A stretch of 64,000 nucleotides of DNA from Desulfobacterales bacterium (GTDB taxonomy: Bacteria > Desulfobacterota > Desulfobacteria > Desulfobacterales > UBA5852), in contig CAXXVS010000001.1 in assembly GCA_963674755.2 (NCBI GenBank), positions 1,184,001 to 1,248,000 of the forward strand. Reading direction: 5' to 3'. Under the pieces are notes generated by a model. The model had not been told where the DNA came from and did not search any database. It saw only the letters and a list, made by a program, of their open reading frames with translations. Positions 1 to 64,000 of the stretch are shown here, piece by piece (the first letter of the stretch is position 1; every line of letters begins with the position of its first letter). A program made the position numbers and the translations under genes.

Positions 1-1
1 G

Positions 2-754
2 GCCACGGCCGAGGCCGTGGCCGAGCAGTATGCGGAAGTCGTGGTGGCCCCGGAATTCGAGGAGGGTACCCTGGCGATCCTGGGGCGCCGCAAGAATCTG
101 CGGGTGATCCGTATTCAGGCCATCGAGAGGCTGCAGCGTTTTGTGGGCGAACGGGTGGTGGATTTCAAGAGCCTGATCGACGGCGGCGTCATTGCCCAGT
201 GGTCTTTTGCCCCGATCACCCTAAAGTCTTCCGACCTCAAGCTGGCCGCTAGCGAATACCAGGGCAAGACGTACAAAATTGACCGCGCGCCCACCCCGGC
301 CGAGCTGGACGATCTGCTTTTCGGCTGGCTGGTGGAGTCCGGACTGACCTCCAACTCGGTAATCTACGTGAAGGAGCGCTGCACCGTAGGCATCGGCACC
401 GGCGAACAGGACCGCGTGGGCGTGGCCGAGATCGCCCGGGACAAGGCTTATCGCAAGCTGGCCGACCGTTACTGCTTCGAAGAACTGGGCATCGCCTATA
501 ACGAACTGGAGGACCAGGAGAAGAAAAAGGCCATCGATGCCCGGGTGCGGGAAGAGAAGGGCGGCCTGCCGGGCTCTTCGATGGTGAGCGATGCCTTCTT
601 CCCCTTCCGGGACGGTGTCATGGTGGGCATCCGGGAGGGGGTCAAAGCCGTGGTCCAGCCCGGTGGAGCTATGAACGACTGGAACGTGATCGAGGCCTGC
701 AATGAAGCGGGGGTGACGATGGTGTTTACCGGTCAACGGAGTTTCAAGCACTGA
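2..754 (+). CDS. purH: AICAR transformylase / IMP cyclohydrolase (PurH), 3' part; truncated by window edge
   Basis: Motifs 'EVVVAPEF', 'TSNSV..VK...TVGIGTGEQDRV', 'SDAFFPFRDG', 'VVQPGG' and terminal 'FTGQRSFKH' are characteristic of the PurH C-terminal domain. The frame is open from the window start. Confidence 0.9.
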   Translation, partial: ATAEAVAEQYAEVVVAPEFEEGTLAILGRRKNLRVIRIQAIERLQRFVGERVVDFKSLIDGGVIAQWSFAPITLKSSDLKLAASEYQGKTYKIDRAPTPAELDDLLFGWLVESGLTSNSVIYVKERCTVGIGTGEQDRVGVAEIARDKAYRKLADRYCFEELGIAYNELEDQEKKKAIDARVREEKGGLPGSSMVSDAFFPFRDGVMVGIREGVKAVVQPGGAMNDWNVIEACNEAGVTMVFTGQRSFKH

Positions 755-758
755 ATCG

Positions 759-890
759 GTACCGTCCCTAAGCGGCATCTTTTGGTCCCGGGCGGCGTTC
801 TCGCGATTTGCCGCTCTTCGACGGAGGTGATCCACGCCTGCGATCGCCAAATCGTTGCGGGGCCTTGCCCGGAACCATAACCTGTCACGT
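759..890. repeat. Degenerate copy of the short intergenic repeat/MITE found at 13032-13213
   Basis: 765-787 TCCCTAAGCGGCATCTTTTGGTC matches 13039-13061 at 21/23. 861-880 GGCCTTGCCCGGAACCATAA matches 13172-13191 at 18/20. The right terminal repeat is not recognisable. Confidence 0.65.
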
Positions 891-912
891 GATCTATTTC
901 CGCCACTCTGAA

Positions 913-1473
913 ATGCCGCGCAAACGAACTTCATCTTCCCCTTACGAGCCGCTCTTTTATCTGATCGCGGTCATGTGGCTGGTGGAAATCGTTAACTTCC
1001 TTCTGGGCCACCGGCTGTGTCGCTACGGCATCCTGCCTCGAACGGTGCCCGGCCTCGCGGGCATTCCCCTGAGTCCCTTTCTGCATGCCGGGGTAGCCCA
1101 CCTGCTGCTCAATACCGGACCGCTGATCGTGTTAGGGGGCCTGGTCTTGATGAGGGGGCGCCAGGCCTTTGCCCGATGCACGGTGTTCGTCACCCTGGTC
1201 GGCGGCGCGCTGCTCTGGATAGTCGGCCGCCCCTCCTTTCATGTGGGGGCCAGCCTGCTGATCTTCGGCTATTTCGGCTATCTCCTGGCCAGGGGCGTTT
1301 TCGATCGGCGTCTGCCGTCGCTTTTGATTGCCATACTGGTTGTACTGGCCTATGGAGGGCTTTTCTGGGGGATGTGGCCGACGGCGGCCGCCATCTCCTG
1401 GGAAGGCCACCTCAGCGGGTTTCTGGCGGGGATTTGGGCCGCCCGGTTTCCACGACGAAACCGGATCCCATAA
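913..1473 (+). CDS. Rhomboid-family intramembrane serine protease
   Basis: Hydrophobic protein with 'PFLH...HLLLN', catalytic 'GAS' and 'SWEGHLSGFLAG'. Start placed at ATG 913 because the longer ORF extension lies in a repeat element. Confidence 0.85.
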   Translation: MPRKRTSSSPYEPLFYLIAVMWLVEIVNFLLGHRLCRYGILPRTVPGLAGIPLSPFLHAGVAHLLLNTGPLIVLGGLVLMRGRQAFARCTVFVTLVGGALLWIVGRPSFHVGASLLIFGYFGYLLARGVFDRRLPSLLIAILVVLAYGGLFWGMWPTAAAISWEGHLSGFLAGIWAARFPRRNRIP

Positions 1474-1497
1474 AACAAAACACGACCACAAGGCGGG

Positions 1498-2601
1498 TCA
1501 GAAGCGTGGTTCATCTGATTTGTTGGCGTTGTGCTTCACGGGGGTAGCCGTCGGCGCGCACGACAGAACCCGGTCCGCTTCCCGGCGGGATAGTCCGATA
1601 TCTTCTTCCAGCATTTTGCGGATGACGCCCACATCCAGGATCGTTTTCTGAAATTCGATCTCCTGGCGCAGCGCCTCCTCCCGATCCATGTCGCCGCTGT
1701 TGATCATCTTGCAGTAACCGAAGGTTTCTTTGCCGCAGGTGAATATCTGGTAGAAAAAATAGTTCAGGAGGGGGGTCAGGTAACAGTCCGTGCGCCAGGT
1801 TGAAACACTGCCGGCCGGCTTCTCCCATCCGGTTTCTTCCTGGATCGTTTTTTTGATCAGATGGCGATCCCAGGGAATGTAGTAGAAGACATGGACCTCC
1901 TTGATCTGCTTGTCCTTCAACTTGGGGCGCCGCACGAACCACGGATTGCCGGGCACCTTGAACTCGCGCCGCTGTTTGAGAAACGCCCACTCATAGCGGT
2001 AGTAATCGAGATTGAAATGTTTGCGAAACGTATCTTTGCCCAATTTGAGCGTTTCCCGGGCCTGCCGTTCCATGGGGGTGGTCTGCTCCTGCTGGGAGTC
2101 GCCCCAGAAAATCAGCGGGGCTCTGTGCTCGATGGCGGCCCGGTAGACCGCGCTGTGCATGCCGTAGGCGCAGGCCGTGCAGATGCTGTATTTGCGCCTT
2201 AGATTGGAAGACTTGAGGCCGTAGCGGACAATCTCCCGTGCCAGATTGGTTCGGGAGCGGACCGAAACAAAATCCGCCTCCAGGCGCTGGCAGGCGTTCT
2301 GCATATTTTTCAGGGCTTGCGGATTCTGGAATTCGTTGTTGTAGTTCACCGCCAGGACCTTCAGGTCATACACCTTGCGCGCCAGGTACAGGACATAGGC
2401 GCTGTCCCGCCCGCCGCTGAGGGGCACGATGCAGTCGTAGGGATGGCCCTTGCCCCTCGCCGCGGCCACGATGGCATCAAGTTTCTCCTTGCCGAGATAA
2501 CGTTCCTTTTTAAATTCCCGGCAGTAGCTGCAAAGGCCGTTGTCGTCAAACATGATACCGGGGACGGTATCGGTCATGATACACTGGGTACATCGTTGCA
2601 T
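1498..2601 (-). CDS. N-acetyl sugar amidotransferase (WbpG/PseA-like PP-loop ATPase)
   Basis: N-terminal 'CTQC...CSYC', 'YDCIVPLSGGRDS' PP-loop, internal 'CTAC', and C-terminal 'INSGDMDREEAL'. Confidence 0.75.
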   Translation of the reverse strand: MQRCTQCIMTDTVPGIMFDDNGLCSYCREFKKERYLGKEKLDAIVAAARGKGHPYDCIVPLSGGRDSAYVLYLARKVYDLKVLAVNYNNEFQNPQALKNMQNACQRLEADFVSVRSRTNLAREIVRYGLKSSNLRRKYSICTACAYGMHSAVYRAAIEHRAPLIFWGDSQQEQTTPMERQARETLKLGKDTFRKHFNLDYYRYEWAFLKQRREFKVPGNPWFVRRPKLKDKQIKEVHVFYYIPWDRHLIKKTIQEETGWEKPAGSVSTWRTDCYLTPLLNYFFYQIFTCGKETFGYCKMINSGDMDREEALRQEIEFQKTILDVGVIRKMLEEDIGLSRREADRVLSCAPTATPVKHNANKSDEPRF

Positions 2602-2614
2602 TCGGGTCTACTCC

Positions 2615-3394
2615 TTAACGCTCTTCCCATTGGGGATTGCGCCGTTCGAAAAAGGCCCGCACACCCTCGTGGGCATCGTGGGTGGTGCACAGACGGGCAA
2701 AGGCTTCGTTCATGAGTTCGAACTGCTTGCGGTAGTCCATGTCTTCCGAGGCATAGAAGGCGGTCTTGGCAATCTGGAGAGCAAGCGGGCTTTTCTGGGC
2801 CAGTGTTGCGGCCCATGCCTGGGCCTCCTGTTCCAGATCCTCCTTGGGCACCACCCGGTTGATCAGTCCCATGGCCTGGGCCTCCGGGGCTTTGATGAGA
2901 TCGCCGCCCAAGAGCAGTTCCAGGGCTTTTTTACGGCCCACGATGCGGGCCACCGGTATCACCGGACCGACGCAGTTCAGACCTACGTTGATGGCCGTCA
3001 ACCCCATCTTGGCATTGTTGGCGGCGATGGCCAGATCGGCGGCGGCCACCAACCCCATCCCATTCGCGGCAGCCACGCCCTGCAGTTGGGCGATCACGGG
3101 CTTCTTCATTTGTGAAATGGTCACCAGCGGGCGTTCCATGTGTTCGATCCAGGCCCGGTATTCCATGGCGGTTTGGCCTTCCAGTTCGTTCACGTCGATG
3201 CCGGCGCAGAAGGCCTTGCCGGCCCCTTTGAGAAGCACCACGCGCACTTGCGGGTCGCTGTCCAAGGCGAGCAAGGCCTGGTAGAGTTCTTCCGCCAACG
3301 GGGTGGTGAACGTATTGAGTTGCTCCGGTCGATTCAAGGTAATGTGACCGACAAATCGATCGTCGATTTCGGTCAGAATGTGCTCGTAAGACAT
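2615..3394 (-). CDS. Enoyl-CoA hydratase/isomerase (crotonase superfamily, ECHDC3-like)
   Basis: 'ITLNRPEQLN', 'AFCAGIDV', 'KPVIAQLQGVA', 'EGVRAFFERRNP'. RBS AGGAGG upstream. Confidence 0.9.
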   Translation of the reverse strand: MSYEHILTEIDDRFVGHITLNRPEQLNTFTTPLAEELYQALLALDSDPQVRVVLLKGAGKAFCAGIDVNELEGQTAMEYRAWIEHMERPLVTISQMKKPVIAQLQGVAAANGMGLVAAADLAIAANNAKMGLTAINVGLNCVGPVIPVARIVGRKKALELLLGGDLIKAPEAQAMGLINRVVPKEDLEQEAQAWAATLAQKSPLALQIAKTAFYASEDMDYRKQFELMNEAFARLCTTHDAHEGVRAFFERRNPQWEER

Positions 3395-3520
3395 GACCTT
3401 CCCTCCTGAAAATGGTGACGGGTGGATTTTGGCTTGCCTTTCGTCTCATATCCGCACGATCAAAACGCGTGATTGCTTTTCCCGTATCACTAAATGGATG
3501 GGGAATACAACCGAGGCTTG

Positions 3521-3550
3521 TTGACAGCCCTTTGAACAAAGCAGTACAAA
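3521..3550 (+). promoter_or_regulatory. Candidate sigma70 promoter for the 3633 ORF
   Basis: TTGACA (3521-3526), 18-nt spacer, TACAAA (3545-3550). Confidence 0.35.
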
Positions 3551-3632
3551 ATAAGGACCATCACGCCGGATGCAAATGGGCCGCCTGACCGGAAGCTCTT
3601 AATCTTATGACACCTGGAAAAACGGAGAAACG

Positions 3633-5039
3633 ATGATGATTTTTCTGAGGACCGGTGTAATTCTTCTGTTTGCCTTGATACTGGCGGCGCTGCCGGTAGC
3701 TCTCTATGCCGATGGCATGCCGACTCTGAGCCATGATCATCGGGAGACCAATGATGGCCAGGAGAACGATAATCCGCCACCGACGAACCCCAAAGAGATG
3801 ACGGTAGCGCCGGCTCTGAAAGGGAAACAGGTCAAGCCCGCCGTTCCGGCCAACGTCAACAAGGTCGGGCGGATGGTGCCGGCTGTCGCGGTCAACCTTG
3901 CTATCGATTTGACGACCCATAAGACCAATGGCGTCTGGCGCTGGAATGCGATGTTGCAGAACTTAGGTCCGCAACCGCTGCCGATCAATCGCTTACAGCT
4001 AAAGGTCGTTCAGGTTGTGTCGTTGCCTAATCAAACCGTGCCGGCCGGTTCCGTCTACATGCTGCCGCCCCTCAGCCCGCAGCAGAAAAGGGGCTTTTCC
4101 AGCGCCTGGAATCGCAATCCGAACGCCCGCCAGCTCAGGCTGGAGGTCTGGGACCAGCGCGCCAACGCCAGGGTTTACGAGCAGAGCATGGCGTTGACGA
4201 CAACGGCCGGTCAAATGGCCGCCCCCCTTTCGCCGGGGCTGCAGAAGGCGGTAACAATACCGGGTATAAGGGAGCCCAGTCGCATTGCGATCACAAGCGG
4301 CTTTTATCTCGGGCGTGGCGCATGGCGGTTGGAACTTGCCAACCCCGGTATTCAGACCGTCCCCGTCGGCGATTATACCTACTCTTGGGCCTACAAGTTT
4401 TCCACGGGCAACGATCGTCCATGCAATCACTCCAAGGACATCACTTTCGCCGTCCCTGGGAACCAGAATCGGATACTTCTGGAGGTCGGCGATCTCTATG
4501 GAGCGGCTGAGTGTGACTGCGCCGGGTTGGATGGCGTCGAGGTGACGTTGCAGGAGAAGGCCACCGGCCGGGAAGAGGTGTATAACATCAATGTGGCCAT
4601 CCCGAACGTTGCAATTGAAGAATTCTACATCCGGATCGGGCAGAGCCCCAATCAATTCAATCAGGCAAAGGTTCTGACCACGCTGGTCAACCAATCCTAT
4701 TACAATCTCATGCTGGCCTATACCCTGGAAGTGACGATGAAGAAGAGAACGGAACAGGGTATCATTAGGGAGAGCCTTACCCGAACCGGCACCATCATGC
4801 TCCCGGCCCGGCAAAGCAACGAAGACGCCATTCTTGTGAATGATCTTCGAGCGGAGCTGCCGCATCTGGAAATAGGCGATGAAATCGCTTATGATTCTCA
4901 AAGCGATTTCAGTGACGACGATTTGTTGCTGAATCGTCCTTATTTTCTCGGTGCATTGACCATCGCCATGCCGGCCAGTGCCAAATGCGGACCGGGGAGG
5001 CCGTTGGCGTTTCAACAGAAAGCGCTTTGTATCTGGTAG
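3633..5039 (+). CDS. Hypothetical secreted protein, probably tandem beta-sandwich (Ig/CARDB-like) domains
   Basis: N-terminal signal-peptide-like segment (basic, hydrophobic, ALYA|D), Pro-rich linker and beta-rich segments. GGAG RBS. No family recognised. Confidence 0.6.
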   Translation: MMIFLRTGVILLFALILAALPVALYADGMPTLSHDHRETNDGQENDNPPPTNPKEMTVAPALKGKQVKPAVPANVNKVGRMVPAVAVNLAIDLTTHKTNGVWRWNAMLQNLGPQPLPINRLQLKVVQVVSLPNQTVPAGSVYMLPPLSPQQKRGFSSAWNRNPNARQLRLEVWDQRANARVYEQSMALTTTAGQMAAPLSPGLQKAVTIPGIREPSRIAITSGFYLGRGAWRLELANPGIQTVPVGDYTYSWAYKFSTGNDRPCNHSKDITFAVPGNQNRILLEVGDLYGAAECDCAGLDGVEVTLQEKATGREEVYNINVAIPNVAIEEFYIRIGQSPNQFNQAKVLTTLVNQSYYNLMLAYTLEVTMKKRTEQGIIRESLTRTGTIMLPARQSNEDAILVNDLRAELPHLEIGDEIAYDSQSDFSDDDLLLNRPYFLGALTIAMPASAKCGPGRPLAFQQKALCIW

Positions 5040-5111
5040 GGGGTTGTTTTTCGATAGGTAACAACTTCATTTTTTTTCTGGAAAATCAGCCTTTGCGAAC
5101 GGAGGAATACC

Positions 5112-5618
5112 GTGAAAGAAAACACGCGCGCGAATGTCTACAAAGCCTTCATCGGTGAGGCCAAAGCCTATTTCAGGCTGCTGGCCTATGCCGAAAGGGC
5201 GGACGAGGAAGACGTACCCCAGGTGGCCTTGTTGTTTCGGGCCATCGCCGAAGCGGAACGGGTGCATGCCACGCGCCAGCTGAACCTCGTGAAGGATCTG
5301 CTTGTCAAAGACACCGACACCAATCTGGAGAAGTCTTTTCAGCGCGAGAAGTCCGTCAGCGAGAATGAATATCCCGCTTTTATCAAAACCGCCGAGGAAG
5401 AGGGCGAGACTGCGGCGGCTCTGGCCTTCAGTCATGCCCGGGATGCCGAAGGCTACCATGCCAAGCTCTATGAACGGGCAATTTTAAACGTGATCAAGGA
5501 CAAGGTGGGCGCCTATCACATTTGCCAGGTATGCGGCTATGTGACGGACAAGAAAATCCCCAAGGTCTGCCCGGTTTGCGGTGCACCGCCAGAGAAATTC
5601 AAGACCGTCGAGGCCTGA
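5112..5618 (+). CDS. Rubrerythrin family protein
   Basis: Diiron motifs 'GEAKA', 'AEAERVHA', 'AEGYH' plus rubredoxin-like 'CQVC...CPVC'. GTG start with GGAGG RBS. Confidence 0.9.
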   Translation: MKENTRANVYKAFIGEAKAYFRLLAYAERADEEDVPQVALLFRAIAEAERVHATRQLNLVKDLLVKDTDTNLEKSFQREKSVSENEYPAFIKTAEEEGETAAALAFSHARDAEGYHAKLYERAILNVIKDKVGAYHICQVCGYVTDKKIPKVCPVCGAPPEKFKTVEA

Positions 5619-5697
5619 GGCCTACCCGTGTCCAACCATCGATGACATCTTCCGTCCCCGGCCGGAACTTCAATTGACCACCTCCGGACGGATACGG

Positions 5698-6732
5698 TTA
5701 ATCCAGTACCCGGGCCAGGGCGGTCAGGGCGCGTTCGATATCGGCTTCCGTAATGCCGTAATGGGTAACGGCCCGGAACTGCCGGGGTCCGGTGGCCCCC
5801 ACGCGAATGCCTTCTTCTGCCAGACGCGCAACGGTTTCCGCGGCGGAGGGCCCGGCCGGATCCAGATCGACATAGACGATATTGGTCCGGACCCGCTCCG
5901 GATCCACCTGCGCCAGACCCATGGCGCTCACGCCTTCGGCCAAACGTCGGGCGTTGCGATGATCTTCCGCCAGGCGACCAATCATCTCCTGTAGCGCGAC
6001 GATGCCGGCCGCCGCGATGACCCCTGCCTGGCGCATACCGCCCCCCAGCAGTTTGCGGTTGCGGCGGGCCGCACGGATAAACGCCCCCCGGCCGCAGATC
6101 AGGGAACCCACCGGGGCGGACAATCCCTTGCTCAAGCAGAAGGAAAGGGAATCCACGGGCGCGGCGAGGGCTGTCGGCGGCACGTCCAGCGCCACGGCCG
6201 CATTGAAGATGCGGGCGCCGTCCATGTGGACCCCCAGACCGTGTTCGGTCGCCACATCGGCCACAGCTTGCAGGTAGTCCGGTGGCAAGGGACTGCCGCT
6301 GCAGCGATTGTGGGTGTTTTCGACGGCGATCAGGCGGGTGCGGGGAAAATGGGGATCATCCCCCCGGATGGCCGCTTTTACGGCATCAAGATCAAAGCTT
6401 CCGTCCGGCCGATTGGCAACCGTGCGGGGATGGATGCCGCCCACGGCGGCACTGCCCCCCTGCTCGTAGAAGAAGATGTGGGCCTGGTCCCCCAATATGA
6501 CCTCATCGCCGCGGCCGCAATGGGTCAGCAGGCTGATCAGGTTGGCCATCGTCCCGCTGGGCACGAGCAGGGCCGCCTCCTTGCCGGTTGTTTCCGCGGC
6601 CAGGGACTCCAGGCGGCGGACGGTGGGGTCCTCCCCATAGACATCGTCGCCCAGTTCGGCGCTTGCCATGGCCCGCCGCATGGCGTCGGTGGGCAGGGTG
6701 ACCGTATCCGATCGTAAATCGATAGCGTTCAT
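5698..6732 (-). CDS. ltaE: Low-specificity L-threonine aldolase
   Basis: 'DLRSDTVT', 'GDDVYGEDPTV', 'SGTMAN', 'HMDGARIFNA', PLP lysine in 'CLSKGL', 'GGGMRQAG'. Confidence 0.93.
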   Translation of the reverse strand: MNAIDLRSDTVTLPTDAMRRAMASAELGDDVYGEDPTVRRLESLAAETTGKEAALLVPSGTMANLISLLTHCGRGDEVILGDQAHIFFYEQGGSAAVGGIHPRTVANRPDGSFDLDAVKAAIRGDDPHFPRTRLIAVENTHNRCSGSPLPPDYLQAVADVATEHGLGVHMDGARIFNAAVALDVPPTALAAPVDSLSFCLSKGLSAPVGSLICGRGAFIRAARRNRKLLGGGMRQAGVIAAAGIVALQEMIGRLAEDHRNARRLAEGVSAMGLAQVDPERVRTNIVYVDLDPAGPSAAETVARLAEEGIRVGATGPRQFRAVTHYGITEADIERALTALARVLD

Positions 6733-7060
6733 TTTGATACCTTTCTGTAGCGGCTAGCGAAGCCGCCCCTTCGTTCGGCGACGCTTGGCATAAACATCGC
6801 GTTCCCTTTGGCCAACGGCGCGGCGGCGTGGGGAATTCTTAACGTTTTGGGGAGAAGCAAACCGGCCTCTGCAGGGTGCGAAAGGTCCCGGCCCGATGCG
6901 CCACCCAAAATCGCCGGTGGGTTATGGTTATCCGATTTCCGGAAGGCGATCAAGGCGGTAGCCGACAATTAGCCCTTGCAAATCAACCCGTTTTTCAACA
7001 AGATAGCTTTCTATATTAAAGACCGGGCGCTTTGCCGGTAAAACTGACGAGGAAACGGGC

Positions 7061-7471
7061 ATGCCGTCGACCTTTCATGTGGTGCCGATCGGGACGATCC
7101 ACAAAACCGATGCGAAAACCTGGATTGACATCGAGTCCGCCTACCTGCCGGCCATGGACGGGTTGGAAGGTTTTTCCCATATCAATGTTTTTTTCTGGTT
7201 CCATGAGAATGATCATCCGGACGGGCGCCGGGTTCTCAAGGTGCATCCGCGCAAAGATAACGCCAACCCATTGACGGGTGTTTTCGCCACCCATTCCCCC
7301 CTGCGTCCCAACCTGATCGGCATGACCCTGTGCCGGATCCTGGCGGTCGCGCCGCCCACGATCATTATCGATACGATCGATGCCATCGACGGCACGCCTG
7401 TGCTGGATATCAAATGCTATATCCCCAGTTCCCGCACCTTTGAAAATCTTCGCCTGCCCGATTGGGTCTGA
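7061..7471 (+). CDS. TrmO/TsaA-like SAM-binding methyltransferase (short, single-domain form)
   Basis: 'PIGTIH', 'GLEGFSHI', 'GVFATHSPLRPNLIG', 'IDAIDGTPVLDIKCY'. Confidence 0.85.
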   Translation: MPSTFHVVPIGTIHKTDAKTWIDIESAYLPAMDGLEGFSHINVFFWFHENDHPDGRRVLKVHPRKDNANPLTGVFATHSPLRPNLIGMTLCRILAVAPPTIIIDTIDAIDGTPVLDIKCYIPSSRTFENLRLPDWV

Positions 7472-7488
7472 ACTACGCCGGCGCCAAG

Positions 7489-7930
7489 ATTGACCTGACG
7501 GGACAATTCGCGCAGGTGACGTATTTTAACAGGTCTCCGGGTTTACGGTGGCGCGCCTGCGGATCGACGAACGCCGGGCACCGGTCACGGCGGTGGGGCC
7601 TCTGCTGGATCCCCGTCCCGGTGAAATGCTTGCCATGACCGGGGAGAGGGCGATTCGTCCCACCTTCGGGGAGCAGTTCAGGGTCAGCGAATTCAAGCGG
7701 CATGTTCCCCCGACGGTGCATCGTATCCTCAAATACCGGGGGTCGGGGCTGATCCGGGGGAATCGGACCTTTCGGCGGCACGATAAGGTCATGCAGATTC
7801 GCAACAACTATGATATGGACGTGTTCAACGGGGATCTCGGCCGCATTGCCGCACGTCCTGCTGGAGCGTAATCTGATCCACACCGTCCTTACCCGGGGGG
7901 GGCGGTTGGGCGGTCCTGGTGGGTACGCAA
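7489..7930 (+). pseudogene. recD2: Internally deleted, frameshifted relic of a RecD2-like helicase
   Basis: N-terminal 'LTGQ..VTYFN / SGFTVARL...VTAVG...GEQF...KY.GSGLIRG' runs directly into 'DKVMQIRNNYD.DVFNGDLGRI'. A third piece, 'LLERNLIHTVLTRG', follows in another frame. Confidence 0.8.
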
Positions 7931-8004
7931 TGACCAGCGGACAAGGTATTCCGGCCTGTACCGACGGTGGACAGCTTAAGGCAAAAGTAAAAGTAGAGGT
8001 TTTT

Positions 8005-8640
8005 ATGGGGGAAACCGTTCAGCTTGGCGAAAGTATCGCGATCGAAGTTGGCACCGGGCTTCGGGTGCAGGTGGAAGGCATCGATTTTACGTTTACCGCC
8101 CGCTTTCTCGGAAGGTTTGATACCAACGACGTTTTGATCAGCCTTGATCCGCGCATGGAACACTTCGAAGCGCGCCTCGATCCGGGTGTCGTCTTTTCCG
8201 CCGACTTCCTGGCGGATGATGTCTATTACCAATTCCGGGCGCGTTTTGAGCGGCTGATCACCGATCCCATCCATGCCGTGGTCCTGAACACCCCCGAAGA
8301 AGTGCTCAATATCGAACAGCGTATGCTGACACGCAACCCCTGCACCGTGCCGGTGAAGGTGGATATCCGCAAGACGTTGGAAGGCACCATCAGCGATATC
8401 AGTCCCAGAGGGTGCCGCATCGCCATGCCGGTGGGCACTGGCATGCGAATGCCGCTGGTGGTGGGGGACCGGGTGCGGCTTCGACTCCGGGCTCCGGGAA
8501 GCCCCCATGGCTATATTGTCGAGGGTCAGATTCGCAATATCCTCAACAACGAATTGGAGACGGAAGCAGGGGTTCGGTTTGATAATCTGCCTGAAATATT
8601 GAGGAATTTTATCGAATCGTTAACCCGCGGACCTCATTGA
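8005..8640 (+). CDS. PilZ-domain (YcgR/flagellar-brake-like) c-di-GMP receptor
   Basis: N-terminal PilZN-like region, then RxxxR ('QRMLTR') and D/NxSxxG ('DISPRG'). GAGG RBS before ATG 8005. Confidence 0.8.
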   Translation: MGETVQLGESIAIEVGTGLRVQVEGIDFTFTARFLGRFDTNDVLISLDPRMEHFEARLDPGVVFSADFLADDVYYQFRARFERLITDPIHAVVLNTPEEVLNIEQRMLTRNPCTVPVKVDIRKTLEGTISDISPRGCRIAMPVGTGMRMPLVVGDRVRLRLRAPGSPHGYIVEGQIRNILNNELETEAGVRFDNLPEILRNFIESLTRGPH

Positions 8641-8721
8641 GCCGTTAGCCGCCAGGGGGGGACGGGGCTCAAAAATAAGTTCATCACCACGATGGTATCG
8701 CCTACGGCTGTTTTTATTGTT

Positions 8722-9192
8722 CTATTCGTTGAAAATCGAAAGGCGGTAAACCGGTCGACGTCTCAATCCCGGCAGCAGGGGCTGACGGCGCCGGAACCGG
8801 TCGACGGCAGGTTGCGTCGCAAAGTAGATCAAGTGAGTTTCACAGCGGCAGTCCGAGCTGCCGAAGCCTGGCGCAATAGCGCGGGTGCCTGCCATGCCCT
8901 GCAAGATTCCCGCCCAGCAGTGTTCATTGAAGATGGGGTCGTGACCGTACCAAATTTCCGCTATTCTCCCGAGAGGTCTTAAAAAATCCATATGCCAATG
9001 GGGATGGACGGCGATGCGTAAATGGTGCCGAAGTCTGGCCGGCAGCCCCCCCGGGCCGAGGGCGCTGCCGGCATACGCGTACCACCCGGCGGGGAACGCG
9101 AACCGGCCCAGCTTTCCGACCGTCAGTCGACCACCAGATTCAAGGTTGAAGATCAGAACATAAGTCCCCTTCTTTGTCTTAAGGCGATTCAG
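8722..9192 (-). CDS. GIY-YIG nuclease, DUF123 (Uri-superfamily) family; non-canonical start
   Basis: Extending the 8722..8991 ORF upstream in frame gives 'KGTYVLIFNL..VGKLGRFAFPAGWYAYAGSALGPGGLPARLRHH..HWHMDFL..EH..GFGSSDCRCETHL'. The only available start is CTG at 9192, overlapping the upstream TGA. Confidence 0.8.
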   Translation of the reverse strand: MNRLKTKKGTYVLIFNLESGGRLTVGKLGRFAFPAGWYAYAGSALGPGGLPARLRHHLRIAVHPHWHMDFLRPLGRIAEIWYGHDPIFNEHCWAGILQGMAGTRAIAPGFGSSDCRCETHLIYFATQPAVDRFRRRQPLLPGLRRRPVYRLSIFNE

Positions 9193-9428
9193 GAATGTCC
9201 GGACCTTTTTTTAAGCGCGCGCACGATACCGCCGTTTAGGGCGTAGTAGCCGAGATCTTCCCGTGTCTTCTCCCAAGGCGCGGCTTGGGGATCGTAGCCC
9301 AGATGGTCCCGACAGACCAGGGCGCGGGAAATCATCTGGTTGAATGAATAAAAACCGTCATCCATGTTGTCCCTGCCCCACATGGCTTCGGGCGGCGTGT
9401 ATCCCAGACAGTGTGAGTTCCTTTCCAT
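9189..9428 (-). CDS. Small hypothetical protein (79 aa)
   Basis: Strong AGGAGG RBS shortly upstream of ATG, downstream of a sigma54-like promoter. Its stop overlaps the next gene. No family recognised. Confidence 0.6.
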   Translation of the reverse strand: MERNSHCLGYTPPEAMWGRDNMDDGFYSFNQMISRALVCRDHLGYDPQAAPWEKTREDLGYYALNGGIVRALKKRSGHS

Positions 9429-9479
9429 CGTTTCCCTCCTTTTGGGCGATTATGGAAAAATGCTATAAGGCATGAATAT

Positions 9480-9495
9480 AACAAGTTTTGTGCCA
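9480..9495 (-). promoter_or_regulatory. sigma54 -24/-12 promoter element
   Basis: Minus strand reads TGGCACAAAACTTGTT versus consensus TGGCACG-N4-TTGCW (GT instead of GC at -12). It lies about 50 nt upstream of ATG 9428, next to a divergent sigma54 activator gene. Confidence 0.6.
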
Positions 9496-9606
9496 GCATT
9501 GTTACCTTGACAGGAGTCCCCGATATCAAAGCAAAGAATCTTTGAGCTTTTGTTTCGCAACCGCTATGGTACCCTGATGAATCGTCATAGTATGCCCATA
9601 ATCCGG

Positions 9607-9624
9607 TCATTGTATGTACAATGA
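9607..9624. promoter_or_regulatory. Palindromic operator / candidate upstream activating sequence
   Basis: TCATTGTA-TG-TACAATGA, a perfect 8-bp inverted repeat about 120 bp upstream of the -24 box. Confidence 0.55.
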
Positions 9625-9646
9625 ACGCTCCCATAAGGAGGTTGAA

Positions 9647-11105
<1,459 letters not shown>

Positions 11106-11134
<29 letters not shown>

Positions 11135-12086
11135 TCGGGCCTGCGATCCTGCGGGAAGCGGCCTTGCGGTTCGCCGCCCAGCGGGCGGAGGCCTCCTGTT
11201 GCAGGCTTTTTTCGATTTTGGCCGAATAGTTGATGGGTGCGTGGTCGACCAGAAATTCTGGCGGATTATACCAGCGCTCACCGAGGGCCGACATGGAGAG
11301 CCGGCCGCTCTCAAAGCAGTTGGCCGGTTCGCCGCCCGGTTCCATTTCACAGATGCGGCCTTTGCGGTCGATATGCACCATGCGACCGGCGGCGCAGAAC
11401 GACAGCAGCCGGGTCGACGGCGGCAGGTCGGCAACTACGTCGCGGCCGTTGACCAGGCGATAAATGGGCACGGCTGCCATGCGGGTCGCAAATCCCGCAT
11501 CCCCCACACGGGGAGCCCCGATGGCGTAAACCGCCTGGGGAGGATGATACCAGGCGGCCAGTTGGGCCAGGGCCCCCCCCATGCTGTGGCCGGTCATGAA
11601 AAGCGGTTCCGTCAGGTTGGCAAGCTGGGGCTGAAGGTCCTGCCAGACCTGGTGGAGCGCTTCCACGAATCCCCGGTGGACGACGGTGCGGGGGGCCAAC
11701 CTTTCGGGACGGACATCCAGATCGAGAAACCAGTTGCGCAAACCCGTCGTCCCCCGGAAAACCAGAACAGCGAAAGGCGGCCGGTGGTGAGGCAAGGTGC
11801 GGATCAGGGCGCACTGGGTTTCCTGGCGGTTCAAAAACAGGGCTTCCCGCAAGCCGACCCGCGCCAGAATGTCGTTACGGGAGGGGCCGTCCAGGAAGGC
11901 GCCTTCTTCCCCCCCGCTGCGACGGTAGATGAGGCGCGCCATCTCACTGAGCCAAAACGCGTTCGCCAGATTGAAGGTGCGCGCGTGGGGCGTAAACGGC
12001 GGCAGACGCTCCATGGTGAAGTGGTCGCAGGCGGTCCCCGGCCGTGTGAGGCCTTTCCAGCTGCTATCCGTATCCAAGGTTTTCAT
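11106..12086 (-). CDS. Lipase class 3 family protein
   Basis: 'VFRGT', 'VHRGF', nucleophile motif 'TGHSMGGALA', 'GAPRVGD', 'VNGRDVV', 'DH'. AGGAG RBS before ATG 12086. Confidence 0.88.
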
Positions 12087-12169
12087 AGGGGTCACTCCTG
12101 GGGCATGGCAATAGGCGTCCGGCCGTTAAACGAATGCCGGACGCAAGCGTTCAAGCGTTTATCATGGGG

Positions 12170-12985
12170 CTATAGGGCGGCAACAAACTTAGCGATTGCA
12201 CCACGGACCCGCCCGGGGGCCTCCCGATGGGGGATATGGCCACAGCCGGGAATGAATAGCGGGGTGGCCCGGGGGCCGATGCCGGCCACGATGGCCTCCA
12301 CCTGGCGCGGAGAGCCGTATTGATCCTCAAGACCCTGGATGATCAAGGCCGGACATCGAATCCGCCCGAGGTAATCTTCTATATTCCAGTCCTGAAAAGC
12401 GGCCGACAACCAGGTGTCGGCCCAGGCGCAAAAGAGTCCTCGCGTCCGATCACCATGGTAACGGGTCAGCCGTTTTTCAAGGCCCTGTGGTTCATAGGAC
12501 GCCAGGGCTTCACGGATGCCCTGGCGGGTAATCGATTCCACGAATACATGGGCGGCTTCGGTGACGATGCCGGTCACTTTTGCGGGGCAGGCCGCCGCCG
12601 CCAGCAGGGCAATCGATCCGCCGTCGCTGTGGCCGATCAGGAGGGCCTGGTCGATTTGCAGCCGTGTCAAAAGCTTTGGCAGAACAATCTCGGCTTCCCG
12701 GTGCAGGTAGGACTTATCCCGGGGTTGATCCGGCATCCGGGAGGAGCGCCCATATCCGGCGCGATCGTAAACGATCGCCGGCCGCCCGGTGTCGGTTGCC
12801 ACTTGGGCGGGGAAGTCGTGCCACATGGCCGTGCATCCCAATGCTTCGTGCAGGAAAACAAGATGCGGGCCGGGAGCGGTGTGGTGAGGGACCAGGCGGC
12901 GGTAAAACAGGCGCTGTTCCCCAATCGTCAGGGTGCCTTCTTCGACCGCCGGGGCATCGGCGTCGGACGTGGATGCGGTAATCAT
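12170..12985 (-). CDS. Alpha/beta hydrolase
   Basis: 'FLHEALG', 'YDRAGYGRS', 'GHSDGGSIAL', 'IQGLEDQYG', 'GHIPHRE'. Start trimmed to ATG 12985 because the upstream extension runs through a repeat element. Confidence 0.88.
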   Translation of the reverse strand: MITASTSDADAPAVEEGTLTIGEQRLFYRRLVPHHTAPGPHLVFLHEALGCTAMWHDFPAQVATDTGRPAIVYDRAGYGRSSRMPDQPRDKSYLHREAEIVLPKLLTRLQIDQALLIGHSDGGSIALLAAAACPAKVTGIVTEAAHVFVESITRQGIREALASYEPQGLEKRLTRYHGDRTRGLFCAWADTWLSAAFQDWNIEDYLGRIRCPALIIQGLEDQYGSPRQVEAIVAGIGPRATPLFIPGCGHIPHREAPGRVRGAIAKFVAAL

Positions 12986-13031
12986 GGGTGAAGCGCTCCA
13001 ACGATTGGCGTACGGTACGGATATTATCTTA

Positions 13032-13213
13032 GTGCCTATCCCTAAATGGCATCTTTTGGTCTCTGGCCCGCCGCCGGTATACCAATCCACCTTTGGCGGA
13101 CAAGCCGGCCTTCTCGCCTCGTGTCGGTCCTTGGCGTAGCCGGGCGGCGCCTGTGGGCGCCCGTCGGCTGCGGCCTTGCCCGAAACCAAAATCCACCATC
13201 GATGGATGGGCAC
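13032..13213. mobile_element. MITE-like non-autonomous element
   Basis: Terminal inverted repeats GTGCCTATCC / GGATGGGCAC (9/10), flanked by direct repeat TATCTTA (13025-13031 and 13214-13220). A second related copy is at ~759-890. Confidence 0.7.
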
Positions 13214-13298
13214 TATCTTAACAGGTTTTTTCCCGGCGGGACAACTCTCATGATGCGGCCGTGTTTGTTTCGCATCGGATTTGTGCTATCCGGTGGCC

Positions 13299-14039
13299 AT
13301 GGAATACTGCTATCGCGCCATCGGCATCGTGCACTCCTGTTTCAAGGAAAAATTCGGCATTCCGCGGCAGGCCGGCCTCGTGCCGGATGCCTGCGGTACC
13401 CTGGAACTCTTCGCCCCCTTCAACCGGCGCGAGTATCTGGAGGGGCTGGAAGGGTTTTCCCATATCTGGCTGCAGTATGTGCTGCACGCCGCCGTCCTGG
13501 CGCCCCGCAAAAGCAAGGTGCGCCCGCCGCGCCAGGGGGGCAATCAGCGCCTGGGGGTTTTCAGCACGCGTTCCAATTTCCGCCCCAACGCCCTGGGGCT
13601 TTCCGCCGTAAGACTGGAGAGAATTGTCCACAATGGCCGCGGGATGCAGCTGCAGCTGAAGGGTATCGATATTCTCGACCAGACGCCCGTGCTGGATATC
13701 AAACCCTATCTGCCTTATGCGGATTGCCATCCCCAGGCCCTGGGGGGGTTCGCCCATAAGCGGCCCCAAGCCGTCCTGCGGGTTCGGTTAGGCGCCCGGG
13801 CACGGGTCGTCTTGCGGCGGCTGGCTGATCGTGACTGCCGCCAATTGACCCGCCTGCTGGTACAGGTTCTGAGCCTGGATCCGCGACCGGCTTATGCGGC
13901 CAGGATGGATCGCCAGCGGGATTACGGCATGCATCTGCTCGACTGGAACGTTCGCTGGCGGGTGGAAGACGCCACGGCGCTCGTGACCGGCCTGGAACCC
14001 CATCCGGCCGGTCGGCCTGCCGGATCTGAAAACCCCTGA
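13299..14039 (+). CDS. trmO: tRNA (t6A37)-N6-methyltransferase TrmO (TsaA/YaeB), full-length form
   Basis: 'FKEKFGIPRQAGL', 'KVRPPRQGGN.RLGVFSTRSNFRPN', 'TPVLDIKPYLPYAD', and C-terminal 'VLSLDPRPAY' domain. Confidence 0.88.
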   Translation: MEYCYRAIGIVHSCFKEKFGIPRQAGLVPDACGTLELFAPFNRREYLEGLEGFSHIWLQYVLHAAVLAPRKSKVRPPRQGGNQRLGVFSTRSNFRPNALGLSAVRLERIVHNGRGMQLQLKGIDILDQTPVLDIKPYLPYADCHPQALGGFAHKRPQAVLRVRLGARARVVLRRLADRDCRQLTRLLVQVLSLDPRPAYAARMDRQRDYGMHLLDWNVRWRVEDATALVTGLEPHPAGRPAGSENP

Positions 14040-14079
14040 CGGGTGAGCCGTAGCGGAAATCCATTTTAAGGAGTTAGCA

Positions 14080-15468
14080 ATGTTCGACCCCATCGTCTAC
14101 CGCCGGCGTCGTGAGGTGCTCAGAGAAACCGTTCGTGACGGTATCGTGCTGTTGCCCGGTCTGGACCCAAGCCCGATCAATTTTGCCGCCAACCCTTATC
14201 CCTTCCGCCAGGACAGCAGTTTGCTCTATTACACCGGCCTGAACGGACCGGGAAGCACCCTCTTGATCGACATCGACGCGGCCCGGGAAACCCTTTACGG
14301 TGTTGACTCCAGCCTGGACGACGTTATCTGGAGCGGGCCGTCGCCCTTGCTGCCGGAGCTTGCCGCGGCGGCCGGTATCGGGATCACCGGCGCGCCGGCA
14401 CAACTGGCGGCCGTGATTCAACAGGCCCACGACGCCGGCCGGACCGTTCATTACCTCCCGCCCTACCGGCCGGATCAGGTGCTGGCACTGGCGCGTCTGC
14501 TGGGGGTGCCCCCGAATCGGGTCAATGCCGGTGCCTCAGCGGCCCTGATCCGGGCCGTGGTTTCCCAGCGCGCCGTAAAATCGCCGGCTGAGGTGGCGGA
14601 GATCGAATCGGCCCTGGGGCTGACCCGCAAGCTTTTCCAGGCCCTGGTGCGGCACCTGCCACAGGAGAATACGGGCATCGGGCTGGCCGGCATTCTGGAG
14701 GGGCTCGCCCGCTCCAACGGCAGCCGGTTGGCTTTCCCACCGATCATCACCAGCCGCGGCGAGATTCTGCACAGCGCCCCGGACAACCAGCCCTTGCCGG
14801 CCGGCGGACTCCTGCTGATGGACATCGGTGCCGAATCCCGGGAGTATTATGCTTCGGACATCACCCGCACCCTGCCGGTCAGCGGCCGGTTTACCACGCG
14901 CCAAAAAGACATTTACGAAATCGTTCTGGCCACTCAGAAAACAGCCGCGGAACAGGCCGCGCCCGGTGTGCGTTTCAGGGATGTGCATTTGAAGGCCGCT
15001 GCCACGCTTTGCGAGGGGCTCCGTGACCTCGGGCTGATGAAAGGGGCCGTGGAGGATGCGGTGCGGGAAGGCGCCCACGCCCTGTTTTTCCCCCACGGCC
15101 TGGGGCATATGCTGGGGCTCGACGTCCATGATATGGAATCGTTGGGCGAAGACAACGTGGGCTACGATCGTGAGACGATCCGCTCGGATCAATTCGGATT
15201 GTCCGCCCTCAGGTTGGGACGCCGGCTGGAGGTGGATTTCGTGGTGACGGTGGAGCCCGGGATTTACTTCATCCCCGCCCTGATCGATCGGTGGCGTCAA
15301 GATGGCCGCTGGACGTCGTTTATCGCTTTTGACAAACTATCCGCCTATCGTCGCTTCGGTGGTATCCGCATCGAAGATGTGATTCATATCATGCCCCGGG
15401 GCAGCCGCTTTCTGGGCCCGATGATCCCCAAGTCCGCCGCTACGCTGGAGGCCGCTTGCCAGTCCTGA
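14080..15468 (+). CDS. Xaa-Pro aminopeptidase (M24B)
   Basis: 'FRQDSS.LYYTG', 'DIGAE..YASDITRT', 'HGLGHMLGLDVHD', 'TVEPGIY', 'GGIRIED'. Confidence 0.92.
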   Translation: MFDPIVYRRRREVLRETVRDGIVLLPGLDPSPINFAANPYPFRQDSSLLYYTGLNGPGSTLLIDIDAARETLYGVDSSLDDVIWSGPSPLLPELAAAAGIGITGAPAQLAAVIQQAHDAGRTVHYLPPYRPDQVLALARLLGVPPNRVNAGASAALIRAVVSQRAVKSPAEVAEIESALGLTRKLFQALVRHLPQENTGIGLAGILEGLARSNGSRLAFPPIITSRGEILHSAPDNQPLPAGGLLLMDIGAESREYYASDITRTLPVSGRFTTRQKDIYEIVLATQKTAAEQAAPGVRFRDVHLKAAATLCEGLRDLGLMKGAVEDAVREGAHALFFPHGLGHMLGLDVHDMESLGEDNVGYDRETIRSDQFGLSALRLGRRLEVDFVVTVEPGIYFIPALIDRWRQDGRWTSFIAFDKLSAYRRFGGIRIEDVIHIMPRGSRFLGPMIPKSAATLEAACQS

Positions 15469-15528
15469 ACGACACGCCGCGCGGGGCGGTTTGCGCCGAT
15501 CCTATCACCGGATTGGGCGGCCCCGCTT

Positions 15529-16701
15529 TCATTGGGCCGCCTCCCCGGTACCCAGCCCCCGCAACCCGATCCACAGGGGAACCAGCAGCATGATGGCGCC
15601 GATACCGGCCACCCCGGGCCAGGCAAACGCTTCATAGACCATTCCGCTGGCAGTAATGCCGCAGCTGCCGCCGGCATAGTAGAAAAGTACATACAGGGCG
15701 TTGGCCCGCCCGCGACTGGACACCAGATTCCGGTTGAGCCAGCCGGCTGCGGCGGCATGAACGGTGAAAAAGCCGGCGCAAATGCCCACCAGACCGATGA
15801 TGACGATCCATAAGGAAGGATAGAGGGTGGCCCCCAGTGAGAGGCCGAACGTGACCGCGCCCACCGCCATGGTGCGACCGTTGCCGAAGCGGTTGCTCAA
15901 CTGGCCGGACAGGGGCCCGATGACGATGCCCATCAGGTAGGCCAGATACATCAAGGTGATGGTGCGGGTGGGCGCATTGAAAAGGGGACCGGAAAGGTAA
16001 AACGGCAGGTAGTTGAAGATCGACGAAAATACGAAAAAGGCGCTGAACGCCACCAGGTAGTTTTTCCGCAAAGGCGGTTGCATCAATAATTGCAGGAAAC
16101 CCAGGGTGGCCGCGGGACCTCCCCGGGTGGCCTTTTCGCGCGGCAGCCAGCGCCAGGCCGTCCCGCAGGCGGCGGCGACCAGTATCGAGGCGGCCGCAAA
16201 CGCCCAGCGCCAGCTGACGGCCGGATAGAAGAGACCGCCCAGAAGCCGGCCGCCCAAGCCCCCGGCGACCGTAGCGGCGACATAGGTTCCCATGACCACG
16301 TTTAGCCGCTCAGGCGGCAGGTGTCGCGACAGAAAGGCGGCCAGACAGGTGGTCAGGGCCGGGATAAAGAGACCCTGGACGAAACGGGCCGCTACCAGGC
16401 CCTGAAAATCGCTGGTCAGGGCACATAGCGTGTTGCCGCCGACCACCATCAGTGCGCCGATCAGAATGATGGGCCGGATGCGCCAGCGGTCGGCCAAAGC
16501 GCCGAAGGGCAGGTTGGCGAGGGTAATGCCGAAGATAACGGCCGAGATCGTCATAGACGCCTGGGACGCGGAAACCCGGTAGCTCTGCTGGATTACCGGC
16601 AGCACCGGCTGGGTGATATAGATCGTCGTAAAGGCGGCTGAGACCAGGGCGAAGACACTGGCCTGCAGCCCATGCGATGAATCTGGTCGCGGTTTTGCCA
16701 T
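15529..16701 (-). CDS. MFS transporter (YnfM-like)
   Basis: About 12 hydrophobic segments, 'YITQPVLP', 'GALADRW', 'GGLGGRLLGG', 'ANALYVLFYYAGGS'. Confidence 0.88.
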   Translation of the reverse strand: MAKPRPDSSHGLQASVFALVSAAFTTIYITQPVLPVIQQSYRVSASQASMTISAVIFGITLANLPFGALADRWRIRPIILIGALMVVGGNTLCALTSDFQGLVAARFVQGLFIPALTTCLAAFLSRHLPPERLNVVMGTYVAATVAGGLGGRLLGGLFYPAVSWRWAFAAASILVAAACGTAWRWLPREKATRGGPAATLGFLQLLMQPPLRKNYLVAFSAFFVFSSIFNYLPFYLSGPLFNAPTRTITLMYLAYLMGIVIGPLSGQLSNRFGNGRTMAVGAVTFGLSLGATLYPSLWIVIIGLVGICAGFFTVHAAAAGWLNRNLVSSRGRANALYVLFYYAGGSCGITASGMVYEAFAWPGVAGIGAIMLLVPLWIGLRGLGTGEAAQ

Positions 16702-16956
16702 GTGCGAATAGGCCTCCTGAGCCCTATGATGCCCCGCATGCCCAAGCCGTTGGGCGGGTATCATGACGAGCAGGCCTCGGGTCGGAATCGTCCGGTCCCC
16801 GGATCGGTTTCAAGGGGAGCGGTGTTTCTCCAGGAGGTTTTTCTACCATAGGCCGCCTACCGACGATGGTAAAGGCCGAATAACGCAAACCGTATCTGCG
16901 GGAATCGCTTTGACGAGAAAATTTTCGGCCGGAGCGATCAACGGCGGTTGGCCGGT

Positions 16957-17235
16957 TCAGGGCTCTGGGGTGGATTCCCGCTCGGGAAAAATGGTTTCGA
17001 ACGCTACCGCGGCAATTTTTTCCAAGCAGTCATTGAGGGCTTCTTCTTCTGAGGTACCCGTCCCCTGGAATTCCTGTCGGGCGATGATATTGATAAGGTT
17101 GGGCACGGCCACGAAGGGGGACGCCAATTTTCCACGCAGGGCTTCATGAACGTCGATATAGAGCATGCGGCCGTCACGGATGAGATTGTAGCGTGTAACG
17201 CGCGTCAGGATAGGGTCGTCGGGGGAATCTGTCAT
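16957..17235 (-). CDS. Hypothetical protein with HicB-like motif
   Basis: GAAGGAG RBS. 'FVAVPNL...QGTGTSEEEALNDCLEKI' resembles the HicB N-terminal signature. Confidence 0.6.
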   Translation of the reverse strand: MTDSPDDPILTRVTRYNLIRDGRMLYIDVHEALRGKLASPFVAVPNLINIIARQEFQGTGTSEEEALNDCLEKIAAVAFETIFPERESTPEP

Positions 17236-17480
17236 CTAAACTCTCCTTCCGTTGGTCACAAGGCGTTGCTAGCGAAGGGGGCTGGCGGGGCAGACCCGTG
17301 GGACGCAGGCTCACCTGAGTGCGATGCCATCCGCGTTGTAAGCGGTGACAAGGTCTCTGCACGGTTACGGCGTTTCTTCGGGGCGGAGGTGATCGTCATT
17401 TTTCTGGCAGGAGCGGGTAAGGGACGTACCCAAGGCAGACAAGCAGGCCGATCATGGCCGGTGGCTAATTTCGGCCTCCC

Positions 17481-17846
17481 CTAGCGACGCGGTACTGGAG
17501 CGGTATCGTGGGTGAACTGCACGGCAATACCCCGGTCGTCATGCCAGACAACCCTGCCGTAGCGTTTGACATCCTGCCGGTTTTCGCCAAACGGCCCGGC
17601 CACAACCACCTCCTGGCCAACGGTGAAGCGCTGCCGGGTCTGGACATAGATACCGCCTTCGCTGACGTTCTTAATCGTTCCCTGAAAAAGTTCCCGGTTG
17701 GCCGCGAAGTGTGTTTCTTCCGAACAGGGTATCCGCGCATAGACCCGCGCTTCCTTATTACGCATTCGGCGGAAACCGCGCTCGAAGGCTTCATTAGGTG
17801 GGGTGGTTTGTTTTTTAGGGGCGGGATCGCCCTTGTAAGGCTTCAT
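17481..17846 (-). CDS. Stand-alone PilZ-domain protein
   Basis: RxxxR 'RVYAR', 'NVSEGG', 'GRVVW...GIAVQF'. Start uncertain. Confidence 0.8.
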   Translation of the reverse strand: MKPYKGDPAPKKQTTPPNEAFERGFRRMRNKEARVYARIPCSEETHFAANRELFQGTIKNVSEGGIYVQTRQRFTVGQEVVVAGPFGENRQDVKRYGRVVWHDDRGIAVQFTHDTAPVPRR

Positions 17847-18270
17847 TTGTCAGGTCCTGTCATCAGCCGTTTGCCGGGAACGGCCTGTGAGAGTCCTTCG
17901 ATCAATGCATATACCTCCAAAATACTGTTTTGGGGGGGCGCTGTCAACACGGTGGCTGTCCGGAGGGGCGCCGTACTCCAAATAAAGTACTATAAAAAAC
18001 GGGTGGTTGCCAACCATTGGGATGCCCTGATGCCGTTTAGGTGGGTCCGCCGGCGGGTTCCCGCCTCGGTCGGCCCCGAAGCCCTCTCTTCCTTCAGGCC
18101 GGATAGGACCTGCGGGGCCGGTCTTTGACCATGCGGTCAACTTTAAGTTGTCAATTGGGAATCGCTTTGATATTCTTATCCAATTAATCTAATGACTTCA
18201 ATGCGAGACGCACTCCGGGCGAACTTTCGTACCATGCTTGCGCATCGGAACCGATCAACCCGCTAACATT

Positions 18271-20223
18271 ATGATGAACGCGACGGCACCCCTCAAATTC
18301 GGAAAATACTGGCTGACGGATCGTATCGCCGTGGGCGGTATGGCTGAACTCTATCGCGGTAAAATTTCCGGCGAAGAGGGGTTCGAAAAAGCGGTGGCCG
18401 TCAAGAAGATCCTGCCCCATCTGTCCGAGGAAAAGGAGGCGGTTCGTTACTTCATCGACGAAGCCCGTCTGGCCGCTTTGTTGCAACATCCCAATATCAT
18501 ACAGATTTATGATTTCGGGCGGTTGGACGACAGCTATTTCATCGCCATGGAATACCTTTTCGGCAAGGATCTTAAAACCGTTTTGCAGACCGCCGAAAAA
18601 CGGGGCGTATCCCTCAGCCTGGAAAACGCCCTGCATATCGCGGTCGGCATTTGTTCGGGGCTCGATCATGCCCACAACATGAAAGACCTGCAAGGCCATC
18701 TGCTCAACATCATTCACCGCGATGTGAGTCCCCAGAATATCTTCCTGACCTATGACGGCCAGATCAAGATCATCGATTTCGGCATCGCCAAGGCCACCAG
18801 CCGGATTTCGCATACCCGCTCCGGTGTGATCAAGGGCAAGGTGGCCTACATGTCGCCGGAGCAGGCCGAGGGCCACGAAGTCGACCACCGCTCCGATATC
18901 TTTTCCGTGGGAATCCTGCTCTATGAGATGGTCACCGGGCGTTACATGTACGAAGGCGATGCCATGGACATCCTGTCCCAGGCGCGCGAGGCCCGCTTTA
19001 CGCGCGCGGAGCGCATTGTCCGGGATTTGCCCGAATGTCTGGTCGCCGTTCTCGACATGGCGCTCTCCAAGCATCCCGACGACCGCTACGATTCCTGCGG
19101 CGACATGCTTTCCGATCTTGAAGACTGCATCTATCACCTGAATTTTCGTCCCAGCGGACAGAAGCTTTCCCAGTTCATGAAAAGCCTCTTCGACACCGAG
19201 CTCAAGAGCGAGGAGATCAACATGGCCTGGGCCCTGCGGCGGGTTGAGCCACCGCCTGCCGACCACCATGGCGATCCGCCGGCCGGCTCCCATTATCAGG
19301 AGACCGTTATCCTGACGCCGGAAACCATGGCCGCCGATGCGCCTCCCGCTAAAAAGCGCTGGGTCTGGATCGCCGTTCTTTTGGTGCTCCTGGCAGCGGC
19401 GGGCGGCTTTTTCTACTACCGCCAGCCGGCGCCTAAAGACAATCCGGTGGTTATACGGGTTCCCATCACGGCAGATCACGATGGGGACGCCCAACCGCCG
19501 CGTCCGGCCGAAGCGGCCGGGAAGGGTGCCGGCCAGGCCGCCGACCGCGCCCCCGCGACGGCGCCCGTCGACCCCCAGATCGTCCAATGGCTTCAGGACG
19601 CGCAGGACAATCTGGACGCCTGGAACCTGACCGCTCCTAAAGGCCGCAATGCCTTTTACTATTACAAGGAAGTCCTTAAACGGGACCCGCAGAATAAGGC
19701 TGCCCGCCAGGGAATCCAGGATGTGGCCGAGCGCTATGCCCAGCTGGCCGAAAGGGAGCTGAGCCGCTCCCGCTATCAAAAGGCGTTGGATTATATTGCC
19801 ACGGGATTGTCCGTGGACGCTGAAAACCGTCGCTTGTGGTCCCTCAAGGAGCAGGTGAATCGGCGCATCGAGCAGGAGCAGCAGCGCGAGATTCAACGCC
19901 TTCTGGTACAGGCCAACGATTGCCTGAATGCCTACAAACTGACCAAGCCCAGCGAAGACAATGCCTTGTACTATTACCGTCGGGTCGAGAAACTCGATCC
20001 GGGCAACAAGGAAGCCCGTCGCGGCCGTGAAAAGATCGCCGAGCGTTATGCCCAGCTGGCGGAAAAAGAAATGAACAGTTTCTCTTATGACAACGCCCGC
20101 CGCTATATCGCCACGGGTTTGGATGTCGATCCGCACAACCCGCATTTGCTGGAGCTCAAGACCGAAGTCAACAAGCGGCTGGACCAGCGCCTGCTACGAA
20201 GCCTCAAAAACCTCTTCGACTGA
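18271..20223 (+). CDS. Membrane-anchored Hanks-type Ser/Thr protein kinase with TPR-like extracytoplasmic repeats
   Basis: 'GGMAELY', 'VAVKK', 'IHRDVSPQN', 'DFGIAK', 'YMSPEQ', TM segment 'WIAVLLVLLAAAGGFFYY', then two ~100-aa helical repeats. Confidence 0.92.
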   Translation: MMNATAPLKFGKYWLTDRIAVGGMAELYRGKISGEEGFEKAVAVKKILPHLSEEKEAVRYFIDEARLAALLQHPNIIQIYDFGRLDDSYFIAMEYLFGKDLKTVLQTAEKRGVSLSLENALHIAVGICSGLDHAHNMKDLQGHLLNIIHRDVSPQNIFLTYDGQIKIIDFGIAKATSRISHTRSGVIKGKVAYMSPEQAEGHEVDHRSDIFSVGILLYEMVTGRYMYEGDAMDILSQAREARFTRAERIVRDLPECLVAVLDMALSKHPDDRYDSCGDMLSDLEDCIYHLNFRPSGQKLSQFMKSLFDTELKSEEINMAWALRRVEPPPADHHGDPPAGSHYQETVILTPETMAADAPPAKKRWVWIAVLLVLLAAAGGFFYYRQPAPKDNPVVIRVPITADHDGDAQPPRPAEAAGKGAGQAADRAPATAPVDPQIVQWLQDAQDNLDAWNLTAPKGRNAFYYYKEVLKRDPQNKAARQGIQDVAERYAQLAERELSRSRYQKALDYIATGLSVDAENRRLWSLKEQVNRRIEQEQQREIQRLLVQANDCLNAYKLTKPSEDNALYYYRRVEKLDPGNKEARRGREKIAERYAQLAEKEMNSFSYDNARRYIATGLDVDPHNPHLLELKTEVNKRLDQRLLRSLKNLFD

Positions 20224-20307
20224 CCCACCGGAGCACTTGTGCGGCGGGAAACCGTCACCGGGGTTTCTTTTATCCATACGGGAATACACCAGCCCGGTAA
20301 GCTTGGC

Positions 20308-20342
20308 AAAAAATGGAAGGGCGGCCGCAAGGCCGCCCTTCC
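20308..20342 (-). terminator. Rho-independent terminator of aor
   Basis: 12-bp stem GGAAGGGCGGCC / GGCCGCCCTTCC with a 4-nt loop, followed on the minus strand by ATTTTTT. Confidence 0.85.
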
Positions 20343-20371
20343 CGCGTCAGAATGCGACTTCCCTCCTGAAG

Positions 20372-22108
20372 TTACCAGTTGAAAAGGGTATCCAATTGTT
20401 CGTCGCTGATGTCGAAGGTCACGTTATGGGGCGCAATAGGCTCGCGGCGCATATAGCGCGGCAGACGGTCGTGTTCTTTCGTAAAGCCCGCCTTCTTGTT
20501 GAAGTCACGCTCCATGCTGAGGATCTTTTTGCCCAGGGCCACCACGTCGTCGCCCGTCAGATTGAGGTCATACATGCCGTTGATGGTCTCGACCATGGCA
20601 TCGAAGGTCTCGCTCTGGTCGAGAATGGCAAAGGCGATAAACAGGCAATAGCCCGTCGCATCCAGGGCCGCGGTGGCAATCTGGAGGTTGCGGGAAAGCT
20701 CGATCTGCCCCTCCGAGCTGAGCGGATCCACATCGCCGCCGACCTTGAGGATGTTGGTGGCAATGGCATAGCCCGCCGTGTGGTCGGCCCCCATGGGGGT
20801 CGTGGCATAGGTGACGCCGATTCCCTTGACGGCGCGCGGGTCGTAGGCCGGCATGGCCTGATTTTTCACCACGGGCGCCCGTTCGACGCCGAAGGCTTTC
20901 GCGGCGAGGGCCGCACCGCCGCCAAGAATGCGTCCCAGGGGGGTGCCCTGGCCGGCTTCTTCCACCAGCCGGAGAGCCCCTTCGGCATCGCCGAAACTGA
21001 TCAGGCCGGCCTCCATGGCGATGCCGATGGTGACCCCCATCTCGATGGTGTCCAGTCCGATATTGTCATCGAGAAAATCCAGACGGGCGATGGCGTCCGG
21101 GTCGCAGATGCCGCAGTTGCCACCGTGGGCCCAGACCGTCTCGTATTCCGGCTGTTTGGTAATGTAGTTGCCGTCCTTATCGACATAGATGCCCGAACAG
21201 CGGATGGCGCAGCCCACATGGCAACCGTGGGTAGGATTGCCGCCGCGCTGGGTCTCCAACTCGGCGATGGTCTCGCCGCTGATCTTGCCGGCATCGTCGT
21301 AGTGGCCCTGCTTGAAATTGTAAGTGGGATAAGCGCCGGCTTCATTAATGACGTTGGTGAGGACATTGGTGCCGTAGGCCGGGAGGCCTTCGCCGGTCAC
21401 AGCATGGCTGCGCAGCCCCTGGGTGAAGGTTTTATTGGCGGCCTTGAATTTTTCGGGATTTTTGGGCTGCCGCATTTTCATGCCGTCATCGTCGATGATG
21501 ATGGCTTTGATGCCCTTGGCGCCCATCACGGCACCGACCCCACCCCGACCGGCATGGCGGGAAGGCCGCATTTCGCGGTCGGTTACGGCCACTGTGGCGG
21601 CGGCCATTTTCATTTCACCGGCCGGACCGATGGACATGACCGCCACCTTATCGCCATAGGCTCCCTTGATCTTTTCGATCAGCTCATAGTTTCTAAGGCC
21701 TTTGTAATCTGCGGCGTCACTGATTTGAACCCCGTTCTTGTTGATCAATACCTTATACCAGGTGTTCGCGGCGGGGGCGCCTTCCAGAATAATGGCGGCA
21801 TAGCCCAGGCGCGCCAGGGTTTGCCCGGCCTGGCCGCCGGAGTTGGCTTCCTTGATGCCGCCCGTCAACGGGCTTTTGCAGCCCACCGAAATGCGCCCGG
21901 AGGTGGAGGCGGCCGAACCCGTCAGCATCCCCGGCGCGATGACCAGCTTGTTTTCCGGTCCCAGGGGGTGGCAGTCGGGCGGTACTTCCTTGCAGACCAC
22001 CATGGAGGTCATGCCCCGGCCCCCCATGCCTTCATAGTCCCCCAGCGGTGTCACAACGGCTTTGGGGCCCCCTTCCGCACCGACATCAATTCTTAGAATC
22101 TTGTCCAT
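20372..22108 (-). CDS. aor: Tungsten-type aldehyde:ferredoxin oxidoreductase
   Basis: 'KSPLTGGIKEANSGG', 'IGPAGE', 'AGRGGVGAVMGAK', 'CHVGCAIRC', 'EYET', 'DNIGLDTI', 'YDPR', 'DRLP'. Confidence 0.93.
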   Translation of the reverse strand: MDKILRIDVGAEGGPKAVVTPLGDYEGMGGRGMTSMVVCKEVPPDCHPLGPENKLVIAPGMLTGSAASTSGRISVGCKSPLTGGIKEANSGGQAGQTLARLGYAAIILEGAPAANTWYKVLINKNGVQISDAADYKGLRNYELIEKIKGAYGDKVAVMSIGPAGEMKMAAATVAVTDREMRPSRHAGRGGVGAVMGAKGIKAIIIDDDGMKMRQPKNPEKFKAANKTFTQGLRSHAVTGEGLPAYGTNVLTNVINEAGAYPTYNFKQGHYDDAGKISGETIAELETQRGGNPTHGCHVGCAIRCSGIYVDKDGNYITKQPEYETVWAHGGNCGICDPDAIARLDFLDDNIGLDTIEMGVTIGIAMEAGLISFGDAEGALRLVEEAGQGTPLGRILGGGAALAAKAFGVERAPVVKNQAMPAYDPRAVKGIGVTYATTPMGADHTAGYAIATNILKVGGDVDPLSSEGQIELSRNLQIATAALDATGYCLFIAFAILDQSETFDAMVETINGMYDLNLTGDDVVALGKKILSMERDFNKKAGFTKEHDRLPRYMRREPIAPHNVTFDISDEQLDTLFNW

Positions 22109-22340
22109 AATCCTGCACCTCCTTGCTTGTATCTTTCATGGATAAAATCATCAGCGTGTTGAACAGGCACCGTAACGCAATCTAGCTTAAATTAAGTCCA
22201 TCGATGTTGCTTTCGGTTTATTTGGGTTCGTTTGAGATATCCTTGGGTTTCAGGCGAATCTGATTCTTACACACAAGGTGTCAAGGTCGCTATGAATAAC
22301 AACTGAGAGCGTCTAAACATGTATATATCTATTTGGAATT

Positions 22341-22369
22341 ACAGTATAAAAACAAAATGGAGATGTCAA
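22341..22369 (-). promoter_or_regulatory. Candidate sigma70 promoter for aor
   Basis: Minus strand TTGACA-N17-TACTGT (an overlapping TATACT at N15) in an AT-rich intergenic region. Confidence 0.45.
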
Positions 22370-22479
22370 TGCAATCTTGCGCATCGAAATTTTGGCGCGA
22401 CCGCCGATGCGCTTTAAAAACAATTGCCGTACGGTACGATATACCGTCGATGTCGGGAAAGAAGCAGATGGAAAATGCG

Positions 22480-23016
22480 TCAGGGTGTTGTGGGAGACGA
22501 GGCGTTGCCGGCCATGAAAACGTGGATTTCGCGGTCTTCGATTCCAGTGATACCCGGGTCGTCCGGGAAGATTTCCGCCAGCCGGCGGCGGGGAACCCAG
22601 ATGCCGCGGGCCAGAAAACCGGGGCCCAGTTCGTCGATGAGCAGATTGAAGAGTTTGAGGGTGATCCGCCCCTTGAAACTGCCGGGGGTCTCGCTCGCGG
22701 GGCGGTAGGTGATACCGCTTCGAAAGGAGGCCAGAACGCCGCCCCGGCGCATGGTGGCCCCGATCAAACCCGGCATGGCGCCCGAAAGGGCCAGGGTCGC
22801 CCCGTCCCGGACGATGGCGGCCGGCAGGTCATCCACCGGCTTGCCGTCCAGGAAGAGCGTGCTGATGCGGTTCATGACATAGTCCCGGTCGATTTGCCAC
22901 TGGCCGCAGAGCAGATCTTCCAGGCTGGTGCCGATCTGGATCGACACCCCGACGCCTTGCTGAAAAAGCGTGCGAAAGGCGGGCAGGGTGCCCGCGGGAG
23001 CATGGAAGTTCGTCAT
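22480..23016 (-). CDS. Hypothetical protein with MoaD/ThiS-like (beta-grasp) segment
   Basis: 'TSLEDLL...TLFLDGKPVDDL..AIVRDGATLALS' resembles the ubiquitin-like sulfur-carrier pattern. Located upstream of aor. Confidence 0.6.
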   Translation of the reverse strand: MTNFHAPAGTLPAFRTLFQQGVGVSIQIGTSLEDLLCGQWQIDRDYVMNRISTLFLDGKPVDDLPAAIVRDGATLALSGAMPGLIGATMRRGGVLASFRSGITYRPASETPGSFKGRITLKLFNLLIDELGPGFLARGIWVPRRRLAEIFPDDPGITGIEDREIHVFMAGNASSPTTP

Positions 23017-23066
23017 GTCAAATGTCTCCGGCAGCGTTGATCATGGCGGCGGTCTATCAGGTAGTC

Positions 23067-24053
23067 TCAGGCATCGTCAACCACAAAAACGCTGGATCCC
23101 TTGGTTTTCCTCGCTTCCAGGTCGCGATGGGCTTCGGCCGCCCTGGATAAGGGATAGGTCTGGCGGACTTCGATTTTCACCGCACCGCTCAGAACGACTT
23201 CGAAAAGATCGGCGGCATGGGTCAGAAGATCCTGGCGCGCGGCCGTGTAGGTCATCAGGCTGGGCCGCGTTAGAAAAAGTGAACCCTTTGCGGCCAGCAG
23301 GGCCGTATCGATGGGGGCCACGGAGCCGGAGGACTGGCCAAAGCTCACCATCATGCCCATGGGTCGCAAACAGTCCAGCGAGGGCAGAAAAGTGGCTTGG
23401 CCGACGGAGTCGTAAACCACATCCACGCCCCGGCGGTCGGTGAGCTCCCCCACGCGGTCCACGAAGTTTTCCCGGTTGTAGAGAATGGTATGGTCGCAAC
23501 CATGGGCCCGTGCCAGCTCCGCCTTTTCGGGACTTCCTACGGTTCCGATGGTACGGGCGCCCAGGGCTTTGGCCCACTGGCAGGCGATCAGCCCCACTCC
23601 GCCGGCCGCGGCATGCAGCAGAATCGTGCTGTCCGGGCCGACCGTCGTGCAGCCCTTCAGCAGATAGCGGGCGGTCATGCCTTGCAGCATCATGGCGGCG
23701 GCCTGGATCGATGGTATGGCGTCGGGGAGTTTGACCAGCCGATGGGCGGGAATCCGCCGCCGGACGGCATAGGCCCCCGGCGGTACGCCGGCGTAGGCCA
23801 CCCGATCACCGACCGCGACCTCGGTCACACCGGATCCCACGGCTTCCACCCGGCCGGCACCCTCCATGCCCGGTATGGCCGGGAAACCTCCGAGCGGATA
23901 GAGCCCGGTACGATGGTAGACGTCGATGAAATTCAATCCCACCGCTTCGTGGCGCACGACGGCCTCCCCCGCCTGGGGCGGTCCGGTGTCATAGGGTTCC
24001 CATTGAAGGACTTCCGGTCCCCCCGTCCGATGCATGACGATGGCATTGCTCAT
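23067..24053 (-). CDS. qor: NADPH:quinone oxidoreductase (zeta-crystallin/Qor)
   Basis: 'GGPEVL', 'GLNFIDVYHRTGLY', 'HAAAGGVG', 'VYDSVG', 'SFGQSSG', 'KGSLFLTRPSL'. GAGGAGG RBS. Confidence 0.92.
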   Translation of the reverse strand: MSNAIVMHRTGGPEVLQWEPYDTGPPQAGEAVVRHEAVGLNFIDVYHRTGLYPLGGFPAIPGMEGAGRVEAVGSGVTEVAVGDRVAYAGVPPGAYAVRRRIPAHRLVKLPDAIPSIQAAAMMLQGMTARYLLKGCTTVGPDSTILLHAAAGGVGLIACQWAKALGARTIGTVGSPEKAELARAHGCDHTILYNRENFVDRVGELTDRRGVDVVYDSVGQATFLPSLDCLRPMGMMVSFGQSSGSVAPIDTALLAAKGSLFLTRPSLMTYTAARQDLLTHAADLFEVVLSGAVKIEVRQTYPLSRAAEAHRDLEARKTKGSSVFVVDDA

Positions 24054-24123
24054 TAGTACCTCCTCACGGCTGGCATGTTGATTTAAAGAACCTTGATACG
24101 GGTAAGGTCGCGGGGTGGGTCTG

Positions 24124-27100
24124 TCAATTGCGCGCCGCGGGTGGAAGCCCGGCCGGGAGGGGGATGACATCGATTTGCGTGGCGTCGAAGGCGCCTTGCG
24201 CCAGGGTCACCAGATGCCGGTGGTGGGTGAAGAAAATGACCTGGGTCCGGGCCGCGAGGTCCATCAGGACTTCGAGGGTGGCCAGGGCCCGTTCGTCGTC
24301 GAAGCGCAGCAGGATATCGTCCACCACGAAGGGCAGCGGCTCGCCGCGGTCGAGATAGCGTTCGAGGCTGGCCAGCCGCAGGGCCAGATAGAGCTGATCG
24401 GCCGTACCGTCGCTCATGCCGTCGATGCCGACCGCTTCTTCGGGTGAGGTCCGGATGCCCACCAAGACCGGATGACCCTTTTCATCATATTCGGCCCGAA
24501 TCCCCAGGAAAGCCTCCCGCGTCATGCGGCGGAACAGCGCGCTGGCGCGTTCGATCAGCGGGCCCTGGTGTTTTTCCCGGTATTGTTCGATGGTACGGGC
24601 CAGGAGAACAGCGGCGATTTTCGTGCGGGCATATTGTTCGACCAGGGATTCGAGGCTGGCCAGCAAGTGTTCGGCTTCCTCGGCATGGTCGGCTGCGTCG
24701 GCCCGTCCGTCCATGCGTCGAAGTTCCGCCCGGGCGGTGCCGATGGTCTGATCCAGGACCGAGCGCTCCTCTTCCAGAACGGCGATGGATTCCTCCAGCC
24801 GTGCCATCTCCGGCGCCAGGCTGTCCGGGTCGACGGCAGCGGCCTCGCGCACGAAGGTCTCCACCGTGGCGCCGGCACTGAGGTGGCGCAGGCGGTCTTC
24901 AGTCTCCCCTTTGGCCTGCAGCAGGGCTTTGCGTTGACGGGCGTGTCTTTCGATGGCGGGAAGTTCGGCCGGTTCGGCGCAGCGGGCGGTGCGGCACAGC
25001 GATGCCATCCGGGCGCGGGCCTCCTCCAGTTGCCGGCGGGCCCGGGCCTGGTCCTCCCGGGCGGATCCCAGTTGTTGCTGCAGTGATGCCAGGCGGGATT
25101 GCTGCGACCGCCCCTCGGTGAGTTTGGCATTGAGAAGGACAGCGGCTTCCTCGGCCGAAGTTTCGCTTAGTTCGGGCGCCAGGCTGCCGACTAGGCGGGC
25201 GACCCGGCGGCGGAAGACATCCGCGTCGCGATCGATGCCCTGGATCCGCTTTTGCAGAACATCGGCTTCGTCCTGGTAGGTCCGGGTCTCGCGGATCGAT
25301 TCGATCGTGGCCAGCGCGGCGGCAGGGCGGGCATCGGCGGGGAGGCCGATGGTGGTGACCACCCGGCCCCACCCGTCCTGCCAGGCTTGCATGTCACGCT
25401 CCAGGGCTTCCTTTTCGGCCCCCGACTTCATGATTTCCCTACGGAGCTGCCGCAGGGTCTGATCAAGGCGCTCGACGCGGAGACCGAGTTCTTCCTGTGA
25501 CGCAACTTCGCGTCGGGCCCGATCGATCAGTTTCGACAACGGCTCTTCGCCGGGCAGATTTACAGGGGCTAAAGCGTCTTGCAGCTTCGATTTCCAGTGG
25601 TCAATCTGGCCGACCAGCGCCTCGTTTTTTAACTGTTCGCCCTGCAGGACGCCGGTTCTGTCCCGGATGGCCGTCATGTCGGCCAGCCAGCCCCGCATTT
25701 CCGCCGGTGAGCGGGGGGCGATACCGGCCGGGGTCCAGAGGATTTGCCATTTTTCGTTCAGCGCGCCATGGGCGGTCCGGGCCGCATCGATGGCCCGGTC
25801 AAGGGTGTGGCGCTTTTCTTCCGTTTGATGCTGGCGTGCCTCCAGCATATTTTTACGGCTGACCTGCTCCGCTTCGCGCCGCAGACGGTCGGCAAGGTGA
25901 TCGGTTTGATCCAGGCTGGATTGAAAAGCATCGGCCAGGGAAGCGTTCTTGCTGAATCGCCCCGTGAAGGCTTGCCGAGCACCTTCATCGTTACCGTGGC
26001 CTTCCAGTTGGCGGCGGATCAGGTGCCATCCGGTATCCCGCAGGCGGCGGGCCTCGGCCAGGTCCGCTTCCGTGGGGACATCGTGGCCGTTGGCGATGAT
26101 GCGCAGTTCGGTCCGTATGCCCGCCAATTCGTCTGTTGTGCGGGCAAGATCCTCACGCAACCGTTCGATGTGCTGCAGCGATGCGTTCATTTGCTCTTCG
26201 AAGCGGTCGATGCTTTCGCGGACCGGCAGGGGGAGGGTCTCGAGAGCCTCCGGCGGACCGGACCACAGGGACTGGCGCTGCAAACGATTGATGAGGGCCG
26301 TATGCTCTTCGGCCCAGGCGCGGCCGGTATCGCTGAGCTGCTTTTCCAGCGGGCCGGCATCCAGGGCATCCTGGAGGATTGCCTTGAGGGCAGTCACATC
26401 CCGGGGCATGGGGCGGCTCTGTTTCTCTTTTTCGATCGCCGCCTTCTCACTTTCCAGTTCGCGGCTTCGCTGCCGGGTTGCTTCGAGGCGGGTTTTCAGG
26501 CGCTCATGGGTCTGAGCCAGGTCCTGAATGTCGCTGATGCCCGCCGGTGTGAGCAATAGGCGGGGATCGTCGGGGGTGAGATCCGCCAAGCCCAACTGCG
26601 CAAGCCGGGTGGCAGCCTGTTGGCTCAAGGTACGCCGGCGGGCTTCCAGGGCCGGTCGGTCCTGCATGGCCTTGCGGAAGCTGCCCAACTCATGCTGCAG
26701 TTCCTCCACTAGGGAGGCCTGCTGCAACAAAGCCTCGGGAACCGCGAGCAGGCTGATTTTTTGCTGCAGATCGCTAATGAGACGGCGGGCACGCTCCACA
26801 TCGTTGCCGGACATGGTCAGCGTATTTTCCGTTGAGCGGCGGCGATCTTCAAAATCGTCTGCCAGATCGGGGATGTCCGCCAGTTCCGGCAAAGCGTCCA
26901 GGATCTCCCTGCGACGCGCGATCAGCGGCAGGGCCTGGTGGATGCGCTCCAACGAGGCCAACGCCTTTTGGTGTTCGACCAGACGTTGGCGGTTGGCCGC
27001 TTGACGTGCCTGGGCATCCTGGAGGGCGTTGTGGTGGGTTTGCCAGGTTTTGGCCAGCAGGAGGGCTTCTTTTTGCTGTTGGCGGGCCTCTTTCAACAAG

Positions 27101-27663
27101 GCGGTTGTGCGGTTGATGCGGGGTTTGCTGCCGCCGGGCTTGAAGAGCGTCTCCAGGGTCTCATCCAGCCGCTGCTGGAGCTGTTGAAGATGGACCAGGC
27201 CGGCCCCGGCCGCAAACAAGGCCTGGCCGACGCGGCCTCCGCCGGCGATAATTTCTTCGCCGCCCTGCACCAGGTCCTGATGGTCGATGGCGAACATCTG
27301 TTCGAAGAGATCGCGATCGGCGTTGCCCAGGAACGATGCCAGGGCATCCTCCGCCAGGGGCGAACGGTCGTCCGGTCCGCGAAGGGTTTTGCGCAGTCCC
27401 TTGCGACGGATGAAGCGCAGGGTTTCACCGTCGCGGCGAACCAGTTCGGCGCCGATGCGCAGCTTGGGATGGGGGTGGCGGAAACTGTCCGGTGTGCGCA
27501 ACGGGATACCAAACAGGAGGTTGCGCAGGGCCCGCAGGGCGGAACTCTTCCCGGCTTCGTTGGGTCCGTATACCAGATGAAAGGCGGCCTGACGGCCGGC
27601 AAAGTCCAGCGTCGTGTCGCTGAAAGGCCCATAGGCGATGAGGTGCATGCGATTGATCCTCAT
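24124..27663 (-). CDS. YhaN-family SMC/SbcC-like ATPase with long coiled coil
   Basis: 'AYGPF', Walker A 'GPNEAGKS', signature 'MSDGTADQLYLALR', Walker B 'FVVDD', 'FTHH'. ATG overlaps the upstream stop (ATGA). Confidence 0.9.
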   Translation of the reverse strand: MRINRMHLIAYGPFSDTTLDFAGRQAAFHLVYGPNEAGKSSALRALRNLLFGIPLRTPDSFRHPHPKLRIGAELVRRDGETLRFIRRKGLRKTLRGPDDRSPLAEDALASFLGNADRDLFEQMFAIDHQDLVQGGEEIIAGGGRVGQALFAAGAGLVHLQQLQQRLDETLETLFKPGGSKPRINRTTALLKEARQQQKEALLLAKTWQTHHNALQDAQARQAANRQRLVEHQKALASLERIHQALPLIARRREILDALPELADIPDLADDFEDRRRSTENTLTMSGNDVERARRLISDLQQKISLLAVPEALLQQASLVEELQHELGSFRKAMQDRPALEARRRTLSQQAATRLAQLGLADLTPDDPRLLLTPAGISDIQDLAQTHERLKTRLEATRQRSRELESEKAAIEKEKQSRPMPRDVTALKAILQDALDAGPLEKQLSDTGRAWAEEHTALINRLQRQSLWSGPPEALETLPLPVRESIDRFEEQMNASLQHIERLREDLARTTDELAGIRTELRIIANGHDVPTEADLAEARRLRDTGWHLIRRQLEGHGNDEGARQAFTGRFSKNASLADAFQSSLDQTDHLADRLRREAEQVSRKNMLEARQHQTEEKRHTLDRAIDAARTAHGALNEKWQILWTPAGIAPRSPAEMRGWLADMTAIRDRTGVLQGEQLKNEALVGQIDHWKSKLQDALAPVNLPGEEPLSKLIDRARREVASQEELGLRVERLDQTLRQLRREIMKSGAEKEALERDMQAWQDGWGRVVTTIGLPADARPAAALATIESIRETRTYQDEADVLQKRIQGIDRDADVFRRRVARLVGSLAPELSETSAEEAAVLLNAKLTEGRSQQSRLASLQQQLGSAREDQARARRQLEEARARMASLCRTARCAEPAELPAIERHARQRKALLQAKGETEDRLRHLSAGATVETFVREAAAVDPDSLAPEMARLEESIAVLEEERSVLDQTIGTARAELRRMDGRADAADHAEEAEHLLASLESLVEQYARTKIAAVLLARTIEQYREKHQGPLIERASALFRRMTREAFLGIRAEYDEKGHPVLVGIRTSPEEAVGIDGMSDGTADQLYLALRLASLERYLDRGEPLPFVVDDILLRFDDERALATLEVLMDLAARTQVIFFTHHRHLVTLAQGAFDATQIDVIPLPAGLPPAARN

Positions 27664-28925
27664 GCCTCGCCGGCCTCCTGTTTGACGTGTTGGACCAGCA
27701 AGGCCTGGGCCTGAGCCATAAGAAGGCGGAGCTGGTCGGGGTCGTTCGGATCCATCGCGCGTGGTCCCCGCCGGTATTCCGCGGGCAACTTGCGGTACAG
27801 GCTTTGCAATACTTCGCCCAGCGCGCGCAGCGTATTTTCGTCGGATTGGAGCAGCGCCATGACCTGGTCGAGTTCCTGCAAAGGGCCTGGCGCGGCGGGG
27901 GCGGGTCCGGCCATGGCCGGAAGGCGGGTGTCGAGGAGCACCCGTTCGACCCAGATATGCTCCCCAAAATGGGCCAGGGCCGCCGCGCGGACCGCTTCCT
28001 TCCAATCGTCCGGATTCCCGGCGAGGGTGTTGTGAAGTGGTGTCGGGCCTGCAAAGGCAACCCGGACAATGAGGGGCAACGGATCGTTGGCCTGCACGGC
28101 TTCGCCCAGAACGGCGGCAAACCGTTCGAGGGCGGCCTGACGGGTGTCGGTATTCGTGAGATCGACGTCCAGGGAGGCCCATCGAATGACATCGAGGGGG
28201 TGATGGGCGATGTCGGGCGCGGAATTGCCCGATACCGATACCAGCACGGCGCCCTTGATGCCGTTTTCACGGATATGGCGGCCCTGGATGCAGCCGGGAA
28301 AGACCACCGGCGGATTCGTGGCCACGATTTCGAAGGCATGTACATGCCCCAGGGCCCAGTAGTCGTAGCCGCGGGCTTCGAGGTCGGCCAGTGTGCAGGG
28401 GGCGTAAGACGCATGCCCGGGCCGGCCGTTGAGGCTGGTGTGCAGCAGGCCGATGTTGAAATACCCGGGTATGGGTTCCGGATAGCCGAGGACGAGGTTG
28501 TCCGTGACGGCCGGCCGTGCAAAGCTCTGACCGTGCAGGGCGACCTTATGGGTTTCAATAAGCCGGGTTTCGGGGGCGCGGTGGGCAAAACGATGGACAT
28601 TGTCGGGATAGGGCAGCCGGCGGGTGATCTGACTGGCGGCATCGTGATTGCCGGATACGATGTAGACGCCGATGCCGGAGGCTTTCAGGCGATGCATCTG
28701 GGCGATGAAATAGAGGCCGGTATGATAGTCTTGCCAGTCACCGTCGAACAGGTCCCCGGCAATGATGATAAAGTCCACGGCTTCCGTCAGGGCCAGATCC
28801 ACCAGGTTTTCCATGGCCCGCCGGGTGGCCTGCCGGATTTCCTGGCGCGGGGCGCCCTCGTAAGTCTCCAAGCGGTGCAGGGGACTGTCCAGATGGATAT
28901 CGGCCGTGTGGATGAATTTGAACAT
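27660..28925 (-). CDS. YhaO/SbcD-like DNA repair metallophosphoesterase (exonuclease)
   Basis: 'HTADIHLD', 'AGDLFD', 'GNHD', 'LHTS', 'ALGHVH', 'PGCIQGRH'. Confidence 0.92.
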   Translation of the reverse strand: MFKFIHTADIHLDSPLHRLETYEGAPRQEIRQATRRAMENLVDLALTEAVDFIIIAGDLFDGDWQDYHTGLYFIAQMHRLKASGIGVYIVSGNHDAASQITRRLPYPDNVHRFAHRAPETRLIETHKVALHGQSFARPAVTDNLVLGYPEPIPGYFNIGLLHTSLNGRPGHASYAPCTLADLEARGYDYWALGHVHAFEIVATNPPVVFPGCIQGRHIRENGIKGAVLVSVSGNSAPDIAHHPLDVIRWASLDVDLTNTDTRQAALERFAAVLGEAVQANDPLPLIVRVAFAGPTPLHNTLAGNPDDWKEAVRAAALAHFGEHIWVERVLLDTRLPAMAGPAPAAPGPLQELDQVMALLQSDENTLRALGEVLQSLYRKLPAEYRRGPRAMDPNDPDQLRLLMAQAQALLVQHVKQEAGEA

Positions 28926-29269
28926 GCCCTGATGAATCGCCTTTCGTCGCCAAAGGACCGTCAAGATGACGTGCAGATGTGGATAACGGAGCTGGATGGC
29001 CGGGTCAAGTCTAACCTGACCGCTCCGGCGCGGTTGGCGGATCGCAGGTATGCTCAAATCGTTTGCCGAATGGTCTTCTGAGGCCTTGAAAATTGATCCG
29101 GGATACGGTAGATTGATCACCCTTTGGCTTAGCATTCCCCCATATTTTCTTGTCACAGGACCGCAGGCGTCCGGCGGCGTCCGCTGCCAAGGCGACGCCA
29201 GGGGCACGCATTGATGATCGGTCGGCGACGGCTGCCAGATCGCCGGCGATTTCAGAACAGGAGGCGCGT

Positions 29270-31159
29270 ATGGCGTCCAACGGCTATTGGGCGGATAACT
29301 ACCTTGATAAGAAACGGTCGGTCGAGGTGGCCATCAAGCTTATTCGGCCGGGGCAGCGCGTTTTTATCGCTTCGGCCTGCGGTGAACCCCAGGCGCTGGT
29401 AAAAGCCCTGTCCGATCGGGCAAGGACCTTATCCGGCATCGAGGTGGTCAGGCTGATGTCGCTGGAAACCACGCCCCTGACCATGATTGCCGACAAGACC
29501 CATGACCAGAGCATCAACATCCGCTCTTTCTATCTGGGTTCGGCACGCTCCAAAGCCATTGCCCGCAACCTGCGGTTTATCACCCCCATGAACCTGTCCC
29601 AGGTCCCGCGGCTTTTCAAAAGCCGCCGCCTGCCGATTCATGTGGCGCTGATTCAGGCGACCCCTCCCGATGACTTCGGCTGGATGAGTTTAGGGGTGTC
29701 AGTGGATATCACCCAGTCAGCGGCCCATTCGGCCGATCTGGTGATCGTCCAGGTCAATCCGCGCATGCCGCGGGTTTTGGGACGCAGTTTTATCCATGTC
29801 AACGATGTCGACGTCATTGTCGAACACGAAGAAGGGTTGCTGACGATCGACGAACCACCGGAGATGGAATCGGCCAATGCGATCGGGCGCTTGATCGCAC
29901 GACTGGTTGATGACGGATCGACGCTGCAGATCAGTCTGGGAACGACGAGCCAGGCCACCTACGCGGGGTTGTCCGATAAAAACGATCTCGGCATCCACAC
30001 CCAGTTTGTGACGGATCGGATCATGCATCTGGTCTCCCAGGGGGTGGTGACCAACCGTTACAAAGGCCTGAACGAAGGCAAGATCGTGGCCAGCAGCGCC
30101 ATCGGTTCCTCCGAGCTCTATGATTTTCTGGACGACAATCCCGGCATTGAGTTCTATCCATCCGACTATGTAAACGATCCCAGCATTATCTCCCAGCATC
30201 GCCGCATGGTGTCACTGAATGTCGCCATGGCCATGGATCTGACAGGCCAGGTGGCCGCGGATGCCTTGCCCTACAACCATTTTTCGGGCGTGACGGGCAT
30301 GCTGGATTTCATTCGGGGGGCGGCGGCCTGCGAGGACGGCAAGGCCATTCTCATGTTGACCTCCACCGATGTGAGCGGTACGAAGAGCCGGATCGTACCG
30401 AAGCTGAACGATACCGCCGTGGTGGTGCCCCGGGGGGATGTGCATTATGTGGTGACCGAATACGGGGCCGTCAATCTATTCGGGAAAAGCCTGCAGGAGC
30501 GGGCCATGGCCATGATCAGCATTGCCCATCCGGACTTTCGCGATGAACTGTTTCATCAGGCCAAGGAAATGGGCCTGCTGAGCGCCGAAAGGACGCTGCA
30601 CGACTCACTGCATGGTATCTATCCGGTCGAGCTGGAGGAGACGGTCGTCCTCGACAACGAGCCGGTCACCATCCGTCCGGCCAAGCCGGTGGATGAGCGC
30701 CGCATCCAGGAGCATTACTACAACCTGGATAAAGAAGACGTGATCTCGCGTTTTTTCCACGAGAAAAACAGCTTTATGCGTGAAGAAGTGGAGGGGGTCT
30801 CCCAGATCGATTATGTCAAGGACCTGACCCTGGTGGCGCTGGTGGGCGAATTCGGCTTCGGCAAGGTGATTGCCGTAGGGGAATACCTGCTGGATGAGTC
30901 CAAAAATATGGCCGAAGTGGCCTTTTCGGTCATCAAAGCCTATCAGGGCAAGGGCCTGGGGAAACTCTTCATCCATAAATTGGCCCTTGCGGCCCGGGAA
31001 AACGGCATTGCCGGCCTGATGGCCTTCACGTCCCCCAACAACAAGGGCATGATCCGGTTGTTCAAGACCCTGCCCTACAAGACGGATTCCTTTTATGACG
31101 GGGAGATGCTGACCCTCAGTTGCCGGTTCGACACATTGAAAGAATCTCTGCCGGGGTAA
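29270..31159 (+). CDS. Acetyl-CoA hydrolase/transferase-like domain fused to a Pat-type GNAT acetyltransferase
   Basis: 'ACGEPQAL', 'SLGVSVD', 'QVNPRMPR', 'DLGIHTQ', 'DLTGQV', 'YVVTEYG', 'IAHPDFR'; GNAT part 'IDYVKD..AEVAFSV..YQGKGLG'. AGGAGG RBS. Confidence 0.88.
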   Translation: MASNGYWADNYLDKKRSVEVAIKLIRPGQRVFIASACGEPQALVKALSDRARTLSGIEVVRLMSLETTPLTMIADKTHDQSINIRSFYLGSARSKAIARNLRFITPMNLSQVPRLFKSRRLPIHVALIQATPPDDFGWMSLGVSVDITQSAAHSADLVIVQVNPRMPRVLGRSFIHVNDVDVIVEHEEGLLTIDEPPEMESANAIGRLIARLVDDGSTLQISLGTTSQATYAGLSDKNDLGIHTQFVTDRIMHLVSQGVVTNRYKGLNEGKIVASSAIGSSELYDFLDDNPGIEFYPSDYVNDPSIISQHRRMVSLNVAMAMDLTGQVAADALPYNHFSGVTGMLDFIRGAAACEDGKAILMLTSTDVSGTKSRIVPKLNDTAVVVPRGDVHYVVTEYGAVNLFGKSLQERAMAMISIAHPDFRDELFHQAKEMGLLSAERTLHDSLHGIYPVELEETVVLDNEPVTIRPAKPVDERRIQEHYYNLDKEDVISRFFHEKNSFMREEVEGVSQIDYVKDLTLVALVGEFGFGKVIAVGEYLLDESKNMAEVAFSVIKAYQGKGLGKLFIHKLALAARENGIAGLMAFTSPNNKGMIRLFKTLPYKTDSFYDGEMLTLSCRFDTLKESLPG

Positions 31160-31234
31160 GATTGCCTAAAGGCCGCCCGCGTTTGCCATCAGAAGTTAAA
31201 CCAGTCCCACGTCCATTACAATCAGGAGTTGTGA

Positions 31235-33178
31235 ATGCCAACGGTAACCTTTCTGCCCCATGAGAAATCGATCGTGGTGCCTGATGGCGAGAATCTATTG
31301 CGCGCGGCCATGGAAGCCGGCGTCCATATCAATGCCTCCTGCGGAGGGGATGGGGTTTGCGGCAAATGCCGCATCCTGATCGAGGAAGGCCGCCTGGAAG
31401 GTGGTCTCTCCGATCGCATCAGCCCGGAGGATCAGGCCAAGGGTTATCGCCTGGCCTGCCAGGCGAAAGTCGCCGGCCAAGACGTGGCCGTCCGGATTCC
31501 GGTGGAGTCCAGTATCGATGTCAGCGTGCTCAAGCGCCTGGCCACCCCCCGTCAGGCGGCCCGCATTCATCAGCCGGACTTCGAAAGCCTCAGAGAACAG
31601 GGGCTTTTCCTCCCGCCGGTGGAAGAAATCTACCTGGAACTGCCGGAGCCGAATGCGGCGGACAACCAGGCCGATGCCTCGCGATTGGTCAATTTCCTGA
31701 CCTTGAACCATAATGAACACCGGCTGGTGGTCACCATGTCCGTCATTCGCAAACTGCCGGACGTGCTTCGGGAAGATAACTTCCGGGTTACGGCCACCCT
31801 AGCCCGATCGGTGCAACCAGGACGCAAGACGCTGGTCATCAACGTTCAGCCCGGGGATGCAACGGACCGCAATTATGCCATTGCCATGGATATCGGCACC
31901 ACGACGATTTACGGGCAGCTGATCGACTTGAAAACGGGAGAGGTGTTGGCGGAAAAGGGCGATTTCAACGCCCAGATCAGCTATGGGGAAGATGTCATCA
32001 CCCGCATCATGGCGGCTGAAAAGCCGGGCGGGCTCGAAAAGCTGCACGAGGTGGTGACGACTACCATGAACAAGATCATTGCCGCTATCGTCAAACAGGC
32101 CGGTGTTCACCTGGACGACATCAATGCCATCACCCTGGCGGGTAATACCACCATGACCCAGCTTTTTCTGAAGGTGAACCCACGCTATATCCGGCGATCG
32201 CCCTATGTGCCGGCCAGCAATATCTATCCCCCGCTTCAGGCCACCGGATTGGGATTGGCATTGGGCGATCATGCGGCTGCTTTGGTCTATCCCCAGGTCT
32301 CCAGCTATGTGGGAGGGGATATCGTGGCCGGTGTCATGGGTTCCGGAATGTACCGCGCCGAACGCTTGACTCTGTTCATGGACATCGGCACCAATGCCGA
32401 GATCGTGATCGGCAACAAGGATTGGATGGCGTGCGCGGCCTGTTCGGCCGGGCCGGCCTTCGAGGGCGGGGGCATCGAGTTCGGCATGCGGGCTGCACGT
32501 GGCGCCATCGAGGATTTCTCCATTGACCCCCTGACCTATGAACCCATGAACCTCACCATCGGCAATGTACGGCCCAAAGGGATATGCGGATCAGGTTTGA
32601 TCACGACGGTGGCGGTGATGTTTGAAACAGGGGTCATCAACAACCAGGGCAAGTTCGACCGCGACTTGAAGACCGATCGCGTCCGCGAACGCGAGGGGGT
32701 ATGGGAATATGTGCTGGCCTGGCAGGAGGAAACCCAGATCGACCGCGATATCGTCCTGACCGAGATCGACATCGAAAACCTGATTCGGGCCAAAGGGGCC
32801 ATCTACAGCGGCTGCATGACCCTGCTCGAAGAAGTGGGCATGAGCATAGGGGATGTCGAACAGATCTATCTGGCGGGGGGCTTCGGCAGCTATGTGGATC
32901 TGGAAAAGGCCATGGTGATCGGCCTGCTCCCGGAAATCGACCCTGACCAGGTGACCTACATCGGCAATGCCTCTTTGCTGGGGGCGCGCATGGCGGCCCT
33001 GACCAACCGGCTGCGGCAGGACGTGGTCAATGTCACGCGTATGATGACCAATTTCGAATTGTCGGAAACCGCTTCCTACATGGATCATTATGTGGCCGCC
33101 CTTTTCTTGCCGCACACCGATTTGAATCAGTTCCCAAAACTCAAGCAAAGATTGTCCGCGTCCCGAGCAAATAGTTGA
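31235..33178 (+). CDS. acsV: Reductive activator of corrinoid Fe-S protein (RACo/AcsV; 2Fe-2S + ASKHA)
   Basis: 'CGGDGVCGKC...LACQ' ferredoxin, 'DIGTTT', 'YVGGDIVAG', 'DIGTNAE', 'CSAGPAFEG', 'GICGSG', 'LAGGFG'. Adjacent to acs genes. Confidence 0.9.
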   Translation: MPTVTFLPHEKSIVVPDGENLLRAAMEAGVHINASCGGDGVCGKCRILIEEGRLEGGLSDRISPEDQAKGYRLACQAKVAGQDVAVRIPVESSIDVSVLKRLATPRQAARIHQPDFESLREQGLFLPPVEEIYLELPEPNAADNQADASRLVNFLTLNHNEHRLVVTMSVIRKLPDVLREDNFRVTATLARSVQPGRKTLVINVQPGDATDRNYAIAMDIGTTTIYGQLIDLKTGEVLAEKGDFNAQISYGEDVITRIMAAEKPGGLEKLHEVVTTTMNKIIAAIVKQAGVHLDDINAITLAGNTTMTQLFLKVNPRYIRRSPYVPASNIYPPLQATGLGLALGDHAAALVYPQVSSYVGGDIVAGVMGSGMYRAERLTLFMDIGTNAEIVIGNKDWMACAACSAGPAFEGGGIEFGMRAARGAIEDFSIDPLTYEPMNLTIGNVRPKGICGSGLITTVAVMFETGVINNQGKFDRDLKTDRVREREGVWEYVLAWQEETQIDRDIVLTEIDIENLIRAKGAIYSGCMTLLEEVGMSIGDVEQIYLAGGFGSYVDLEKAMVIGLLPEIDPDQVTYIGNASLLGARMAALTNRLRQDVVNVTRMMTNFELSETASYMDHYVAALFLPHTDLNQFPKLKQRLSASRANS

Positions 33179-33505
33179 ATCTTTTCGATAAACTAAACGC
33201 CATTCAGGGGGAATAGGCTATTGACAAAAAACGGCGCTGAAGATAGTGAGTACTATTCGCGTCTATATAAGGATGTCCCTGCATCATTTTTGCGGGTGGT
33301 CGGTAAACAGCCGAGCACGTTGCGCTTTGAAAATATTAAGGAAAGGGGGGCTGAAGAGAGACCATCATTTACGGGCAGGGCGTTTATCAAACGCCGATTT
33401 TTGCGCGTTGATAATGCCATTCGAAAGACAGTGGTTCACTTCATTTCTGACGAGAGCTGAGGGGTAGTTCGGTGATCGGCTCTTCCCACCTATAAGGAGG
33501 TTAAA

Positions 33506-35071
33506 TTGGGCTTCGAATTTTTTAAGGAATCATATGCCGGCAGCGTAAAGGAAATCACCCTGGGCAAGGGCGATTCGGCTGTGGTCGTTGGTGGCGAAAC
33601 CTGTTACCCGTTCTACCAGTTCGAAGGCAAGATGCCCAACAAACCACGGATTGCCATGGAAATCTGGGACATAGAGCCTGATGAATGGCCGGAAGCCGCG
33701 CTGGCGCCGTTTAAAGATGTGCTGGCCGATCCAGCGGCCTGGGCCAAGAAGTGTGTGGATGACTACGGGGCGGACATGATCGTGCTGCAGCTCAAGAGCA
33801 CGGATCCCAACGGGCAGGATGCCGGCCCGGCGGACGCCGCCGCCACCGTAAAAAAAGTGCTGGCTGCCATCAAGGTGCCGCTGGTTGTTTGGGGCACCGC
33901 CAATCCCCAGAAGGATGAGGAAGTCCTCAAGAAAATTGCCGAAGAGACCCAGGGCGAACAGCTGATCATCGGTCCTGTGGAAGACAAGAACCACAAGGGC
34001 ATCGGCGCGGCCGCCATGGGGTTCGGGCATACCATCATCTCGTCCTCACCCATCGACGTCAACCTCGCCAAACAGGTCAATATTTTGCTGGAAAACCTGG
34101 GCATGCCCATGGAGCGTGTCATTATCGATCCCACCACCGGCGGTCTGGGCTACGGCATGGAATACTCTTACTCCGTCATGGAACGTCTGCGCATGGCGGC
34201 CTTGAACCAGGGCGACGACAAACTGCAGTTGCCGATCATCAACAATATTGGCAACGAGGTGTGGAAATGTAAGGAAGCCAAGCAATCGGTGGATGAAGCC
34301 CCCACCCTGGGCGATCCGGAAAAGCGCGGCATCATGATGGAAGCGGTGGCCGCCGTCAGTTATCTGATGGCCGGATCCGACGTGCTGATCATGCGTCATC
34401 CCGAATCCATCCGTTTGGTGAAAGCCTATGTCGATCTGGTTTTCAGCGGGGGCTCGGCGGGGGACGTGGCGCCGGTCAAGAAGCAGCTGGACGATGTGGA
34501 TATCGACTTGGCCGCCTTGGCGCCTGCGCCGGATCTGACCATCGAAGAAGAAAAGAAAGCGGCCCCGGCTGCCAAGAAAGCGCCGGCCGCACCCAAAGAA
34601 GCGCCCAAGGCAGCGGCCAAACCCGCCCCGGCCGCACCCCAGGAAGCGCCTAAAGCGGCCGCCCAGCCCGAACCGGTAGCGGAAGCACCCAAGGTGGACG
34701 CGGCTGCGGAAGCGGCGGCCAAGGCCAAAGCGGAAGCGGAAGCCAAGGTCAAAGCCGAGGCCGAAGCGGCGGCCAAGGCCAAGGCGACCGAGGAAGCCAA
34801 AGCCAAGGCCGAGGCGGATGCTAAGGCCAAGGCAGAGGCCGAAGCCAAAGCCAAGGCCGAGGCAGCGGCCAAGGCCAAGGCCGAAGCTACCGCCAAGATG
34901 GAAACCGAGATTGCCGAGCTTCGTGCCAAGCGTGCCAAAGAGCGTGAGGAACGGGCGGCTGCCAGAGCCGCACAGGGTCAGGAAGGAAAAACCCTGACGC
35001 CGGCCGCCATCCAGAAGGATATGGTCGAGAAGCTCATTGAAAAGGTTAACTGGGCCCATAAACGCGTGTAG
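33506..35071 (+). CDS. acsD: Corrinoid iron-sulfur protein small subunit (AcsD/CdhD) with long Ala/Lys/Glu-rich C-terminal extension
   Basis: 'VGGETCYPFYQFEG', 'SPIDVNLAKQ', 'IDPTTGGLGYGMEYSYSVMERLR', 'MRHP'. TTG start with AAGGAGG RBS. Confidence 0.92.
   Translation: MGFEFFKESYAGSVKEITLGKGDSAVVVGGETCYPFYQFEGKMPNKPRIAMEIWDIEPDEWPEAALAPFKDVLADPAAWAKKCVDDYGADMIVLQLKSTDPNGQDAGPADAAATVKKVLAAIKVPLVVWGTANPQKDEEVLKKIAEETQGEQLIIGPVEDKNHKGIGAAAMGFGHTIISSSPIDVNLAKQVNILLENLGMPMERVIIDPTTGGLGYGMEYSYSVMERLRMAALNQGDDKLQLPIINNIGNEVWKCKEAKQSVDEAPTLGDPEKRGIMMEAVAAVSYLMAGSDVLIMRHPESIRLVKAYVDLVFSGGSAGDVAPVKKQLDDVDIDLAALAPAPDLTIEEEKKAAPAAKKAPAAPKEAPKAAAKPAPAAPQEAPKAAAQPEPVAEAPKVDAAAEAAAKAKAEAEAKVKAEAEAAAKAKATEEAKAKAEADAKAKAEAEAKAKAEAAAKAKAEATAKMETEIAELRAKRAKEREERAAARAAQGQEGKTLTPAAIQKDMVEKLIEKVNWAHKRV
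34690..34900 (+). repeat. Imperfect in-frame tandem repeat (~24-nt unit, AKAKAEAE) inside acsD
   Basis: Repeated gccaaggcc/gaggc units encoding 'AAAKAKAEAEAKVKAEAEAAAKAKATEEAKAKAEADAKAKAEAEAKAKAEAAAKAKAEA'. Confidence 0.8.
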
Positions 35072-35132
35072 GGAAAGCATCGCAGAGGGGTTATTTCTGT
35101 AGAATTCTTAATAGCATGAGGAGGAACCTCGT

Positions 35133-37163
35133 ATGGCAGAAGTAAAACAAATCAAAAAAGCGGCCAAAGAAGCCAAAAAGGCCGATCCCGTCGCCGCCAG
35201 TATCGATAAGGCTACCCAGCAGATGATTGCGCGGGCTCAAGAACTGGGGGTTGAAACGGTTTTCGACCGCGCTGTTAGCATGAAACCCTGTAATATAGGT
35301 AACCAGGGCACATGCTGCAAGAATTGCAGCATGGGACCCTGCCGCCTGCCGCTGCCCAAGGATTATGACGAGTCCTCGGATGAGCGCAAGGGCCTGTGCG
35401 GAGCGACCGCCAACACCATTGCCGCCCGGAACTTCATCCGTATGGTGGCCGGCGGCGCTGCTGCTCACTCGGACCACGGCCGCAGTGTGGCCGAAGTTTT
35501 TATGTCCGCCGCCCGCAAGGAAACCGATGTTTACAAGATCAAAGACGAAGCCAAGCTGCTTCAAGTCGCCCCGGCGCTTGGGGTGGCCACCACGGTGGAA
35601 GTGGATGGGGAAGTCCAGGATCGGGACATCGACGAGATTGCCTTGGAAGTGGCCGAAGTGGCGCTTAACGAGTGGGGCAAAGCCGAGGGCGAAGTCAAAT
35701 ACCTGAAACGGGCACCGGAAGCCCGCTACGCGCTCTGGAAGAAGCAGGGCGTACTGCCGCGCAACATCGATCGTGAAATCGTAGAGATCATGCACCGTAC
35801 CCACATGGGCGTGGACCAGGACTATCACAACCTGATGAAGCAGGGCGTGCGTGCGGCCCTGGGTGACGGCTGGGGCGGTTCCATGCTGGCCACCGATCTG
35901 CAAGACATTTTGTTCGGCACTCCTTATCCCCTGGTCTCCGAAGCCAACCTGGGCGTCATGAAGGAAGACATGGTCAACCTGGTGATTCACGGTCACGAGC
36001 CGGTGCTTTCGGAAGTGATCGTGGAAGTGGCCCAGACCAAGGAGATGATCGACTATGCCAAGGAGAAGGGGGCCAAGGGCATCCAACTCTCCGGTATCTG
36101 CTGCACCGCCAACGAGATCCTGCAGCGCCACGGCGTGCCGCTGTGCGGTACCTTCCTGCAACAGGAACTGGCCATTGTGACCGGCGCCTGCGACGCCATG
36201 GTGGTGGATATCCAGTGCATCATGCAGAATATCGCCGCGGTGGCCGAATGCTTCCATACCAAGATCATCACCACCCACCCGATTGCGCGCATGGAGCAGA
36301 AGAGCGTAATCCACATCGAGTTCGACGAGCACCACGCCCTGGAAGACGCCAAACGGATCGTGAAGTTGGCCATTGACAACTTCGCCAACCGTAAGGGCAA
36401 TGTGATGATTCCCCAGCAAAAAGCCCCGGTTGTGGCCGGCTTCGGCGTGGAATCGGTACAATACCACCTGGGCGGCACCTTCCGTGGCGATTATTACACC
36501 CTCAACGACAACATCATCAACGGCCGCATCCGCGGCATTGGCGGCGTGGTGGGCTGCAACAATGCCCGCGTGCGGCACAATGAAGGCCATATCGCGGTAG
36601 TCAAGGAGTTGATCAAGAACGACGTCATCGTTCTGACCACCGGCTGCAACGCGATTGCCTGCGGCATGGAAGGGCTGCTGACGCCGGAATCGGCCAAGGT
36701 CTTCTGCGGTCCCGGCCTGGCTGAGGTCTGCGAGACCGTTGGTATCCCGCCGGTCCTGCACCTGGGCTCCTGCGTGGACAACAGCCGTATTCTGCTGGCG
36801 GCCACCGAAGTGGTCAGGGCCGGTGGCTTGGGCCATGACATCAGTGACCTGCCGGCGGCCGGCAGCGCTCCGGAATGGATGAGCGAGAAGGCCATCAGCA
36901 TCGGTCAATATTTTGTGGCCTCGGGCGTCTACACGGTCTTCGGCGCGGTGTTCCCCACCGAGGGCGCGCCTGTTTTCCAGCGCTTCCTCTTTGAAGAGAT
37001 GGAGCAGATGTATGGCGGCATGTGGGATTTCGAAAAGGATCCCATCAAACACGCCCAGAAGATGATCGCCCATATCGACAAGAAACGGGAAGCGCTCGGG
37101 ATCAACAAGGCCCGCGAGCGGGTCATGATGGATTTCTCCATGCGTCAGGCCCTGGATGTCTAA
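35133..37163 (+). CDS. cooS: Anaerobic Ni-Fe carbon monoxide dehydrogenase catalytic subunit
   Basis: D/B-cluster 'CNIGNQGTCCKNCSMGPC...GLC', 'AAHSDH', C-cluster ligands 'HGHEP', 'ICCT', 'DIQC', 'GCNN', 'TGC', 'GSCVDN', 'SEKA'. Confidence 0.96.
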   Translation: MAEVKQIKKAAKEAKKADPVAASIDKATQQMIARAQELGVETVFDRAVSMKPCNIGNQGTCCKNCSMGPCRLPLPKDYDESSDERKGLCGATANTIAARNFIRMVAGGAAAHSDHGRSVAEVFMSAARKETDVYKIKDEAKLLQVAPALGVATTVEVDGEVQDRDIDEIALEVAEVALNEWGKAEGEVKYLKRAPEARYALWKKQGVLPRNIDREIVEIMHRTHMGVDQDYHNLMKQGVRAALGDGWGGSMLATDLQDILFGTPYPLVSEANLGVMKEDMVNLVIHGHEPVLSEVIVEVAQTKEMIDYAKEKGAKGIQLSGICCTANEILQRHGVPLCGTFLQQELAIVTGACDAMVVDIQCIMQNIAAVAECFHTKIITTHPIARMEQKSVIHIEFDEHHALEDAKRIVKLAIDNFANRKGNVMIPQQKAPVVAGFGVESVQYHLGGTFRGDYYTLNDNIINGRIRGIGGVVGCNNARVRHNEGHIAVVKELIKNDVIVLTTGCNAIACGMEGLLTPESAKVFCGPGLAEVCETVGIPPVLHLGSCVDNSRILLAATEVVRAGGLGHDISDLPAAGSAPEWMSEKAISIGQYFVASGVYTVFGAVFPTEGAPVFQRFLFEEMEQMYGGMWDFEKDPIKHAQKMIAHIDKKREALGINKARERVMMDFSMRQALDV

Positions 37164-37208
37164 CCCCATTGCCGTGAAGGCTTAAAATCCTCAACGAAGG
37201 AGGAATGT

Positions 37209-39422
37209 ATGTCCAAATTAGTCGCGTTTGCCGCCATTCAGGGTGGCTATAATATTGTTTCGAAAGTTGAAGGTGATGTGAAGCAGGCCTTGGAAACCTA
37301 TAACGCCGACACTCCGGTGGGGTTTCCGAACACGGCCTACTACCTGCCGGTCATCTATTCCCTGCTGGGCATCAAAGTTGAAAAACTGGAAGACCTGGAG
37401 AAGCCGTTGGCCTTCTGCCGCAAACTGCTCCCGCCGCATGTCAAATCGCGCAACCATCTGCCTTACCTCGGGCCGCTGCTGGACGCCGGCATGGCGGCCA
37501 TCATGGCTTTCGAGATCAAGGAAGCCCTGCGTTATCTGAACGATCCGGATTTCTACTATGTTTCCGAGGAATGCGATCCGGAAAACGGCAAGCTTTGGCT
37601 GGGCGCGGCGGCCGATACCATCTTCCGGACCCGCGGCGTGGAGTTCGTGGACGGATCGGCTCCGGGGTTTGCGGCCATCGTGGGGGCGGCCCCCTCACCC
37701 GAAGTGGCCAAGGAAATCATCGAAGAATACCAGAAACGCAGCATCTACGTCTTCCTGGCGGCCAACCAGAACGGCACCAATATTTCCGAGCAGTTGGTCG
37801 AGGCCGGGGTCCAGGTGGGCTGGAACACCAAGATCGTGCCCTTCGGCCCGGACATCTCCTCGGCCGTGTTCGCCCTGGGATTCGCGAACCGTGTGGCCAT
37901 GGCTTTCGGCGGCGTCCAGCCGGGTGACTACAAGAAGATCCTCAAATACAACAAGGACCGTGTTTTCGCCTTTGTTAACGCTCTGGGCGACGTGGGCACC
38001 GAGTGGGCGGCGGCGGCGGCCGGCTGTGTCAACTGGGGTTTCCCGACCCTGGCCGACACCGACATTCCGGAAATTCTACCTACGGGTATCTGTACCTATG
38101 AGCATGTCGTGGCCAACGTGGCCCATGATGAAATGGTCCAGAAGTCGGTGGAGATCCGCGGTCTGAAGGTGACCGTTTCCGACATCGACATTCCCTGCAA
38201 CTTCGGTCCGGCCTATGAGGGCGAGCGCGTGCGCGGCGCCGATCTCTACACCCAGATGGGGGGCGGCAAGACCCAGGCCACCGAACTGGTGAAGATGGCC
38301 GAGATGAACGAGATCGAAGACGGCAAGGTCACGGTCATCGGTCCCGATATCGGCGACCTCAAGGAAGGCGATGTGTTGCCCCTGGGAATCTACGTCGAGG
38401 TGGCGGGCCGCGAAATGCAGAGCGATTTCGAGCCGATCCTGGAACGCCAGACCCACCATCTGGTGAACTACATCCAGGGCATCATGCACATGGGCCAGCG
38501 CGATATCGCCTGGGTGCGCGTGAGCAAAGCCGCCGTGGAAAAAGGGTTCACCCTGAAGGATATCGGGGTGGTGTTGCACGCCAAATACCATCAGGACTTC
38601 GGTGCTATTCTCGACAAGGTCCAGGTGACGCTCTACACCAAGAAGGAAGACGTGGATAAGCTGACCGCACGGGCGCGCGCGGAATACAAGACCCGTGACG
38701 AACGGGTGGACAAGATGACCGACGAGGATGTGGAGATTTTCTACTCCTGCACCCTGTGCCAGTCATTTGCTCCCAGCCATGTATGCGCGGTCAGCCCGGA
38801 GCGTACCGGCCTTTGCGGCGCTTACAACTGGATGGACTGTCGGGCGTCTTATCAGATCAATCCCACCGGCCCCAACCAGCCCATCGAGAAGGGCGAGGTC
38901 CTGGATGCCAAACTGGGTATGTTCAAGGGCGTCAACGAGTTTGTTGCCAAAGCGTCCCGCGGCGCCATCACCCAGTATAACTTCTACTCCATGGTACACG
39001 AGCCCATGACGACCTGCGGGTGCTGTGAGTGTATTGCGGCCATGCTGCCGTCCTGTAACGGTGTCATGACGGTCAACCGCGAGTACACCGGGGAGACCCC
39101 CTGCGGGATGAAGTTCACCACCCTGGCGGGTGTCATGGGCGGCGGGGCCTCCTCGCCAGGCTTCGTGGGCCACTCCAAGTACAACATCACCCAACGCAAG
39201 TTTATCGTCGGCGACGGCGGGCTCCTGCGCATGGTCTGGATGCCCAAAATGCTGAAGGATGAAATCCGGGAGCGCCTGATTCAGCGCGGTACCGAAATGG
39301 GCGATCCGGAGCTGGTGGATAAAATCGCCGACGAAACGGTGGGGATCACCGAGGAAGAGATCATGCCCTTCCTGCAGGAAAAGGGGCATCCGGCGTTGTC
39401 CATGCCGCCGATTATCGGTTAG
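37209..39422 (+). CDS. acsB: Acetyl-CoA synthase (bacterial type, with N-terminal domain)
   Basis: 'FPNTAYYLP', A-cluster 'CTLCQSFAPSHVC...GLCGA' and 'PMTTCGCCEC', 'TPCGMKF'. Confidence 0.96.
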   Translation: MSKLVAFAAIQGGYNIVSKVEGDVKQALETYNADTPVGFPNTAYYLPVIYSLLGIKVEKLEDLEKPLAFCRKLLPPHVKSRNHLPYLGPLLDAGMAAIMAFEIKEALRYLNDPDFYYVSEECDPENGKLWLGAAADTIFRTRGVEFVDGSAPGFAAIVGAAPSPEVAKEIIEEYQKRSIYVFLAANQNGTNISEQLVEAGVQVGWNTKIVPFGPDISSAVFALGFANRVAMAFGGVQPGDYKKILKYNKDRVFAFVNALGDVGTEWAAAAAGCVNWGFPTLADTDIPEILPTGICTYEHVVANVAHDEMVQKSVEIRGLKVTVSDIDIPCNFGPAYEGERVRGADLYTQMGGGKTQATELVKMAEMNEIEDGKVTVIGPDIGDLKEGDVLPLGIYVEVAGREMQSDFEPILERQTHHLVNYIQGIMHMGQRDIAWVRVSKAAVEKGFTLKDIGVVLHAKYHQDFGAILDKVQVTLYTKKEDVDKLTARARAEYKTRDERVDKMTDEDVEIFYSCTLCQSFAPSHVCAVSPERTGLCGAYNWMDCRASYQINPTGPNQPIEKGEVLDAKLGMFKGVNEFVAKASRGAITQYNFYSMVHEPMTTCGCCECIAAMLPSCNGVMTVNREYTGETPCGMKFTTLAGVMGGGASSPGFVGHSKYNITQRKFIVGDGGLLRMVWMPKMLKDEIRERLIQRGTEMGDPELVDKIADETVGITEEEIMPFLQEKGHPALSMPPIIG

Positions 39423-39440
39423 TGGCGGAATGTCTACCCC

Positions 39441-39477
39441 GACCGACCGGGGCGACGTTTTCGTCCCCCGGCCGGTC
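39441..39477 (+). other. GC-rich intergenic stem-loop between acsB and acsC
   Basis: GACCGACCGGGGCGACG-TTTT-CGTCCCCCGGCCGGTC forms an imperfect hairpin without a U-tract. Confidence 0.55.
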
Positions 39478-39546
39478 ATGATGTTGATCCTAATATTGCA
39501 TACGCAACGGTTCTAAATAGCGCTGAACAACAGCAAGGAGAAAACC

Positions 39547-40887
39547 ATGGCATTAACCGGTATTCAGATTTTTAAACTCCTGCCGAAAACCAATTGCAAG
39601 GAATGCGGTGTGCCGACTTGCCTGGCCTTTGCCATGAACCTGGCATCGGGCAAGGCCGAGCTGGACAGTTGCCCCTATGTCTCCGATGAAGCCCGCGAAA
39701 AACTGGCGGAAGCCTCGGCCCCGCCGATCCGCCCCGTGGTGCTGGGCGCCGGGGTACGCAAGACCACCGTGGGCGGGGAAACCGTCCTCTACCGGCACGA
39801 AAAAACATTTTTCAATCCCACAGCCCTGGCCGCTCTGGTAACTTCCGACACGGCCGAGGCCGATCTGACCGCTAAGCTCAAAGGCTGGAACGCCCTCCAG
39901 TTCGAACGGGTGGGCCTCAACCTGCGTCCCGAACTCGTGGCGCTCAAGGATGTCAGCGGCGATGCCGCGGCCTTTGCCAAACTGGCCAAACTGGTGGCCG
40001 AAACCTCGGAGTTCAACCTGGTGTTGATGAGTGACGGCGTGGATGTCCTGAAAGCCGGGGCCGAAGCCTGCGCCTTCAAACATCCCCTGCTTTACGCTGC
40101 CACGGAAAGCACGGTGGATGCGCTGGGTGCGCTGGCCAAGGAGATGGGGCTGCCGCTGGCCGTCAAGGCCGATTCGGTGGAAGCGCTGGTACCCCTGACC
40201 ACCAAGCTGACCGAGATGGGGTTGAAGGACATCGTGCTGGATGCAGGCTCCCGTGATGTCAAAGGCTCGCTGGACGACCAGGTGGCCATCCGCCGGGCCG
40301 CCCTCAAAGATCTCAACCGGGCGGTGGGCTTTCCGACGATTACCTTCCCCTGTGAAATGGCCTCCAATCTGGACATGGAAACATTGCTGGCCGGGCAGTT
40401 TATCGCCAAATACGGCGGAATCGTTGTCCTGTCGGATTTTGTCGGCGATTCCCTGTTCCCGCTGCTGTTGGAACGCTTGAACATCTATACCGACCCCCAG
40501 CGGCCCATGACCGTGACCGAGGGCATTTTCGAAATCAACAACCCGGACGAGAATTCGCCGGTGCTGGTGACCACCAACTTCGCCCTGACCTACTTCATCG
40601 TGTCCGGCGAGATCGAAGCCAGCAAGGTGCCCGCCTGGCTGCTGATCAAGGATTCCGAAGGGTTGTCGGTCCTTACCGCATGGGCGGCCGGCAAATTTGC
40701 CGGCGACGATGTGGGCATGTTCGTCAAGAAGAGCGGCATCATGGACAAGGTCAAACATACCGAACTGATTATCCCCGGTTACGCGGCTGCTATTGCCGGT
40801 GATGTGGAAGAAGAACTGCCTGGCTGGACCATTACGGTGGGGCCGCGTGAGGCCGCCCATCTGCCCGGCTTTCTCCGCGGGCGGTAA
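39547..40887 (+). CDS. acsC: Corrinoid iron-sulfur protein large subunit (AcsC/CdhE)
   Basis: 'LPKTNCKECGVPTCLAFAM...CPY', 'IYTDPQRP', 'VTTNFALTYF', 'GLSVLTAWAAGKF', 'VGPREA'. Confidence 0.96.
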   Translation: MALTGIQIFKLLPKTNCKECGVPTCLAFAMNLASGKAELDSCPYVSDEAREKLAEASAPPIRPVVLGAGVRKTTVGGETVLYRHEKTFFNPTALAALVTSDTAEADLTAKLKGWNALQFERVGLNLRPELVALKDVSGDAAAFAKLAKLVAETSEFNLVLMSDGVDVLKAGAEACAFKHPLLYAATESTVDALGALAKEMGLPLAVKADSVEALVPLTTKLTEMGLKDIVLDAGSRDVKGSLDDQVAIRRAALKDLNRAVGFPTITFPCEMASNLDMETLLAGQFIAKYGGIVVLSDFVGDSLFPLLLERLNIYTDPQRPMTVTEGIFEINNPDENSPVLVTTNFALTYFIVSGEIEASKVPAWLLIKDSEGLSVLTAWAAGKFAGDDVGMFVKKSGIMDKVKHTELIIPGYAAAIAGDVEEELPGWTITVGPREAAHLPGFLRGR

Positions 40888-40985
40888 TTTTTTATATCGC
40901 TGCCGGTTTTACAGGGGCGGTGCTGGTTCAAGGCCGCCCAAGCCCAATCGGCCAGGAAACAAAGCCTACGAGAGAGGGAGGTTCT

Positions 40986-41882
40986 ATGCTACTGTTTGGT
41001 GAAAGTTTGAATGTGATTTCCACGAAGATCGGCCGTGCCTTCAAGGAGCGGGACCCCAAGCCGATCCAGGAAGAGGCCCTGTTTCAGAAAGAAAAACGGA
41101 TGGACTACATCGACATCAACCTGGGACCGGCCAAGAAGGACGGCCACGAATTGATGCCCTGGGTGGTGGAGGTGGTTCAGGATGTTGTGCCTGATTTGCC
41201 CCTGTTGTTGGACACATCCAATATCGACGCCATCGAAGCCGCTTTGAAAGTGATCAAACAGGTGCCCAGCGGCACGCCGCATATCATCAACTCCATCATG
41301 GTGCGGCCGGAGCGCTATGAGCGCATGGTTCCCATGGCGGCCGAACACAATGCCGACTTCGTCGCTTTGATGTGGGGCCCCGAGGGGCTGCCCCGGGATG
41401 AAAACGAACGCGCGGCCCTGTGCGTCGAACTGCTTTATTTCGCCAACGAGGCCGGCATTCCCAACGAGAAAATCTGGGTGGACGGTATCGTTACCCCCGT
41501 CAATATCCAGCAGCCTCAGGCCATCAGCCTGATGGAATTCCAGAAGATGATTCCGGACATGGCCCCCGGCGCCCGGAGCACCTGCGGCCTGTCCAATATT
41601 TCCAACGGTCCGCCTGACCACCTGCGGCCCATTCTTAACCAGACGTACACTGTGATGCTGATGAAATGCGGCATGGAATCGATCATCTCGGATCCCCGCG
41701 ACGAGCTGCTCACCGCCATCTGCAAGGGTGAGCGCCAGGACATCGTGGATCTGATTTACGGCATGTTGGACGGGCAGGCACCGGATGTGGGTGGACTTTC
41801 CGAAGAGCTGCTGAAATACAAGAAGACGGTCGATGTCATCCTGGGCAATACGCTTTACTCGGATTCATGGCTGGAGGTCTAA
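40986..41882 (+). CDS. acsE: Methyltetrahydrofolate:corrinoid Fe-S protein methyltransferase (MeTr)
   Basis: Pterin-binding barrel motifs 'GESLN', 'DINLG', 'LDTSN', 'IINS', 'GLSNISNG'. Last gene before a terminator in the acs cluster. Confidence 0.88.
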   Translation: MLLFGESLNVISTKIGRAFKERDPKPIQEEALFQKEKRMDYIDINLGPAKKDGHELMPWVVEVVQDVVPDLPLLLDTSNIDAIEAALKVIKQVPSGTPHIINSIMVRPERYERMVPMAAEHNADFVALMWGPEGLPRDENERAALCVELLYFANEAGIPNEKIWVDGIVTPVNIQQPQAISLMEFQKMIPDMAPGARSTCGLSNISNGPPDHLRPILNQTYTVMLMKCGMESIISDPRDELLTAICKGERQDIVDLIYGMLDGQAPDVGGLSEELLKYKKTVDVILGNTLYSDSWLEV

Positions 41883-41913
41883 ACCCCTGCCCTGCCTTCA
41901 CCGATGGATGCAT

Positions 41914-41943
41914 AAAAAGCCCTTCCACCGGGAAGGGCTTTTT
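41914..41943. terminator. Bidirectional-type rho-independent terminator after acsE
   Basis: AAAAAGCCCTTCC-ACCG-GGAAGGGCTTTTT, a perfect hairpin with A/U tracts. Confidence 0.88.
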
Positions 41944-42026
41944 GTACTTTTGCCCAGACGGTTGGCCGCGGCGGTGCTTTAGCCGCCCCGCAGCCTCCTG
42001 CCACAAAAGAAAGGATCGGAATTCCC

Positions 42027-42644
42027 ATGGCCAGGGTTGACGATTATCGGGCCGCGCGTGCGCTGGCGGCCGATACGCTGTCGGAGCAGACCATTGCCGC
42101 AATCAGTGAACGGACCGGTCTGGTCTGCCGGGATGACGATCACTTGGAAATCCGCTTTTTGGACCGCCGCTATGGGATCCGTTATCCGGAATTCGAATTC
42201 GAGGATTTGGAGGCCGCGGAGCGGGAGATCCCCCTCCAGGAACAGGTTCTGATCCTCCATTACATGCTGGGGGCCGACCCCCGACGAATCCCGGGCGATA
42301 TGATCGCCTATCGCGAAATTCCCGGGGCGTCCTTCTATTTCGGCCCTTTCGTCAAGCGGGCGGTCAATCCGCTGAAAGAAACCTTCGGCCGGAATCTGGA
42401 AGCGTTTCACCGGGCCTGTCGGGCTTTGGCGGGATCGCCCATCGATGCGGGCGATGCCGGCTATCGGTTCCAGGTTTTCCCCCAGCTGGCCATGCATTAT
42501 ATTCTCTGGGAAGGCGATGAAGAATTCGATCCCGAAGCGAATATTTTGTTCAATGAAGCGACCGGGGAGTGTTTGTCGCCGGAGGACGCCGCCTGGCTGG
42601 CCGGGATGGTGGTTTACCGCTTGATGGCCCTCAGCCGCGGTTAA
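42027..42644 (+). CDS. DUF3786 domain protein
   Basis: 'QVLILHY', 'YREIPGASFYFGPF', 'WEGDEEF..EANILF', 'EDAA'. Confidence 0.75.
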   Translation: MARVDDYRAARALAADTLSEQTIAAISERTGLVCRDDDHLEIRFLDRRYGIRYPEFEFEDLEAAEREIPLQEQVLILHYMLGADPRRIPGDMIAYREIPGASFYFGPFVKRAVNPLKETFGRNLEAFHRACRALAGSPIDAGDAGYRFQVFPQLAMHYILWEGDEEFDPEANILFNEATGECLSPEDAAWLAGMVVYRLMALSRG

Positions 42645-42804
42645 CCAGGGGCCAAAGAATGCCTTTGCGGGACGGCCGGCTTCATTGCCATGAGAGCGGC
42701 TTTCTGAAAGGCGATTCCCGACGTTGCCGGTCGAACGAGACCATCGCGCCCGGGGGGCGTTGGCGACGTTAGATGACCAATGGCAGGCGTAGGAGAAGAC
42801 CGGA

Positions 42805-45800
42805 ATGATCCGCTCCAAAGCGCTGGAAGTCAATATAGCGGATTACCACGTCGATGTGAAAATCGACCCGCAGTATGCCGTCCTGCAGGAGGTGATGGCG
42901 ACCTATTTCGGTTTGCAGGAAGGTTTGACCACCTTTCTAAAAGAATTATCCCATCCTTACAAGAACTGGAAATTTATCGTCAAGGAAGCCCGCATCTACT
43001 CCCTTGACTATTTCCATCTGATCCGATCCCACTCCGAGGGACCACGCGCGGCCCAGATCTATATCGATATCTATCTGCGCGCCATTGAATCCACCCGTAC
43101 CACTGATGTCTGCATTGATGCGGTGGACAATTTGATGCTCCTCCTGCTGAAGATTGTCAAAGAATCGGGGGAGGTCTTCGAGTGCTTTGCGTCCGTTCTG
43201 GACGACGCTTTACGGAGCATCCGCCGCTATGACAGCGCAATTTTCATGGTGTTTCTTAAAAGCTACTACCAGCTGAACCGGCTCGGCGAGGCCGCCTTGA
43301 AGCTGGGTCCTCCCCATCTCGAACAGCTGCCGCATCTGAATTTGCTGCTGATACGGTTTTTTCAGGACAGCTATGCCTACTGGATGAAGGAAGAAGACCC
43401 GCAGCAGTGGTTTGAAAAGGAGGCCGATAAGTTTAGACCGGACGCCGATCTGGCAGCGGTTTTCGACGCCATCGCGCATGCGACCCTGCAGCGCTATCGT
43501 CAGCGGTTGGACGATATCCTCCACTGTGAAGACATCCGTTCCCCGGAAGTACTCGAGCGTCTTCTCGACATGCCGGGATTCAATCAGATCGTTCAAGCCC
43601 ACCGCGAGATTCCGGACCGCTTGAGCACGCTCGGCCAAAAAAACGGGCGCGGTGAGCTCTACCGGCTGTTGTTTCTGTTTTACCAGATGAATCTGGAAGG
43701 ATTGTCCATCGTTCACGAAGAAGCCCTGCGGGATATCAATCGGGCCCTGACCTGGATCATCGACAACGAAAAGCCATGGCATATCCGGCGGCTGATCGAG
43801 AAAACGTTCTCCATTCTCAAGGAGCGGGCGGCGATTTTCCCAACCACCTCCCTCAATTGTGTCCTGAATATGGGCAAGGGCGTCTACCGTACCCAGGATA
43901 TCGATTTTATCAATTTTTTCATCGATCAGGTCATCGACCTGGGCTTCCAGGCACCCAACATCGGCGGGGTGGGCAACGACTGGCAAATCCAGGTCAATAG
44001 CGCCCATCTGCAGAATATCAGGACCTGGCTGGAGCTGATCGAGCTCAGCCCCAAACGTTCCACACGACTTATGAGCTACCTGATCATTCAGGTGGCCATC
44101 TGCGGGGTTTTCATCAAGGACACCGATCTTTTCCCCAGGGACATCACCCACTTTTTAAACAGCGGTATCGAGCCGGTTTATAATATCGCCAAACAGCTGG
44201 CCCGGTTGTTTCCGGTCTATTTCAACGATATCGGCGCGGAAGGGAAACTGCGGGACATTTCCACCCAGCTTGACGAGATCAATCACCGCAAGGATGTCCT
44301 GCTGCATTTCCTGCGCAAACAATGCCATGTGGAGAGCAGCAATCGCATCATCAATTTCATGGAGGCGGTGCTGCATTTCTGGCAGACGCGCGACAAAGAG
44401 CCGCTGCGGCCTTTTACACCCCCCAACATTTTCAGCGATATCGAAAGTGCAGGATCCTATATTGATGGGGTCCACATTGCCATGCAGCGGCTTAAGGAAC
44501 GCGGTCTGGGAGAGCTTGATGTGTTATTGCGGATTCCCGACGAAGGGTTGCAGAACGTCCTGGCGGAATACGATGAAATCAAGCCCATCGATCGGGAACG
44601 GGTCTATCTGGCCGTCATTTTCTACAAATTGCTCAATCAGAAATACAACATCGATTTCATCGAACTGGGACATTATATCGCCCAGTTGAAGAGTGACGGC
44701 TTTCCCGGGCTGGAAGCCCTGGAGAGTGTGCTGGAAGTGAGCGATTCCCGGGAGAAAATGCGCGGTCTGCTCGATGCCCAGGAGGAACTCAAGGCCATCA
44801 TCCTTTCAGCCAAGACTTTTGAAATCCGCGAGGACATATACAAAAAACGCCATTTCACGATCGATATCCCTTCCATGTACGGCAGCTATCACGAAATGAA
44901 GTTCAACGCGCTGGGGCTGGCCTTCCGGCTGGAATCGTTGACCAATGTGCTGTTGGAAAAACTCATCCGGCGGATCGATTTAAGTCTCATCACCCGGGCG
45001 ACGTTTTACCATATTTATGACCTGCTGCTGCTCTTCCAGCGGGCCCTGGCGCTGGACGGCATCGCCTCCAAAGAATTCGAGCGGCAGCTGGAAATGCTGG
45101 CCCACGCCCTGGAGGCCCGCGGATTCACTTTTACCCAATACCTGGATGTCCTGCGGGGCTTCGCGACTGCCGTCAAGAACATCATCAATGACTACTTCAA
45201 CAATATCCACGAGCAGAACCTGGACCGCATCATCCATCGCACGCCCCCGGATCAGATTCTGCCCAAGTACCTGCCGGCGGACGGCGGGACGGAAAAAGAG
45301 GGGCAGCACCACCGTATCTCGGAGATCTTTTTTCGGGATTTGCTATCCTTATCATTGGGTCTGCGGCAGCTGGATCTCTTCCTCAGCCGGATCCTGACGA
45401 CGCTTTTCCATCAGTCGGCCAAGATTCCCAAAGACAGTCTCCACAGCCTGTTGAACTATGACCCTCAGCGGGCCTTGACGTCGCTGGTGATTCCCAACGA
45501 GCGGGTGCACGGTATCATCTACCTCGGCAATAAGGGACTCAACATGCTGAAACTGACCGGTTTCGGCTTTCCGGTGCCGCCGGGGTTTATCGTGACCACC
45601 GAAGTCTTTCGGTGCCGGGAGGTCATCGAACGCTATCCGGCCGCGGAAGCCAATTTCCGGGACCAGGTGGCGCGGCACATCGCGCTCTTGGAAAACCAGA
45701 CCGGCAAAAAATTCGGCAATGCCCGTAACCCCTTGATGCTTTCCGTGCGTAGCGGCTCATCCATTTCCCAGCCCGGCATGATGGATACCTTTCTGGACGT

Positions 45801-46983
45801 GGGCATCAACGAAGAGATCGCCGCCGGACTGGCGGTCAAAACCGGCAATGCCTGGTTTGCCTGGGACAACTACCGCCGCTTCCTGCAATGCTGGGGTATG
45901 TCCTTCGACCTGCAGCGCGACGATTTCGATGCCATCATGGGCGAGTTCAAAAATCGGTTCGGTACGCCGCTCAAACGCGGCTTCAGCGGCGAGCAGATGC
46001 AGCAGGTGGCCCTGACCTACAAGGAAATGATCCGGGAGGCCGGCATTCTGGTGCCCGAGGACCCCTTCGAGCAGTTGGTGCTGACCACCATGCGGGTGCT
46101 GCAGTCCTGGGAATCCACCAAGGCCCAAACCTACCGCAAGATCATGGGGATTTCCGATGACTGGGGCACGGCCGTCACGATCCAGCAAATGGTTTTCGGC
46201 AATGTCTCTCAGAAGTCCGGCTCAGGCGTGATTTTTACCCATAATCCGCGCTGGTCGGGGGATACTTTGCGCTTATGGGGCGATTTTACCATCGAGAACC
46301 AGGGCGAAGACGTGGTGGCCGGCCTCGTGACCACCTTGCCCATTTCCGTCATCCAGCAGGAGACCGAGATGCGGGATACGGATATTACCCTGGAAACCCA
46401 CTTTCCTAACATTTTTGCGGCGCTGGAAGGGTTTGCGCGGGATCTGGTCTTCAAACGGGGGTGGAGCCCCCAGGAGATGGAGTTCACCTTCGAGGGCGAC
46501 CGCGGCGAAGATCTTTACATCCTCCAGAGCAGGGACATGGCCATCCGGGAGCGCAAGAAATTCATGATGTTCGACCATGAGGAACTCGGCCGCAAACATC
46601 CCATCGGCCATGGCATCGGTGTCAGCGGCGGCGCCATGAGCGGGCGCCTGGTATTCACCCTGGACGAGATCGACTATTGGCGCAAACTGGAGCCCGGGAC
46701 GTCGTTGATCTTGGCCCGCGCGGATACGGTTCCGGATGATATCCGTGAAATCCACGCCGCGGACGGTTTGCTGACATCGCGTGGGGGGCTGACGTCCCAT
46801 GCCGCCGTGGTGGCCCATCGCCTGGGACGGACCGGTGTGGTCGGCTGCGGGGAGCTGATCTGCGACGAGAAGAAGAAGATCTGCCACATCAGTGAAGCGA
46901 TTCTCAGCTCGGGGGATTACATCAGCATCAACGGACAGGAAGGATCGGTATACCAGGGATTGATCAAAGTCGAAGAGACATGA
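42805..46983 (+). CDS. PPDK-related dikinase: ~900-aa unknown N-terminal region + ATP-grasp + phospho-His domain, no pyruvate-binding domain
   Basis: 'LGNKG', 'PVPPGF', 'SVRSG..SQPGMMDT', 'QQMVFGN', 'SGSGV.FT', 'QGEDVVAG', 'EFT', 'ILQSR', 'GGLTSHAAVVA'. The protein ends about 60 aa after the His. Confidence 0.85.
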   Translation: MIRSKALEVNIADYHVDVKIDPQYAVLQEVMATYFGLQEGLTTFLKELSHPYKNWKFIVKEARIYSLDYFHLIRSHSEGPRAAQIYIDIYLRAIESTRTTDVCIDAVDNLMLLLLKIVKESGEVFECFASVLDDALRSIRRYDSAIFMVFLKSYYQLNRLGEAALKLGPPHLEQLPHLNLLLIRFFQDSYAYWMKEEDPQQWFEKEADKFRPDADLAAVFDAIAHATLQRYRQRLDDILHCEDIRSPEVLERLLDMPGFNQIVQAHREIPDRLSTLGQKNGRGELYRLLFLFYQMNLEGLSIVHEEALRDINRALTWIIDNEKPWHIRRLIEKTFSILKERAAIFPTTSLNCVLNMGKGVYRTQDIDFINFFIDQVIDLGFQAPNIGGVGNDWQIQVNSAHLQNIRTWLELIELSPKRSTRLMSYLIIQVAICGVFIKDTDLFPRDITHFLNSGIEPVYNIAKQLARLFPVYFNDIGAEGKLRDISTQLDEINHRKDVLLHFLRKQCHVESSNRIINFMEAVLHFWQTRDKEPLRPFTPPNIFSDIESAGSYIDGVHIAMQRLKERGLGELDVLLRIPDEGLQNVLAEYDEIKPIDRERVYLAVIFYKLLNQKYNIDFIELGHYIAQLKSDGFPGLEALESVLEVSDSREKMRGLLDAQEELKAIILSAKTFEIREDIYKKRHFTIDIPSMYGSYHEMKFNALGLAFRLESLTNVLLEKLIRRIDLSLITRATFYHIYDLLLLFQRALALDGIASKEFERQLEMLAHALEARGFTFTQYLDVLRGFATAVKNIINDYFNNIHEQNLDRIIHRTPPDQILPKYLPADGGTEKEGQHHRISEIFFRDLLSLSLGLRQLDLFLSRILTTLFHQSAKIPKDSLHSLLNYDPQRALTSLVIPNERVHGIIYLGNKGLNMLKLTGFGFPVPPGFIVTTEVFRCREVIERYPAAEANFRDQVARHIALLENQTGKKFGNARNPLMLSVRSGSSISQPGMMDTFLDVGINEEIAAGLAVKTGNAWFAWDNYRRFLQCWGMSFDLQRDDFDAIMGEFKNRFGTPLKRGFSGEQMQQVALTYKEMIREAGILVPEDPFEQLVLTTMRVLQSWESTKAQTYRKIMGISDDWGTAVTIQQMVFGNVSQKSGSGVIFTHNPRWSGDTLRLWGDFTIENQGEDVVAGLVTTLPISVIQQETEMRDTDITLETHFPNIFAALEGFARDLVFKRGWSPQEMEFTFEGDRGEDLYILQSRDMAIRERKKFMMFDHEELGRKHPIGHGIGVSGGAMSGRLVFTLDEIDYWRKLEPGTSLILARADTVPDDIREIHAADGLLTSRGGLTSHAAVVAHRLGRTGVVGCGELICDEKKKICHISEAILSSGDYISINGQEGSVYQGLIKVEET

Positions 46984-47076
46984 TGGGGCAACGGGTGCTT
47001 TCCGCGCAGCGGTTCCGGGAGACCGCCAAGCGGGATCGTGGGCAACCGCGACCGACAACACTACGGGGGAGAAGAC

Positions 47077-48342
47077 ATGCAACAGTCAGCGGATAGGGGA
47101 CGGGGAGGCAAACTGGGCGTCAACGGGTTCGGGCGGATTGGCAAGCTGACCGTGTGGTACCATGTGGCCCGTAAATTTTTCAGCGAAATCTACGTCAACA
47201 TCGGCCGCGAGGCGGGTACGGGCATGGCCGATCTGGCCCATTATGTGGAAAGGGACTCTTCCTACGGTCGTCTGGGCCAGTTTCTTTACGGTCACCGGCA
47301 GTCTTCGGTGATCGAAGCCATCGACGAGGCGAACCATTGCCTGACCATCGACGGGATCAAGGTGCACTTTCTCAAAACGGCCCGCAATCCGTCCGCTATC
47401 GGCTGGCGCGACCACGATGTGAAACTGGTGGTGGAAACGACGGGCCGGTTTCTGGATCCCACCCTGCCCCCCGATCATCCGGCCGGGGCGGTGCGCGGGC
47501 ACCTGGAAGCCGGGGCGAATATCGTGGTGGTCTCCGCCCCTTTCAAGATCAAGGATAAGGGCCAGCCCATGCCGGAAGATGCGATCACGACGGTCATGGG
47601 GATCAATGCCAACGACTTTGATCCGCGCCGTCACCGGCTCGTGTCCAATGCGTCCTGCACCACGACCTGTCTGGCCCACATGGTCAAGCCGCTCCTCAAC
47701 TACTTCGGCCCCAAGCGGATTCTGTCCGCCTCCATGGCCACCGTGCATTCGGCGACCGGGTCCCAGGCCGTACTGGACCGGCTGCCGAAAACAGGCGTTA
47801 AAGATCTGCGCAAAAATCGCAGCATCATGAACAACATCATCCTGACCACCACCGGGGCGGCCAATGCCCTGCGCCTGGTCATTCCCGAGATGGAGGAGAT
47901 CGGGTTCATCGCCGAGTCGGTCCGGGTGCCTACGGCCACCGGATCGTTGATCATTCTGGTGCTGGACGTCCAGGAGGAGATGGGCGGCGAGCCTGTCCGG
48001 CGGGACACCATCAACACGATTTATCGGCAGACCGCCGCGATGGATCCCCACGGCTATTTGCATTTTTCCGAGAAACAGAACGTCTCCGGCGATATCGTGG
48101 GCTATCCCCGGGCCGCCACCATTATCGAAGGACACGAAACCCACACCCGTACGGCCGAGGTGACCTTCAATCTCAGCAATCTCACCGGGGTGCCCGACAG
48201 CGTTCTGGAGGCGGTCAAGGGGCATGTCTACCGGATTCCGATCACCCAGGTCGTCACCTATGGCTGGTATGACAACGAGATGGGAAGCTATGTGAACATG
48301 CTGGGAGACCGGGCGGTCAGCGTGGCGGAACACATGATGTAG
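47077..48342 (+). CDS. Divergent glyceraldehyde-3-phosphate dehydrogenase family protein
   Basis: 'GVNGFGRIG', 'ETTG.F', 'VSAP', catalytic 'SNASCTTTCLA', 'TTTGAA', 'RVPT', 'WYDNE'. Confidence 0.88.
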   Translation: MQQSADRGRGGKLGVNGFGRIGKLTVWYHVARKFFSEIYVNIGREAGTGMADLAHYVERDSSYGRLGQFLYGHRQSSVIEAIDEANHCLTIDGIKVHFLKTARNPSAIGWRDHDVKLVVETTGRFLDPTLPPDHPAGAVRGHLEAGANIVVVSAPFKIKDKGQPMPEDAITTVMGINANDFDPRRHRLVSNASCTTTCLAHMVKPLLNYFGPKRILSASMATVHSATGSQAVLDRLPKTGVKDLRKNRSIMNNIILTTTGAANALRLVIPEMEEIGFIAESVRVPTATGSLIILVLDVQEEMGGEPVRRDTINTIYRQTAAMDPHGYLHFSEKQNVSGDIVGYPRAATIIEGHETHTRTAEVTFNLSNLTGVPDSVLEAVKGHVYRIPITQVVTYGWYDNEMGSYVNMLGDRAVSVAEHMM

Positions 48343-48378
48343 GCGTGGCTGGGCCGGGGCCGGGATTGGACATCCGCT

Positions 48379-49299
48379 TCATGACGTGGTCCGGGAATGG
48401 GGGCAGACGGAAAGGACCGGACAATTGGCGCGGCGTATCACGCGGTCGGTGGTGGAACCCAAGAACATGGTGCCGATCAGGCCGTGCCCCCGAACCCCCA
48501 GCACGATCAGATCGATGGCCTGTTCTTCGGCATAGTGCAGCAGTTGGCGGTAGGGTTGCCCCTCTTCCAGGACGGTGACCGGTTGGCACCAATGACGGGC
48601 TTCTTGCGGCACCAAAGCGTCGACCTTGGACTGCAAAAAGTCGCGGATGACCGCCGTCGATGCCGGTTGATGGGCGAAAACGGGTTTGAGGGTTTCGGTG
48701 TAAAGCGGTGTTTCAATAACGTGCATCAGGTGGAGTTCCGCCTGGAATTCCTGCGCCAGGCTCAAGCCGTGCCGGAAGGCGAGATCGGCATCCGGGGAAA
48801 AGTCGCACCCCACCAGGATGCGCTTGAAGCGCAGGGCGGCTTCCGGCATTGCAGCTGCCTCGCCATCAGCGGCGGGGATGACCAGCAGCGGGCAGGGCAG
48901 GGTGCGCATGAGGCGTTCGGTAACGGACCCCAGCAGCATGCGCTTTAGCACCCGGCGGCCCTGGGTGGCGGTCAATACAATGTCAACGGCCCTTTCCCGG
49001 GCTTCCCGCGTGATTTCCTGCGCGGCCGGCCCGACGATCACCAAAGACTCCCAGTCCACCGCGTGGCCCTCCATCAATTCGGCAATGCGCTTCCGGGCAA
49101 AGTCCATGCTGCGATGCAACTGCTCCTCCGGTGCCAGGTAAGCTTCGCCGTAGATCGAGGGTGCCGGCAGATGGATGCAGTGGCATACCAGCAGGTGGGC
49201 GCCAAATTCGTGGGCTAAGGTGATGCCGTGGGCAATGGCTTGGTGGGAGATGTCGGACAGGTCTGTCGCACAAAGAATGCGTCGAAACATGACTCTCAT
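48379..49299 (-). CDS. Universal stress protein (tandem USP domains)
   Basis: Two copies of 'RIL..D.S...A' and 'LGS.T.R..R...CP.L'. Confidence 0.92.
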   Translation of the reverse strand: MRVMFRRILCATDLSDISHQAIAHGITLAHEFGAHLLVCHCIHLPAPSIYGEAYLAPEEQLHRSMDFARKRIAELMEGHAVDWESLVIVGPAAQEITREARERAVDIVLTATQGRRVLKRMLLGSVTERLMRTLPCPLLVIPAADGEAAAMPEAALRFKRILVGCDFSPDADLAFRHGLSLAQEFQAELHLMHVIETPLYTETLKPVFAHQPASTAVIRDFLQSKVDALVPQEARHWCQPVTVLEEGQPYRQLLHYAEEQAIDLIVLGVRGHGLIGTMFLGSTTDRVIRRANCPVLSVCPHSRTTS

Positions 49300-49408
49300 T
49301 TCGTATCCTTTCGTCTGGGCGGTTGGGGTGCCTGGCACCCGGATGATCGCGAGGTCGGAAAGGCCGGCTCCTCTGGGGAGTCGGTTGAGAAAAGAGAATT
49401 TATTATCG

Positions 49409-49438
49409 AGTATAAGGATTGCTCCCGGTTTATGTCAA
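49409..49438 (-). promoter_or_regulatory. sigma70 promoter for usp
   Basis: Minus strand TTGACA-N18-TATACT, about 110 nt upstream of the start codon. Confidence 0.65.
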
Positions 49439-49588
49439 ATGGCTTGACCGGCACAGGCCTGGGGCAAGGCGCTAAAATCGGTTGATCCCCAAGGGTGAGC
49501 CCCCCTCTAAACGTTTCAGCTCCTATGCGTTGAACAACGGAAGTGGCTCTGGTTTGTCACTCATTCATTCGAGAAAGGAATTCGATTT

Positions 49589-51286
49589 ATGTCGGGAAAA
49601 CTGCGTGTACTGATTATCGGTGGTGTCGCCTGCGGCCCCAAAACAGCGGCCCGCCTCAAGCGCCTGATGCCTGAGGCCGAAGTGACCATGCTCGAAAGGG
49701 GCGGATTGGTCTCCTACGGAGCCTGCGGCCTGCCCTATTACGTGGAGGGCACGTTTACCAATATCAATGCCCTGACCCATACACCGGCCGGCGTGCCCCG
49801 GACGCCGGAATTCTTCCGTACCTGGAAAGGCTTCCAAACCCGTGTGAACACTGAGGCGACGGCGATCAACCGTGAGGCCAAAACCGTCCACGTCCGCGAC
49901 CTGGAAAGCGGTCGGGAAGAGGATTTGCCTTATGACAAGCTCGTGCTAGCCACTGGCGGGCGGCCGTTTAAACCGCCCATTCCCGGTTTGGACCTTAAAA
50001 ACGTCTGGTTCATGACCCATCCGGACGACGCCGACAGCCTGGTGCGCGAGATTGAAGCGCAGGGGCTCAAACACGCGGTTTTGGTGGGGGCGGGGTTTAT
50101 CGGGCTGGAGGTGGCGGAAGCGTTAGTTGATCGCGGCCTGGAGGTCACGATGGTTGAAATGGCGCCCCAGATCATGCCCGGCATCCTCGACGAGGATATT
50201 GCCCGGTTTGCCCAAATCCATCTGGAAGACAACGACGTCCAACTGGTGCTCAGCGAAACCGTCGTTGCCCTGGAGGGCGGCGAGCGGGTGGACACCGTCG
50301 TTACCAATCAACGCCGCATTAAAGCGGACTGCGTGGTGGTCGGTGTCGGCACCCGTCCCAATGACGAACTGGCCCGGGAGGCGGGATTGCGTTGCGAGCG
50401 GGGCATCCTGGTCAACGAATATTGCCAGACCAGCGATCCGGACATTTACGCCGGCGGTGATTGCGTGCCCAACGCTTATATCCACCGTCAGGTGGGGGAT
50501 CCCCTCTATGTGCCGTTGGGGTCCACCGCCAACAAGCACGGCCGTGTGATCGCCAACCACATTGCCGGACGCCCGACGCCTTTCAGCGGCATCACCTGTT
50601 CCAGCGTGGTGCGGGTGTTCGAATATACCCTGGGCCGTACCGGGCTGACCGAACGCATGGCCAAGGCGCTGGGCATCGATTATGAAGTTGCAACCTGGTC
50701 CGGACAGGATATTCCCCACTATATGACCGGCAGCCGCCTCTTTATCATCAAGATGATTGCTTCCCGGCGGGACCGCAAGGTCCTGGGGGTCCAGGTGGCC
50801 GGCATGGGCAATGGTGCCAAACGGCTGGATGTCGCCGCCAGTGTCATTTATTTCGACGGCACGCTGGATCAGTTGGCGGATGTGGATTTCGGGTATGCCC
50901 CGCCTTTCGGTCCGCCCCTCGATCCCCTGGCGGTGTGCGCCCATGTTCTGACCAACAAGTTGGACGGGATCGCCCATGGCATCCCCCCCCTGGAAGCCAA
51001 ACGGCTGATGGATACGGGCGATTGCCTGCTGCTGGATGTGCGTATTCCGGAAGAGTCCAAAATGGAATGGATTCCCCACACCGACATGCGCCATATCCCC
51101 TTGTCGGAATTGCGGGAGCGCGTGGCGGAATTACCCCGGGATCGTGATATTTTGACGTATTGCAAGGTGAGCATGCGGGGCTACGAGGCCCAACTGATCC
51201 TCAATGCGGCGGGTTTTAGGCGCGTACGCTTCATCGAAGGCGGGGTCGCAGCCTGGCCTTTTGAGACGGCCATGCCGGGGTTATAG
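49589..51286 (+). CDS. CoA-disulfide/persulfide reductase with C-terminal rhodanese domain (Npsr/Cdr-like)
   Basis: 'IIGGVACG', active-site 'SYGACGLPY', 'GAGFIGLE', 'YAGGDC', 'YAPPF', rhodanese 'LLDVR...YCKVSMRG'. Confidence 0.9.
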   Translation: MSGKLRVLIIGGVACGPKTAARLKRLMPEAEVTMLERGGLVSYGACGLPYYVEGTFTNINALTHTPAGVPRTPEFFRTWKGFQTRVNTEATAINREAKTVHVRDLESGREEDLPYDKLVLATGGRPFKPPIPGLDLKNVWFMTHPDDADSLVREIEAQGLKHAVLVGAGFIGLEVAEALVDRGLEVTMVEMAPQIMPGILDEDIARFAQIHLEDNDVQLVLSETVVALEGGERVDTVVTNQRRIKADCVVVGVGTRPNDELAREAGLRCERGILVNEYCQTSDPDIYAGGDCVPNAYIHRQVGDPLYVPLGSTANKHGRVIANHIAGRPTPFSGITCSSVVRVFEYTLGRTGLTERMAKALGIDYEVATWSGQDIPHYMTGSRLFIIKMIASRRDRKVLGVQVAGMGNGAKRLDVAASVIYFDGTLDQLADVDFGYAPPFGPPLDPLAVCAHVLTNKLDGIAHGIPPLEAKRLMDTGDCLLLDVRIPEESKMEWIPHTDMRHIPLSELRERVAELPRDRDILTYCKVSMRGYEAQLILNAAGFRRVRFIEGGVAAWPFETAMPGL

Positions 51287-51344
51287 ATCGAAGGTCATTC
51301 CCATTCTGAACGAACAATAGATCGGCGGCGGGCGGCGGCTGGTG

Positions 51345-53402
51345 TTAAGATTCCAACCGCCGCACCGTGCCTTCCTTAACGGGGGCATCCGTGGCCAGGA
51401 TCGCTTTGATTTTCTCGGACAGCTGAAGAATCGTAAACGGTTTCTGGAGGAAGCCGCGGCAGCCCTGGCGCCGAATCTCTCTGATCCGGCCATTCAGCCC
51501 ATAGCCGCTGATCAGCAGAACGCGCACGTTTGGATCTATGGCTCGCAGGCGGTCGAACGTCTCGCCCCCATCCATGCCCGGCATGACCATGTCCAGGATC
51601 ACCAGATCGATTCCTTCCCGGTGGGCGTCATACAGGCTCAGCGCTTCTTGGCCGCTCGAGGCCTCGATGACGCGGTAGCCTAGCTCCAGCAACCATTCGC
51701 CGGCAATTTCAATGATGAAGCGTTCATCGTCCACCACCAGCACCGTACCGGACCCGTGCAAAGGCTTCAGGATGGCTTCGGTTGCCGATTGCATCGGCGA
51801 AGCGGAGGCCGGCAGGAAAATTGTGAAGATCGCCCCCTGGCCCTCCTGGCTGGTGACCTTGATGAAGCCGCGATGGTTTTTGATGATGCCATAGGCGGAA
51901 GACAGTCCCAGTCCCGTTCCCCGGCCGCGTTCTTTGGTGGTGAAAAAGGGATTGAAGATTTTGGGCAGGATCGCTTCGTTGATGCCGCTGCCGGTATCGC
52001 AGACCCGCACCCGGACATAGCGCCCCGGATTCAGGCCGAAAGGGTGGACGGATTTCATGCCCAGCTGGCAGTCCTCGGTTTCAATGGTCAGGCGGCCGCC
52101 GGCAGGCATGGCCTGCCAGGCATTGACGAACAGGTTCATCAACACCTGTTCGATCTGGCCGGGATTGACCGTGACCGGCCAGCTTGCTCCCAGCTGCGCG
52201 GCATCGATCGTGATTTCCCGTTTGGTTCGTCCGAACATGTCGGCGGTTTTGCGAATGACCTCATTGAGGTCGGTGACGGCGGTCTGCCGCTGTTTGGAGC
52301 GTGCGAAGTCAAGCAACTGGCGGGTCAGACCGGCACCGTCCTTGACATAGCGCTCGACGTTGTGCAGTTTCTCGATCAGCGGGTTTTCGGTCGGAGTTCG
52401 CATGAGCATCAGTGAAGTGTTGCCCTGAATGCCCATGAGGATATTGTTGAAATCGTGGGCGATGCCCCCGGCCAGTGTTCCGATGGCCTCCAGGCGTTGG
52501 GCATGATGGAGCTGCTCCTTCAATTCCTGGCGCTCTTCTTCGGCCTGGCGCAGGTGGGTGATGTCCCGCAGCATGCCGCGGAATCCGGTGGGTTGGCCCT
52601 CCCGGTCCGTAACCAGGGAGACGGAGATTTCAAACACCACCCGTTGGTCGTTGCGCCGGGCTTCGAAGTCCTGGTTGGTGGCCGGGATGCCGCTGCGGTA
52701 GACCCGGTTGAAGAGCCGGAACAGAAAACGTGTGGTGGCCCGGGAAAAATAGTGCTGAAAGGGTGTCAGCAGCAGCTGGTCGCGGGCGTACCCGACGATG
52801 CGGCACAGGGGGCTGTTGACGAACACCAGGCGGCCCTTGAGATCGACCTCGAAATACCCCTCTTCGATGCTCTCGACGATGGTCTGGTATTTTTTTTCGC
52901 TCTCCCGAAAGGCGGCTTCCGCGCTTTTCAGACTGGTGATGTCCACCATGACGCCGCGCAGCCCTTTGAAAAAGCCGTCGTTGACCAGGGGCCGGCTGAA
53001 GGACCGCACCCAGCAATAGCCGCGGTGCCGGTTCAAAATGCGGTATTCAATCGATCGCAGATCACCCGAAATGACCCGTTCGTGAACCTTCTGCAGGCGC
53101 CGCCGGTCTTCGGGGTGGATCACCGCCATGAATTCGCGGCCGACAAACTCTTCCGGCTGCAGGCCCGTGAAAGTGTAAATCATGGGGCTGATGTAAACGA
53201 TCATCCCCTTGGGATCGGTGGCGAAAATGACGGCGCTGATATCTTCGACCAGGTTCCGGTATTTTTCCCGGTCTTTCATGGTCTTCTGCAGGAGCAGTAA
53301 TGCCTCGCGCAGCTGCCGCTGGAGCTTCCGGCGTTCGCGGGATTCCCCTTCCAGGGCAATGCGCAGCTCTTTTAAGGGATCGGGCGGATGGCCGTTTTCC
53401 AT
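51345..53402 (-). CDS. Hybrid sensor histidine kinase (2x PAS, HisKA, HATPase, REC)
   Basis: 'AHDFNNIL', 'NLFVNA', 'DTGSG', 'FFTTK...GTGLGL', receiver 'VVDDE...LDMVMP...KPF'. Start uncertain. Confidence 0.93.
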   Translation of the reverse strand: MENGHPPDPLKELRIALEGESRERRKLQRQLREALLLLQKTMKDREKYRNLVEDISAVIFATDPKGMIVYISPMIYTFTGLQPEEFVGREFMAVIHPEDRRRLQKVHERVISGDLRSIEYRILNRHRGYCWVRSFSRPLVNDGFFKGLRGVMVDITSLKSAEAAFRESEKKYQTIVESIEEGYFEVDLKGRLVFVNSPLCRIVGYARDQLLLTPFQHYFSRATTRFLFRLFNRVYRSGIPATNQDFEARRNDQRVVFEISVSLVTDREGQPTGFRGMLRDITHLRQAEEERQELKEQLHHAQRLEAIGTLAGGIAHDFNNILMGIQGNTSLMLMRTPTENPLIEKLHNVERYVKDGAGLTRQLLDFARSKQRQTAVTDLNEVIRKTADMFGRTKREITIDAAQLGASWPVTVNPGQIEQVLMNLFVNAWQAMPAGGRLTIETEDCQLGMKSVHPFGLNPGRYVRVRVCDTGSGINEAILPKIFNPFFTTKERGRGTGLGLSSAYGIIKNHRGFIKVTSQEGQGAIFTIFLPASASPMQSATEAILKPLHGSGTVLVVDDERFIIEIAGEWLLELGYRVIEASSGQEALSLYDAHREGIDLVILDMVMPGMDGGETFDRLRAIDPNVRVLLISGYGLNGRIREIRRQGCRGFLQKPFTILQLSEKIKAILATDAPVKEGTVRRLES

Positions 53403-53607
53403 TGGTGATTTCCCGGGATGGACGGATGGGTGTGAATGAATCAATCAATGCCTGACGCCTGCCTGTCAGCGTAGTACGAATTCACTTTTTTTTCAATACA
53501 TGCGCTCATCGCCAACAGGGGCGCAAGCCTGCGGATCCCGGACAATGGCTTGCGGCAGGGGTGAAGGGTCTTATATTGACCTTAAGGCAGGCGGAGAGAC
53601 GATCGCA

Positions 53608-53910
53608 ATGAACCACAAAGTGATCCCGGTCGAAAATAGTCGCAGTATTCCCCAATTCGTATTGCAGCGCGTCCTACGGATGGTGCCCGACCGCGACAGG
53701 GACGACCGGCGGTTGCGGCGGCTGCTGGCGTTTCGGTTGGAGCATGACGGCGAGGCGGCCACCTGCGAATACCTGATGCGCCATATCCGGGATTACATCC
53801 GCCGTCCCGAGCCGCGCTGTTTTTACGACTTTCTCATCCAGCCCCACGGATCCGATCCCGGGTCCGCCGATGACACCGGGCGGGACCACGATCCACCCGG
53901 TGCCGCCTGA
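53608..53910 (+). CDS. Small hypothetical protein (100 aa)
   Basis: GGAG RBS before ATG 53608; fills the intergenic gap. No motif recognised. Confidence 0.45.
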   Translation: MNHKVIPVENSRSIPQFVLQRVLRMVPDRDRDDRRLRRLLAFRLEHDGEAATCEYLMRHIRDYIRRPEPRCFYDFLIQPHGSDPGSADDTGRDHDPPGAA

Positions 53911-54052
53911 GTAGTCATAGGCTTCTCCCCGCCCACCGATCCGCACCTCTTGCCCGCGAGACCATCCGATCCTCATGAACGCCAATTTGGGATTGCAATT
54001 TAGGCGCGTATTCACTATGAGTCGTGCGACGATTCGCCCGGGGGGAGTTTAT

Positions 54053-54745
54053 ATGGTAGGAACATTTGTCAACACGCTGGCCATTATTGCAGGGAGTCTG
54101 TTGGGCGTCTCCTTGCGGCGCGGCATATCCGAGGCTTACAAAGAAACGGTGATTGCGGCCATCGGCTTGGCGGTGCTCCTGATTGGTTTTAAAAGTGCGC
54201 TGCAAAGCGATGACCTGCTGTTGGTCATCATCAGCCTGGCCCTGGGGGCGCTAATTGGTGAAATGCTGAAAATCGAGGCCCGCCTGGAGGCGCTCGGTCA
54301 CTGGATCGGAAACCGACTGGGGCGGGCCGGGGATGGTGTGGCCCAGGGTTTCGTTACCGCCAGTCTGGTGTTTTGTGTGGGGGCCATGGCCATTGTCGGT
54401 GCCCTGGAAAGCGGCCTCACGGGCAATCATCAGACCCTATTCGCCAAGTCGCTGCTGGATGGCGTGACATCCATCATCTTTGCATCGACCCTCGGTATCG
54501 GTGTCCTTTTCTCTTCGGTTTCCGTTTTGATCTACCAGGGCGCCATCACACTGGCCGCGACCCATCTGAAACCGTTTTTGACCGCCGGTGTGGTGGCCCA
54601 GATGAGCGCGGTGGGGGGGCTTTTGATCGTTGCCATCGGTTTGAATATCCTGGATATCAAAAAGCTCCGGATCGGCAATATGCTGCCGGGTCTTTTCATT
54701 CCCCTGGTCTATGACATCTTGGGCGTCTTGTGGCGGGCGCGTTAG
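54053..54745 (+). CDS. DUF554 (YqgA-like) membrane protein
   Basis: 'GTFVNTLAI..GSLLG', 'GFVTASLVFCVGAMAIVG', 'KSLLDG', 'NMLP'. Confidence 0.88.
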   Translation: MVGTFVNTLAIIAGSLLGVSLRRGISEAYKETVIAAIGLAVLLIGFKSALQSDDLLLVIISLALGALIGEMLKIEARLEALGHWIGNRLGRAGDGVAQGFVTASLVFCVGAMAIVGALESGLTGNHQTLFAKSLLDGVTSIIFASTLGIGVLFSSVSVLIYQGAITLAATHLKPFLTAGVVAQMSAVGGLLIVAIGLNILDIKKLRIGNMLPGLFIPLVYDILGVLWRAR

Positions 54746-54853
54746 CATTCCCGCCATCGTATCCGGCACCGGCCGTTTAATGCCAAGGACGGATGTGGTC
54801 GCCGCCGGAGTTGGGGCGCCCAACAACAGGACCACTTAGGAATTAGGACGGCC

Positions 54854-55723
54854 ATGCACTACGAAGGCAATATGATTCGGCCCCCCAGCGAAGCCTACAG
54901 CATTCTGTTGCAGGCCACTGTAGGGTGCTCCCATAACAAGTGCACTTTCTGCGGGGCTTACAAGGGGGAGCGGTTCAAGATCAAGCCGGATGCGATTATT
55001 GAGGCCGACATCGATTTCGCTGCCCAACACTGCCGGCAGCAACGGCGCCTTTTCATCTGCGACGGAGATGCCCTCATCATTCCCCAGAAACGATTGCTGG
55101 GGATCCTCCAAGCGATTCGGCAGCGCCTGCCCTGGGTGACGCGGGTCGGCGTATATGCCAACACCAAAAGCATCCGCATGAAAACGGCCGAAGAACTGGC
55201 CGCACTGCACGCCAATGGCCTCGGGATCGCTTACATGGGACTCGAATCGGGGGACGATGAGACTTTGACGGCCGTGAACAAAGGCACCACGGCCCAGGGG
55301 ATGATCGAGGCCGGCCGCAAGGTTCGCCGCGCCGGCATCAAGTTGTCCTTGACGGTGCTGCTGGGCATCGGCGGCCGGACCCGCAGCATGGTACACGCCC
55401 AGGAAACGGGGCGGGTCATTTCGGCCATCGATCCGGAGTATGTGGGTGCCTTGAGCCTGATGCTGATTCCGGGAACGCCGCTCTACGACGCCTGTCAGGA
55501 GGGGCGCTTCGAACTGCTCGGACCGGAAGAGATGCTCCGTGAGCTGGGGGTCATGATTGCCCATACCGAGATGTCCGGCGGCTTGTTCCATGCCAATCAC
55601 GCATCCAATTATCTGCCGCTCAAGCTCACGATGCCGCGCGACAAGGCCAAAGCCCTCGGTTTGATCGAGCGCGCACTGCGGGGCGAGATCGCGCTCAAGC
55701 CGGAAATCATGCGGGCCTTGTAA
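54854..55723 (+). CDS. Radical SAM protein
   Basis: 'IRPPSEA', CxxxCxxC 'CSHNKCTFC', 'GLESG', 'NHASNY'. Confidence 0.9.
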   Translation: MHYEGNMIRPPSEAYSILLQATVGCSHNKCTFCGAYKGERFKIKPDAIIEADIDFAAQHCRQQRRLFICDGDALIIPQKRLLGILQAIRQRLPWVTRVGVYANTKSIRMKTAEELAALHANGLGIAYMGLESGDDETLTAVNKGTTAQGMIEAGRKVRRAGIKLSLTVLLGIGGRTRSMVHAQETGRVISAIDPEYVGALSLMLIPGTPLYDACQEGRFELLGPEEMLRELGVMIAHTEMSGGLFHANHASNYLPLKLTMPRDKAKALGLIERALRGEIALKPEIMRAL

Positions 55724-55849
55724 CCACGGGGCAGCCAAGGCCGAAGCGAAGCAGCTATCGTAAACAGACCGACACCATAGAGAAAGCGTGCCGACCGTCA
55801 GCTGACGGTAGCGCACCAATGACGGTTCAGACACAGGGGGAACACGACA

Positions 55850-57874
55850 ATGACCGATGGCGGTTCTGACAATCTGAAAACGCTGGACACAATCTGCATC
55901 AACACCATCCGCACCCTTTCCATGGACGCCATCCAGGCGGCCAATTCCGGCCATCCGGGCGCGCCCATGGGGCTGGCGGCGGCCGCCTACGTCCTCTGGA
56001 CGGAATTTTTGCGTCATAACCCGGCCAATCCCCAATGGCCCAATCGGGACCGTTTCGTGCTCTCGGGGGGGCATGCCTCCATGCTCCTATACAGCCTGCT
56101 CCATCTCACCGGCTACGATGTGAGTCTCGATGATCTCAAACAATTCCGGCAGTGGGGCAGCAAGACCCCGGGGCATCCGGAATACGGCCACACGCCGGGG
56201 GTGGAAACCACCACCGGGCCCCTCGGTCAGGGGTTTGCCAATGCGGTCGGGATGGCCATGGCCGAGCGCCATCTGGCAGCCTGTTTCAACCGCCCGGATG
56301 CCGCCGTCATCGATCATTTTACCTATGTCATGTGCGGCGACGGGGACCTCATGGAGGGGCTTAGCGCCGAAGCGGCGTCCCTGGCCGGCCATCTCGGTCT
56401 GGGGCGCCTGATCGTGGTTTATGACGACAACGGGATTTCCATCGAGGGCCCCACGGCCATCACCTTCACTGAAAACGTCCGGCAGCGCTTCGAAGCCTAC
56501 CACTGGCATGTGCAGACGGTCGCCGACGGCAATGACCTGGAGGCGATGGTCGCCGCCCTGGAGGCGGCCCGTGGGGAAAGCCAGAAGCCGTCCCTGATTA
56601 TGCTCAAAACCCAGATCGCCTACGGGAGCCCCAACAAGGCCGGCTCGGCGGACGCCCACGGCGCCCCCTTGGGAAAGGAAGAGGTCTGCCTCACTAAAAA
56701 ATGTCTGGGATGTGACGCGGATGCCGAGTTTTGCCTACCGGAAGATGTGCTAAATCGCTTCCGGCAGGCCCTGGACAAGGGCCGCGACGCCGAGGCGGCC
56801 TGGCAGGGGCTGATGGATACCTACCGCGCACGGCATCCGGAATCGGCCGAAGCCTTGGCGCGCGTGTTGGAAGGCCGCTTGGTGGCCGGCTGGGAGGCCG
56901 ATCTGCCGTCTTTCAAACCGGAAGACGGACCGCTGGCCACCCGGGCTGCTTCGGGGCTGGTTCTCAACGCCCTGGCCGCCAAGGTCGATACCCTGTTCGG
57001 TGGTTCGGCCGATTTGGCACCGTCCAACAAGACATTTGTCAACGGGATGCCTGAGTTCCAGAAGACGGCCTATGAAGGTCGCAACATTCGCTTTGGGGTG
57101 CGGGAGCACGCCATGGGCGCCATTCTGTCGGGTATGGCGCTGCACGGCGGTATCAAACCCTATGGCGGTACCTTCCTGGTGTTTGCCGACTACATGCGGC
57201 CCGCCATCCGGTTGGCCGCCCTGATGGGGCTGCCGGTCATTTACGTATTTACCCATGACAGCATTGCCGTCGGGGAGGATGGACCGACCCATCAGCCGGT
57301 GGAGCATCTGGCCAGTTTGCGGGCCATTCCGGGATTGACGGTCATTCGTCCGGCGGACGCCACGGAAACCGCCGCCGCCTGGCGTGTGGCCGTGACAAGC
57401 AAGGATCGCCCGGTGGCACTGGCCCTGACCCGGCAGAAGCTGCCCATACTGGACCGCGCGGTGCTGCCGGAGGCTCAATCCCTTGCCAAAGGGGCTTATA
57501 TCTTGGCGGATTCAACAGGTAAACCGGATATTCTTCTCATGGCCAGCGGATCCGAAGTGCATCTGGTGTTGGCGGCCCGGCAGCAGCTGGCCGGCCAGGG
57601 GATTCAAGCCCGCGTGGTCAGCATGCCCAGCTGGGAGCTGTTCGAGGCCATGCCGGTCGCCTACCGGGAAGAGGTCCTGCCCAAGGATGTCACGGCACGG
57701 CTGGCGGTGGAGGCTGGTTTGCCCATGGGCTGGGAACGCTATGTCGGCAACCCCGAGAACGTTGTCGGCGTGAACGGATTCGGCGCTTCGGCCCCGGGCC
57801 CGGTATTGCAGGAAAAATACGGGTTTACGGTCGACAATGTGGTGCAGCGGGCGCTTGCGATTGTCAGGCCTTAG
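55850..57874 (+). CDS. tkt: Transketolase
   Basis: 'SGHPG', 'RDRFVLS.GH', 'TTGPLGQG', TPP motif 'GDGDLMEG', 'GSADL', 'FGVREH', 'GEDGPTHQ'. Confidence 0.97.
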
Positions 57875-58176
57875 GCTTAGCCGGGCAACGAGGAAACGCC
57901 GATGGCGTAAAGTGTACTGATGAAGGCCCCTTATGCCCCCTTCATGAATGTCAATGACGGAAACGCGATTTGGGGGTGGGGGGACGTGAATTCTGAGGAG
58001 CGACCGTCCGGCGCTGTATCACAGGGGGCCAACGCTACCAGATCAAAAAGGCGGGCGAAAGGCCTTGGAGGAGATCGGCTGGCGTTCGGCCGGAGCCACG
58101 CCGCCCAGGGGGCGGAGGCGGGTCGCCGAAACAGCTTTCCGCCCCCTGGCGGTTGTCGAGGGGTATTGGATCGAGG

Positions 58177-58527
58177 TCAGCCGATGGTGCGCTTTACAAT
58201 GCCCAGCAGTTTGTCGGGATCAAAGGGCTTGGCCACATAGGCCACCGCCGATTTCACGGCATGCCGGCCGGCCATCCCGCTGATGACGATGACAGGGATG
58301 TCCTTCAATTCGTCATCCTTGGCCATCTTGCGGTAGAGGCGTGATCCCCACTCTTCGGGCATCTCCAAATCCAGAGTGACAAGATCGGGTTTGTTGGCCT
58401 TCAGCTTTTCCATACCTTCCACGCCATTGGAGGCCGTGTCGGTGTCATAACCGTTGTCGGAAAACAGCGTGGTCAGATATTTCACAACCACCGGGTCATC
58501 GTCGATGACGAGAATTCGCTTTGCCAT
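58177..58527 (-). CDS. Single-domain response regulator associated with tmc operons
   Basis: 'ILVIDDD', 'LDLEMP', 'VISG', 'KPF'. Immediately downstream of tmcA. Confidence 0.9.
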   Translation of the reverse strand: MAKRILVIDDDPVVVKYLTTLFSDNGYDTDTASNGVEGMEKLKANKPDLVTLDLEMPEEWGSRLYRKMAKDDELKDIPVIVISGMAGRHAVKSAVAYVAKPFDPDKLLGIVKRTIG

Positions 58528-58609
58528 AATCGGGCCTTTCTGTTGAAGGGTTGATCGTTCCGCGTCGCCTTAAAGGCAACATGGCAATGCTATGGTGTAT
58601 CCTGTACCC

Positions 58610-58999
58610 TCAGCTCCCCTTGACATGGCAATCACCGCAGGTTACCGGCCCCGCTTCCCGGGCCTCATGGCACCCTTTGCAGTTGAGATGGTAGGCGCGA
58701 ACCAACCCCATGGGGTATTCGCCGCCCTCGGATCCGTGGCACTCCGAGCACAGCATATCTTCCGAGCTTTCGTCTTCCACCAGATTGCCCTGCTCATCAT
58801 ATACATGGTGGCACACATTGCATTCATCGATGCCGGCATTTTCATTGTGCTCATCATGCATAAAAGTCGGCAGGGGGCGCATGGTGCTCGGGAAGCCGCT
58901 GTCGTCCACCATTTCAATATCCTCCTGGGAATAAGCCGAAAAGACCGCCAAGGCCAGCACACCCAGGAGCACGCCGATAAAAAGAATATTTTTTTGCAT
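58610..58999 (-). CDS. tmcA: Acidic tetraheme type II cytochrome c3 TmcA
   Basis: Signal peptide, 'FMHDEH', four CxxCH motifs (CNVCH, CSECH, CKGCH, CGDCH), acidic composition. Confidence 0.9.
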   Translation of the reverse strand: MQKNILFIGVLLGVLALAVFSAYSQEDIEMVDDSGFPSTMRPLPTFMHDEHNENAGIDECNVCHHVYDEQGNLVEDESSEDMLCSECHGSEGGEYPMGLVRAYHLNCKGCHEAREAGPVTCGDCHVKGS

Positions 59000-59055
59000 C
59001 AGTTTTTCTCCCTTGTCATCCATGAAAAGGACTGAAAAGTCAATGCCTTCTCGTT

Positions 59056-60399
59056 TTACAGGACGCTCTCCGGTTTTTCCATGACCTCGTAGATGATGTC
59101 ACCCAGAAACTTCAGATCCATACCGATTTCATTATGGTGGATGATATCCTCGAGACCGCCGTGGCAGTTGTGGCAGGGGGCTACACAGGTTTCCGCACCG
59201 CGGCTTTTGGCATCGAACAACTGCTGCGCCTTGACCTTGTTGCCGTTGACACGCTTCATTTTCCAAGGGGGACCGCAGTTGATGACCCCGCCCCCGGCCG
59301 AACAACAAAAGTTGTGTTCGCGATTGGGGTGCATTTCCTCGACGTTTTCACAGATGGCATGCACCACGTACCGCAGCATTTCATGGAGACCGCGGCCCCG
59401 AATGACATTGCAGGGATCGTGAATAGTCACGGTCGGTTGGTATTTCTTCGGAATTTTGATTTTACCGGCCTTGAGCAACTCATAGAAAAATTCGATGGAA
59501 TGCGTGACTTCAACAGGGGGCATGCGCCATCCCAGAGCCCGGTTGCCCATGTCGTAGATGGAGCGGAAGGCATGGCCGCACTCACCCATCACGATGCGTT
59601 TGACCTTCAGGCGCATGGCGGTTTCGAAGTGCATGCGCTTGGTGCGGGCCATGATTTCGTTGTCGCCCGTGTACATGGCCATATCGCTGTTATCCCATCC
59701 CGGCGTGGCCGGCATGGTCCAGTTCAGGCCGGCGGCATTGAAGATGACGGCCGCTTGATAGATCAACTGGGCACGGAACTTGGGTTCCGGTCCGATGACC
59801 GAGTACATAAAATCGGCCCCCTCTTTTTCAACCGGGATGCGCAGCCCCTCAACCTCTTCCTGGGCTTCCTCTTCCTGCCATTGCAGGCTGTCGATCCATT
59901 CGTCTTCCTTGACCCACATCTGGTTGGAGGTCACCGAGTGGCTGTGGGCGGTATCCTGGATATACTGGGGCGATATGCCCAGCTTATGGCAGAGGCGCCG
60001 TACGAACAGCATGACGAAGGCCACGTCCAGTCCGAAGGGGCAGTACATGGCGCAGCGTTTGCAGAGGTTGCACTCGGTGCTGGCGATCTCCGAGGCCTTT
60101 TTCATAAAATCCACGCTCACCCGGCCCTTTTTCTTCATGAGAACGGCCATGGTCTGTTTGACCTTGCCGGCCGGCGAATAGCGTGGGTCCTTATCGTAGG
60201 AAAGATAAAAATGGCAGGCCTCGCTGCACAAGCCGCAGCTCACACAGCTTTCCACGTAAGTCTTCAGTCGTGCGCCGGCCTCGGCCGTCATCATTTTCTG
60301 GTAGACTTGCTGGATCTTTTCAGGCGTCAGTTTTTCAGCGCCTTTTTCGATGCCTTCATCATAAATTTTCTTGTTTTCAACTGCTGCTTCGTCGCTCAT
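59056..60399 (-). CDS. tmcB: Tmc complex Fe-S subunit TmcB (DsrK/HdrD-like)
   Basis: 'CVSCGLCSEAC', 'CNLCKRCAMYC', 'ECGH', 'HDPC', 'FCCSAGGG', 'PCHNC'. Confidence 0.9.
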   Translation of the reverse strand: MSDEAAVENKKIYDEGIEKGAEKLTPEKIQQVYQKMMTAEAGARLKTYVESCVSCGLCSEACHFYLSYDKDPRYSPAGKVKQTMAVLMKKKGRVSVDFMKKASEIASTECNLCKRCAMYCPFGLDVAFVMLFVRRLCHKLGISPQYIQDTAHSHSVTSNQMWVKEDEWIDSLQWQEEEAQEEVEGLRIPVEKEGADFMYSVIGPEPKFRAQLIYQAAVIFNAAGLNWTMPATPGWDNSDMAMYTGDNEIMARTKRMHFETAMRLKVKRIVMGECGHAFRSIYDMGNRALGWRMPPVEVTHSIEFFYELLKAGKIKIPKKYQPTVTIHDPCNVIRGRGLHEMLRYVVHAICENVEEMHPNREHNFCCSAGGGVINCGPPWKMKRVNGNKVKAQQLFDAKSRGAETCVAPCHNCHGGLEDIIHHNEIGMDLKFLGDIIYEVMEKPESVL

Positions 60400-60435
60400 T
60401 ATGCAAATCCTCCCTGATGGGTGCGTATCGAGAGT

Positions 60436-61095
60436 CTACCAATCTTTGGCGAATCTTACCCCGCCGAATTCCGAACCCATGTAACCACGGGTGAGGAAGA
60501 ACAAAAACATGTGATTCAGCTTGGTGAAGGGGATGATAGCCAGTAGGACTTCCGCCGACAGCATGTGCAGAATCGTCACCGGCAGGTTGCCCGGCCACTG
60601 GTGGTAGGCCCAGTATCCCGTGATAAAGGGGGTCGCTACCAGACAAATGAGAACATAATCCCAGGCGGTGGACAGGAACTTGACATCGGGCTGAACGATT
60701 CTGCGCACCAGGAAAAAAATGCAGGCGCCGATCACCAGAAGGGTCATGATGTCGGTCACCCCATCCGGCAGGAACCACCAACTGACGTCGAAAGCCTCGT
60801 TGATCAGCGTGATGTGGGCGAAAAGAAAGATCGGCGCCACAAAGATGCTGATGTGAAACACGAAGGTGATAATCGACAGGAAGGGCCGTTTGCGGCTGTT
60901 GACGCTGGCAAAGGGAAAGATCCAGTGGATGATCGAACGGAACGCATAGTAAAAATTCCAGTATTCATAGACAAAACCATCCTTTTTCTTGGCCAGCAGG
61001 GCCCGGCTGATCAGCTGATAGAGAATGCCGCCGAAAAAGAGGATGAAGGCCACCCAGGCCAGGGGGCCGGAGACAAAATTATATATGGCATGCAT
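60436..61095 (-). CDS. tmcC: Tmc complex membrane cytochrome b TmcC (NarI/DsrM-like)
   Basis: About 5 TM helices with His ligands 'VFH', 'FAH', 'ILH', 'PFTKLNH'. AGGAG RBS before ATG 61095. Confidence 0.88.
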   Translation of the reverse strand: MHAIYNFVSGPLAWVAFILFFGGILYQLISRALLAKKKDGFVYEYWNFYYAFRSIIHWIFPFASVNSRKRPFLSIITFVFHISIFVAPIFLFAHITLINEAFDVSWWFLPDGVTDIMTLLVIGACIFFLVRRIVQPDVKFLSTAWDYVLICLVATPFITGYWAYHQWPGNLPVTILHMLSAEVLLAIIPFTKLNHMFLFFLTRGYMGSEFGGVRFAKDW

Positions 61096-61108
61096 AATGG
61101 ATCTCCTT

Positions 61109-62386
61109 TCAGCCCAAAATGTCGTTGAGCGGTATGACGGTGCGGGTATAGACCGCATCGGACCCCTTGCCTTCCAGCGCGCGCAACAGGATGCACTGGC
61201 TGTCCGGGCTGAAAGCCGGATCCCATACCTTGGTATAGGTTTCTTTGAGCGGTTTCCCGTCCACCACCAAAGTGAAGCCATCCTTCGATTCGACCTTGGC
61301 GGCCACATGCTGGCTGTCCGGGCTGAAAACCGGCGCCCAGGCCATGTCGTATCCCCCGGGCCAAGTCTGTCCATCGACACAGATGTGGTGGCGTTTGGCG
61401 GTCACCCCGATGCAGGCGAGACGGTTGCTGTCCGGCGAAAAGCAGGCATCCGTAACATAATCGTCAAAGGTGTGGCCCCAGGGCCGATCGTCGATGGCCA
61501 TGGTCCAATGGCCATACTTGGGTGACGCGATGGCGGCCAATCGCTTGCCATCCGGGCTGTAGTGCTGGTGCCAGAGCTGGACGTAACGCCCGTTCCATAA
61601 AGGTTGCCCGTTACGCACCATGGTCCAGGCGCCATCGACTTTGGCGGGGGCGACGACCGCGCCGTCGGTAGGTCTGAAAACCGGCTGCCAGATGGAGGGG
61701 TAGGTGGTGTTCCACACCTCGCCGTCCACCGCGATCGTGTAGTCGTACAAATTGATGCGAACCTCGGCCGCGACGTGCTTGTTGTCGGGCGAGAAGGCCA
61801 TTCCCCAGACATTGACGAAATTTTGCCCCCAGGCCTGCCCGTCCACGGCGACGGAGTAACAGCCCTCCTGGAATTTAAAAATTTCGGCTTCGCTGAAATC
61901 TTTGGTCTGAACGACGGCGGCGGTGTGGCTGCCGTCGGCCGTCATGGCTTTATGGCCGATATTGGCAAAAGCGTTTTCCCAGGGGGTACCGTTGGTGACC
62001 ATCCTGTATTTCATGCCCTGTTGGACGGCGCACGCAATTGTTTTGCCATCCCTGGTAAATTGGGTATCCCAAACGTAGTCGAACTGTTCTTCCCAGGCTT
62101 CGCCGTCCACCGCCAAGGTCCATTGACCCGTATCGGAAACAATGCCGGTCAACCGGCCATCGGGTGAAAATCGCAGGAACCATACCTTGTCAAAGGTGTT
62201 TTCCCAGGCGGTGCCGTTGACGCAGACACTGAATTCCATTTCACCGGTCTTGACGACGGCGGCGATCTTTTCACCATCCGGGCTGGCGTAGGGTTCTTCG
62301 ACCCAGTCGAACGAGGTCGGCCAGTTTCCGAACTGGGCGATTTCTTTCCTGCCCACACTCCAGTCCCAACTGTTTGAAATGTCCAT
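61109..62386 (-). CDS. tmcD: Tmc complex Trp-rich repeat subunit TmcD
   Basis: Many 'FSPDG...VDG..W...W' beta-propeller-like repeats. First gene of the tmc cluster, with an AAGGAG RBS. Confidence 0.85.
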   Translation of the reverse strand: MDISNSWDWSVGRKEIAQFGNWPTSFDWVEEPYASPDGEKIAAVVKTGEMEFSVCVNGTAWENTFDKVWFLRFSPDGRLTGIVSDTGQWTLAVDGEAWEEQFDYVWDTQFTRDGKTIACAVQQGMKYRMVTNGTPWENAFANIGHKAMTADGSHTAAVVQTKDFSEAEIFKFQEGCYSVAVDGQAWGQNFVNVWGMAFSPDNKHVAAEVRINLYDYTIAVDGEVWNTTYPSIWQPVFRPTDGAVVAPAKVDGAWTMVRNGQPLWNGRYVQLWHQHYSPDGKRLAAIASPKYGHWTMAIDDRPWGHTFDDYVTDACFSPDSNRLACIGVTAKRHHICVDGQTWPGGYDMAWAPVFSPDSQHVAAKVESKDGFTLVVDGKPLKETYTKVWDPAFSPDSQCILLRALEGKGSDAVYTRTVIPLNDILG

Positions 62387-63142
62387 GCCTTTCTCCTTAG
62401 TTAAGTTGCGTACAAAAGATGCTGTAAGAGGTCATCGCCGATGTTGCCACTCCCGCCGCAATGCCCGGTTGGGTCGGACCGGGGCGTTTTGACGTGTGGC
62501 AATAACACTCTGCAGGAATGTTTGTTGTGTCCACTCTCATTGCAGAGGGCGGCGGAAATCCAAATACATCCATCAGGCTATGCGTATAAAACAGACAAGC
62601 CCCTTGGCTTTTGGAAAGAAGTGGCAAACGCTCACACATGAAGGCGATGAGGCCTTCCGGTGCACGGACTTCGGGAGGGGCGGGGCGGGCGGATTCGGCA
62701 GACGCTTTTTTCTTCCGCATTGTTTCCAATGGGGCTCCAAAGCTATGGTTCATTTCGGGTCGTTGCCAGTCAAGGAGAGTGCCATCACCGCTGCAATCGC
62801 TGTGGTAGGGAATTAACCCATCGAAATGTTTGTCGAAAATTTGTACCGTGGAGGCTCATTAAGTGAAGAAATTTACAACAAGATGCGGAAAAACACAATC
62901 CAAAAGCGCTCATAACCCCTAAAAACTAACTTTCTATTTTGATAACGGTTAGTTGGTGAATTAAGGCGGTGTGTCGGGAAAGGCCGCACGACTGTTATGT
63001 TTGGCAATGCTGCCATGGCGAGCGGTCCGGAAGAAGCATTGACGGTTCTTTATCCAGGTTTGACAGAGAGGTACCCTTTACCTATAGTTTTGCTTTCAAG
63101 CCCAACCCGGCGCGAACATTTTTTCCCCCAAAGAGGCAGTCT

Positions 63143-64000
63143 ATGATTTGGCAGCGGTTAGCGACAATGGGCATGGTGGTTTTCATGCTGGTAGGGGGGA
63201 CGGTTTCTTCCTGGGGAGAACCGGCCGGTATTCCGCCACTGGAGGAAAGTATCCGCCACTTGCCAGTTCTTGATTTTTGTGGCGAGCCTGTACCGTTGGA
63301 CGATCCCGATGTAAAAGAACGTATGGACAAGGAGTTGCTGTTGTCGCTGTGGGATCGGGATCAGGCCCTTTTGTGGCTGAAGCGCTCGACCCGGTATTTC
63401 CCCTTGATCGAGAAGATGCTTTCCGAGGCCGGATTGCCGGATGACCTGAAATATGTCGCCCTGGCCGAGAGCGCCCTGCGGCCGCATGTCGGCTCACCCA
63501 AAGGCGCGATCGGCTTCTGGCAGTTCCTGCCGGAGACCGGCCGCCGTTACGGTCTGACGATCAATGACGCCATCGATCAACGCCGCAACCTGGCCGCCTC
63601 GACCAAAGCGGCCCTTGCCTATTACCATGACCTGCATGAACGCTTTGGCTCCTGGAGTTTGGCCGTGACGGCGTTCAACATGGGTGAGGAGGGGCTTGAG
63701 GCGGAAATCATGGCCCAGGGCGTGCGGGATTTCTATCGTCTCTATCTGTCGTTGGAAACCCAGCGCTATCTTTTCAGGATCCTCTCGGCCAAGCTGATCT
63801 TAACGCAACCGCAAGCCTACGGTTTTGATTTGCAGGCCACAGATTATTACCCGCCGCTCCAATTTGCCTCCATCGAACTGACCTGCTTCGAAGAGACCAG
63901 CTTGACGGTGGTGGCCCAAGCGGCCAAGACGGATTTCAAACGCATCAAAGATCTGAACCCGGAATTGCGCGGCCATTATCTGGCCGCGGGAACCTATATC
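63143..64000 (+). CDS. Lytic transglycosylase (MltD-like SLT domain), truncated by window edge
   Basis: Not in the ORF track (no stop codon in window). Manual translation gives a signal-like N-terminus, then 'GLPDDLKYVALAES', 'SPKGAIGFWQF', 'GRRYGL', 'AFNMGE', 'ETQRY'. Confidence 0.88.
   Translation, partial: MIWQRLATMGMVVFMLVGGTVSSWGEPAGIPPLEESIRHLPVLDFCGEPVPLDDPDVKERMDKELLLSLWDRDQALLWLKRSTRYFPLIEKMLSEAGLPDDLKYVALAESALRPHVGSPKGAIGFWQFLPETGRRYGLTINDAIDQRRNLAASTKAALAYYHDLHERFGSWSLAVTAFNMGEEGLEAEIMAQGVRDFYRLYLSLETQRYLFRILSAKLILTQPQAYGFDLQATDYYPPLQFASIELTCFEETSLTVVAQAAKTDFKRIKDLNPELRGHYLAAGTYI

Follow-up and report, generated by a model that had tools for sequence, protein, structure and literature searches.

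Pyruvate, phosphate dikinase (PPDK; EC 2.7.9.1; model TIGR01828; C. symbiosum structures 1KBL and 1DIK) is built from an ATP-grasp domain, a domain carrying a swivelling phospho-histidine and a C-terminal barrel, and several described proteins keep the first two of these domains while lacking the third. One such example is VadK of M. tuberculosis (Rv1127c), a truncated PPDK that has a mass of about 50 kDa and lacks any further domain, and which autophosphorylates and interacts with metabolic enzymes, namely those of the methylcitrate cycle (sections of PMC13400623). In RPH, HpeHI, CreHI and PpsAB the ATP-grasp and swivelling His domains serve a different acceptor domain; RPH and the phenol dikinases have the order grasp-acceptor-His or are split in two, and carry a PEPS-like nucleotide loop and a Met at the regulatory Thr position (sections of PMC12167813). 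The groups that these enzymes phosphorylate are hydroxyls and not carboxylates. Glucan, water dikinase 1 (GWD), of about 1400 residues, also joins the two modules to another acceptor domain, which is all-helical and N-terminal to them in the order CBM-CBM-central-His-ATP (PMC13553574). On the side of the dehydrogenase, the GapA/GapB pairs of B. subtilis and P. putida (the latter from parts of PMC12663938) show that an NAD-type GAPDH can be accompanied by a second one; the members of such pairs share PGK, and no dedicated dikinase is known for them.

The window analysed here, a stretch of 64,000 nucleotides from a Desulfobacterales bacterium, holds a barrel-less dikinase-like gene followed by a gene for an unusually long GAPDH. 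Its features are as follows.

31235..42644, + strand: context, acsV, acsD, CODH, acsB, acsC, acsE and DUF3786 (Wood-Ljungdahl cluster), from profile matches
42805..46983, + strand: barrel-less dikinase-like protein of 1392 aa, whole gene, from the ORF, with length and architecture kept across the family
42862..44184, + strand: predicted alpha-solenoid (HEAT/ARM-like), residues ~20-460, a possible scaffold, from the AF2 model
43957..44964, + strand: conserved core, residues 385-720, predicted acceptor site, from conservation and a model pLDDT of 95.7
44962..45429, + strand: four-helix bundle joining the ATP-grasp domain, residues ~720-875, with R844 and D857 invariant, from model, conservation and fold search
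45523..46536, + strand: PPDK-type ATP-grasp domain (K910, R982, E1226, Q1241, R1243; short SVRSG..PGMMDT loop), from PPDK alignment, profiles and conservation
46600..46974, + strand: swivelling phospho-His domain, with the H1332 codon at 46798-46800 and T1330 at the PPDK regulatory position, from Pfam and PPDK alignment
47077..48342, + strand: long GAPDH of 421 aa retaining C194, H224, T227, T259-G260 and R283, with N-x-G-R replacing N-D-L and with conserved insertions, from alignments and a quick tree

The landmarks of the original prediction are found on this ORF: GNKG begins at residue 908 (nt 45526), GGLTSHAA at residue 1327, with the swivelling H1332 at nt 46798, and the protein ends at residue 1392. 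Pfam places PPDK_N at 948-1194 and PEP-utilizers at 1302-1380, both profiles scoring above threshold on the same chain (PF01326, 98.3 against a cut-off of 27; PF00391, 55.8 against 23.1), and by these profiles the protein is assigned to the swivelling-His dikinase (PEP-utiliser) superfamily. A Pfam search found no PF02896 barrel in the 1392-residue protein, and the alignment with C. symbiosum PPDK pairs query residues 907-1391 with chain residues 19-514 (E 1e-89) and ends where the PPDK barrel begins, so that the predicted absence of a C-terminal TIM barrel is borne out; the homologues (n=55) have C-terminal tails of 17 residues or fewer. The link between the grasp and His domains is also shorter than in PPDK. 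Equivalents of PPDK K22, R92, E323, Q335, R337, T453 and H455, which have catalytic roles in that enzyme, are retained: K910 is present in 55/55 sequences, R982, E1226, Q1241, R1243 and H1332 each in 54/55, and T1330 in 52/55. Dikinase activity is favoured by this conservation of the ATP-grasp and His residues in 54-55 of the 55 sequences. The nucleotide loop is of the short PPDK type, unlike that of RPH and the phenol dikinases (motif distinction from sections of PMC12167813).

As a family name, PPDK nevertheless proved wrong, as had been anticipated, since TIGR01828 scores 391.5 on this protein, below its cut-off of 843.45, and a full PPDK lies elsewhere in the genome (1269.7 for the same model). 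The model NF004531 (PRK05878), which we take to represent the family of VadK, scores 293.5 bits against a cut-off of 456, and the RPH model NF041857 scores 32.7 against 999. Neither RPH nor GWD chains are among the fold matches listed, although GWD chains are perhaps absent from the libraries and a resemblance to the RPH acceptor domain may lie outside the matches listed. The domain order, helical region-ATP-His without CBM45, differs from that of GWD and equally from the RPH and phenol dikinase arrangements. Residues 1-890 were matched by 1280 proteins among 8000 candidates scored; most of the 120 matches listed are about 1390-1420 aa long with PPDK_N and PEP-utilizers domains, and lengths of 1335-1540 aa prevail among representatives as distant as 27% identity, a conservation of length and two-domain layout that excludes chance truncation. 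The dikinase also occurs in Bacteroidales and Ca. Delongbacteria, and cultured carriers include Desulfosarcina variabilis, D. alkanivorans, D. cetonica and Desulfatitalea alkaliphila. The locus gave no plasmid match, leaving a mobile-element reading without support, and a promoter and terminator scan stayed near the shuffled background (7 against 3.9 and 5 against 7.7). General control by the PPDK regulatory protein was rejected, as PF03618 is present in only 1/5 genomes checked.

The N-terminal region of some 900 residues, absent from both PPDK and VadK, had been proposed to be a novel substrate-binding domain. Its AF2 model (residues 1-900, pLDDT 91.1) is almost wholly helical and consists of a solenoid and a core, which rules out a permuted TIM barrel. 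The solenoid (residues ~20-460) gave generic solenoid matches only (Foldseek TMq <=0.18, VIA-align Z <=8.7). Within the core, H401, D439, R483, R504, K505, H508, K681 and H683 are found in 55/55 sequences, in motifs that include HFLRKQxHxES (nt 44305) and KRH..IPSMYG (nt 44845); core residues 385-720 had no Foldseek match at E <=0.001, and the best VIA-align hit (Z 7.0) was a helical bundle, as was that for the whole N-terminal region (Z 9.2), both scores lying within background. No PDB match to residues 1-900 rose above background, a profile of 62 sequences searched against PDB sequences reached at best E 0.051, on designed helical repeats, and PHROGs contained no match to the region. The ESM Atlas returned unnamed or PPDK_N-bearing clusters only, under 0.9, with no usable named match for the core. 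A new fold for residues 1-900 is likely, with residues 385-615 barely covered by the listed fold matches. The prediction is thus supported, by conservation and modelling, to the extent that the region appears to be a domain that is conserved and folded, with invariant residues of catalytic appearance; an enzyme site is favoured because those residues are basic and acidic and sit in a core modelled with confidence.

The two genes were also proposed to be lasting partners, and they are neighbours in 70/70 informative close loci. Of the 301 phylum genomes surveyed, both genes are present in 87, the dikinase alone in 1, the long GAPDH alone in 3, only a divergent dikinase subfamily in 4 and neither gene in 206; the long GAPDH therefore accompanies the dikinase in 87/88 genomes and occurs without it in 3/90. 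This co-occurrence holds even where the genes lie hundreds of kb apart (G012, G255, G194). Of 17 loci hand-picked from other families, 11 carry pgk and tpi in the same 18-20 kb as the pair, one locus having the order gap-dikinase-long GAPDH-pgk-tpi (L097), and in several genomes the long GAPDH is immediately ahead of pgk. Across 77 distant loci the GAPDH family is the sole widely recurring neighbour (66/77), with no pgk or tpi, and pgk was likewise found in none of 80 close loci.

In the window, the acs/CODH cluster (31235-41882) and then DUF3786 stand directly upstream of the dikinase, and a special link to the Wood-Ljungdahl pathway and acetyl-CoA had been suggested. This did not hold: acs genes are upstream in 38/66 close loci and in 1/17 of the hand-picked loci, and neither acsB nor acsE is near the pair in any of the 77 distant loci. 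The Wood-Ljungdahl neighbourhood is lineage-specific, and an essential link of the pair to it was rejected. In one metatranscriptome (2 of 7 listed runs), near-identical pieces cover the acs genes and almost none the pair, though these are contigs and show neither absence nor level.

The long GAPDH starts at ATG 47077, which lies, as predicted, 93 nt past the dikinase stop on the same strand and is preceded by a purine-rich, RBS-like stretch; translation could also begin at an in-frame GTG at 47038. C194, H224, T227, T259 and G260 are present in 69/69 sequences and R283 in 68/69, so that by sequence the protein carries the catalytic and phosphate-site residues of a type I phosphorylating GAPDH (ASCTT, H, T, TG, R). 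It is about 75 residues longer than the GapA/GapB enzymes, with clade-specific insertions and an invariant H356, and forms with its relatives a separate clade far from ordinary GAPDH (SH-aLRT 100, quick tree). TIGR01534 scores 312.7, below its cut-off of 367.2, and the models for erythrose-4-phosphate dehydrogenase (TIGR01532, 117.5 against 530.55) and ArsJ-linked GAPDH (NF033735, 172.7 against 450) also fall below theirs. The best PDB match is 8wwz, 'GAPDH 2', presumably the NADP-linked, gluconeogenic GapB of B. subtilis. Asp32 is missing in 33/33 long GAPDHs, which have G-R instead, whereas N-D is kept in 23/23 ordinary ones. This residue touches the 2'-OH of NAD, and it is retained by the chloroplast NADPH GAPDH (sections of PMC3728087), which makes the cofactor rule a loose one. 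The long GAPDH is probably NADP-linked, to judge from motifs alone.

Near the substrate site, K246 stands where Arg is usual and position 280 is E/D, changes that make a different aldehyde substrate possible. They bear on an alternative in which a small-molecule dikinase phosphorylates some other acceptor tied to the long GAPDH, such as a carboxylate (4-phosphoerythronate, formate or acetate), a triose or a cofactor (NAD to NADP). The large insertions, the clade's distance from ordinary GAPDH with its sub-threshold TIGR01534 score, and the acs cluster adjoining the pair in over half of the close loci are compatible with such an acceptor, and the large N-terminal domain could perhaps accommodate a dinucleotide. 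We consider it distinctly unlikely: the residues of the glyceraldehyde 3-phosphate and Pi sites (T227, R283, T259-G260) are retained, the erythrose-4-phosphate dehydrogenase model fits poorly, the long GAPDH lies directly ahead of pgk in several genomes, and no pathway gene other than the GAPDH family is conserved nearby. Moreover, 3/80 genomes, including the single-contig G026 and G064, have no PF02800 match other than the long GAPDH, which makes glyceraldehyde 3-phosphate its likely substrate, as its sequence also suggests.

It had also been asked whether carrier genomes hold the canonical genes. The source genome has, besides its full PPDK, a PGK and two ordinary GAPDHs, and PGK is present in 298/301 genomes, including 88/88 with the dikinase; the proposal that the pair bypasses PGK, in the sense of replacing it, was accordingly rejected. 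The two other PF02896 barrels in the source genome belong to PtsI and a GAF-PtsP, and none stands alone, which led us to reject a split PPDK with a free barrel there. A pyruvate/PEP dikinase using a non-homologous pyruvate domain, or a barrel in trans, would fit the ATP-grasp domain, which is closest to that of PPDK, and a gluconeogenic operon would be its natural setting. Yet PF02896 proteins are present in 76/80 genomes, and the 4 without any, which might have spoken for this reading, all have GTP-PEPCK. As the source genome is already served by a complete PPDK, and as this would not account for why the protein keeps so strictly to a single GAPDH clade, we regard this possibility as very improbable.

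A regulatory kinase, for which VadK is the published precedent, was not considered in the original prediction. Here the dikinase would be an energy sensor that autophosphorylates according to ATP, AMP and PPi levels, binds or phosphorylates the long GAPDH through its solenoid and switches flux between the two GAPDHs, in the manner of a VadK-like kinase joined to a CP12-like scaffold. The modelled solenoid does resemble protein-binding folds, the dependence of the two genes is one-sided, PGK is always kept, and an ordinary gap adjoins the pair in 11/17 hand-picked and 25/77 distant loci; the insertions and H356 of the long GAPDH also suit a regulated partner. VadK, however, is without the extra domain, and transfer of its phosphate to a partner is absent from sections of PMC13400623. 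The core of 330 residues, with R, K, H and D invariant across 27-70% identity, looks less like a surface for docking than like a site of catalysis on a small anion. Such a regulator is the strongest of the alternatives and still somewhat unlikely.

Our leading interpretation, to which we give slightly less than an even chance, is that the protein is a dikinase acting between 3-phosphoglycerate and 1,3-bisphosphoglycerate and supplying a long GAPDH that is probably NADP-linked. The gap-pgk-tpi context favours 3-phosphoglycerate, which is the best single guess for the acceptor from the sequence evidence. The predicted reaction is 3-phosphoglycerate + ATP + Pi -> 1,3-bisphosphoglycerate + AMP + PPi. 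By analogy with PPDK chemistry, and with the relevant residues conserved, H1332 would receive the beta-phosphate of ATP and Pi the gamma-phosphate; the His domain would then swing to what is presumed to be a basic cluster in the N-terminal core (R483, R504, K505, H508, K681, R682, H683), which may bind the anionic acceptor. The long GAPDH would next take over the labile acyl phosphate and reduce it to glyceraldehyde 3-phosphate, perhaps within a complex that the solenoid and the GAPDH insertions hold together. With PPi removed, the reaction would be drawn through an uphill step for which PGK on its own is a poor driver when energy charge is low, and in reverse the pair would convert AMP + PPi to ATP, acting as a second lane alongside PGK and the NAD-type GAPDH and not as a replacement.

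Because PGK is kept throughout, the predicted dikinase would merely duplicate it unless energetics or direction made a difference, and a region of ~900 residues is far beyond the need of a C3-acid acceptor, its solenoid suggesting protein binding. The 3/90 GAPDH-only genomes, the lack of pgk and tpi in the 77 distant loci and of pgk in the 80 close loci, and the altered GAPDH substrate-site residues are further points against the 3-phosphoglycerate reading. In its fullest form, the proposal is of a 3-phosphoglycerate, phosphate dikinase whose acceptor domain has a new fold and which would be the first acyl-phosphate-making dikinase of the swivelling-His type. Channelled with its own NADP-linked GAPDH, it would open to energy-limited anaerobes an additional lane over the PGK-GAPDH step, one coupled to PPi and AMP; this we put forward more tentatively still, a little further below an even chance. 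On the leading interpretation, the pair likely provides anaerobic bacteria with a route, linked to pyrophosphate and so far undescribed, that joins 3-phosphoglycerate and glyceraldehyde 3-phosphate. None of the titles and abstract openings surveyed in the literature describes the dikinase/long GAPDH family, though the genes may be mentioned in supplements or in subscription papers; one supplement of a D. multivorans proteome paper contained no match to the pair. The term 'phosphoglycerate dikinase' turned up once, in a rice proteomics paper.

To our knowledge, the bacterial PGK-GAPDH step is regarded as nearly universal and settled, and the two genes described here would be an addition to it in 87 of the 301 sampled genomes of the phylum. 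Since databases list the protein under the name 'pyruvate, phosphate dikinase', the reaction it is given in metabolic models of sulfate reducers and syntrophs is probably wrong. The question is answerable with two soluble proteins, and cultured carriers exist. If the protein is a regulator, it would represent a new phospho-histidine control of GAPDH; if it is a 3-phosphoglycerate dikinase, it could ease a known bottleneck in engineered carbon fixation and would be a new reaction tying gluconeogenesis to the AMP/PPi pool in organisms living near the energy limit.

The nearest relatives are found in Desulfobacterales MAGs, and the dikinase gene is arranged with its neighbours as follows:

upstream of the dikinase: acsV, acsD, CODH, acsB, acsC, acsE and DUF3786
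42805-46983, forward strand: dikinase open reading frame, 1392 aa
47077-48342, forward strand: GAPDH-family gene, 421 aa (long GAPDH)

As originally noted, the GAPDH-family gene begins 93 nt downstream (ATG at 47077), the motif positions claimed for the PPDK-like part were all exact on rechecking, and the pyruvate/PEP barrel is missing: Pfam places PPDK_N at residues 948-1194 and a mobile His domain at 1302-1380, with no PEP-binding barrel in the 1392 aa, and solved PPDK (residues 19-514) aligns only to residues 907-1391. K910 is invariant in 55 of 55 dikinase sequences, R982, E1226, Q1241, R1243 and H1332 are each kept in 54 and T1330 in 52; their aligned counterparts in C. symbiosum PPDK are K22, R92, E323, Q335, R337, H455 and T453, respectively, which have catalytic roles there. 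Judged by sequence, the catalytic half is intact and the protein is a member of the swivelling-His dikinase superfamily, whereas on the features tested it fails membership of PPDK, VadK/PRK05878, RPH and GWD, bearing out the prediction that an automatic 'PPDK' label would be wrong. The nucleotide loop is of the short PPDK type, not the PEP-synthase type, as distinguished in the available text of PMC12167813, which suggests that the chemistry would be Pi-dependent and reversible. Cryptic PPDK activity of the protein is highly improbable.

Residues 1-890 matched 1280 proteins among 8000 scored candidates, and the full search against 50%-identity representatives gave 580 matches at E <= 0.001, with many among the 150 matches listed being full-length proteins at 27-53% identity. 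In all 55 aligned homologues the C-terminus lies no more than 17 residues from that of the query. The named carriers (taxon names on 2 of 10 clusters looked up) include Tenuifilaceae of the Bacteroidales as well as Ca. Delongbacteria, and source annotations read PPDK or 'PEP/pyruvate-binding domain protein'; the family is real, widespread and mis-annotated. The literature searched (subscription journals outside its scope) gave, in the text available, no account of this family or of any 3-phosphoglycerate dikinase. Homologues P0152 and P0155 carry an N-terminal hemerythrin domain of ~140 aa, hinting at possible O2 or redox control; similar N-extensions occur in P0149 (negative for the domain), P0167 and P0177. 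A divergent second subfamily in family f61 (L194:7182-11759, L195:7792-12438, L196:6119-10711, L197:6460-10956; frames of 1499-1549 aa) has part of the core (H401, R483 and R504 equivalents) and its His within GGRGAH; GAPDH was not found in the stretches covered at these loci, nor long GAPDH in their genomes (E <= 1e-70), and this subfamily may use a different acceptor.

The N-terminal half had been predicted to be a novel domain, and a permuted PEP-utiliser barrel is rejected there, as the AlphaFold2 model of residues 1-900 (109 sequences; pLDDT 91.1, pTM 0.83) is nearly all helix, with a single hairpin at 675-696. Residues ~20-460 align loosely to solenoids and residues 720-875 to a four-helix bundle, both at background scores, while the core at 385-720, modelled alone (pLDDT 95.7, pTM 0.92), had no Foldseek match at E <= 0.001 and a best Z of 7.0. 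On these results the N-terminal half is likely a new fold, in which residues invariant in 55 sequences (H401, D439, R483, D490, R504, K505, H508, K613, Y614, K681, H683, S690, R844 and D857) would form a putative anion-binding acceptor site.

Pairing with the GAPDH paralogue holds up in synteny: of 80 close loci, 70 have enough downstream DNA to be informative, and long GAPDH lies downstream of the dikinase in all 70, within 500 nt in 69. Among the 301 genomes of the phylum set (raw counts; related genomes are not independent), the dikinase occurs in 88, the divergent subfamily in 4 more, long GAPDH in 90, both genes in 87 and neither in 206; only G129 (290 contigs) has the dikinase without long GAPDH, and only G103, G256 and G284 the reverse. 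The pair is found across many families, and in G012, G255 and G194 the genes co-occur hundreds of kb apart. Distant metagenome loci have long GAPDH in 52 of 77 (37 of the 47 that are flanked on each side by 1.5 kb or more) and ordinary gap in 25, with no further gene widely recurrent among the 77. In 17 loci from other families, chosen by hand and partly for a nearby pgk, long GAPDH is found in 14, ordinary gap in 11, and pgk with tpi in 11. In several families the gap/dikinase block is often immediately preceded by RapZ, a GNAT acetyltransferase and PTS EIIA (L097:15281-17080, L100:13113-14922, L112:4256-5653, L114:4620-5756).

In a quick midpoint-rooted tree, 33 long GAPDHs form a clade separate from 23 ordinary ones (SH-aLRT 100). 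C194 and H224 (catalytic) and T227, T259 and G260 (phosphate site) are invariant in 69 close homologues, and R283 is kept in 68. All 33 long GAPDHs have N-x-G-R where all 23 ordinary ones have N-D; since Asp32 of GAPDH binds the NAD 2'-hydroxyl (available text of PMC3728087), a preference for NADP is a fair guess. Of the 95 genomes carrying either gene, 80 were tested, and three of these (the single-contig G026 and G064 and the draft G065) have long GAPDH as their sole PF02800 match; the ASCTT and TTG motifs normally present have been lost from the short GAPDHs neighbouring the pair in G095 and G284, so we favour glyceraldehyde 3-phosphate as the probable substrate of long GAPDH. The short GAPDH beside the pair in family f36 (L202:11702-12712, L200:6587-7591) has a long branch, SSCISN replacing ASCTTN and no TTG phosphate site, and it seems to have been lost from G026 and G064. 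The G064 dikinase (L201:4951-9064) is split over two frames near residue 602, and in G284 (L200) none lies between the two GAPDH genes; f36 seems to be in the process of losing the dikinase. G097 (single contig) carries a long GAPDH-pgk pair twice with identical scores (C1:505500-507924 and 1777503-1779927), explained either by recent duplication or by a repeat in the assembly.

A special Wood-Ljungdahl link did not stand: 38 of 66 close loci have acs genes upstream, as does 1 of the 17 chosen by hand, and acsB and acsE occur at none of the 77 distant ones, so this position is local, though compatible with an anabolic role downstream of acetyl-CoA. AcsD (33506-35071, 521 aa) has a long Ala/Glu/Lys-rich C-terminal extension (TolA-like match at 347-513), with variable repeats near 34700-34890 in metatranscriptome contigs, and an acetyl-CoA hydrolase/transferase-GNAT acetyltransferase fusion (29150-31159) lies directly upstream of acsV. 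The window's genome also has PPDK, PtsI, PtsP, PGK and two other GAPDHs, answering for this genome whether canonical enzymes accompany the pair, and five further PF01326 proteins without a PF02896 match (C2:414542-417184, C3:2210563-2213235, C2:549827-552949, C2:861739, C2:2102304) would be more dikinase-like proteins. PF02896 proteins occur in 76 of 80 genomes tested, and the 4 lacking them have GTP-PEPCK. The proposed bypass of PGK is ruled out as a replacement, since 298 of the 301 genomes have a detected PGK and no dikinase occurs in the other three.

The main rival reading, rather unlikely, is that the dikinase is a regulator: VadK, a PPDK derivative without the barrel, autophosphorylates and interacts with metabolic enzymes (available text of PMC13400623), a possible precedent, and the predicted N-terminal solenoid, the one-sided dependence of the dikinase on long GAPDH and the retention of PGK all fit, while the invariant N-terminal core fits less well. 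RPH, HpeHI and GWD are established cases in which the grasp and His domains are combined with new acceptor domains (available text of PMC12167813; PMC13553574), and GAPDH pairs specialised by direction are known (available text of PMC12663938). On the best, though tentative, reading the dikinase would act on 3-phosphoglycerate, handing 1,3-bisphosphoglycerate to long GAPDH; use of another acceptor is improbable. In the gluconeogenic direction the PGK step is uphill by ~19 kJ/mol (standard values). A dikinase coupled to PPi hydrolysis would turn it downhill by ~10-15 kJ/mol while spending a second phosphoanhydride, much as happens with pyruvate in PPDK, and this would be a reason for retaining both lanes, PGK and dikinase.
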